Source: Escherichia coli
GTDB lineage: Bacteria > Pseudomonadota > Gammaproteobacteria > Enterobacterales > Enterobacteriaceae
Assembly: GCF_044647545.1 (NCBI RefSeq)
Contig: NZ_CP172818.1
DNA: 64,000 nucleotides
Reading direction: 5' to 3' (one strand)
In this document: piece by piece, positions 1 through 64,000 of the stretch
Position numbering within the stretch: position 1 is the stretch's first letter
Layout: each line of letters opens with the position of its first letter
The notes under the pieces: model-generated
Told to the model about the DNA's origin: nothing
What the model saw: the letters and a program-made list of their open reading frames with translations, nothing else
Databases searched by the model: none
Made by a program: the position numbers and the translations under genes

Positions 1-241
1 TAAGCCTTGCGAGCAGTTTTTCCGACGCCGTTCCTGCCTGCGCGATACCGGTCAGATCGCCTTTCACATCAGCCATAAACACCGGCACGCCGATTTCCGA
101 CAATGACTCTGCCAGTTTTTGCAGCGTAACGGTTTTACCCGTCCCCGTTGCGCCGGTAATCAGCCCGTGACGGTTCGCCATTCCCGGCAGTAAAAACAGT
201 TCTGTGTCCGGCGTGCGGGCAATTAACAGGGGTTCGCTCAT
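1..241 (-). CDS. yjgR: P-loop ATPase YjgR (DUF853 family), 5' part only; the gene runs off the window start
   Basis: The reverse-complement ATG is at 239-241. Translation is [66 protein letters not shown], with Walker A GATGTGKT. Recognised from memory as YjgR. Confidence 0.85.
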
Positions 242-296
242 GAGATTTCCTCCAGTTTCCTGCCTGGGAAAGGGGCGCAGGCACCCGGCAAAGGGA

Positions 297-1316
297 TCAG
301 AAGTCGGCTTTCAGGACCACTCGGTAGCGCGCTTTACCATCGCGTACATGCTGAATGGCGTCGTTAATTTTCGACATCGGGAACAATTCGGTAGTCGGCG
401 CAACCTTGCTGCGGGCGGCAAAGCGCATCAGCTTACGCAACTCATAAGGCGTGCCGGTAGCAGAACCAGAGACGCTGCGGTCGCCCGCAATTAACGTAAA
501 GGCCGGAACAGACAGCGGCGTGAGAACCGCACCGACCGTATGGAAATTACCGCCGTACGTCAGCGCTTCAAAATAAGGCTGCCAGTCGAGGCTGACGTTG
601 ACGGTGTTGATAATGAGATCAAACTGCCCCGCCAGTGCTTTCAGTGCCTGCGGATCGCGGCTATTCACCACTTTATCGGCACCCATCGCCAGTACTTCCT
701 GCTCTTTCGCCGGATTCGAACTAAAGGCTGTCACCTCGCATCCCATTGCGTGCAGAAGTTTTATAGCGATATGCCCCAGCCCGCCAATACCAATTACCCC
801 AACGCGGCTGGTGGCAGTGATATGGTGCATTAACAGTGGTTTGAAGACCGTGATACCACCGCACAACAGCGGCCCGGCGGACTCGATATCAATATTTTCT
901 GGCAGTGGAATCACCCATTGCCAGTCCGCACGCAACTTCTCGGCAAAGCCACCGCGATTCATAATCGTCGGCACCGCACCTTGCTCACAGTTGATCTGAT
1001 TACCGCTAATACAGGCATCGCAATGCCCGCAGCTACGCGCCGTCCAGCCAATCCCGACACGCTGACCGACCTGCAAACCTTTATCCTGCGCGGCGCTCCC
1101 GAGCGCCACCACGCGACCAATCACCTCATGCCCGGCAACCAGCGGATATTGTGAAAATCCCCATTCGTTATCGATCATCGACAGATCGGAATGGCAGATC
1201 CCGCAGTAATCCACCTGCACTTCAACATCTTGTGGCTTCAGTTCACCGGGATCGTACTCATAAACTTCCAGTTCGCCGCCTGCTTCTTTTGCGGCATAGC
1301 TTTTTATCATCGACAT
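297..1316 (-). CDS. ahr: NADPH-dependent aldehyde reductase (Zn-dependent alcohol dehydrogenase family)
   Basis: The track ORF is 297..1358. I chose the start at MSMIKSY (339 aa). Zn-ligand motifs are CGICHSD and [10 protein letters not shown], and the Rossmann motif is GIGGLGH. Matches Ahr/YjgB as I remember it. Confidence 0.9.
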
Positions 1317-1511
1317 TTTTTGGTCCTTCTCTGGTGTTGTCTGGGAAGTGTAGAGCATGGCAGGGCGGGGTGCCTGGAGTGTGACAAAGGTTACACATCG
1401 CTGTATGCAATGCTGAAAATTTCAGCACTTAGCGAGGTGCGAGCAAGCTGGCGCTTGCATGGTGGCGTGCGACAGGTATAATCCACAACGTTTTCCGCAT
1501 ACCTCTTCAGT

Positions 1512-1596
1512 GCCGAAGTGGCGAAATCGGTAGACGCAGTTGATTCAAAATCAACCGTAGAAATACGTGCCGGTTCGAGTCCGGCCTTCGGCACCA
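1512..1596 (+). tRNA. leuX: tRNA-Leu (anticodon CAA)
   Basis: An 85-nt sequence, gccgaagtggcgaaatcggtagacgcagttgattCAAaatcaaccgtagaaatacgtgccggttcgagtccggccttcggcacca. It has a long variable arm, the T-arm ggttcgagtcc and an encoded CCA end. Confidence 0.95.
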
Positions 1597-1610
1597 AAAG
1601 TATGTAAATA

Positions 1611-1633
1611 GACCTCAACTGAGGTCTTTTTTT
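1611..1633 (+). terminator. Rho-independent terminator after leuX
   Basis: Hairpin gacctca-ac-tgaggtc followed by a run of seven T. Confidence 0.65.
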
Positions 1634-1782
1634 ATGCCTGAAATCCAGTGTTTATCTATCTTTCCCGCTATATTAACTCTCTCAAGGTCAACCGATATCA
1701 ACGTACATCTACCAACATATGTTGGTACAGATGATGGTATTTCCGGTTCGATAATGCTTGTACCAACAGGGAGGGAATACGC

Positions 1783-2212
1783 ATGGCATTAACAGATATC
1801 AAAGTCAGAGCAGCCAAGCCAACGGATAAGCAATATAAGCTGACTGATGGTGGCGGTATGCATCTGCTTGTCCATCCAAATGGTTCTAAGTACTGGCGTT
1901 TGCAGTACCGTTATGAGGGAAAGCAAAAAATGCTGGCACTTGGGGTTTATCCTGAAATCACACTAGCGGATGCCAGAGTACGTCGTGACGAGGCGCGTAA
2001 GCTGCTTGCGAATGGCGTCGATCCGGGAGACAAAAAGAAAAATGATAAGGTTGAACAGAGTAAAGCACGAACCTTTAAAGAAGTCGCGATTGAGTGGCAT
2101 GGCACCAATAAAAAGTGGTCTGAAGATCACGCCCATCGTGTGCTAAAAAGTCTTGAAGATAATCTTTTTGCAGCGCTTGGTGAACGTAATATCGCTGAGT
2201 TAAAAACTCGAG
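1783..2212 (+). pseudogene. intB: P4-type tyrosine integrase, N-terminal ~143 codons only (KpLE2 integrase), cut off by the anomalous block
   Basis: Translation is MALTDIKVRAAKPTDKQYKLTDGGGMHLLVHPNGSKYWRLQYRYEGKQKMLALGVYPEITLADAR...NIAELKTR. This is a typical P4-integrase arm-binding and N-terminal SAM-like region placed directly 3' of a tRNA gene. The catalytic R..HxxR..Y domain is absent. The reading frame runs into poly-C at 2213. Confidence 0.8.
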
Positions 2213-2820
2213 CCCCCCCCCCCTCCAGTGTCTCCCCGTGTGGCCGGGACCCCCCCAAGACCCACAGCTGACCGGGGATGACGTCTCCCCGTTCCCGCCA
2301 GTCCCCCTTCCCTCACCGGCCCCCCCGACTCCCCCCCGCCCGCGAACCCACGCCTGCCGCGAAAACAGGATGAACCCCAAAAGCCGTGAAAGACGGCAAA
2401 AAGGACCCCCCCGCCCGGGGGGGGAGTAAGCGCACCGGCCCGGGCGCGGCGCCCCCCGCAACCGGCGGGGGCCGCCCAGCGCCCGGCGGACTCCCTACAC
2501 CACGACGCCCCGGCGCGGGGGCGCCCCGACGCGAACGGGTGCCGCGACGCCAAACGTCCGGCCCCGACCGCGACGAAAACCGCGACCGCCACGAAACGGC
2601 ACACACAGGCGAAACACAGCGGCCGACGCGGCGCGGACGGGAGGGCGGCCCCGCGGCCGCGGGCACGCACGGGGCACCCGCGCCAACGGAACAGACAGGC
2701 CCGCCCCGACCCCCCCGGGGGCGCGGCGCACCGGGCAGAAACCCCCCCCGGGGGCAACCGAACGCGGGCCGGATCGCAGCCGAACAACGCCCCCCCAACC
2801 CCCCCCCCCCCCGGGTGTTC
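2213..2820. other. Anomalous C/G-only low-complexity block 1 (C-rich on the + strand); not credible as coding sequence
   Basis: The composition switches abruptly after ...aaaactcgag. T is almost absent from about 2400 to 2810, and there is a C run at 2799-2812. All six frames give overlapping Pro/Gly/Arg/Ala ORFs. Normal sequence resumes at about 2821 (ctttaaccatccgc). Confidence 0.9.
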
Positions 2821-2822
2821 CT

Positions 2823-2986
2823 TTAACCATCCGCAATGGCCAACGGTTTACAGAGCATAATACGAATAGCCGTAGAGCCAGCCAGTTACGGTGGTCGCGA
2901 TGGTGTGTCCGCCAGAAAATCACCACGAATACCAGAATCGCGGCACTGACCAGAAAATGATAAACAGGAAACACGGGGAGGTTCAC
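2823..2986 (-). other. Possible 5' end of a small membrane-protein ORF whose 3' part is lost in block 1
   Basis: A GTG at 2984-2986 (reverse complement) is preceded by aggaga. Translation VNLPVFPVYHFLVSAAILVFVVIFWRTHHRDHRNWLALRLFVLCSVNRWPLRMVKG contains one clear TM helix. I do not recognise the family. Confidence 0.2.
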
Positions 2987-3488
2987 TTTGCTTTCTCCTG
3001 TAGTATTTTCTGTAGGTTCTGAACCGGTTCGAGCGGGGTTGTGAGGCTGATGGCAATCCCCGGGCTCTTCCTGCATGTTACACTGGTACTGCAACAGGGG
3101 GCCTTCGCTCCTATGACATTACTCAGTATTTTCACTACTACACCCCATCTGCCATCCATAACAACCGATTCACCCCCTCGGGAGGCGTTGTTGCCCGTCA
3201 CCCGGACAGGCATCGTTATGGACTTCTCTTGTTGCACGATCGATCAATTGTTATGCATGCTGACACCACTACCCCGGTGGGTATGACCGATGCCTTTCTC
3301 ACTCTCTTCCCGGTCATCGTCGGCCTTCCCCGTTATTGTGGCGTGTCGGCACCATCGACGGCATTTCGATGGCTGCTCAGTGTTCACTCACGTTACGGCC
3401 CGCATAACCCATTGACTTCCTGAAGAAGTCGTTTCAGGGAGAGATTCAGCCCTTTTGTTACCTCCTGGACCGCTTCCTGTCCTTCCAG

Positions 3489-3785
3489 TTGGAGCGAGAG
3501 TTAGTCGGGGCGGACTTTCACCGACGGAAAGATCGTGCATTTCAAGGCACACACAACAATATCTGCGAGCGTGCTATCCGTCCGGTCGTTATGGGACGAA
3601 AGGCCTGGTTGTTCGCTGGTTCACTGATGGCCGGGAACCGAGCGGCACAGATAATGAGCCTTCTGGAAACAGCAGTCTGGAGCCACATGCTTGGCTGACG
3701 GACGTCCTAACGCGTCTGCCCGGAGTGGCCGGAGGAGAGGTTGGCAGAGTTACTGCCTCTTGAGGGCTTTACCTTCTTTGGGTAA
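3489..3785 (+). pseudogene. IS66-family transposase, C-terminal remnant with at least two frameshifts
   Basis: The remnant is spread over three frames. Frame 1 reads ...NNICERAIRPVVMGRKAWLFAGSLMAGNRAAQIMSLLETA. Frame 2 reads ..EPHAWLTDVLTRLP. Frame 3 reads EWPEERLAELLPLEGFTFFG*. This is the conserved IS66 Tnp C-terminus (..ERAlRp.alGRKnWLFaGS..). The rest of the element is not present. Confidence 0.65.
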
Positions 3786-4081
3786 GTGATACCTGCCGTC
3801 AGGTGTTTGTGCACCGGGCCATAACCTGCAGTTGGGAATTGAACGCCTGACAACAGGAAATGAGCTAGAGCAGTAAACACGCGGGCTGACAATGGGTCAG
3901 AATATGAGTCTGCCCGGCGTTATTCTTGGGGTCAGTACTTCAGATCCAGCCTCCGGTACCAGACTAGCTAGCCCCTACGCAACCAAATAAATCAACCATC
4001 GTAAGAGTGCAATCGTTCATATACACTGCCGGTGATGGGCGGAAAAATGCGTTAATGTTGAGTTCCTCGAACCCTTACCAA

Positions 4082-4276
4082 TTAAGGGACATAGCCAGAT
4101 ACGCAACTGGCTGATGCAAGCAGTCTGATGTCTTTAGATTCGCTGGCCTGCGGGCATGACAATGTCAAACAGTCAAAGATTGTGGCGTTGACGGTCAGTC
4201 TCGGTGGTCGAAAAAGCTCAGTATTCTCGTTGGCAACCAGATAATTTAACAGTTGATGCTGAAACGAAATAGGCAT
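4082..4276 (-). CDS. Hypothetical 64-aa ORF abutting IS4; its ATG lies inside the IS4 target duplication
   Basis: Translation is MPISFQHQLLNYLVANENTELFRPPRLTVNATIFDCLTLSCPQASESKDIRLLASASCVSGYVP. I recognise no family. The longer track ORF 4082..4498 is read-through into IS4. Confidence 0.2.
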   Translation of the reverse strand: MPISFQHQLLNYLVANENTELFRPPRLTVNATIFDCLTLSCPQASESKDIRLLASASCVSGYVP

Positions 4277-4287
4277 CTTGGTTCTGT

Positions 4288-5712
4288 AATGCCAGTCAGT
4301 TAAGCAACTGACTGGCTCTTTTTCGGGGCTGTGGGGTATTTCCAGGGCCTCTCCTTTACCACTCTCGGGAAGGCCCTTTCCCTTCTTGTCGGTAATTTCA
4401 CAAGTTGTCCCATACTTGCAAGATCGCGCATCAGCTCCGGTATACGTCCCGGTGAAGCGCCCTGCAATGTCATCAGCATTCTCATCACCATTCCGCATGA
4501 TTCTGAGAAACTCAGTTGATTCGGCCAGTAACCTTTCAGATGTTCCGCCATTTTAATCATCTGATATCTCACCAGATTATAAGCCAGTAAGACACCCCGC
4601 AGCTCTTGCTCCACAAGCTCCGGTTTTTTACTTCTCAGCGTCAGCCTGCTCAGTTGCATCGTCTGTTTTATCTCCCTGTATCCCAGTTCGATTTCCCAGC
4701 GATGACTGTACAGATCCGCCATTTCTCCTCCGGGGAAGCGCATGGCGTCCGTCATCGACGTCAGCAGATGGCAGACTTTTCCTTTGCGCGTCACGGTCAG
4801 CAGGCGGGCTGTCACTTCATTTCCCAGTCCCGGCCACTTTTTTCGTGCCTGCGGGCTGGTTTTCAGCTTCACCAGATGATCGCCTTTACCCAGTTTTCTG
4901 ATCTCTTCATATTGCGCTCCCTTTCTGAGAGGTATCATCCAGTGGCGGTGTTCTCCCGCCAGGCTCCAGGCATTTAACAGTCCCAGTGAGTAATAACCTT
5001 TATCCATTAACGTCAGAGTGTTATCGCCGGTTTGTTCTATAAGTTGCTCAGCAAGCTCATTTTCGCTGTTCTTCATCGTGCCGAAGGCTGCAGCCGTCAG
5101 CAGATGGCTGGTCAGTTCCATCTGGCAGACCATTTTGACCTGCGGGTAGAGCGCCGGGTTCCCGGCATGTGTCTGGCGGGGGAAGGCTGCATCGTTCTCT
5201 GGTGTATCCGGTGTGCGCCAGAACACACCATCGATGGCCAGCAGGGTCAGGCCGCACCAGTGCGGATGCGGCGTGGCGTTATGACAGAGCTGCGCTGTTT
5301 TCGTGAACACGCGGCGGACAGCCTCACTTCCCAGGCGCTGGCGGGCCTGAATAACGGCACTGGGGGCAACGAAGGGGCGATTGCCCGGCAGCATGATGTC
5401 CAGGCGATTCACAATCTGGTGAAGAGGTTCTTTACGCTCAAGCGCCATGCCAACAATACACCAGACCATCATTTCGAGGGGAAGACGGCGCTTGCGTAGC
5501 GTTACAGTACCTGATTCGGCAAGGCAACGAGAGATGAGTTCGGGGTCGAGGTAATCCCCCAGAGAAGTCAGTGGGTTACGCAGAGAATCGTAACGGGATA
5601 CCAGATCAAGAGCCTGTCCAATGTGCATAAAAAAATCCGGAAACAAGTGAGCGTTTCCGGATTCTTACACAGCCACTGGATCGGTCAACTGATCCTTAAC
5701 TGATCGGCATTA
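4288..5712 (-). mobile_element. IS4, complete, with a 12-bp target-site duplication
   Basis: The terminal inverted repeats are taatgccagtcagttaag (4288-4305) and the reverse complement of 5695-5712, taatgccgatcagttaag (16/18 match). The direct repeat atcttggttctg is present at 4276-4287 and 5713-5724. Length is about 1425 bp. Confidence 0.95.
4300..5628 (-). CDS. insG: IS4 transposase (DDE)
   Basis: 442 aa starting at [20 protein letters not shown] and ending ...[13 protein letters not shown]. It lies wholly inside the IS4 inverted repeats. Confidence 0.92.
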
Positions 5713-5765
5713 ATCTTGGTTCTGGTGTTTGTAACAAACTATCAGCTACAAAAATATGCTCAATT

Positions 5766-5781
5766 TGTGACATCAGTAACA
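5766..5781 (+). promoter_or_regulatory. CRP-like site in the yjhBC promoter cassette
   Basis: The sequence is TGTGAcatcagTAACA, a TGTGA-N6-TCACA-like motif. It is conserved in position in the inverted nanC cassette (42176-42191). Confidence 0.4.
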
Positions 5782-5820
5782 AAACGCGTTTTGTTATGTG
5801 GATTGCTTGTTTTTTGATCT

Positions 5821-5843
5821 GGTATAACAGGTATAAAGGTATA
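5821..5843 (+). promoter_or_regulatory. NanR operator (three GGTATA repeats) upstream of yjhBC
   Basis: The sequence is GGTATAacaGGTATAaagGGTATA. This is the hexamer-repeat operator known for the NanR regulon (nanA, nanC, yjhB). Confidence 0.65.
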
Positions 5844-6254
5844 CAGAAAAGCAAAGAAATACTGCAAAGGAAAACAGCTATAACGTAAGCTAAAGTAATA
5901 ACCTCTCAGTCTTTCCTCATTTGACGAAGGGAGTTTTATTCAACCTGAACGGACTACGAAAATGAGCACAATGAATAAGTCAATTTTTGAAGCAGGGTTG
6001 AACTGTGCCAGTGGTGGAATATCTGGCGAACATTGTTTTTTGTTGGTGACCCAAAACTGTAGGTGGGTATCAGTTTTATCTTTCATAGAGTGAAATATGT
6101 TAAGAAGAAATGGAGGAAAAGATTGTACTGATTAGGTATTGATAACAATCAATAGTACTGGCGTATTTGAAGACAATATAATTATTTCTGGATATTGTTG
6201 AGGCTCCCTAATATTTACTTTAAGGGCTATATTAGAATAACACAGGAAACAAAT

Positions 6255-7472
6255 ATGGCAACAGCATGGTATAAACAAGTTAATCCACCACAACGGAAAG
6301 CTCTTTTTTCCGCATGGCTTGGATATGTATTTGATGGCTTTGATTTTATGATGATATTTTACATTCTTCATATTATAAAAGCAGATCTTGGCATTACGGA
6401 TATTCAGGCTACTTTAATAGGGACAGTGGCCTTCATAGCCAGACCTATTGGAGGTGGTTTTTTTGGTGCCATGGCTGATAAATATGGTCGTAAGCCAATG
6501 ATGATGTGGGCAATTTTCATTTACTCAGTCGGAACAGGCCTTAGCGGTATTGCTACAAACTTATATATGCTCGCAGTTTGCCGTTTTATTGTTGGCTTAG
6601 GGATGTCTGGTGAATATGCATGTGCTTCAACTTATGCGGTAGAAAGTTGGCCTAAAAATCTTCAATCTAAAGCTAGTGCTTTTTTGGTAAGTGGTTTTTC
6701 TGTTGGAAATATTATTGCGGCACAAATAATCCCTCAGTTTGCTGAAGTATATGGATGGAGAAACTCTTTTTTTATAGGCCTGTTACCAGTTTTACTAGTT
6801 CTTTGGATCAGAAAAAGTGCTCCAGAAAGTCAGGAGTGGATTGAAGATAAATATAAGGATAAATCAACATTTTTGTCTGTCTTCAGAAAACCACATCTTT
6901 CAATCTCTATGATCGTTTTCCTCGTCTGTTTTTGTCTATTTGGTGCAAACTGGCCGATAAACGGACTACTTCCTTCCTACCTGGCAGATAATGGAGTTAA
7001 TACAGTGGTCATTTCAACTCTGATGACAATAGCAGGTTTAGGAACACTGACAGGTACAATATTTTTTGGTTTTGTTGGTGATAAGATTGGTGTAAAAAAA
7101 GCCTTTGTAGTCGGTCTAATAACTTCATTTATTTTCCTTTGTCCTCTTTTTTTTATTTCTGTGAAAAACTCTTCTCTTATAGGATTATGTCTCTTTGGAT
7201 TAATGTTTACAAATTTAGGTATTGCAGGGTTGGTTCCAAAATTTATATATGATTACTTTCCAACAAAATTAAGAGGATTAGGGACCGGTCTTATTTATAA
7301 CTTAGGGGCAACTGGAGGAATGGCCGCACCTGTATTAGCTACATACATTTCAGGATATTATGGCTTAGGTGTTTCATTATTCATTGTTACGGTTGCATTC
7401 TCTGCCTTATTAATTTTGTTAGTTGGTTTTGATATTCCAGGTAAAATTTATAAACTATCCGTGGCTAAATGA
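6255..7472 (+). CDS. yjhB: MFS transporter (sialic-acid-related, NanT paralogue)
   Basis: 405 aa starting at MATAWYKQVNPPQRKALFSAWLGYVFDGFDF. It has 12 TM-type hydrophobic segments and the MFS motif GAMADKYGRKP. The track ORF begins upstream at 6195. Confidence 0.9.
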   Translation: MATAWYKQVNPPQRKALFSAWLGYVFDGFDFMMIFYILHIIKADLGITDIQATLIGTVAFIARPIGGGFFGAMADKYGRKPMMMWAIFIYSVGTGLSGIATNLYMLAVCRFIVGLGMSGEYACASTYAVESWPKNLQSKASAFLVSGFSVGNIIAAQIIPQFAEVYGWRNSFFIGLLPVLLVLWIRKSAPESQEWIEDKYKDKSTFLSVFRKPHLSISMIVFLVCFCLFGANWPINGLLPSYLADNGVNTVVISTLMTIAGLGTLTGTIFFGFVGDKIGVKKAFVVGLITSFIFLCPLFFISVKNSSLIGLCLFGLMFTNLGIAGLVPKFIYDYFPTKLRGLGTGLIYNLGATGGMAAPVLATYISGYYGLGVSLFIVTVAFSALLILLVGFDIPGKIYKLSVAK

Positions 7473-7483
7473 TTGGAGGCTTT

Positions 7484-8602
7484 ATGATTAATTATGGCGT
7501 TGTTGGTGTTGGATACTTTGGCGCTGAATTAGCTCGTTTTATGAATATGCATGATAATGCAAAAATTACATGTGTATACGATCCTGAAAATGGAGAAAAT
7601 ATTGCCCGTGAATTGCAGTGTATCAATATGTCAAGCTTGGATGCTTTAGTCTCAAGTAAATTAGTCGATTGCGTGATCGTAGCCACCCCAAATTATCTGC
7701 ATAAAGAACCAGTAATTAAAGCAGCAAAGAATAAGAAGCATGTTTTTTGTGAAAAACCAATTGCATTAAGTTATGAAGATTGTGTGGATATGGTCAAAGC
7801 GTGTAAAGAAGCTGGTGTGACCTTTATGGCCGGGCATATTATGAATTTTTTCAATGGGGTTCAATATGCACGGAAGTTAATTAAAGAAGGTGTTATCGGC
7901 GAAATATTATCATGTCATACTAAGAGAAATGGCTGGGAAAACAAACAAGAGAGACTTTCCTGGAAAAAGATGAAAGAACAATCTGGTGGACATCTATATC
8001 ATCATATACATGAGTTAGATTGTGTTCAGCATTTACTTGGAGAAATACCAGAGACGGTTACTATGATTGGTGGAAATTTGGCCCATTCTGGTCCAGGATT
8101 TGGCAATGAAGATGATATGTTATTTATGACCTTGGAATTCCCGTCAGGAAAACTAGCAACCTTAGAGTGGGGGAGTGCATTTAACTGGCCGGAACATTAT
8201 GTCATCATCAATGGAACTAAAGGCTCTATTAAAATTGATATGCAAGAAACAGCAGGGTCACTTAGGATTGGCGGTCAGACAAAGCATTTTTTGGTCCATG
8301 AAACACAAGAAGAAGATGATGATCGTCGGAAAGGCAATATGACCTCAGAAATGGATGGCGCTATAGCATATGGTCATCCAGGAAAAAAAACACCATTATG
8401 GCTTGCCAGTTTAATAAGAAAGGAGACGTTATTCCTCCATAATATCCTCTGTGGTGCAAAACCTGAAGAAGATTATATTGACCTTCTCAATGGTGAGGCG
8501 GCCATGTCGGCGATTGCTACTGCTGATGCTGCCACTCTTTCAAGATCGCAGGACAGGAAAGTGAAAATCAGTGAGATCATTAAACATACATCAGTAATGT
8601 AA
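7484..8602 (+). CDS. yjhC: Gfo/Idh/MocA-family NAD(P)-dependent oxidoreductase
   Basis: 372 aa starting at MINYGVVGVGYFGAELARF, which carries a Rossmann GxGxxG motif. The EKP motif is ..VFCEKPIA.. The start is 11 nt after the yjhB stop. Confidence 0.9.
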   Translation: MINYGVVGVGYFGAELARFMNMHDNAKITCVYDPENGENIARELQCINMSSLDALVSSKLVDCVIVATPNYLHKEPVIKAAKNKKHVFCEKPIALSYEDCVDMVKACKEAGVTFMAGHIMNFFNGVQYARKLIKEGVIGEILSCHTKRNGWENKQERLSWKKMKEQSGGHLYHHIHELDCVQHLLGEIPETVTMIGGNLAHSGPGFGNEDDMLFMTLEFPSGKLATLEWGSAFNWPEHYVIINGTKGSIKIDMQETAGSLRIGGQTKHFLVHETQEEDDDRRKGNMTSEMDGAIAYGHPGKKTPLWLASLIRKETLFLHNILCGAKPEEDYIDLLNGEAAMSAIATADAATLSRSQDRKVKISEIIKHTSVM

Positions 8603-8644
8603 AAACTATACGCCTCTTGATTTAATTCAGGAGGCCTTTTATGT

Positions 8645-8770
8645 ATGATCAAGAATTTTATCTTCGATAATCTCATAATTTTAGCAGTGCCATTTATGAT
8701 AAAAACATCCCTTAAAACCAATCTAATCTTTTTCTTCCTCTGTGTATTTGTTCCCCATATGGCGTCATAA
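8645..8770 (+). CDS. ythA: Small (41 aa) hydrophobic protein
   Basis: An ATG at 8645 opens MIKNFIFDNLIILAVPFMIKTSLKTNLIFFFLCVFVPHMAS*. It is below the ORF-track cutoff. It matches my memory of K-12 YthA. Confidence 0.4.
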   Translation: MIKNFIFDNLIILAVPFMIKTSLKTNLIFFFLCVFVPHMAS

Positions 8771-8822
8771 TTTACGCTACGTAATACGGGATAGTTACGA
8801 TACGCAGCGATAGCGCTAAGTT

Positions 8823-9053
8823 TTAGTTAAAATCCCCCATCAGCGGGATATGGGGATCTCTGGGAGGTTCAGGTTTTAGCATCGCGACTTTAATACGACA
8901 GACGCTGGTGACGATGATGCCAAGTAGTGACTCTTCCGAATAAGGTTCCCACTGACCAATTGGCGCGCGCTTCGCAATAAAATCTCCCTTCGCCCAGTAT
9001 TGGGAAAAGTAGATACATTCAAACTGTGTACGCTGTTTCGTCTCACAGTTCAC
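8823..9053 (-). pseudogene. yjhD: 76-codon fragment ORF (GTG start), probably the C-terminal remnant of a larger enzyme gene
   Basis: Translation is VNCETKQRTQFECIYFSQYWAKGDFIAKRAPIGQWEPYSEESLLGIIVTSVCRIKVAMLKPEPPRDPHIPLMGDFN. The upstream part of the track ORF (to 9218) is antisense to yjhE. Confidence 0.35.
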
Positions 9054-9057
9054 GACA

Positions 9058-9306
9058 TTGCTGGCCGATGAGCTGACCATTGGGCCTATCCGGGCTGTCC
9101 CGATGGATATTACGCCGAAGTATGTGGGAATTGCCAGCGGATTGATGAACGCCGGTTCCGCTGTCGCCGACATTATTTCACCTATCGCCTTTGGCATTAT
9201 TATCGACAAAACAGGCAACTGGAGTTTACCATTCTACGGTTCCGTCGCATTGCTTGTTATTGGTATATTCCTGACGTTCTTCATGCGTCCAGATAAGTCA
9301 TTGTAA
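9058..9306 (+). pseudogene. yjhE: MFS (anion:cation symporter-type) transporter, last ~2 TM segments only
   Basis: The 82-aa translation MLADELTIGPIRAVPMDITPKYVGIASGLMNAGSAVADIISPIAFGIIIDKTGNWSLPFYGSVALLVIGIFLTFFMRPDKSL looks like the C-terminus of GarP/GudP/ExuT-type transporters. No N-terminal part is present. Confidence 0.6.
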
Positions 9307-9321
9307 AAGTCGAATCAGGGC

Positions 9322-9656
9322 TGAAGTGGCACACTGAATTTGGCCACCTGAACAGAGGTGATATGCTCACCTCAGAACAACACAGGTGCTCCAATGAAAA
9401 AAAGAAATTTTAGCGCAGAGTTTAAACGCGAATCCACTCAACTAGTTGTTAACCAGAACTATACGGTGGCAGATACCGCCAAAGCTATGGATGTTGGCCT
9501 TTCCACAATGACAAGATAAGTCAAACAACTGCGTGATGAGCATCAGGGCAAAACACCAAAAGCCTCTCCGATAACACCAGAACAAATCGAAATACGTAAG
9601 CTGAGGAAAAAGCTACAACGCATTGAAATGGAGAATGAAATATTAAAAAAGGCTAC
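9322..9656 (+). mobile_element. IS911 left part (IRL plus 5' part of orfA), interrupted by IS30
   Basis: It starts with the IS911 left inverted repeat tgaagtggcacactgaatttggccacctgaac. It ends at the IS30 boundary. Confidence 0.85.
9394..9656 (+). pseudogene. insN: IS911 OrfA (IS3 family) with an in-frame TAA and a 3' truncation
   Basis: Translation is [87 protein letters not shown]. The stop falls where intact IS911 has Trp. Confidence 0.8.
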
Positions 9657-34633: not shown

Positions 34634-35380
34634 TTACCGGGCGATGAGTGCGAACACGCCCCAGCCAAAGCATTCCCGCGCGTAGGTCACGTAGCGTTTC
34701 GGCGCGATGTTTAGTTCGGCCCTGACTTCGGCGGCGAAGTCATCGTCAGGATTCGCTTCCAGCCAGCGGCGCATGGTCAGCCATTTTGCGGCTTCATACC
34801 GGTCCCAGCCTTCCTGGTCTGCCAGTACCATTTCCACCACGTCATAGCCGAGATCGTCGAACGCTCCGACAAGTCCTGGCAGCGTCAGGAAATCGCTTGT
34901 CGAGCTGACGCCGCAGGCCTGGGCTATTTCTTCTGTTGCTGGTAGCTGACGCCAGTAGGGTTCGCCGATAAGCATGATCCCGCCCGGTTTCAGGCTTTGC
35001 GCTAGCAGCTCCTCCGCCCCGGCAAACCCACCGGCAATCCATGTCGCGCCGACGCAGGCCGCCACGTCACATTTTTCATTTGCGACGTAACCGGCCGCAT
35101 CGTTATGAATAAAATGTACGCGTTCGCTGACGCCGAGTTCTTCCGCGCGACGCTTTGCCTGCGCGGTGAAGAGCGAACTCATGTCGATGCCAGTCCCCGT
35201 AATGCCATGATCCCTGGCCCAGGTGCAGAGCATCTCGCCCGAGCCGCTGCCGAGGTCAAGAATGCGGGTGCCCGGCTTCATGCGCAGCACGCGACCCAGC
35301 GTGGCGTACTTCTCTTCGGTGAACGGGTTATGGATGCGGTGTTCACTTTCGCTGATGGTAAAAATACGTGGGATATCCAT
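34634..35380 (-). CDS. yjhP: Class I SAM-dependent methyltransferase
   Basis: 248 aa with SAM motif I RILDLGSGSGEM. It is the last gene of the topAI operon. Confidence 0.9.
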   Translation of the reverse strand: MDIPRIFTISESEHRIHNPFTEEKYATLGRVLRMKPGTRILDLGSGSGEMLCTWARDHGITGTGIDMSSLFTAQAKRRAEELGVSERVHFIHNDAAGYVANEKCDVAACVGATWIAGGFAGAEELLAQSLKPGGIMLIGEPYWRQLPATEEIAQACGVSSTSDFLTLPGLVGAFDDLGYDVVEMVLADQEGWDRYEAAKWLTMRRWLEANPDDDFAAEVRAELNIAPKRYVTYARECFGWGVFALIAR

Positions 35381-35435
35381 TATTTAATTCCTGTTATTGG
35401 GTTAAGCCTTAAAAAGGACACAACAAGATTGTTAT

Positions 35436-35981
35436 TCACGTCAGTGCTCCGGTTTCATCAGGGTCTGCGCACCGGATGTGGCCGGTCAGGGTCATGGGCT
35501 GAGCGGTGAGTGATTGCATCATCCAGCAGGCTTTGTGCTCCTCCGGGATGGGATAAGGTGCCGGATAGCCTTTGTCTCCGGCACAGGGTTCGAACCCATG
35601 TCGGGGGTAATAGGTGGCGTGGCCGAGAACAAAAACCGTCTGGCAGCCCATCAACCTCAGGTGCTCGATGCCAGTGCGTATCAACCGTCCTCCCACGCCC
35701 ATCCCTTGGTATTCCGGTATGACCGCCAGGGGAGCGAGGATGTGCATCAACGGTGAATCCATTTCTCCTTTGAAGGTTGCCCGGGTAAATAAAATATGCC
35801 CGACGGCTTTGCCTTCATACCGGGCTAGCAGCGATAACGCGGGGCGCGCGCTTTCATCCTCAAGTAAAGAGGCCACTAAATCGGCTTCTTTGCTGAAGCC
35901 AAATGCGCGGGTTTCGACTTCCCGGATATCACTGGCATCACTTTTATCTGTGATATGAAAAGTGAAGTGGTGTACTGTCAT
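35436..35981 (-). CDS. yjhQ: GNAT acetyltransferase; antitoxin partner of TopAI
   Basis: 181 aa with GNAT motif A ..EYQGMGVGGRLIRTGIEHL.. Confidence 0.9.
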   Translation of the reverse strand: MTVHHFTFHITDKSDASDIREVETRAFGFSKEADLVASLLEDESARPALSLLARYEGKAVGHILFTRATFKGEMDSPLMHILAPLAVIPEYQGMGVGGRLIRTGIEHLRLMGCQTVFVLGHATYYPRHGFEPCAGDKGYPAPYPIPEEHKACWMMQSLTAQPMTLTGHIRCADPDETGALT

Positions 35982-35992
35982 AGAAACTCTCC

Positions 35993-36250
35993 TTAGCGAT
36001 TATCGAGCTGAGCGCGAACTTTATTCAGCTCGGTGGTGTTGATTCGATAGGGCTGGCCATTGACGGACTTGATAAGTTTTTTGGTTTTGAGTTTTTTGAA
36101 GACGGCGAGCGTGCAGTCGGTCAGCAACAGCCCTTCGCGGCTGTAGCATTCAACGGAAGTGACGCGGCCTGAAGAATCGCGGACGTGCGCAATACGTCTA
36201 CCTTTAGCGAGAACGTGTAAGGTATGTTGTTCCTGACGGGATAAATTCAT
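35993..36250 (-). CDS. topAI: Topoisomerase I inhibitor toxin TopAI (YjhX/UPF0386)
   Basis: 85 aa, [85 protein letters not shown]. Confidence 0.9.
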
Positions 36251-36362
36251 ACTGAAGAACCTATTTAATCATCATGTGCAAAACGTGCAAACACACCGCG
36301 GTGTCCGCATTCGATTTCGGCGCATTGATAATCAGTCCGGCCTGAAAAGGTCGGGGAACTGA

Positions 36363-36389
36363 TTATCGGATGATTACATTCTCCAGCAT
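36363..36389 (-). promoter_or_regulatory. toiL: 8-codon leader uORF in the topAI 5' UTR (toiL-type)
   Basis: The reverse complement is atgctggagaatgtaatcatccgataa, encoding MLENVIIR*. Its stop overlaps the inverted repeat gataatcagt...actgattatc (36331-36372). The name is from memory of the published topAI leader. Confidence 0.5.
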
Positions 36390-36626
36390 CAAAGCCTCGG
36401 GTTGAGTTGAAAGGTATTTACGGAGCGAATATTAACACGTAGTTATAGGAGGGATATGTTTCAGTAGAAAAAGTGTGATGTACTTTGGAAATTGAATGCC
36501 AACCCATTTACTGGAAAAGGCAGATGACACTGACGAATGCATGTTGAAGTACGCCTGAAATGGCCTCATCGGCTTTTCCCTTCGGGAGATTATTCTCCTT
36601 TTGTTAAATCCAGAACATAAATATGC

Positions 36627-36959
36627 TCACCCATCTTCGATGCTTGAAAAATTGAAGCCAATCCTGATAAGTAATTTTTTTGAAAGGGTATTTTCCGGAT
36701 TCACACCGGCTTTGATGAGTGAAAAACCGTTCTCTTTTATTCAGTCAATCGTGGCGGTAATTGCTTCAATTGCATATCCCTGGCGAGCATAAGCGGGACT
36801 GATGGTATAGCCGAGCCAAAACACATCGCATTGCTGACGTAAATAGATATCACCAATCAAAACCTGCGTCATTTGTTGACAATGGCCAATTGAATATCGC
36901 GAGCAAGTGTAAGAACTCCCAGCAAGACCCTGTAAATAATTCTGTGTAACTGCCCACGA
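36627..36959 (-). pseudogene. GNAT (RimJ/RimL-like) acetyltransferase, C-terminal ~105 codons with an in-frame TGA
   Basis: The reverse-complement translation is ...MTQVLIGDIYLRQQCDVFWLGYTISPAYARQGYAIEAITATID*IKENGFSLIKAGVNPENTLSKKLLIRIGFNFSSIEDG*. The stop is at 36741-36743. The N-terminal third is missing. Confidence 0.55.
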
Positions 36960-37035
36960 TTAAAGGTGGTCGCTCAGGCGGTCACCGTATTCGATAATAA
37001 ATGGGTCTGGAAAAAGTGCAGCATCTGGCAGCGTA

Positions 37036-38228
37036 ATGCAGGTAGCCCAGTTCAACTCTCACTACCAGTATGATCCCAAGTTCGAGCGCGGAATGTATCT
37101 GTATGAGCATCGTCGCTGTTTCAATAACATCATCGACTACTGTAACTCACTTTGCTATCACGGTAAGTTGCAGCCTAAAAGAGGGATGGAAAAAGGACGA
37201 TTTTCCCCGCAATGGGATATTTACATATTGATGGTAGAGGCATGAAGCCAAATGGAGGGAGCCGTCATAACCCTCTTGAAGCTGAAACAATAGCAGCATG
37301 GCTGGTGGCACATAAGGATGATATAGAGCGCCATTACGGGGAACCACTGTACAAAGTTGTTGGTGTTGTGACGCCATTTTCGGCGCAGGTTAATGCTATC
37401 AAAATGTCATTGCGTAAGCTGGAAATTAATGGCAAAGACGAGCAGGGTTTACTGACAGTGGGGACTGTGCACTCCTTGCAGGGGGCGGAAAGGGCGATTG
37501 TTCTCTTTTCTCCTGTCTACTCAAAACATGAAGATGGCAGGTTTCTTGATAGCAACAGCACTATCCTCAATGTTGCTGTCTCACGCGCTAAAGATAGTTT
37601 TCTGGTATTTGGCGATATGGACCTTATCGAGATGCAGCCCGCATTTTCGCCGCGAGGGTTATTGGCAAAATATCTCTTTTCTTCAGATAATAATGCGTTG
37701 CAATTTGAGTTTCAGAAACGACAGGATTTAATTTCCGCACATACACAAATTTCAACGCTGCATGGTGTGGAGCAGCATGATGAATTTTTGAACAAGACTC
37801 TTGCCGGAGCTCAAAAGAAAATAACGATTATTTCCCCTTGGTTATCCTGGCAAAAAGTGGAGCAAACGGGATTTCTGGCATCAATGGCTTTGGCCCGTTC
37901 CCGGGGCATTGATATTACCGTGGTGACGGATAAAAACTGCAATATAGCGCATGTCGATGATGATAAGCGTCAGGAGAAACAACATCTGCTGAATGATGCT
38001 GTTGAAAAGCTCAATAAGATGGGTATCGCTACGAAATTGGTTAATCGTGTTCACAGCAAAATTGTGATTGAGGATGAAGAACTGCTGTGTGTCGGATCTT
38101 TTAACTGGTTCAGTGCTACACGGGAAGATAAGTATCAACGATACGATACGTCTTTGGTGTACCGTGGTGAAGGCGTAAAAAATGAAATAAAGGCAATATA
38201 TGGTAGTCTGGATCAACGTCAGCTTTAA
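37036..38228 (+). pseudogene. yjhR: C-terminal ~400 codons of an SF1 (Upf1-like) helicase fused to a PLD/HKD nuclease domain; frameshifted and 5'-truncated
   Basis: Track ORFs 37036..37245 and 37212..38228 join through a 1-nt indel near 37203-37210. Helicase C-terminal motifs are [26 protein letters not shown] and [10 protein letters not shown]. The HKD motif is [20 protein letters not shown]. There is no Walker A/B half. Confidence 0.8.
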
Positions 38229-38432
38229 ATGTGATGAGCCGTTCATGATACAGGAGTAGTAAAGGGCATATTTTACCAATGTTAAGGCGACTTTCCGTTT
38301 TATTGCGAGTCGCCTTTCCTGATTATAAATCTTATTGTTTACCTAATCATTTTCCTTTGCATAATGCGCCTGGGATTAATGGCGGGTGCTTTTAGGAATG
38401 AAAGAAAATGCAAGCAATAATATAATAATGGC

Positions 38433-38716
38433 CTAATTTCTTTGAACATCATTAAGCATATCATCATCGTCTATTTGCCAGAATCCGTCGACTTATAATC
38501 GCCAGAACGGCATATCAGGACGGTGCTGCGAACGCTGTGGCCCAAAACGTTCCAGTAAACTGTGTAGATGTTCGTAGATTTCCGAGCCATAATCGAAAAG
38601 GCGCGGATGTCTATTAAGGCATCCGGCTAATCTGTAAGCAATAACAACGGTTTATGCGGTGCGCGTTTTTCACCCTTGTGCCAGATTATTATATTGGCAA
38701 TTGCCTGCTGTTCGAG
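38433..38716 (-). pseudogene. Remnant of the N-terminal DNA-recognition domain of an HNH-type (ScoMcrA/SBD-like) restriction endonuclease; stop plus frameshift, nuclease part absent
   Basis: The reverse complement reads LEQQAIANIIIWHKGEKRAPHKPLLLLTD* and then, in the next frame, LAGCLNRHPRLFDYGSEIYEHLHSLLERFGPQRSQHRPDMPFWRL*VDGFWQIDDD. The motif pattern APHKPLLLL...FGP...PFWRLq.DGfW is what I remember from that family. Confidence 0.4.
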
Positions 38717-38810
38717 CCCGCAAGTGAAGAGATATTACCTTGATCTCATTTGTTTTTTGTTGTCTACTCTGAGAACGAACAAGGACATCCCCCATGAATA
38801 AACTCCCCGC

Positions 38811-39791
38811 TCACCTTTCGCGCCAAAACTGCAAAATTGCTTCTACAAACCTGTCAGAAATAATCCCTCGACGGGCTGCCGCGCTGAAATGACTGCTTCG
38901 CAGTGCCGTCGTCCAGTTCTCCGGTGACCGGTACGCTGAACCGTAATATCCCGTGCTTAAATCGTCCGGATCTTCATCAGGCGCGTTCGTCAGTCCTCTT
39001 GCACCTTGTTGCTGGAAGTCGACGAAAATAATATTGGCTAGAACATTATTTTGATAATTGCCATAAATAGCTTCATACGCATGAGGGAAATTTTCTTTCC
39101 AGTACCAGGTGGTATCGCCGCAAAACCACGGCGCGTCAGTAATTTTATTAAGCTGAGAATGGTATTGTTTTAGATCCCTACGAAAGGCGTCAACCATATG
39201 ATTAAAGTGTTGAGGGTGTGACGCGTAGTCACTGGTCATTAAGTCAAATTCGCCTTGCATCCAGCATACGCCGAGGAATTTGTTCTGCGGATTTTTTGCC
39301 AGTGCGGCTCGCGTTCTGCTGACTAAATCCTGGTATAGCGGAGTATCCGTTCCCCAACGACAAGCATCATGGCTGGCTCCGTGCCGTTCTGAATATGTCC
39401 CTTCGCTGCCCGCGGTAAAAGCCGATCCGCCACGGCAACACGGAACGATGAGAACCCCTGCATTATCAGGAATAAAGGGCAGTAATTTCCGTGCTATATG
39501 TAGTGCCTGGCCAACGGTGCCGTACTGTGTTTGATGATTCGTTGCCAGAGGATGGTGATAACCCTGCATATCCTGAACATCGTGTGGGCAGTGAGTCAGT
39601 GGAATAATGTCGTTAAAGTGACATGACGGGCCTCCGGGATGTGTATGCGCAAATCTCGCTAATTGTTTAATTCTGGGATGAGGCGCATCTTCCTTGTCCG
39701 GTAATGGTAGTCCTTCGCCATACGCCATGGCATTAGACTGACCAGCAACGGTAAGAACATAGTAATAATCGGGCGATATTATTGCGTTCAT
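38811..39791 (-). CDS. nanS: 9-O-acetyl-N-acetylneuraminate esterase
   Basis: 326 aa starting at MNAIISPDYYYVLTVAGQSNAMAYGEGLP (SGNH-like GQSN motif). The track ORF starts 9 codons upstream. Confidence 0.92.
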   Translation of the reverse strand: MNAIISPDYYYVLTVAGQSNAMAYGEGLPLPDKEDAPHPRIKQLARFAHTHPGGPSCHFNDIIPLTHCPHDVQDMQGYHHPLATNHQTQYGTVGQALHIARKLLPFIPDNAGVLIVPCCRGGSAFTAGSEGTYSERHGASHDACRWGTDTPLYQDLVSRTRAALAKNPQNKFLGVCWMQGEFDLMTSDYASHPQHFNHMVDAFRRDLKQYHSQLNKITDAPWFCGDTTWYWKENFPHAYEAIYGNYQNNVLANIIFVDFQQQGARGLTNAPDEDPDDLSTGYYGSAYRSPENWTTALRSSHFSAAARRGIISDRFVEAILQFWRER

Positions 39792-39855
39792 ATAATTTTC
39801 GCGTAATACAAATGACAAATTGATAGCAAGGCCCCTTTACCGGGGCCCTGAAGCG

Positions 39856-40962
39856 TTAGTTTTGTACTGTGACTTTATTATCCTTCACAGAAATTAAAAC
39901 TGAATCCGTCACCGCTTTGCCGCCTGCAGTTTCACCGCCAATAATTAATAAACTATTATTCCAGGGCAATGATACTCCGTAGGCCCGACCTTGCGATAAT
40001 TCGCCCGATTTATCCCATTTCCCGTTATGCCAAAGATGAATATCAGCGCTATATGATTTTTTCAGGCCTTCATGCGCATAGTTCTTACCGTTCTGGTAAT
40101 TTTCTCGTGAACCTTTGAATCCGGCCCCTCCGGCAAATATAAGTGAGTCATTGCTCATGCCTGCAAAACCGCCAGCGACGCCATCTGGTGATGCGACGGG
40201 AGCAAGCTTATTCCATTTTAAATTATTACCGGTGAAATCAAGTTCAAATACGGCATCCGTTCGCAATCCTGGTTTGGCTTCGCCATTAATAAGCCAGGTT
40301 TTATCACCTTTATTCACAACCGCCGCACCAGCCGTTCCGTACCAGGGAGATTCGCCAGCGTAACTCCATTGCTGTGTAGAGGGATCAAAAGACAACAGAA
40401 ACTTATTGAAGAAATAATCTTCTGCTTTTTTGTCAAAATAGTGGGCGTTGATTTTATCTATAGTGGTTGAATCTTTTCCAGCTTCGTTGAGATCTTCAAA
40501 ATAGCCATTGAAGATATTCTGGTTAACACCGCCAGTAACATAAGCCTTGCCGTTGTGTACAAAAGTCACATGGCCCGCCATGCCCATCGGCGCGTGCGAC
40601 ATCAATTTAACCCAGCTATTGGTTTTGGGGTTGTATTTGTGTACGTCATTAAATACCTGAGTCAAGCCCTCGCTGTTTTTGCCAATGCCGCCAAACACAT
40701 ACAGATTACCATCAATAAATGCAGAGGTTGCTTGATCTCTCGGTCCACCAGGGAATGCAGCTAACGCTGTCCATTTTTTATCTTTGGCCTGTGTATCCAG
40801 CTTGTACCATGCTGTACCTGCGCTACCTAAACCAATGTAGACAGTGTCGTTATCAATTGCTCCGGTACCACTTTTAAATGGCACAGGAGTTTCCGGTAAT
40901 ACAGACGCGTTTGCGGCAAATGAAGCCATTATGATAGCAAGCGCCGTTATTGTTTTATTCAT
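39856..40962 (-). CDS. nanM: N-acetylneuraminate mutarotase (Kelch-repeat beta-propeller), periplasmic
   Basis: 368 aa starting at MNKTITALAIIMASFAANA (signal peptide), with repeated ..G...lYvfGG.. Kelch units. Confidence 0.92.
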   Translation of the reverse strand: MNKTITALAIIMASFAANASVLPETPVPFKSGTGAIDNDTVYIGLGSAGTAWYKLDTQAKDKKWTALAAFPGGPRDQATSAFIDGNLYVFGGIGKNSEGLTQVFNDVHKYNPKTNSWVKLMSHAPMGMAGHVTFVHNGKAYVTGGVNQNIFNGYFEDLNEAGKDSTTIDKINAHYFDKKAEDYFFNKFLLSFDPSTQQWSYAGESPWYGTAGAAVVNKGDKTWLINGEAKPGLRTDAVFELDFTGNNLKWNKLAPVASPDGVAGGFAGMSNDSLIFAGGAGFKGSRENYQNGKNYAHEGLKKSYSADIHLWHNGKWDKSGELSQGRAYGVSLPWNNSLLIIGGETAGGKAVTDSVLISVKDNKVTVQN

Positions 40963-40981
40963 TGTGACTGTCTCCTGTCTA

Positions 40982-41698
40982 CTACAGTTTAAATGATACA
41001 CCAATGCGATAACTGTTTTCCGATAAATTATCTCTGCCGTTGTAAACACCCTGACGGTCAAGGTAGTCATATTCTATGTATGGCGTAATATCGGGCGTCA
41101 TATGGTATTGTAGAACAAATGCATTTTCCGTCGCCCATTTCTTATGGTTTGCATAGCGATAATCGTTCTGTTTGCTGTATAGCGTCGTTTGCCATGCGAA
41201 GGTGAAATCACTATTAATATGGTAAGTGACATATCCATCCCAACGATGAACGTTATCACGAGACATATCACCGGATAAGTCTTGTTGTCGGTAAGCTTTC
41301 CAGTCGTAACGATAGCGAATGCCAAAATTAAGATCTTTTGTCGCGTCCCAGGACAGTTTTACGTAGGGTCCGTAGCGGGTGCCGTTGCTGCTAAAATGCG
41401 TTAACATTCCCGGGCGCACCGTCCATTGATCATCAAGTTTAATCGCGTAATTAACTTCAACCTGAACATCATTGAGTGCGGCATTTTCCTTTTTATTATC
41501 ATGAATGGTATTCCAGGTATTACTTTCCATGCTTGCCCACCATCCATTTTGCCATCCCTCACTGACTTTGAGTCGAGTCTCATAGGCATGGCTTCCGCTA
41601 CGATATCCACCACGTACGTCCAGTGTCGCAGCCTGAGAAATTAATGGTGACGAAAAGCACAGTAATAATACGCCAGAAAGTATTTTAGCCTTTTTCAT
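40982..41698 (-). CDS. nanC: KdgM-family outer-membrane channel for N-acetylneuraminic acid
   Basis: 238 aa starting at MKKAKILSGVLLLCFSSPLISQA (signal peptide). The C-terminal ...YRIGVSFKL ends in an aromatic-type beta-barrel terminus. Confidence 0.92.
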   Translation of the reverse strand: MKKAKILSGVLLLCFSSPLISQAATLDVRGGYRSGSHAYETRLKVSEGWQNGWWASMESNTWNTIHDNKKENAALNDVQVEVNYAIKLDDQWTVRPGMLTHFSSNGTRYGPYVKLSWDATKDLNFGIRYRYDWKAYRQQDLSGDMSRDNVHRWDGYVTYHINSDFTFAWQTTLYSKQNDYRYANHKKWATENAFVLQYHMTPDITPYIEYDYLDRQGVYNGRDNLSENSYRIGVSFKL

Positions 41699-42114
41699 AA
41701 ATTTCACTCATTTGTAGGATACAGAAAGCAATACAAAGCCCGCATAAACAATTAGCATTTATGTTGTGTAATATTTTTTGCCAGGCTTATAGTGTCTTTG
41801 GCAATGGGTAGCTTATTTTATATTTTTTGTATAAGGTCTCCTGTGAAAATTCTCTTTTCACATTATTTAAATAAACAGAGAGCCAGATTAAATACCTGAG
41901 TATAAAATCTCTTCTGATGTTTAATTGATTTGAATGTTCGTAAGCTATATCACTTACTCAATCCATTTTACCCAGAGTCATAAAATAGAGTGTTTGTTGA
42001 TCTCATTTTCATATTCCTTTCAGACTGAAGTGCGTTTTCATCACCCGATGAGAAAGAACTGAAGTGATGTTTGCCATAGATTGCAAGATGCCCTGTCTCA
42101 TTGTCTATCGCGGT

Positions 42115-42136
42115 GCACCTTTATACCTGTTATACC
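42115..42136 (-). promoter_or_regulatory. NanR operator of the nanCMS promoter
   Basis: The reverse complement is GGTATAacaGGTATAaagGTgca, two full GGTATA repeats plus a degenerate third. It is part of an ~82-nt cassette about 80% identical to the yjhB promoter (5762-5843). Confidence 0.6.
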
Positions 42137-42890
42137 AGATCAAAAATCACGCAATCCATACAACAAAACCAGATTTGCAATTCGTGTCACAAAATATGTC
42201 GATCTTTTTCTAAGAGGAAGATGCCATGTGAAGCCAGACGAACACTTGCGGTGGTCTTCAAAAACTAAAGATATTCTTTTAAATATCTGTTTTATAAATA
42301 ATTTATTTAGAGTCTAAATAAGGGAAGCTTTGTAAGCTAACTCAGTGAGCTTGGTGAAAATAAGTGTTTACCCGCCATCAGGCTTAGCATAATTCTCATC
42401 ATGAAATATGTTTCCTGGTTTGTGGCTTGTAACTGGTCACTCCTGAAGCCGATCTGGAGAGGCTTGTTGATGTTGGTGTTTTCAGGGTGATGCCTCACTT
42501 AGTTTGTTTGCCGTATCGCCCGGCGAACAGCTGTGATTGAGGAAGGTTTAAGTCGTAGTGACCAAAGCCATATTTACCAACGGATGCAGATGAAAAAATC
42601 GTTTCCTGCTTTCCCCCATATCTCCATGATAAAAAGGAATGTAACAATCTCATGGTCTAAACTGACGAACCAGCCAGGAATAATCGCTAGGGACCTAAGA
42701 ATTAGCATGATAATAGCCACTAAGAAATTACTGCGTTCCATGAAATAGCCATTTTGTGGCAAATGGAGTTGACTAATAATGTCATATGTGAGACGGCTAG
42801 TTGAGCGAATATTAAATTTTGCTGAATTTTTTATGTTGATTTTACTTGTTACAGAACATATCACATGATATATAGATAATAAGAGAAGAC

Positions 42891-43540
42891 AGCGCCGGGG
42901 GCCCGCGGCGCCCGCTCCCAGCGCGGCGGGGGCGGGGGGGGGATATAAGGGAGCCTCGTCCCACACCAGCAAAGGGGACGCGGCTCGAGCCCAGCGGGAA
43001 GGGGCGCGGGGAACGTCCGAAGGCGTCATACGCGTAAAACAGCCAGCGCGCGCGATGCGCACATCCCACGTTCGTCCATTCCGCGCAGGACGTGACGACG
43101 CCGGCGTTGGCGGGTTACCGCGCGGCGGGCTGCGGGGCGTTGAGGAACGCCCATAATGGCGGGCGTGCGGCTCCAACGTTCGGCTCTGTTTGGGCTGGTG
43201 CGTACCGGGTTGAGAAGCGGGTAAGTGAACGCGTTGCCGTTTTACGGCAGTGAGAGCGAGTAGCGCCCGCGCGCGGGGGGGGCGGCGGGGCGCGGCCGGT
43301 GTCCCCGGCGCGGCGCGGGTTCGTGGAGGCCACGCGCCAGTGCGGGAGTGGGCCCGGCATGCGAACGGCCGCACTGGGGGCATTCAATGACGACCTTCTC
43401 GGTTCGTGGTGGAGAGGGGGGGACGGTGGGCAGGGCGGCGGGGCGCGGCCCGGCGGGGCCGCGCACCGGGGGGGGGGGGGGGGGGGGGGGGGCGCACCAC
43501 CCCGCGTGCTGCGGGGCAGCGGTGGGCGGCCCCTCTCTCG
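42891..43540. other. Anomalous G/C-only block 2: a degenerate, compressed, inverted IS1-like sequence replacing fimB through most of fimH
   Basis: There are exact inverted word matches to the IS1 copy in this window, in collinear order. 43026-43049 matches the reverse complement of 21085-21108 (24 nt). 43070-43080 matches 21043-21053. 43146-43158 matches 20936-20948. 43195-43215 matches 20865-20885 (21 nt). 43221-43230 matches 20849-20858. 43239-43257 matches 20818-20836 (19 nt). The spacing is compressed by about 20%. There is a G run at 43468-43492. All frames give P/G/R/A ORFs. Confidence 0.85.
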
Positions 43541-43545
43541 GGAAC

Positions 43546-43715
43546 AGTTGATGCGCAACGGTACGATTATTCCAGCGAATAACACGGTATCGTTAGGAGC
43601 AGTAGGGACTTCGGCGGTAAGTCTGGGATTAACGGCAAATTACGCACGTACCGGAGGGCAGGTGACTGCAGGGAATGTGCAATCGATTATTGGCGTGACT
43701 TTTGTTTATCAATAA
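43546..43715 (+). pseudogene. fimH: Last ~56 codons of the type 1 fimbrial adhesin gene fimH
   Basis: The translation ...RNGTIIPANNTVSLGAVGTSAVSLGLTANYARTGGQVTAGNVQSIIGVTFVYQ* is the FimH pilin-domain C-terminus. Everything upstream (fimB, fimE, fimA-G and the fimS switch) is absent. Confidence 0.85.
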
Positions 43716-43787
43716 AGAAATCACAGGGCATTGCTAATGCAGGTACGCAATATTACCTGAAGCTAAAAACCTGCACGTTAGCCCTTT

Positions 43788-43825
43788 GTAGGCCAGATAA
43801 GACGCGTCAGCGTCGCATCTGGCAT
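43788..43825. repeat. REP (repetitive extragenic palindrome) element
   Basis: The sequence is gtaggccagataagacgcgtcagcgtcgcatctggcat, a typical E. coli REP consensus. Confidence 0.7.
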
Positions 43826-43854
43826 AAACAAAGCGCACTTTGCGACAATCCGAA

Positions 43855-43879
43855 CAGAGCCCGCCATTGGCAGGCTCTG
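43855..43879. terminator. Hairpin between the convergent fimH and gntP
   Basis: The hairpin cagagcccgcc-att-ggcaggctctg is followed on the + strand by gtgttctttt. Confidence 0.45.
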
Positions 43880-43887
43880 GTGTTCTT

Positions 43888-45231
43888 TTACGCTACCATG
43901 CTAATAATCAACACAATAATCAGCCCAACCACGGAGTTGACCAGCTCCAGCAGTCCCCAGGTTTTCAACGTGTCTTTTACCGACAGGTCAAAGTAACCTT
44001 TGAACAGCCAGAATGAGGCATCATTAATGTGGGTGAGGGTGTTGGAACCCGCAGCCGTCGCCAGCACCAGCAGCGCCGGATTCACGCCAACCAGCTGACC
44101 GGTTGCTGGATCAAGGATTGCAGCACTGATAATCCCGGCGGCGGTCATCGCCGAAACGACACCCTGACCCGTCGCCAGACGAATTAGCACAGTGATCAGC
44201 CATGCCATAATGTAGGGCGAGATATTGCCGTGGGACATCAACATGCCGATGGTGTCGCCAATGCCGGTGTCGATGATAGTTTGCTTCAACACGCCACCCG
44301 CACCGATGATCAGAATCACCATTGCAATGCTTTTCACCGCACTTTCAAAAGCGTTCATCACCCACTGCATGTCATGACCACGTGCGGTGCCAAAGAGTAC
44401 GAATGCAACCACCATCGCAATAAACATTGCAATCGGCGAGGAACCGATAAAGTTAACCACTTCCCAGGCAGGGGTATCTTTTACCAGCCAGATATTGGCG
44501 ATGGTGGTGGAGATCATAATGATCGCCGGGATCAGCGGCACCAGAATCGAAACGCCGAAAGAGGGCAGATTGTTCATATCTACCGGTTGATCTGCTTTCA
44601 GGAATGATGGCGTTGGGCGCTCAAGATTGCCGAGGAACTTCGGCAGGATCAGACCTGCGCAGATTACACTTGGGATCGTCACCAGTACGCCATAGATATA
44701 AACCATCCCCATATCTGCGCCATAAGCATTCACCAGCGCCACAGGACCCGGCTGCGGTGGGAACAGTGAATGTGCGGTAGTGGCAGCTGCTACTGCCGGG
44801 ATCGCCAGTTTCAGGAACGGAATTTTAGCTTCGGCGGCAATGACAATAACCAGCGGCGCTAACATGATAAAGGCCACTTCATAGAACATCGCCAGACCAA
44901 AAATCAGGCCGATGATAATCACCGACAGCTGTACATAGCGCAGACCGAGACGCGCCAGCAGCGTATGTGCTATCTGGTGAGCCGCGCCGGAGTCGACCAT
45001 CAATTTACCGATGACCGCACCGAACACCACGATGATAGCCAGTTCCCCCAGCGTGTTGCCGAAGCCCGCTTTCATGGTGTGCAGCAGCGACATCAAATCC
45101 ATGCCCGCCAGCATCCCGACGGACAGCGCCGCCACCAACAAAGCCACCATTGAATTGATTTTGAACTTCAAATTCAGTACCAGCATCAGACCAATGCCGA
45201 ATACCACCCAGAGAATGTTAAGCACATGCAT
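43888..45231 (-). CDS. gntP: Fructuronate/gluconate:H+ symporter
   Basis: 447 aa, [32 protein letters not shown]... GntP family. Confidence 0.95.
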
Positions 45232-45284
45232 AACGTTTTACCTTACCTGGTTGAACCGTTGTTATTTTGGGCGACATGTTATGT

Positions 45285-45301
45285 AAATTGGTCAACCATT
45301 G
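45285..45301. promoter_or_regulatory. UxuR/ExuR-type operator palindrome (gntP side)
   Basis: The sequence is AAATTGGTcaACCATTg, with the core TTGGTnnACCA. Confidence 0.5.
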
Positions 45302-45393
45302 TTGCGATGAATGTCACATCCTCTGATCAATAACCATCGATTACCCTTTGCTGCAATTTGCAGCAACAACCAGGAGAGTGAAATTCTTGTGAT

Positions 45394-45410
45394 GTGGTTA
45401 ACCAATTTTA
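45394..45410. promoter_or_regulatory. UxuR/ExuR-type operator palindrome (uxuA side)
   Basis: The sequence is tgTGGTtaACCAATTTt, followed by ttgaca-like gggttgacatg. Confidence 0.5.
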
Positions 45411-45570
45411 GAATTCGGGTTGACATGTATTACCAAAAGGTAGAACTTATACGCCATCTCATCCGATGCAACGCCACGGCTGCGGTCTGGTTGTTCATCC
45501 GGATACCTAAACAACTCCAGGGTTCCGCGTCTCTTTGCTGTGGAACCCACTATGTGAAAGAGGAAAAATC

Positions 45571-46755
45571 ATGGAACAGACCTGGCGCTGGTACGGCCCA
45601 AACGATCCGGTTTCTTTAGCTGATGTCCGTCAGGCGGGCGCAACTGGCGTGGTTACCGCGCTGCACCATATCCCGAACGGCGAAGTATGGTCCGTTGAAG
45701 AGATCCTCAAACGCAAGGCGATCGTTGAAGACGCAGGCCTGGTATGGTCTGTCGTAGAAAGCGTGCCAATTCACGAAGATATCAAAACCCACACTGGCAA
45801 CTATGAGCAGTGGATCGCTAACTATCAGCAGACTCTGCGCAACCTGGCGCAGTGCGGCATTCGCACCGTGTGCTACAACTTCATGCCGGTGCTCGACTGG
45901 ACCCGTACTGACCTCGAATACGTGCTGCCAGACGGCTCCAAAGCTCTGCGCTTTGACCAGATCGAATTCGCTGCATTCGAAATGCATATCCTGAAACGTC
46001 CAGGCGCGGAAGCGGATTACACCGAAGAAGAAATTGCTCAGGCAGCTGTTCGCTTCGCCACTATGAGCGACGAAGACAAAGCGCGTCTGACCCGTAACAT
46101 CATTGCTGGTCTTCCGGGCGCGGAAGAAGGGTACACCCTCGACCAGTTCCGTAAGCACCTGGAGCTATATAAAGATATCGACAAAGCCAAACTGCGCGAA
46201 AACTTTGCCGTCTTCCTGAAAGCGATTATTCCGGTTGCCGAAGAAGTTGGCGTCCGTATGGCTGTTCACCCGGACGATCCGCCGCGCCCGATCCTCGGCC
46301 TGCCGCGCATTGTTTCCACCATTGAAGATATGCAGTGGATGGTTGATACCGTAAACAGCATGGCGAACGGTTTCACCATGTGCACCGGTTCCTACGGCGT
46401 GCGTGCTGACAACGATCTGGTTGATATGATCAAGCAGTTCGGTCCGCGTATTTACTTCACCCATCTGCGCTCCACCATGCGTGAAGATAACCCGAAAACC
46501 TTCCACGAAGCGGCGCACCTGAACGGTGACGTTGATATGTACGAAGTGGTGAAAGCGATTGTTGAAGAGGAACACCGTCGTAAAGCGGAAGGCAAAGAAG
46601 ACCTGATCCCGATGCGTCCGGACCACGGTCATCAGATGCTGGACGACCTGAAGAAGAAAACTAACCCAGGTTACTCCGCAATTGGTCGTCTGAAAGGCCT
46701 GGCCGAAGTTCGCGGTGTCGAACTGGCGATCCAGCGCGCTTTCTTTAGCCGTTAA
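45571..46755 (+). CDS. uxuA: D-mannonate dehydratase
   Basis: 394 aa starting at [43 protein letters not shown] gaggaaaaa. Confidence 0.95.
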
Positions 46756-46835
46756 TATCCACCGGCATGGCTGCGCGCCGTGCCGGTTCCTTCTTCCTTG
46801 CCGTCACTCTCTGAAGACGGATTCTGGAGTTTACG

Positions 46836-48296
46836 ATGACTACTATTGTTGACAGCAATCTGCCGGTTGCCCGCCCGTCATGGGTGCATTCTCGTCTGGA
46901 ATCACGCATTGTGCATCTCGGTTGCGGGGCGTTTCACCGCGCGCACCAGGCGCTGTATACCCATCATCTGCTGGAAAGTACCGACAGCGACTGGGGTATC
47001 TGCGAAGTTAACCTGATGCCAGGTAACGACCGTGTGCTGATTGAAAACCTGAAAAAACAGCAACTGCTGTACACCGTGGCGGAAAAAGGCGCGGAAAGCA
47101 CCGAACTGAAAATTATCGGTTCGATGAAAGAAGCGCTGCATCCGGAAATCGACGGCTGCGAAGGTATTCTCAACGCGATGGCGCGTCCGCAGACGGCGAT
47201 TGTCTCTCTGACGGTCACGGAAAAAGGCTACTGCGCTGATGCGGCAAGCGGTCAGTTGGATCTCAATAACCCGCTGATCAAGCACGATCTGGAAAACCCG
47301 ACTGCGCCGAAGTCTGCGATTGGTTACATCGTCGAAGCCCTGCGTCTGCGTCGTGAAAAAGGGCTGAAAGCGTTTACGGTGATGTCCTGCGATAACGTGC
47401 GTGAAAACGGTCATGTGGCGAAGGTCGCGGTACTGGGGCTGGCTCAGGCGCGTGACCCGCAGCTGGCGGCATGGATTGAAGAGAACGTCACCTTCCCGTG
47501 CACCATGGTTGACCGCATCGTTCCGGCGGCGACGCCAGAAACCTTACAGGAAATTGCTGACCAGCTGGGTGTTTATGACCCGTGCGCCATTGCCTGCGAA
47601 CCGTTCCGTCAGTGGGTGATTGAAGATAACTTCGTTAATGGTCGTCCGGACTGGGATAAAGTGGGCGCACAGTTCGTTGCAGACGTTGTGCCGTTCGAAA
47701 TGATGAAGCTGCGTATGCTGAACGGCAGCCACTCTTTCCTGGCATACCTCGGTTACCTCGGCGGCTATGAAACTATTGCCGACACCATGACTAACCCGGA
47801 TTATCGCAAAGCGGCCTTTGCCCTGATGATGCAGGAACAAGCGCCAACGCTGTCGATGCCGGAAGGTACGGACCTGAACGCCTATGCGACGCTGCTGATC
47901 GAGCGTTTCAGCAACCCGTCTCTGCGTCACCGTACCTGGCAGATTGCGATGGACGGCAGCCAGAAGTTACCGCAGCGTCTGCTGGATCCGGTGCGTCTGC
48001 ACCTGCAAAACGGCGGCAGCTGGCGTCACCTGGCGCTGGGCGTGGCTGGCTGGATGCGTTACACCCAGGGCGTGGATGAGCAGGGTAATGCCATTGACGT
48101 GGTCGACCCGATGCTGGCCGAGTTCCAGAAGATTAACGCGCAGTATCAGGGCGCAGACCGCGTGAAAGCGCTGCTGGGCCTGAGCGGTATTTTTGCCGAT
48201 GATCTGCCGCAGAATGCCGACTTTGTTGGCGCGGTGACGGCGGCATATCAGCAGCTGTGCGAACGCGGTGCGCGCGAGTGTGTGGCTGCGCTGTAA
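46836..48296 (+). CDS. uxuB: D-mannonate (fructuronate) oxidoreductase
   Basis: 486 aa. Mannitol dehydrogenase family, with N-terminal IVHLGCGAFHRAHQA. Confidence 0.95.
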   Translation: MTTIVDSNLPVARPSWVHSRLESRIVHLGCGAFHRAHQALYTHHLLESTDSDWGICEVNLMPGNDRVLIENLKKQQLLYTVAEKGAESTELKIIGSMKEALHPEIDGCEGILNAMARPQTAIVSLTVTEKGYCADAASGQLDLNNPLIKHDLENPTAPKSAIGYIVEALRLRREKGLKAFTVMSCDNVRENGHVAKVAVLGLAQARDPQLAAWIEENVTFPCTMVDRIVPAATPETLQEIADQLGVYDPCAIACEPFRQWVIEDNFVNGRPDWDKVGAQFVADVVPFEMMKLRMLNGSHSFLAYLGYLGGYETIADTMTNPDYRKAAFALMMQEQAPTLSMPEGTDLNAYATLLIERFSNPSLRHRTWQIAMDGSQKLPQRLLDPVRLHLQNGGSWRHLALGVAGWMRYTQGVDEQGNAIDVVDPMLAEFQKINAQYQGADRVKALLGLSGIFADDLPQNADFVGAVTAAYQQLCERGARECVAAL

Positions 48297-48336
48297 CTAA
48301 CTGATTACCCTACAGACTTACTGGTCAATCAAACTG

Positions 48337-48356
48337 ATATTTGGTTGACCAGTTTT
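48337..48356. promoter_or_regulatory. UxuR/ExuR-type operator-like palindrome upstream of uxuR
   Basis: The sequence is atATTTGGTtgACCAgtttt. Confidence 0.4.
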
Positions 48357-48439
48357 CGTTTTTTTGCCCACCTGTACGTGCCAACTTCCAGTGCTAATGG
48401 TATAGTTTGAGATTAACGGGTGCCGTAAAATTGCCCGTT

Positions 48440-48474
48440 GTAGGCCGGATAAGGCGTTCACGCCGCATCCGGCA
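48440..48474. repeat. REP element
   Basis: The sequence is gtaggccggataaggcgttcacgccgcatccggca. Confidence 0.75.
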
Positions 48475-48510
48475 AAAATTTGATTAACCGCACCTAACGG
48501 ACACAACACC

Positions 48511-49284
48511 ATGAAATCTGCCACCTCTGCGCAAAGACCTTACCAGGAAGTCGGGGCGATGATCCGCGATCTGATCATAAAGACGCCGTACAATCCTGGC
48601 GAACGGTTGCCGCCGGAGCGTGAAATTGCAGAAATGCTTGATGTCACGCGGACGGTGGTACGTGAAGCGCTGATCATGCTGGAGATCAAAGGGCTGGTGG
48701 AAGTGCGCCGGGGTGCCGGTATCTATGTTCTTGATAGCTCAGGCAGCCACAACACAGACAGTCCGGATGCCAACGTTTGCAATGATGCGGGTCCTTTTGA
48801 GCTGTTGCAGGCGCGACAGCTTCTTGAGAGCAACATCGCCGAGTTTGCCGCCCTGCAGGCTACCCGCGAAGATATCGTCAAAATGCGTCAGGCATTGCAA
48901 CTGGAAGAGCGTGAACTGGCTTCCAGTGCGCCGGGCAGCAGCGAAAGCGGTGACATGCAGTTCCATCTCGCTATTGCCGAAGCAACGCATAACAGCATGC
49001 TGGTGGAGCTGTTCCGTCAGTCCTGGCAGTGGCGGGAAAACAATCCAATGTGGATCCAGTTGCACAGCCATCTGGATGACAGCCTGTATCGCAAAGAGTG
49101 GTTGGGCGATCACAAACAGATCCTCGCCGCGTTAATCAAAAAAGATGCCCGAGCGGCGAAGCTGGCAATGTGGCAGCATCTGGAAAACGTTAAGCAACGT
49201 CTGCTGGAATTCTCGAACGTTGACGATATTTATTTTGATGGCTATCTGTTTGATTCATGGCCGCTGGATAAAGTCGACGCCTGA
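48511..49284 (+). CDS. uxuR: GntR/FadR-family repressor of hexuronate genes
   Basis: 257 aa with the wHTH ..ERLPPEREIAEMLDVTRTVVREALIMLEIKGLVEVRRGAGIYV.. and an FCD domain. Confidence 0.95.
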   Translation: MKSATSAQRPYQEVGAMIRDLIIKTPYNPGERLPPEREIAEMLDVTRTVVREALIMLEIKGLVEVRRGAGIYVLDSSGSHNTDSPDANVCNDAGPFELLQARQLLESNIAEFAALQATREDIVKMRQALQLEERELASSAPGSSESGDMQFHLAIAEATHNSMLVELFRQSWQWRENNPMWIQLHSHLDDSLYRKEWLGDHKQILAALIKKDARAAKLAMWQHLENVKQRLLEFSNVDDIYFDGYLFDSWPLDKVDA

Positions 49285-49296
49285 CTTATTATAATA

Positions 49297-49325
49297 AGCG
49301 CAAGGGTAAACGTTCCTTGCGCTTT
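49297..49325. terminator. Bidirectional hairpin terminator between uxuR and yjiC
   Basis: The hairpin aagcgcaagg-gtaaacgtt-ccttgcgctt is flanked by T-rich and A-rich runs. Confidence 0.6.
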
Positions 49326-49424
49326 CTTAAATTAAGAAGTCGCAATGAGTATTACTTTGTAAATTGCAGGGGATTGTTTAGCTATCTGTATAACCTGAAT
49401 GTTAGTACTCATTCTTCCTGGTAG

Positions 49425-50099
49425 TTATTTACCAATATAATTCCATTCACCATTTTTTAATTCAAACAGTTCTGGAAGAGATGACGGTTGCAGAGTCATA
49501 CGTTTGAGTGGTGCATTTTCATCACCGGGATAGGCTTCTATACCAATTATTGGGTCATTACCCAACTCAATATTAGCATTAAGTAATGCGGCAAGGGCGA
49601 ATCCGGAAGAATTTGCTACCCCTGTTACCGTCATTATCTGATCAATATAGATATCAATCCTTGGCTGCTCATTGGTCCATCTTTTTGCCTGAGAAGCTGG
49701 AAGGGTTGAAATATATCCTATCGTGGTTCCGGCATAACCAGGAACATTGCAACCAGGGCCTAATGTTATTTCATGAACTGTATAGTCCTCAACAGGATCG
49801 AAAGGGCCTTTCATAAATAAATTTAGCCGTAATCCTTTTGCTAACTCTGTGGCAGCATGCGCCTTTTTACATATACCACCATATATTTCGTCTAAAGCTG
49901 AGGTGATTTTCAAGTTTCGATAGAGCATACGTCCTGTTGTTGTAATACCATTGAATTCTCTGCATGTTTCTGTCACATAATTAAATGGCCAGGACTCTTT
50001 ACTAATATCAAGTTTTCTAATTTCGACAACGCTTTTTCTATCGTAATTATGGTTATTGCCACGAGCAAGAGGCGGAAGATAGATATTTTCCGTATCCAT
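49425..50099 (-). CDS. yjiC: Uncharacterised protein (AT-rich gene)
   Basis: 224-aa ORF, MDTENIYLPPLARGNNHNYDRKSVVEIRKLDISKESWPFNY... An in-frame upstream extension (MSMPLSNALQS*IITDNHFLHHPKVDSELTRKHERAR) is interrupted by TAA at 50175-50177, so the true start is uncertain. Confidence 0.7.
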   Translation of the reverse strand: MDTENIYLPPLARGNNHNYDRKSVVEIRKLDISKESWPFNYVTETCREFNGITTTGRMLYRNLKITSALDEIYGGICKKAHAATELAKGLRLNLFMKGPFDPVEDYTVHEITLGPGCNVPGYAGTTIGYISTLPASQAKRWTNEQPRIDIYIDQIMTVTGVANSSGFALAALLNANIELGNDPIIGIEAYPGDENAPLKRMTLQPSSLPELFELKNGEWNYIGK

Positions 50100-50881
50100 G
50101 CGTGCACGTTCATGTTTACGTGTTAACTCACTGTCGACTTTTGGATGATGAAGGAAGTGATTATCTGTAATAATTTAACTCTGAAGGGCATTGCTTAATG
50201 GCATAGACATAATAGTTACCTTTATGAGTATTTCACTGATGCTTAGAAAAATAGATAAATTTTTCTGTAGTAAAAAGAGAAGTAAACAAATGACATGCAT
50301 GTTTCTGTTGTAGTGATATCAACTCTACACAGTGATATTAAATGGTGGGAAACACTCTAAAGTATCAAAAAACGCTCATTTAAAATTATTTGCATGCAAT
50401 TTAAAAGCATATCTTATTACTAATTGGAATTTGATGTTGCTATATTGATGTCTATATTAATAATGCCTGTGAATGGTATTTTTGATGTATTTGATATGTT
50501 ATCAATTTATATTATTTACAAACTAATTGTTTTAAATAATACATAGCTGATTATGCGGAAATAAATAATTTCCCACCGGAATTAAGTAGCGGTGGTGACA
50601 AGTATTTTCATCTACGTAACTATTCGGAATATTCAGAATATACTAGCGGTTTTTTTTTGAGTTTGATGATTTTTATCAAATCATGACTTTTTTCCTGAAA
50701 AGTCAGTAGATATTCATAGGCAAGTAAGGTTTTATACTTTGCTGACAGGATTCAGGCCTGTCTCAGACTGACATGGATGTAATGAACAAAAGGGAATGGC
50801 TATGGAAAATGAGCATCAATACAGTGGTGCCCGGTGTTCAGGGCAAGCCGCATATGTTGCTAAACGTCAGGAGTGCGCAAA

Positions 50882-51274
50882 ATGATGCGCCAATCACGTC
50901 AGGCTGTTTTACCTGAAATTTCAGGCAATAAAACGTCATCGCTGCGTAAATCAATATGTAGCGATCTCCTCACTCTTTTTAATTCTCCTCATTCGGCATT
51001 ACCGTCATTACTTGTTTCAGGCATGCCCGAGTGGCAAGTGCATAACCAGAGCGACAAACATCTCCAGAGCTGGTATTGCCGTCAGCTGCGTTCTGCACTG
51101 TTATTTCATGAGCCACGGATTGCGGCGTTGCAGGTCAATCTGAAAGAAGCGTACAGCCACACGCTGGCGATCAGCCTTGAGATAATGCTGTACCACGACG
51201 ATGAACCGCTAACGTTTGATCTGGTCTGGGATAATGGCGGTTGGCGTAGTGCGACGCTCGAGAATGTCAGCTAA
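50882..51274 (+). CDS. iraD: Anti-adaptor protein IraD (stabilises RpoS after DNA damage)
   Basis: 130 aa starting at [54 protein letters not shown]/gp25-like fold family. Confidence 0.88.
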
Positions 51275-52178
51275 GTACAATCTCCAGCTCGCGCAGTTCA
51301 CGCCAGAAGCGTTCGGCAACTGGATTCATGCGGGTATTCATTCGGTATGCATAGGCCTGAATCGGGATCACCAGTTCGTCCCGATTCAGTACAACGAGCT
51401 GCCCGCTGCGAATTTCTTGTTGGATGGCGTACTCCGGCAGCCAGGCAATCCCACAGCCGTCGAGGGCAACCTGCTTTAAAAGCTCGCTCATCGAAGAGAC
51501 AAAAAAGGTGCTGAAACTTAACTCACTGTGGCGCGTCAGGGTGCGATTAATCAATCGCCCCATGTAGGAGTTGCGGCTGTAATTCAGTAACGGAAAGTGT
51601 GGCTGCGCGAGGTTAAAAAGTGCTTCTCCGTGTTCGTCACTGGCGCAGACAGGGAACAATTGAGATTCAAATAAGCGAATGTGGTCAAACGGCGCTTCCA
51701 GCAAATCTTCGTCGTGAAAGGAAAAAATACAGTCACTTTGCCCTTCACGCAGTTTATCGACCGCTTCATCGACATCAATAGCTTCAATTGCCCAGGTAAA
51801 GAGCGGCGGCATCTGGCTGATAATGGACGGTAACAGCCCGAGGGAAAGAGAGTGTGCAGCGGCTATTTTAATTTTGCGTTGCGCGTAATCGCTGCCACCA
51901 CGGAGTTCTGCAAGGTTGCTCTCTAACTGTTGCAACAGATGGCGGATCTGCGAATGGAATATTTTACCTTGTTCCGAGAGTTGCAGCGGCGTCACCTGGC
52001 GGTTAAACAATTCAACGCCAATCGCCTGTTCCAGCGCACGGATGCGGCGGCTGAATGCCGGTTGCGAGACGTTGCGACTGACTGCTGCCTGGGAAAAATT
52101 GCGGCATTTTTCCAGGGTCAGAAAATCATAAAGCCATTTAGTTTCAATATTATGCAAAACCGCACCACAGTCATCCAT
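51267..52178 (-). CDS. hypT: LysR-family hypochlorite-responsive regulator
   Basis: 303 aa with the HTH ..[26 protein letters not shown].. Its 3' end overlaps the iraD 3' end by 8 bp (convergent genes). Confidence 0.92.
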
Positions 52179-52242
52179 TACGTTTTACTCTGTCAGCCGC
52201 CCTTGCGGGCATTCTACGTCCATTCGGGCGGCTGACAACCGT

Positions 52243-53415
52243 TTATGCCGTTTCAAACGTTCCTTTCACGCAGGCTTTGCCGTCTTTGACCATCAGCTTG
52301 CCGCGAGCGTATACCTGCTCAATGCGTAATTCTGGCGTCATGACCAGTAAGTCTGCGTCATTGCCTGGCAGAATTTCGCCTTTCCCGCTCAGGTTAAGGA
52401 AACCGGCTACGCTACTGGTGAGCGGGCGCAGGGCATCGCTGATACTGAAATCATAATCTTTGACCAGCACCTGCACGGTTTCCAGCAACGTTTCAAAACC
52501 GGCAACACCGATATGGGTTAAATTCCCTTCGTCATCGAAGAACGGCTGGCTACCGTTGCCGTCGGAGCTGAGGGTGACGCGTGCCAGCGGAATACCCGCC
52601 TGAACGGCGCGGGCAATACCTTCGGCAGGGGCGACTGGTTCGTCAATGCTGCTGGTGATATCGATGGTGCCGCCTTTGCGCGCGAACTCCAGCGCCTGCT
52701 CAAACAACGGAACGTTGCGGTTAACGTGGGTCGGCAGCAACTTGCTAATCGGCACATCGCAGTTTTCCAGCAGGTCATAGACAGGCTGTAACGCCTTTTT
52801 GCTGTCGCCCATGTGGAACACGGTGACGCCAGGTTTACCGCCGAGCAAACCGCCAACGCGGGATTCCGCCGCCATATTAGCCAGGTGATAAACGTCCGGT
52901 GCGGCAGAACGGTGATCAGAGATGGCGCATTTCACGCCAATCACGCGATCGATAATCGCCACGTCTTTTTCCACGGAACCCGTAATAGTGCGGGAAGGGA
53001 CATGATAAGCGCCGGTCAGCATCCAGGCGCTGATGCCTTCTTCATTGAGCGCACGGGTCTTGGCGAGCAGGGATTCCGGGTGGCGAGAGATAGAGTCGGT
53101 GCCCAGCAGACCAACCACTGACGTGACGCCTGCTTCCGTCAGACGACTTAACGCCACTTCCGGCGTGCGCGTCGTGGGACCTGCTTCGCCGCCACCGCCA
53201 ATCAAATGGACGTGTTGATCAATAAAACCTGGGCAGAGGATCTGCCCGCTGAGATCGACAACCGTGCAGTCCGGTACAATGTCAGAAGGGATATTACTGG
53301 CAACGGCGATAATTTTGCCGTTAGCGACGAGGACATCGCAAATTCCCCGATCTTCCGGCGCATACAAATGCGCTCCCTGCAGCAGGGTAAAACCGGCTGC
53401 GGTATAATCAATCAT
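52243..53415 (-). CDS. iadA: Isoaspartyl dipeptidase (amidohydrolase superfamily)
   Basis: 390 aa with the metal motif GFIDQHVHLIGGGGE. Confidence 0.95.
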   Translation of the reverse strand: MIDYTAAGFTLLQGAHLYAPEDRGICDVLVANGKIIAVASNIPSDIVPDCTVVDLSGQILCPGFIDQHVHLIGGGGEAGPTTRTPEVALSRLTEAGVTSVVGLLGTDSISRHPESLLAKTRALNEEGISAWMLTGAYHVPSRTITGSVEKDVAIIDRVIGVKCAISDHRSAAPDVYHLANMAAESRVGGLLGGKPGVTVFHMGDSKKALQPVYDLLENCDVPISKLLPTHVNRNVPLFEQALEFARKGGTIDITSSIDEPVAPAEGIARAVQAGIPLARVTLSSDGNGSQPFFDDEGNLTHIGVAGFETLLETVQVLVKDYDFSISDALRPLTSSVAGFLNLSGKGEILPGNDADLLVMTPELRIEQVYARGKLMVKDGKACVKGTFETA

Positions 53416-53427
53416 GGTAACTCCTTG

Positions 53428-53889
53428 TTAAACAATAAGCTGCATAACCCAGATCGACAGCAATGCGTTAATCACGCAGACCGTAATGATATGCGGGTAA
53501 TATTTGGCATTCACTTCGGCTGTCCCCAGGCAGCGACCGACATTTTGCACCGGGTTGCCCATTAAATACATCGCGGGCAGTAAAACGGTGACATCGTGAC
53601 CGGTTAATGCGCCAGCGGTTGCCAGACTGGCGGCAACACCGACTGCGCCGCCCATACTCATTAATGCGGCTAAAAGGACGGTTGCCGCTTCACCGGGTAA
53701 TCCCCACAGCGCCATTACGGGTTCACAGATATGCCCCACCCAGTCGAGCAGGCCGGTAATTTTCAGCGCCTGAATGATGACAAACGCCATCACCACGTTT
53801 GGCAGCAGGTTGGTCGTGGCGATAGTAAAGCCACGGCGCGCACCATCGATAAACATATCCATGACGTTTTTGCGGACCTGAGTTGTCAT
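53428..53889 (-). CDS. yjiG: Inner-membrane protein with a nucleoside-recognition (Gate/SpmB-like) domain
   Basis: 153 aa and hydrophobic. It overlaps yjiH by 4 nt. Confidence 0.88.
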   Translation of the reverse strand: MTTQVRKNVMDMFIDGARRGFTIATTNLLPNVVMAFVIIQALKITGLLDWVGHICEPVMALWGLPGEAATVLLAALMSMGGAVGVAASLATAGALTGHDVTVLLPAMYLMGNPVQNVGRCLGTAEVNAKYYPHIITVCVINALLSIWVMQLIV

Positions 53890-54569
53890 GCTTGCGCTCC
53901 TTGCGTTGGGTTGCGACGTTCTTCGAAGTTAAGCCAGACGCGCAAAATGTTGGCTCCGACAAATTTAAACACCAGGATGACTGCTAAAGGTACGATTACG
54001 GACGTGCCCAGAAAGGCAAACACCGCGACGCCGGAAGAGAAGTAGTTGGTGATAATGGCGCTACCACTGGTTTGATATGCGGCGAAAATCACTTTATCGC
54101 GTTCGGTAATTTCACCTTCCTGCGCCAGCTCTTTGGTCATACCTGCGGCGGCATCGGTGTTTTGCAGGTTAGCGATCAGCGCCAGCGAGCAGATCCCTGG
54201 AATGCCCAACAACGGTTTTAGCACTGGCGTCATTAACTGCTGCGCGGCGCGTAATCCGCCAAGACCATCGGTAATTGAAATAATCCCCAGAGAGAGAATG
54301 ACTGACGGTGCCAGCTCCAGCGCAAAGAGAAAGCCATCTTTAGCCCCCGCGCCACCCGCGCCGCGAAACGAGGTGGTGGCTCCGTTCGCACCAGGCAGTT
54401 GCCCAAACGATCCGTTCAGAACGGAAAAATCAAAAACGCGCCACCAACTGTCTGTCCCGGAAAAAACACCGGAAAAAAAGATTATGGTGAGAAAAAAAGC
54501 CAGATACCCTTTAATGCCCACTTTTTCTGTCGCCAGCTCCCCGGCTACAGCATCCCCTTGTTGTGTCAT
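53886..54569 (-). CDS. yjiH: Inner-membrane protein with a nucleoside-recognition (Gate/SpmA-like) domain
   Basis: 227 aa starting at MTQQGDAVAGELATEKVGIKGYLAFFLTIIFF. The track ORF starts 4 codons earlier. Confidence 0.88.
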   Translation of the reverse strand: MTQQGDAVAGELATEKVGIKGYLAFFLTIIFFSGVFSGTDSWWRVFDFSVLNGSFGQLPGANGATTSFRGAGGAGAKDGFLFALELAPSVILSLGIISITDGLGGLRAAQQLMTPVLKPLLGIPGICSLALIANLQNTDAAAGMTKELAQEGEITERDKVIFAAYQTSGSAIITNYFSSGVAVFAFLGTSVIVPLAVILVFKFVGANILRVWLNFEERRNPTQGAQA

Positions 54570-54818
54570 AACAATCCCCATTGTTTTTTTGTGTTTGTGT
54601 GTTGCTTGAGCCAGGAAAATTCCTGGAGCTGAAAAACCTTATCAGCCATGTGGGTATGGGGAAAATGCAAGTATGTTTCTGACTATGCGTTTTTTGCATA
54701 GCGGTAAAATTACGCTGTGTGGAAAAGGTTCTACGCAGGATTGAGTTGCAGAAAATTCATAAACCCAGTGACAATGACATAGTAAATAAAAAACAGATAA
54801 TCCAGGGACGAAAACGCG

Positions 54819-55373
54819 ATGGCAAAGTACAACGAAAAAGAGCTGGCGGATACGAGCAAGTTTTTAAGTTTTGTCCTCCGACACAAACCGGAGGCGATTG
54901 GTATCGTACTGGACCGTGAAGGATGGGCGGATATCGATAAGCTCATACTTTGTGCCCAAAAAGCGGGCAAGCGGTTAACCCGTGCATTGCGGGATACTGT
55001 GGTTGCCACCAGCGATAAAAAGCGTTTTAGTTATTCCAGTGATGGTAGGTGCATCCGCGCGGTTCAGGGGCATTCGACTTCGCAGGTCGCTATTTCCTTT
55101 GCCGAAAAAACACCGCCACAGTTTCTCTACCACGGTACGGCAAGCCGTTTCCTTGACGAGATAAAAAAACAGGGGCTGATTGCAGGTGAGCGTCACTACG
55201 TACATCTCTCTGCTGATGAAGCAACGGCACGCAAAGTGGGAGCAAGACACGGATCGCCGGTTATTTTAACCGTCAAAGCACAGGAAATGGCGAAACGAGG
55301 CCTCCCTTTCTGGCAAGCGGAAAACGGGGTCTGGCTGACATCAACGGTTGCGGTTGAGTTTCTTGAGTGGTAA
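54819..55373 (+). CDS. kptA: RNA 2'-phosphotransferase (Tpt1/KptA)
   Basis: 184 aa, [42 protein letters not shown]...VQGHS...HGT...YVHLS. These are the conserved Tpt1 R-H-R-R motifs. Confidence 0.93.
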
Positions 55374-55385
55374 GGGAAACTTCCC

Positions 55386-56564
55386 TCATGAAGTGACCAC
55401 TTGTAGCTTAAATAATTGCACTGTGCTGATAAGCGCAGCAATAAACAACGCCGCCGCGCCGCAGAGAGTGGCGCTGGCAAGCGCCGATGTTCCATTGCCG
55501 AGCATACTGGTCAGCGCCGGGCCGAGGATTTGCCCAATGCCGTAAATGAGCGTCACAAAGCCTAAAAGATTGAGATTTCCCGGTACGCTCAGTTGGCGGG
55601 CGATAGTCATCACCAGAGATGTCGTGCCCATAAAGGTACCGCCAAAACCAAGACTGCTGATGATAAGCAAGAGAGGCGAGTCGCTGGCGAGAGTAAGCAG
55701 CACACAGATAGCCTGCACCAGCAAATTCGCCGTCAGGCAGGGCAAAGCCCCCCAACGTTTTGCTGCCCATAGCCAGCCAAAGCAACCAGGCACAATTGAT
55801 AAGCCGACTAACGTCCAGAGATGGGCGGTTAACAATGGTGAGCCTGCATCTTTCGCCATGAGCGGCAGGTAAGTCGCGACGATGATATAACCAAATCCCG
55901 CCAGGCCGTACAGAATAGCCAGTAACCACCAGCTCATTATCTGTTGCTCCGTTTTTGCCAATGGCATTGGTGTGATGGCGTGTTTTTTCGAGGGCATTAA
56001 AAGCGTAAGTGCAATCAGCATCATGCCAGAAAGCGCCCCGGCGCCTTGCCATAACGTTTGCGAGGAGAGGTCAAAATGCAGGCCTGCCAGAACATATTCA
56101 TTGCCCAGTGCGATGCCAATGCCAACGCCAGAAAACAAAGCTGCCAGCACAAAAGGATGGCGCGTGTGCTGCATAATCAGCGTCGAACCAAAAATCAGCA
56201 TACCGGCGCTGGCGACACCCGCCAGGACGCGAATCAATAACACCAGAATAAATGGCGGCAACCATGCCATTGCGAGGATCAACAACCCGCTCGCCAGGGC
56301 AGAAGCCAACAGAAATGGGCGCAGGCGCGATGGCTGGTGAAATGCGCCAAAAGAAAATAGCAGACTGCCAGCCAGATACCCCGCATAGTTGCCGCTGGCA
56401 ATCCACGAGAGCTGGCTAAATGAAAACGATCCTTCCGCCATCATGACGGGCAACATAGGCGTATAAAGGAAGCGGCCTAAACCCATACCTAAGGTCAGAA
56501 CCAGCATCCCGAAAAGCGCGGTGCTGAAAGAAAAGCGTTCTACGGGATGCGTGGACGAAGGCAT
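55386..56564 (-). CDS. yjiJ: MFS-like membrane protein (YbfB/YjiJ, DUF1228)
   Basis: 392 aa, 12 TM-type. Confidence 0.88.
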
Positions 56565-56631
56565 GTTTAACCTTGTTTGTCATTTTTGTTGTTAACAAGT
56601 TAATAACAAAAAGGTGAAGCATGCCAGCCTG

Positions 56632-58584
<1,953 letters not shown>

Positions 58585-58587
58585 TCC

Positions 58588-59739
58588 TTACAGCATCTCA
58601 ATAAAGGCCGCGACACGGGTACTGAGCTGCCCGACATCCGAGGTGGAGTAGTCTGTTTCAATAGCGATATAAGGAATGTTGTGCTGCTGGCGCACATGAC
58701 GTTTAATCGCCAGCGATTCCACCGCGTAGGTATGGCACGCCTGCAAAATCACATCAACTACGCCATCGACCTGATATTCCTCCACCATCTGGCTGAGCAT
58801 TTTCAGGCGCTGATCGTTCGGCGAAACACAGGAGCAGCCAATCGCCAGATATTTATCCGCCAGCGCGTCGTAGACATCGCCCGTTTCTGCCACGCATTGC
58901 TCGGTCGCTTTCGCCCCGGTGCAGTTTTCATAACCGACAACCCAGCCGCCATTCTCTTCAATCGCGCGCACCACTTTTTCTGCTGCGCCGCCAATCGGGC
59001 AGCCGGTGATTAAAATGCGCGGACGCGGGTCCAGTCGCTGGCCTTCTTCCCACTGCTGACGAACGCGGGCGGTCATTGCATCCAGTTCATTGATCAACGC
59101 CTCTTTATCGAACCGGAAGGTTGCGCCGTAAACCACTTTCAGAATGTCGCTGCCGCTAAGCGCCGGAGGATTTAACTGCCCAAGATGATAAAAATTAGCC
59201 AGTGCGCGACGTTCGCGGTTTTTCAGCGCAATGGCATCGCGCAGAGCATCTTCGCTAATCTCGTGCCCAAAACGTTCTTCTACCGTTTTTTGCAAGCGCA
59301 GCATCTCGGCTTTCCATAACGCACGCGAGGCATCGTCCTTAACGCTGTTGGGCAATTGCATCACATGAACAGGCTTAAACTCCGCCATGTATTCATACAT
59401 TTTCTTTTTGCCGTCGCAGGTGGTTTCACCGACCACCAGATCCGAAAAGTAGAAGTAGGGGCATTTATCGGTTTTGCCGAAGCCGTAGCTGCTTTTAATC
59501 AGCGGGCAGAGGTTGCGCGGCAGATCTTTCTCCGCTTCTTCAATGGTTTCATCAGAGGTGGAACAGAGCGAAACCACAACCGCACCGGCTGCCATCGGGA
59601 TCTCTTGCGGCATAAAGGTGCAGTAAGTGCCAACCAGCGGAATGCCGCGCTCCTTGAGATCCATGACGGTGAGAAAGCCTGTCTGGCGAGCTTCAGAGAA
59701 CTGATCGAAAATGGCGGGTAGATCGGTGACAAGTGACAT
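58588..59739 (-). CDS. yjiM: 2-hydroxyacyl-CoA dehydratase-family protein (HgdB/D-component-like)
   Basis: 383 aa starting at MSLVTDLPAIFDQFSEARQTGFLTVMDLKERGIPLVGTYCTFMPQEI. Its stop is 3 nt before the yjiL start. Confidence 0.9.
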   Translation of the reverse strand: MSLVTDLPAIFDQFSEARQTGFLTVMDLKERGIPLVGTYCTFMPQEIPMAAGAVVVSLCSTSDETIEEAEKDLPRNLCPLIKSSYGFGKTDKCPYFYFSDLVVGETTCDGKKKMYEYMAEFKPVHVMQLPNSVKDDASRALWKAEMLRLQKTVEERFGHEISEDALRDAIALKNRERRALANFYHLGQLNPPALSGSDILKVVYGATFRFDKEALINELDAMTARVRQQWEEGQRLDPRPRILITGCPIGGAAEKVVRAIEENGGWVVGYENCTGAKATEQCVAETGDVYDALADKYLAIGCSCVSPNDQRLKMLSQMVEEYQVDGVVDVILQACHTYAVESLAIKRHVRQQHNIPYIAIETDYSTSDVGQLSTRVAAFIEML

Positions 59740-59854
59740 GATTTTCCTTCCCCGTACCACGGGAGATAATGAAAAGAGGCCACATTATTACCATTCTTTT
59801 AGTATGGTTTATTTGATCTCTCTCGCGGTTAGCCACTTAGTTTTTCATGGATTT

Positions 59855-61135
59855 CTAAAAATTGCCGAGGGGGAACAAGGCCGGGAGCTGCGACAGCAAA
59901 TATAAAATTAGCCCAATACAACCGCCAACCAGCGTACCGTTGACACGAATAAACTGCAGATCTTTGCCGATATTTAACTCTATTTGCCGCGACATATCCC
60001 GCGCATCCCAGCTTTTTACCGTATCGCTGATGTGGCGCGTCAGGAATGCGGAAAACTCAGGCGCGACGCGGTGCGCGGCTTGTTCAAGATGACCATTTAA
60101 CGACGCCCGCAAGGCATCATCGGCAATTAACGTTTCGCCAAACCATTGACCCGCTCGTGCGATGCGTTCTTTCACACGAGAATCTTCACTGTTGATATCC
60201 ACTTTCAGCCATTCCCGTAAATCCCCCCACAATTCACTGAGATAGCGATTAAAAGCTTCATCTTCTTTCAGATAGCTTTTTACGGCATCGGCTCGCGCTG
60301 CCATTTCCGGATCGTTTTTCAGCTTGTCGATCAGGGCGAAGGTGGCGCGATCAAACGCATGGCGGATCTGATGCGCACGATCGCGACTAATATCATCAAG
60401 CAAAGAATTCACCGCGTCAGAAACCAACTCCGCGCTATGTTCGCCCAACCATTCGGTGGGGAGAATTTTGGCTTTCAGTGGATGCTCGCTCTCCAGCCAG
60501 CGAACAATTTGCTGGGCGATAAACTTGCGCGATTTATCGCGCTGGAGAAGGGCGATCAACTGTGCGATCAGCGTATCCAGCAGCACCTGATGACGATCGT
60601 TTTTGGTCATACTCTCCAGCATCAACGCACTGGTGCCGGAAAGATCGACCTTATCAATCGCCCGATGGACCGCGCGCTTAAGCAGGCGCTGAATACGCGC
60701 ATCATCGGTAAGTTCGAGAAAACCGCTCATGATCTGCAACAGATGCTGACCAACGCGGCGGGCGTTTTCTGGCTGGCTAAACCAGTTGCCAATCAGCAAC
60801 GCCGGTTCGTGGCGTCGAATCAATGCCACCAGGGATTGAGTATCAAGAAATTTTTCCTGCACGAACTGGCCGAGATTTTCGCCAATCCGGTCTTTATTAC
60901 GCGGGATAATCGCCGTATGGCGAGAAATGATCGGAATCGGCACGCGGCGAAACAGCGCCACCACCGCAAACCAGTCCGCCAGCGCGCCGACCATCGCCGC
61001 TTCAGCAATCGCCTTCACGCCGCTCACCCAAAAATTGGGCGGCAAAAACAGCGTAACGACAAAGGTAGCAGCGGCGATAAGCAGTAAAGAGAGCGCCAAC
61101 ATTTTGGCGCGTCTGAGTTCAATGAGTTTATTCAT
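59855..61135 (-). CDS. yjiN: DUF445-family membrane protein
   Basis: 426 aa with N- and C-terminal TM segments. Confidence 0.88.
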
Positions 61136-62377
61136 AACGTTAAGAATAGAGCCTGACGGCAGGATCGCGCAAAAATCACTGCTCCTCTGCCAGCTCGGCA
61201 GCCTGATGTTGGCGCACGCGATTAAGCAATCCCGCCAGGGTGAAAACGACGATAACGCCCGCCACGACGGCTAACAGATGAAACGGCAAGCGACCGCCGT
61301 TAAACCACAGCCACCGGCCGATTTCGACCGAGACAGACATCACCATCAGGATCACCATATTCAGCGATGCGGAGACGGTCCCTTTCGGTAAGTTATTGGA
61401 AAACAGCGTAAAGCGGAATAAGGTCGGGAAGATCAAACCAATCCCGAAAGCATACAAACTGGTGCCCAGCACCGACCACAGCCATACGTGCGGTGACAGC
61501 AGATTGCCGATAATCAACAGCGCGAGGCCAACCAGTTGAATGGGTACGGCACGCCAGATAAAGCGCGGTTCGGTCGGATCTTTAACGAAACGCGCCACGA
61601 TGGCATTCGCGACAATCACCGCGCCGAACACCGGAACCTGTGTCCAGGCGAACTGCGAGGTCGTTAAGCCGCCTGCGTCAATCAGGATCACCGGCGAGAC
61701 AGCCACCCAACTCATCATTGGGATATAGCTTAAAGAGATGGTTGCTGCACCAAAGAGGAACTGCCGATTGCAAAAGACATTACGAAAATCGCGCAAGACG
61801 CTTTTGGCGCTAAATGAAACCGCGCCGCGCTTCACCGTCTCTGGCATCGCCAGCAGTAAGCCAACAAATGAGATAAAACCCATAATCGCAATGATGGCAA
61901 AAAGGACTTTCCAGTGTACAAAGTGCATCAGAGCTGCGCCGGAAAGCGGGCCGATAATCGGCGCAATCAGTACGATGGAGGTGATAATCGCCATCAACCT
62001 GATCCCTTTTGTCTGGCCGAACGCCTCCTGCACCGTGACATAACCAACGGTGGCAATAAAACAGATACTGGTGCCCTGAATTGCACGCGCGATAAGAAAC
62101 TGTGTCATAGACGTTGTGAACATTGTCGCAGCGCAGGCAAGGGTAAATATTAGCGCCCCGGTAATCAGCACCGGCCTGCGGCCAATCCTGTCGGAAAGCG
62201 GCCCCAGCAGCCACTGTAACGCCATACCGCCCGCGAGATAGAGACTGACGGCTGCCGGGGCCAGACTGACATCGGCATTAAAATCACGGACCACATTAAT
62301 GATCCCCGGCTGAATCAGGTCCGTCGACAGGTACGCGGCAAAATCATACAAAATCAACGCCATCGGGAAAAACAGCG

Positions 62378-63194
<817 letters not shown>

Positions 63195-63291
63195 TCGCGA
63201 GGGGGAGGACGCTGGTGCACTAATGACGAAACAAAGGAGGGGTTCTTCACGTTTGTGAAGGTGCCGAAACTGGATATGGACTATTGAGTGA
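63195..63291 (+). pseudogene. mrr: Degraded 3' end of an Mrr-type restriction endonuclease gene
   Basis: ...ttcacgtttgtgaaggtgccgaaactggatatggactattgagtga translates to FTFVKVPKLDMDY*. This matches the Mrr_cat C-terminal pattern (..lKvpKlDmDYFe) with small indels. The similarity fades leftwards into block 3. Confidence 0.5.
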
Positions 63292-63297
63292 AATGTC

Positions 63298-63327
63298 AGG
63301 CCGCAGATGCGGCGCCATCATCCGGCC
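63298..63327. repeat. REP-like palindromic element between mrr' and yjiA
   Basis: The sequence is aggccgcagatgcggcgccatcatccggcc. Confidence 0.4.
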
Positions 63328-63332
63328 CAAAA

Positions 63333-64000
63333 TTACTTCCTCAACCCCGCAAACGCTGCCCGAATCTCTTCCTCCGGCAACTGAATCCCGATAAACACCA
63401 TCGTGCTATGCGGTTTTTCATCGCCCCACGGGCGGTCCCAGTCGGCGCTGTAGAGGCGTTGGACGCCCTGGAATAGCAGGCGGTTAGGTTCGCCGTCAAT
63501 CCATAGCATCCCTTTGTAACGCAGTAGTTTATCCGCCGACTCCAGCAGCAGGTTTTCCATCACCCGGGAAACTTCGCTGATATCTACCGGGTAATCCAGT
63601 TCCACCACAATCGACGAAATATCGTTTTGTTTGTCCGCGATAAAGTGGAAACGCGGTTTGGTGCTGACGACGTTTTCTTCCAGCATAAAACCGTTGGTGT
63701 TGAACAGAAGGCCCAGGTCGATATCGCCGTGGGTAACGGTGTAGACCGGTGCGCGGGCGTTGATGCGCGCCAGGCGTTCACGCAGTTTCTCTGCTTCGCC
63801 TGCGACGTCGGTTTTCGTCAGCAGAATACGGTCGGCGTAGCCAACCTGGGACTGGGCGATGGTGAACTGGTTCATCTGCTCATCGGCATGTACCGCATCC
63901 ACCAGCGCAATCACGCCGTCCAGCAGGTAGCGCTGGCATAAAATCTCATGGGAGAAAAAGGTCTGAATAATCGGGCCGGGATCGGCCATGCCGGTGCATT
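63333..64000 (-). CDS. yjiA: COG0523-family GTPase (CobW/YjiA), C-terminal ~220 codons; the gene continues beyond the window end
   Basis: The translation is ...GMADPGPIIQTFFSHEILCQRYLLDGVIALVDAVHADEQMNQF...LLTKTDVAGEAEKLRERLARINARAPVYTV...MVFIGIQLPEEEIRAAFAGLRK*. Confidence 0.9.
   Translation of the reverse strand, partial: CTGMADPGPIIQTFFSHEILCQRYLLDGVIALVDAVHADEQMNQFTIAQSQVGYADRILLTKTDVAGEAEKLRERLARINARAPVYTVTHGDIDLGLLFNTNGFMLEENVVSTKPRFHFIADKQNDISSIVVELDYPVDISEVSRVMENLLLESADKLLRYKGMLWIDGEPNRLLFQGVQRLYSADWDRPWGDEKPHSTMVFIGIQLPEEEIRAAFAGLRK

Follow-up and report, generated by a model that had tools for sequence, protein, structure and literature searches.

A C-rich block beside the leuX integrase remnant in an Escherichia coli assembly is probably a corrupted copy of IS2

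The window, i.e. the whole 64-kb stretch of Escherichia coli DNA that was analysed, carries near its left end the tRNA gene at which the leuX island is attached, the remnant of a P4-type integrase, a C-rich stretch that we call block 1, and a fragment of a phosphoethanolamine-transferase gene. The features of this locus are as follows.

1512–1596, + strand: leuX, tRNA-Leu(CAA), the island attachment site (ARAGORN; tRNA-Leu annotation in syntenic references)
1783–2212, + strand: N-terminal 143 codons of a P4-type tyrosine integrase, a native pseudogene (open reading frame list; identity with the reference up to 2212)
2213–2815, + strand: block 1, a probable corrupted IS2, reduced from 1331 bp to 603 bp, in forward orientation, C-collapsed and T-depleted (chained score and alignment)
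2799–2812, + strand: C14 homopolymer at the right edge of block 1 (homopolymer listing; no exact IS2 anchor from ~2763 on)
2816–2971, − strand: internal fragment of a phosphoethanolamine-transferase pseudogene (yjgX-like), genuine sequence that forms the right flank of block 1 (RefSeq annotation of the syntenic reference)

The limits of block 1 (603 bp) were obtained by exact-match extension of both flanks against the closest reference. A sequence-only reading of the same DNA had placed a C-rich block at 2213–2820; its description of the composition holds, but the block ends at 2815, and normal sequence resumes at 2816 rather than at ~2821. Block 1 consists of 17.9% A, 46.9% C, 30.8% G and 4.3% T (G+C 77.8%), compared with a mean G+C of 50.2% (sd 6.5%, maximum 63.5%) and a T minimum of 13.9% in 603-nt windows (n = 593) outside the three anomalous blocks described below. 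The T count dwindles from 6–9 per 50 nt at the left end to 0 from 2563, which bears out the earlier remark that T is almost absent between ~2400 and 2810. The longest T-free stretch of block 1 measures 216 nt (2558–2773), whereas the maximum outside the blocks is 43 nt, so chance can be dismissed as the source of the composition; simple arithmetic from the composition of the window (T = 0.247) gives an expectation of ~1e-22 T-free runs of 216 nt in 64 kb. The block opens with an 11-C run (2213–2223), and the run of 14 C reported at 2799–2812 is present near its other edge. All homopolymers of at least 9 nt in the window lie within the three blocks, with the exception of one T9. The repeat architecture of block 1 is limited to low-complexity chance repeats.

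The integrase frame that starts at 1783 runs clean for 143 codons and ends at 2212, as had been noted. In relatives, RefSeq annotates the integrase as a 447-bp ‘tyrosine-type recombinase/integrase, incomplete, missing C-terminus’, which continues for 16 bp beyond the point equivalent to 2212 and is followed by the phosphoethanolamine-transferase remnant. The integrase pseudogene and the transferase fragment thus directly adjoin, on opposite strands, in ST131-type references (the fragment lies at 2226–2384 of the syntenic reference L003, an offset of +587). The junction in the closest reference comprises 16 bp (ATTTATTAGCACCTAT), in place of which the window has 603 bp. Since the integrase is already a 447-bp pseudogene in relatives and block 1 overwrites only its last 16 bp, block 1 is not the cause of the truncation, contrary to the earlier proposal; by genome comparison, the truncation is evidently an old, lineage-native deletion that is common to thousands of genomes.

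Megablast of positions 1500–3600 against complete E. coli genomes gave matches in 5,424 of 5,426, and in none of the 5,426 did coverage reach 80%. The best matches are ST131-type strains, e.g. CB209 and O25b:H4, at 99.9–100% identity. Among the 25 best matches listed, 24 span the region in 1514 bp, compared with 2101 bp in the window; the longer span of H3, also among these 25, comes from an upstream ISEc52 insertion, and block 1 is absent from it too. Against the closest relative, the left flank (273–2212) has no mismatches and one gap and the right flank (2816–4205) one mismatch, while more than 50% of the interior of block 1, lying between them, is altered.

Outside the blocks, backbone segments of the window are 99.96–100% identical to CB209, and the island at ~4206–38807 is essentially identical to K-12. 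This 34.6-kb leuX-island stretch resembles KpLE2 of K-12 MG1655 (100.0% identity over 12000–36900), whereas the backbone on either side is CB209/ST131-like and only ~98% identical to K-12. The points at which similarity switches between K-12 and CB209 (~4205 and ~38808) are transposase and restriction-gene remnants that lie away from the corrupted blocks. The K-12-like island is present in hundreds of natural genomes, and its occurrence in a CB209-like backbone appears to be the usual mosaicism of islands. That the assembly is a chimera of K-12 and ST131, broken at the blocks, was considered and rejected, as the ends of the ~4206–38807 segment do not match the blocks. Within the otherwise K-12-identical island, substitutions relative to K-12 cluster at 9411–9807 (~14) and 11051–11985 (~21), which are IS30-adjacent and ISEc52/IS911-type transposase remnants; these clusters could reflect natural variation, IS gene conversion, or mis-polishing by multi-mapping reads.

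The interval between the two junction points of the window occupies 3.5 kb in K-12, where, as the sequence-only reading had stated, it contains the rest of intB, IS2 (IS3 family, 1331 bp) and the yjgW/X pseudogene region. The best three local alignments of block 1 to this missing segment all fall in IS2, are collinear and lie on the same strand. We scored block 1 with a substitution matrix derived from the error spectrum of block 2 (see below), complemented for the C-rich strand, and with cheap gap extension. The degradation-aware chained score against full-length IS2 is 218.9, compared with a mean of 83.4 (sd 17.7, maximum 131.5; z 7.7) for 614 other 1331-bp E. coli segments taken on both strands, and with a mean of 101.4 (sd 7.6; z 15.6) for locally shuffled block 1 against IS2. 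Reverse IS2 scores 90.7, i.e. at background level. Under three untrained scoring schemes IS2 is likewise rank 1 of 800 (z 4.3, 8.8 and 14.6), and in a cross-test of halves the matching pairs reached 25.1 and 21.0 compared with 12.6 and 8.6 for the swapped pairs. Exact k-mer sharing places IS2 in the top 1% or better, with 5–10 of 1198 control segments equal to it at some k. The anchors and the probable element end recovered by alignment are as follows.

2213–2228, + strand: C11 plus TCCAG, the probable remnant of the IS2 left inverted repeat (TAGACTGGCCCCCTGAATCTCCAGAC; global alignment, weak alone)
2263–2300, + strand: anchor 1, equivalent to IS2 ~161–204 (local alignment: ACCGGGGATGAC-GTCTCCC-CGTT-CCCGCCA)
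2344–2431, + strand: anchor 2, equivalent to IS2 ~335–459 (local alignment, ending in GCCCGGGG--GGGGAGTAAGC)
2574–2625, + strand: anchor 3, equivalent to IS2 ~727–778 (local alignment: CGAAAACC-GC--GACCGCCA-CGAAAC-GGCACACACAGG)

The IS2 counterpart of anchor 1 reads ACCGGGGATGACGGTCTCCCTCGTTGCCCGGCA, and the anchor holds the exact 14-mer ACCGGGGATGACG, seen as consecutive shared 9-mers. In anchor 3, whose IS2 counterpart is CGAAAACCTGCTGTACCGCCATCGAAACGGGCACATACAGG, every T has been lost or changed to C. Global alignment runs from the left inverted repeat (the left end of IS2 begins TAGACTGGCCCCC), which is placed at the block start, to at least IS2 ~1160; in the same alignment the right inverted repeat (GGGGCAAATCCA) and the rest of the last ~170 nt of IS2 have no counterpart in block 1. 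Deletions affect 744 of the 1361 reference positions (IS2 with 20 nt of each flank), ~55% overall, and differ by base: 71% of T, 58% of A, 54% of G and 38% of C. Substitutions to C account for 29 A, 22 G and 28 T, while C is never altered. Retention per successive 100 nt of IS2 is 0.12, 0.57, 0.24, 0.57, 0.56, 0.44, 0.47, 0.60, 0.35, 0.41, 0.41, 0.27, 0.10 and 0. With 55% of positions deleted, no InsC/InsD (orfA/orfB) transposase frame, of the kind joined in intact IS2 by a programmed −1 frameshift, is recognisable by Pfam in the six ORFs of block 1, and the 16 bp of native junction that would hold the target of a 5-bp target-site duplication are overwritten by the block. Together, the alignments show what appears to be a degraded IS2 in forward orientation, with order kept from the left inverted repeat to at least ~1160.

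The earlier statement that block 1 has no convincing collinear match to any element is thus superseded, IS2 aligning collinearly at rank 1 of 614–800 segments; the match is to a corrupted but normal 50%-GC element and not to a known GC-rich one, and for this reason does not speak against an artefact. Blastn in distant mode of block 1 against 28 Gb of E. coli genomes returned no match, and local blastn (word size 7) and nhmmer --max against 211 kb returned chance-level matches only and missed IS2. The blindness of standard blastn and nhmmer to the relationship explains the earlier failure to find a source. Very permissive gap costs, applied to a target set that was then without IS2, gave every target a high score and were uninformative. 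Other sources were tried and rejected. For IS1, to which short words in block 1 had been likened, global alignment falls below shuffled controls in both orientations (z −1.3) and IS1 chunks are absent from the top-scoring segments, so the words are attributable to chance. The rest of intB and yjgW/X gave only non-collinear matches at background level. A genuine GC-rich foreign gene or element is rejected on the lack of any blastn match in the E. coli genomes, of any exact junction match in the GTDB genomes or JGI metagenomes, and of any Pfam family or repeat architecture.

A composition scan of the window detected two other anomalous stretches only, both of them G-rich; these correspond to the mirror-image blocks that the sequence-only reading had listed.

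42880–43544, no strand assigned: block 2, a degraded IS1 in which 776 bp of reference have become 665 bp, G-collapsed (alignment to CB209 and IS1)
62382–63326, no strand assigned: block 3, G-rich to pure poly-G, covering the mdtM start, an IS1 and the mrr 3′ end (comparison with CB209)

Block 2 replaces the IS1A copy of CB209, with edges 9 bp before one IS1 terminus and exactly at the other. Its alignment to IS1 has a z of 13.7 over shuffles, with 60–80% identity in the core, and its errors comprise heavy deletion of A and T, changes towards G, and insertion of G and C. Block 3 lies at the position of another IS1 in CB209, and some IS1 words survive in it in the correct order. It contains a run of 116 G (G116; 62900–63015) together with G38, G22 and others. 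Its right part is the mrr 3′ end, 89% identical to other strains, and from the outside inwards this fringe shows TT→T, TTTT→TT and AAAA→AAA, followed by mixed deletions and substitutions and then by pure poly-G. The direction of decay is rightwards in blocks 1 and 2, towards C and G, respectively, while block 3 is worst in its middle. Blocks 2 and 3 resemble block 1 in massive base dropout, collapse to one base, homopolymers and clean flanks. On the + strand, however, they collapse to G and block 1 to C, and their element is IS1, not IS2; block 2 is much better preserved than block 1, and block 3 is worse degraded and spills into unique genes. Compared at this level, the three blocks are evidently degraded IS copies that share a non-biological error signature.

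Several further differences from the references were observed in the window. The right part of block 3 (63150–63326) is mrr, where CB209 has brnT/brnA, and between mdtM and yjiA the strain of the window evidently has a structure other than that of CB209. The IS1 at 42880–43544 in the window and in CB209 stands where K-12 has ~8.8 kb with the fim cluster (fimB–fimH); beside that IS1, CB209 has only a truncated fimbrial gene fragment annotated. Relative to CB209, the window lacks a single base at 43843, with the right edge of block 2 ~300 bp away, and another at 49525, and the alignment to K-12 is interrupted at the same two sites; residual consensus errors that cause frameshifts, or real variants, may account for them. 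In the yjgR–ahr intergenic region the window has 11 bp (268–278; GAAAGGGGCGC), compared with ~84 bp in CB209 that include the left arm of a terminator-like hairpin. The long version is found in all best-matching complete genomes listed, where a 251-bp query aligned in two pieces over 325 bp. The site, which is not an IS, may represent a fourth, miniature case of the same corruption, directed towards G, or else a deletion private to this strain.

Block 1 was not found in 5,426 complete E. coli genomes, and the exact junction string is absent from 185,579 GTDB representative genomes and from the JGI metagenomes. No IS2 abutting the integrase at this junction occurs in complete E. coli genomes, metagenomes or GTDB genomes. 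Exact-protein look-up found no record of the chimeric integrase ORF or of the junk ORFs, and Pfam (E ≤ 0.1) assigned no family to any of the six ORFs of at least 60 aa that overlap block 1. These six P/G/R/A-rich ORFs, together with the 162-aa chimeric integrase ORF, are annotation artefacts, in agreement with the earlier view of the overlapping ORFs.

We consider it very likely, on the sequence evidence assembled here, that block 1 is not genuine sequence and represents the remnant of an IS2 after a failure of sequence production. Its flanks essentially do not differ from those of relatives while its interior is unrecognisable, and 64 kb contain three lesions of this one kind, with mirrored polarity, both sibling sites being intact IS copies in the closest genome. 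At the fringe of block 3 the errors are homopolymer undercalls of the classic type; a living isolate, moreover, could not plausibly have G116, a lost mdtM start and a corrupted mrr. The absence of block 1 from all genome and metagenome collections searched argues in the same direction, as does an error process that fits no mutational mechanism known to us. Deaminases and DGR reverse transcriptases introduce specific substitutions and cause no loss of length. We know of no mutational mechanism that combines the loss of half of the positions with conversion to a single base and homopolymer runs. The mirrored corruption, towards G, of two IS1 copies elsewhere in the window shows that the damage to IS copies is apparently a property of how the assembly handled certain repeats. 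The suspicion of a systematic artefact at IS-associated sites was therefore well placed, in that all three blocks are degraded IS copies with the same signature and are absent from the other assemblies searched.

A sequence of events that would produce block 1 can be proposed. The strain would carry a real, private IS2 whose insertion point coincides with the ancient integrase/transferase deletion junction or lies no more than 16 bp from it; we infer its presence because a short unique junction gives an assembler no cause to fail, whereas a multi-copy IS does, and because block 1 opens with the left end of IS2. Accurate contigs would end at the multi-copy IS2, and the gap would then be filled from a very low-quality read or consensus that lay beyond the reach of short-read polishing. 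Failing base-calling would lose bases, homopolymers first, and default to one base, and read orientation would set whether the result looks C-rich or G-rich on the + strand. Several caveats apply. The ~55% of positions deleted far exceeds ordinary unpolished long-read error; the window also contains intact IS copies (IS4 at ~4300–5650, IS30 at ~9660–10810 and IS1F at 20669–21436), so it is not true that every repeat fails; block 3 also ruins unique sequence (the mdtM start and the mrr end), and the corruption thus reaches beyond repeats; and the presumed IS2 structure is without independent support, no other genome having IS2 at the exact site. To our knowledge, no single sequencing platform accounts for all features, two-colour poly-G being free of deletions and bounded by read length, and long reads rarely giving G116. 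A pure Illumina two-colour poly-G artefact was rejected, given that block 1 is 45% of the IS2 length over 603 bp and deletions dominate, and the model of a single read that decays one way, its junk base being constant in the read frame, was dropped because so simple a scheme does not fit all three blocks.

Documented artefact classes offer partial parallels. Errors in repeats can survive short-read polishing, as documented in PMC8812927, and poly-G is mentioned as an artefact of Illumina two-colour chemistry in PMC13465854. The residual errors in repeats of long-read bacterial assemblies polished with short reads (Polypolish paper, PMC8812927) are, like the present blocks, focused on multi-copy sequence with clean unique sequence around it, and homopolymer-length errors at the fringes are a further shared trait. 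The damage here is far worse than the ≤1% that is usual for residual errors. Two-colour poly-G (PMC13465854) has long G runs in common with the blocks, but it substitutes without deleting and is bounded by read length. Taken singly, each documented artefact class falls short of the full set of features seen in the blocks.

A corruption introduced in silico after assembly, whether by a lossy or buggy step, by deliberate noising or by generative filling of masked mobile elements, with block 1 derived from IS2 or imitating it, is improbable, though it deserves consideration. Blocks 1 and 2 begin recognisable and drift rightwards into low complexity and homopolymers, after which real sequence returns abruptly, a drift that resembles degenerating left-to-right generation. 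The block edges also lie very near IS boundaries, no platform known to us yields base dropout plus G116, and the source assembly did not turn up in the genome, metagenome and protein collections searched. Against this explanation, the right fringe of block 3 degrades gradually and in the opposite direction, through homopolymer-shortening deletions of the base-calling type, and the corrupted intervals extend past the mobile elements. The collapse to C in one block and to G in the others is, moreover, what read orientation would lead one to expect.

It is considerably less probable that block 1 is a junk gap filler unrelated to the true sequence, with a real junction of the plain ST131 type (16 bp, no IS) or of some other kind, and with its likeness to IS2 mis-recruited or due to chance. 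Such a filler would be compatible with the lack of any element at this junction in the 25 best-matching complete genomes listed (H3 having the unrelated upstream ISEc52), with the failure of every genome and metagenome searched to place an IS2 against the integrase here, and with exact k-mer sharing that is not unique to IS2. However, the collinear, chained and strand-specific IS2 signal lies beyond all controls under four scoring schemes, which excludes chance; a unique 16-bp junction gives an assembler no reason for a break; the IS2 left-end remnant sits directly at the junction; and blocks 2 and 3 occupy sites of real IS1 copies in the closest reference. That the blocks are real DNA, i.e. 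IS copies destroyed in vivo by strand-biased hypermutation and deletion through, e.g., an unknown IS-targeting defence or mutator, is very hard to credit: it would mean that mobile elements are attacked by a novel genome defence, or decay in a novel way, with about half of the bases lost, the rest driven towards one nucleotide on one strand and the adjacent genes left alone, and has in its favour only the window sequence itself, with three IS copies hit and neighbouring genes mostly spared, whereas known deaminase or DGR mutagenesis makes specific substitutions rather than a 55% loss of positions with conversion to one base, undiverged flanks around an unrecognisable interior need a rate gap of several orders of magnitude, block 3 has G116, lacks the start codon of mdtM and includes a corrupted mrr, homopolymer undercalls make up the errors at its fringe, and the 5,426 complete E. 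coli genomes hold no counterpart.

Returning to block 1 as a probable IS2 remnant, its nearest intact equivalent is the IS2 of the leuX island (KpLE2) in K-12 MG1655 (NZ_CP032667.1, ~4023668–4024998), which has the same orientation and the same neighbours, the leuX integrase lying upstream of it and a phosphoethanolamine-transferase pseudogene (yjgW/yjgX) downstream. In contrast to the K-12 copy, block 1 keeps 603 of 1331 bp, has nearly lost T, and is without an InsC/InsD frame or a recognisable right inverted repeat. In K-12, moreover, 1.06 kb of intB and 1.1 kb of yjgW/X, both missing in the window, lie between the IS2 and the positions of the window's two junction points. E. coli EM03-18-08 (NZ_CP063483.1) and 23CRST013 (NZ_AP045773.1) carry IS2 with an intact right end, at a distance of 14 bp from the counterpart of the window's right junction, and thus IS2 does adjoin such a transferase fragment in nature. 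They differ in having a paralogous transferase remnant, no leuX or integrase, 93% flank identity and the 14-bp offset, and were rejected as right-junction matches because the locus is a different one and the junction is offset. At 2961–4685 of L007 (the EM03-18-08 locus), the paralogous phosphoethanolamine-transferase gene is cut short by IS2, and the island around it carries dptF/dptG phosphorothioation-restriction genes. This arrangement gives a hint that an IS2-mediated event may lie at the origin of the widespread integrase/transferase deletion junction.

For users of this assembly, block 1 yields six spurious ORFs, stretches the integrase pseudogene into a chimeric ORF and hides the true junction. 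With at least three lesions in 64 kb, the whole assembly probably has many more, preferentially at IS copies. Gene content, IS counts, pseudogene calls and composition-based scans for islands or anomalies in this genome will be affected. Block 1 deserves masking or re-sequencing, and the assembly a quality flag. As a point of method, the source element can be recovered when the scoring is learned from a sibling block that is better preserved and gap extension is kept cheap, and this approach could serve to triage similar lesions elsewhere. For the biology of the organism block 1 carries little weight: the leuX island is well known, the truncation of its P4-type integrase is native, and the block probably adds one IS2 insertion.

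Follow-up and report, generated by a model that had tools for sequence, protein, structure and literature searches.

A GC-rich block at the fim locus of an Escherichia coli genome record is very probably a technically corrupted IS1A within a known Δfim::IS1A allele

Canonical IS1 (IS1A) is 768 bp long, has 23-bp inverted repeats and carries insA/insB' with a programmed frameshift. The element is associated with deletions in the type 1 fimbrial (fim) locus of Escherichia coli. The K-12 strain MC4100 has an IS1-associated deletion that inactivates type 1 fimbriation, and its genotype Δ(fimB-fimE)632(::IS1) is on record (PMC3431244). A different allele has been reported in which a partial 171-bp match to fimH lies between gntP and nanC and is split by an IS1-family element; carriers of this fimH remnant are EAEC and EAHEC strains, ST648 and one ETEC strain (PMC8281228). 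In EAEC 042, nanC and an intergenic region are followed by an IS1A with a minus-strand transposase and then by a 171-bp partial fimbrial gene and gntP; the paper describing the 042 genome does not mention the fim deletion (PMC2808357).

We analysed a window of 64,000 nucleotides from an E. coli genome (contig NZ_CP172818.1). An earlier note on this DNA had described a GC-rich block in place of most of the fim locus and had taken it for a degenerate, badly reconstructed copy of IS1.

The fim deletion and its relatives in other genomes

From left to right, the fim region of the window is made up of the following features:

40982–41698, minus strand: nanC, the intact left neighbour, taken from the list of open reading frames and collinear with the nanC annotation in 042, WP4 and K-12
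41699–42879, no strand: the retained part of the nanC–fimB intergenic region, which in reference genomes continues for a further 9 bp (GATTAGTTG) that are lost in the window
42880–43544: the GC-rich block, whose parts are given below
43545–43715, plus strand: the 3' remnant of fimH, 171 bp (56 codons and the stop), with a translation that ends in NVQSIIGVTFVYQ before the stop and equals the C-terminus of K-12 FimH
43888–45231, minus strand: gntP, the intact right neighbour, a 447-aa open reading frame annotated as gntP in the references

The 9 bp lost from the left flank are also present in K-12, and the 171-bp sequence collinear with the fimH remnant is annotated as a partial fimbrial protein in both 042 and WP4. 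Compared with K-12 MG1655, the window lacks about 8.85 kb: the gap opens 263 bp upstream of the fimB start and closes where the last 171 bp of fimH begin. The deletion removed fimB, fimE, fimS, fimA, fimI, fimC, fimD, fimF, fimG and 732 bp of fimH, in agreement with the earlier note, which had recognised both the last 56 codons of fimH and the absence of the rest of the locus, including fimS and both recombinases. With both recombinase genes (fimB and fimE), the fimS switch and every structural and assembly gene deleted, no type 1 fimbriae can be formed, and the strain should be type 1 fimbriae-negative.

We compared positions 42000–44500 with the complete E. coli genomes (n = 5,426). Many of these have flanks 99.9% identical to the query with an annotated IS1 between them, and in these genomes the span is 112 bp longer than in the window. 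At the position of the block, 042 has the 9 bp GATTAGTTG followed by a 767-bp IS1A, as against 665 nt in the window. The flanks are 99–100% identical to those of 042, with one mismatch in 38808–42879. Agreement is closer still with WP4-S18-ESBL-09, which has a clean IS1A between the same flanks: 38808–42879 is 100% identical with no mismatch, and the 18.8 kb at 43545–62381 are 99.98% identical, with one mismatch and two single-base gaps. A query that included 290 bp of each flank, at a coverage of at least 80%, found the clean Δfim::IS1A junction in 307 of the 5,426 complete genomes.

We assigned the window to this published allele because the left breakpoint, the right breakpoint and the type and orientation of the element all agree. 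The left breakpoint of the window agrees with that of the Δfim::IS1 allele of 042, EAHEC and ST648, give or take the 9 lost bp; to the right of the second breakpoint, exactly 171 bp of fimH survive in each; and the element is of the IS1A type in the same orientation, between flanks 99.9–100% identical to those of the window. The fim deletion is real and already known, and its association with IS1, proposed in the earlier note, is borne out by the 307 genomes with a clean IS1A at the same breakpoints and by the published remnant (PMC8281228). Unlike the 042-type allele, the window has 665 nt of GC-rich garble where 9 + 767 clean bases are expected, and it pairs the allele with a K-12-like KpLE2 island on its left. 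The earlier note had offered MC4100 as an example. Its genotype is genuine, but the deletion is a different and smaller one: by its name it covers fimB–fimE, in a laboratory K-12 lineage, whereas the window lacks about 8.85 kb, from fimB into fimH, of which 732 bp are gone, and carries an allele that is widespread in natural isolates.

The 9-mers flanking IS1 in the clean genomes differ (GATTAGTTG on one side, CAGTTGATG on the other). A deletion derivative is expected to lack the 9-bp target-site duplication, and its absence here fits two routes by which the allele may have arisen: two IS1 copies may have recombined, or one may have caused an adjacent deletion. In the source genome, the nanC–fimB intergenic region is joined to the last 171 bp of fimH by one IS1A, whose transposase is encoded on the minus strand.

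The Δfim::IS1A allele has near-identical flanks in strains that are assigned to different phylogroups in PMC8281228, and here the allele stands beside a K-12-like island. This suggests that the allele spread by homologous recombination instead of originating repeatedly.

Compared with WP4-S18-ESBL-09, the window lacks a single C at 43843 and another at 49525, one of them within the spacer between fimH and gntP, the other where a frameshifted DUF2686 pseudogene is annotated. Each shortens a brief run of C (CC to C and CCC to CC) and could be a natural variant or a homopolymer-length error.

The GC-rich block and its IS1A template

The block occupies 42880–43544 (665 nt) and has sharp borders and a G+C content of 75%, compared with 51% for the window; in 100-nt windows its G+C content ranges from 61 to 88%. 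The skew reported earlier for 42891–43540 was reproduced (G 298, C 192, A 83, T 77), as was the 25-nt G run at 43468–43492. The limits proposed for the block, about 42890 and about 43543, needed revision. Identity to the reference genomes ends at 42879/42880 and is regained at 43545; the block has swallowed the 9 bp of unique left flank, GATTAGTTG.

Six exact words (24, 11, 13, 21, 10 and 19 nt) are collinear with the reverse complement of the IS1 copy at 20669–21436 in the same window, all of them as listed in the earlier note. The distance from the first to the last word is 213 nt in the block and 272 nt in IS1, a ratio of 0.78 that matches the shortening of about 20% described there. The block and IS1 have 47 10-mers in common, whereas 500 shuffles gave a mean of 0.8 and a maximum of 7. 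The earlier note had also proposed aligning the block to the window's own IS1 and to IS1A, and this alignment was significant, with a local score of 121 for IS1A and 15.6 ± 1.8 for shuffled sequences.

The block is a derivative of IS1A. While the earlier note was correct in calling it an IS1 copy, the element with which it had compared the block was not the closest one: the global score was 163 for IS1A and 82 for the window's own copy, which is an IS1F. The unambiguous sites that distinguish IS1A from IS1F are IS1A-like in the block (TCCGAAG, GCGCGAT, TTCCGCG and GAGAAGCGG). Because the diagnostic sites and the scores both favour IS1A, the block derives from the IS1A native to the fim site and not from the copy 22 kb away. 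We therefore rejected the possibility that the block was copied from the window's IS1F, since the block follows IS1A where the two elements differ.

Numbering IS1A from the nanC side, we divided the block into three parts:

42880–42936, minus strand: corrupted left part, 57 nt where the true sequence has about 200 nt, made up of 9 bp of flank and IS1A 1–191, by alignment to 042
42937–43273, minus strand: corrupted alignable core, equivalent to IS1A 192–642, 337 nt for 451 nt (local alignment score 349)
43274–43544, no strand: G-rich filler including the 25-nt G run, 271 nt in place of about 125 nt of IS1A, with no detectable template

The core is oriented as in 042, where the minus strand, opposite to fimH, encodes the transposase. 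In its alignment to the IS1A of 042, the core retained 95% of the G, 72% of the C, 59% of the A and 52% of the T. Nearly all errors in the core are deletions; substitutions number only 7 and insertions 9, and 8 of the inserted bases are G. G/C filler is limited to the two ends of the block, which are compressed or padded. The earlier description of A and T as replaced by G and C does not apply to the core, in which T and A were deleted.

The block is collinear with canonical IS1A in its core, but it has neither the inverted repeats, nor a transposase frame, nor the expected length. It measures 665 nt and not the approximately 768 bp of a functional IS1; many single-base deletions destroy the insA/insB' frames; and a search allowing up to 5 mismatches found no IS1 terminal inverted repeat in it, the copy at 20669–21436 being the only one with both. 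The IS1 transposase Pfam domain was absent from all four open reading frames scanned across the block, in which the fimH tail was the sole domain. We attribute the failure of the block to look like a functional IS1, in length, inverted repeats and frames, to corruption and not to biology.

The sequence of the block was found in none of the public collections searched. None of the 5,426 complete E. coli genomes covered it, and its rightmost 282 nt (43263–43544) had no match in them even at E ≤ 0.01 in distant mode. A 40-mer of the block was absent from public genome and metagenome contigs, and neither of the block-spanning open reading frames of 269 and 138 aa is on record.

Other garbled blocks and the clean remainder of the window

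A scan of the whole window for similar blocks found two more, which we call block 1 and block 3, with the fim block as block 2:

2213–2815, plus strand: block 1, C-rich, a corrupted IS2 with a core at 2344–2782 equivalent to IS2 335–1095 (local score 199, shuffles 44 ± 5.4)
62382–63340, no strand: block 3, lying between yjiA and the 5' end of mdtM, 69% G, with G runs as long as 116 nt

Block 1 lies at the junction between a truncated intB and a phosphoethanolamine-transferase fragment, beside the tRNA-Leu gene leuX. It kept 94% of the C, 65% of the G, 50% of the A and 6% of the T of IS2, with 93% of the T lost, and its core has only 5 substitutions in 761 positions. T makes up only 4% of the block, and C occurs in runs of 11 and 14 nt. 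CB209 and WP4 match the flanks at 100% identity, with only 16 bp between them, and these 16 bp are lost in the window. The alignable cores of blocks 1 and 2 are 25–42% shorter than their templates.

At the right edge of block 3 (63206–63340), the sequence returns gradually to the 3' end of mrr through single-base deletions, mostly of T and A. No convincing template for block 3 was found among IS1A, IS1B, IS2, IS3, IS4, IS5 and IS30, nor in the mrr region, the reference mdtM–yjiA interval or other comparison loci. A T-to-G mismatch is present at 62378, 4 bp ahead of the block.

The rest of the window is clean. Positions 2816–42879 form one 40-kb alignment to K-12, and the 34.5 kb at 4300–38800 show only 54 differences from K-12 MG1655, all natural-looking; polymorphism of this kind is all that separates 2816–38807 from K-12. 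The leuX island at 2816–38850 (KpLE2-like, with IS4, IS30, fec, yjh and sgc genes) is almost identical to that of K-12 MG1655, and the IS1F, IS4 and IS30 copies at K-12 positions in the window are intact. The first of these is the copy used for comparison above:

20669–21436, plus strand: full-length, uncorrupted IS1F at its K-12 position next to fecI, with both inverted repeats, 91.8% identical to IS1A

The 91-aa insA of this IS1F is intact and its insB is divided by an internal stop into open reading frames of 97 and 69 aa, a structure from which the copy is probably not autonomous.

Two GC-rich stretches in the fec region, 14641–14740 and 17931–18400, were considered as further sites of corruption and rejected; they align cleanly to 042 and K-12 and are natural. 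The sequence switches from K-12-like to ST648/042-like at 38808–38850, at the nanS stop codon, and to the right of this point it is 100% ST648/042-like. With a query spanning the switch, none of the 5,426 complete genomes had the combination of K-12-like island and ST648-like flank at more than 99.0% identity. We rejected a chimeric or generated K-12/ST648 mosaic, since the leuX island naturally borders the core genome at the nanS stop codon.

Origin of the corruption and its consequences

We consider it very probable, at about 0.93, that the source genome carries the known Δfim::IS1A allele and that the GC-rich block is a technical corruption of its IS1A. The grounds are that the flanks match genomes with an intact IS1A, the deletions are base-specific, the corruption recurs within the window and the sequence is absent from the public collections searched. 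One kind of base-specific deletion spectrum appears at two unrelated elements 40 kb apart, with G favoured in IS1A and C favoured in IS2. At the fim site, bases were dropped with base-specific probabilities (T > A > C >> G) and the ends padded with filler rich in G/C homopolymers while the adjoining unique DNA stayed intact, and the same corruption struck the IS2 copy at 2213–2815 and the third stretch at 62382–63340. The data show the allele, the derivation of the block from IS1A, its error spectrum and its recurrence in the window, and from these the technical cause is inferred. The earlier note had likewise preferred poor reconstruction to natural decay, a view strengthened by the 100% identical flanks, the base-specific deletions and the two additional blocks.

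As for the step at which this happened, a failure of consensus or gap filling at multi-copy insertion sequences during assembly appears the most likely cause, and we would give it roughly even odds among technical origins. It is favoured because two of the three blocks correspond to insertion sequence types that are usually multi-copy, and insertion sequences that are apparently low-copy are clean. The clean IS4, IS30 and IS1F fit damage restricted to multi-copy elements only if they are low-copy in the source genome. Counting against this explanation, the corruption is not strictly confined to repeats: 9–16 bp of unique left flank were lost at blocks 1 and 2, and at block 3, which is tied to no insertion sequence, about 130 bp of mrr are affected.

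More tentatively, the artefact may have come from computation after assembly, such as a lossy reconstruction, masking or a generative step, and not from sequencing or assembly itself. We kept this origin in consideration because the error profile is odd, the borders are sharp and the corruption spills slightly into unique flank. The very sharp borders beside perfect flanks speak for it, and deletions nearly free of substitutions that favour a single base in each block (G in block 2 and C in block 1), together with homopolymer filler, look more like degenerate model output than like the errors of any sequencing platform known to us. Fidelity in blocks 1 and 2 peaks in the middle and not at the edges, and the absence of the block from the public collections searched is also in its favour. 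On the other hand, two of the three blocks lie on insertion sequence types that are usually multi-copy, as repeat-related trouble in assembly predicts, and the gradual recovery at the right edge of block 3, with single-base deletions of the homopolymer type, resembles a gradient of read quality. The switch between K-12-like and ST648-like sequence at a natural island boundary also makes the window look like a real genome.

A sequencing artefact of a familiar kind was considered as well. Two-colour Illumina chemistry calls G in dark cycles and leaves poly-G junk in draft assemblies, and such dark-cycle artefacts are substitutions that leave the length unchanged. The blocks resemble this junk in their long G/C homopolymers and in the G/C-rich filler beside perfect sequence, but differ from it in their deletions. 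We rejected a two-colour dark-channel model (T to G and A to C at the same length), as substitutions are rare and the alignable cores fall far short of their templates in length. To our knowledge, the nearly substitution-free, base-specific deletion pattern is unlike the usual error profile of any sequencing platform.

It is very improbable that the block is real DNA, namely an IS1A relic decayed or hypermutated in the cell through removal of T and A, addition of G runs and deletion of the inverted repeats. Such a relic would account for a block that is derived from IS1A and sits exactly at the IS1A site, and sequence alone gives no proof of unreality. However, the flanks differ from genomes with an intact IS1A at 0 positions in 4 kb on the left and 3 in 18.8 kb on the right, and with flanks so nearly identical there has been no evolutionary time for the element to lose about 30% or more of its sequence. 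Substitutions are almost lacking among the changes, which are base-specific deletions, and spontaneous mutation in E. coli is biased from GC to AT, opposite to the direction of the block. A relic at fim would also leave the same signature in an unrelated IS2 and in a third block to be accounted for, a 116-nt G run would replicate very unstably, and the block sequence is in none of the public collections searched. We know of no mutational process that combines base-specific deletion and homopolymer filler with untouched flanks.

We give still less credence to the idea that all three blocks are physically present in the DNA of the strain through an unknown localised process acting on insertion sequences. 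Under such a process, T and A would be deleted often and G (or C on the opposite strand) spared, and long runs of G would be added without any effect on the unique DNA alongside. A foreign high-GC insert unrelated to IS1, in or in place of the fim region, is refuted by the IS1A alignment statistics, for although a 75% G+C block in a 51% G+C genome with a rightmost 282 nt that lack any match in E. coli might suggest one, 337 nt are collinear with IS1A 192–642 with 95% of the G positions kept, the breakpoints are exactly those of the IS1A allele, the open reading frames have no Pfam domain except the fimH tail, and homopolymer runs take the place of coding structure.

Technical corruption of the native IS1A therefore remains our reading of the block. 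The GC-rich "degenerate IS1" is not a real feature, and the biology beneath it is already known. The record contains at least three stretches of 0.6–1 kb that are fabricated or garbled, which should be flagged as a problem of data quality. Gene callers would yield spurious GC-rich open reading frames, for example of 269 and 156 aa across the fim block, and insertion sequence typing, fimH typing and repeat analyses based on the record would give misleading results. Similar damage may affect the other copies of IS1A and IS2 in the source genome.

A much smaller irregularity was seen in the yjgR–ahr interval, where 78 bp of WP4-S18-ESBL-09 are represented by 5 nt at 268–278 of the window (context GGGAAAGGGGCG), and one more base is missing at 278. 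Either a natural indel or a minor instance of the corruption seen in the three blocks could account for this.
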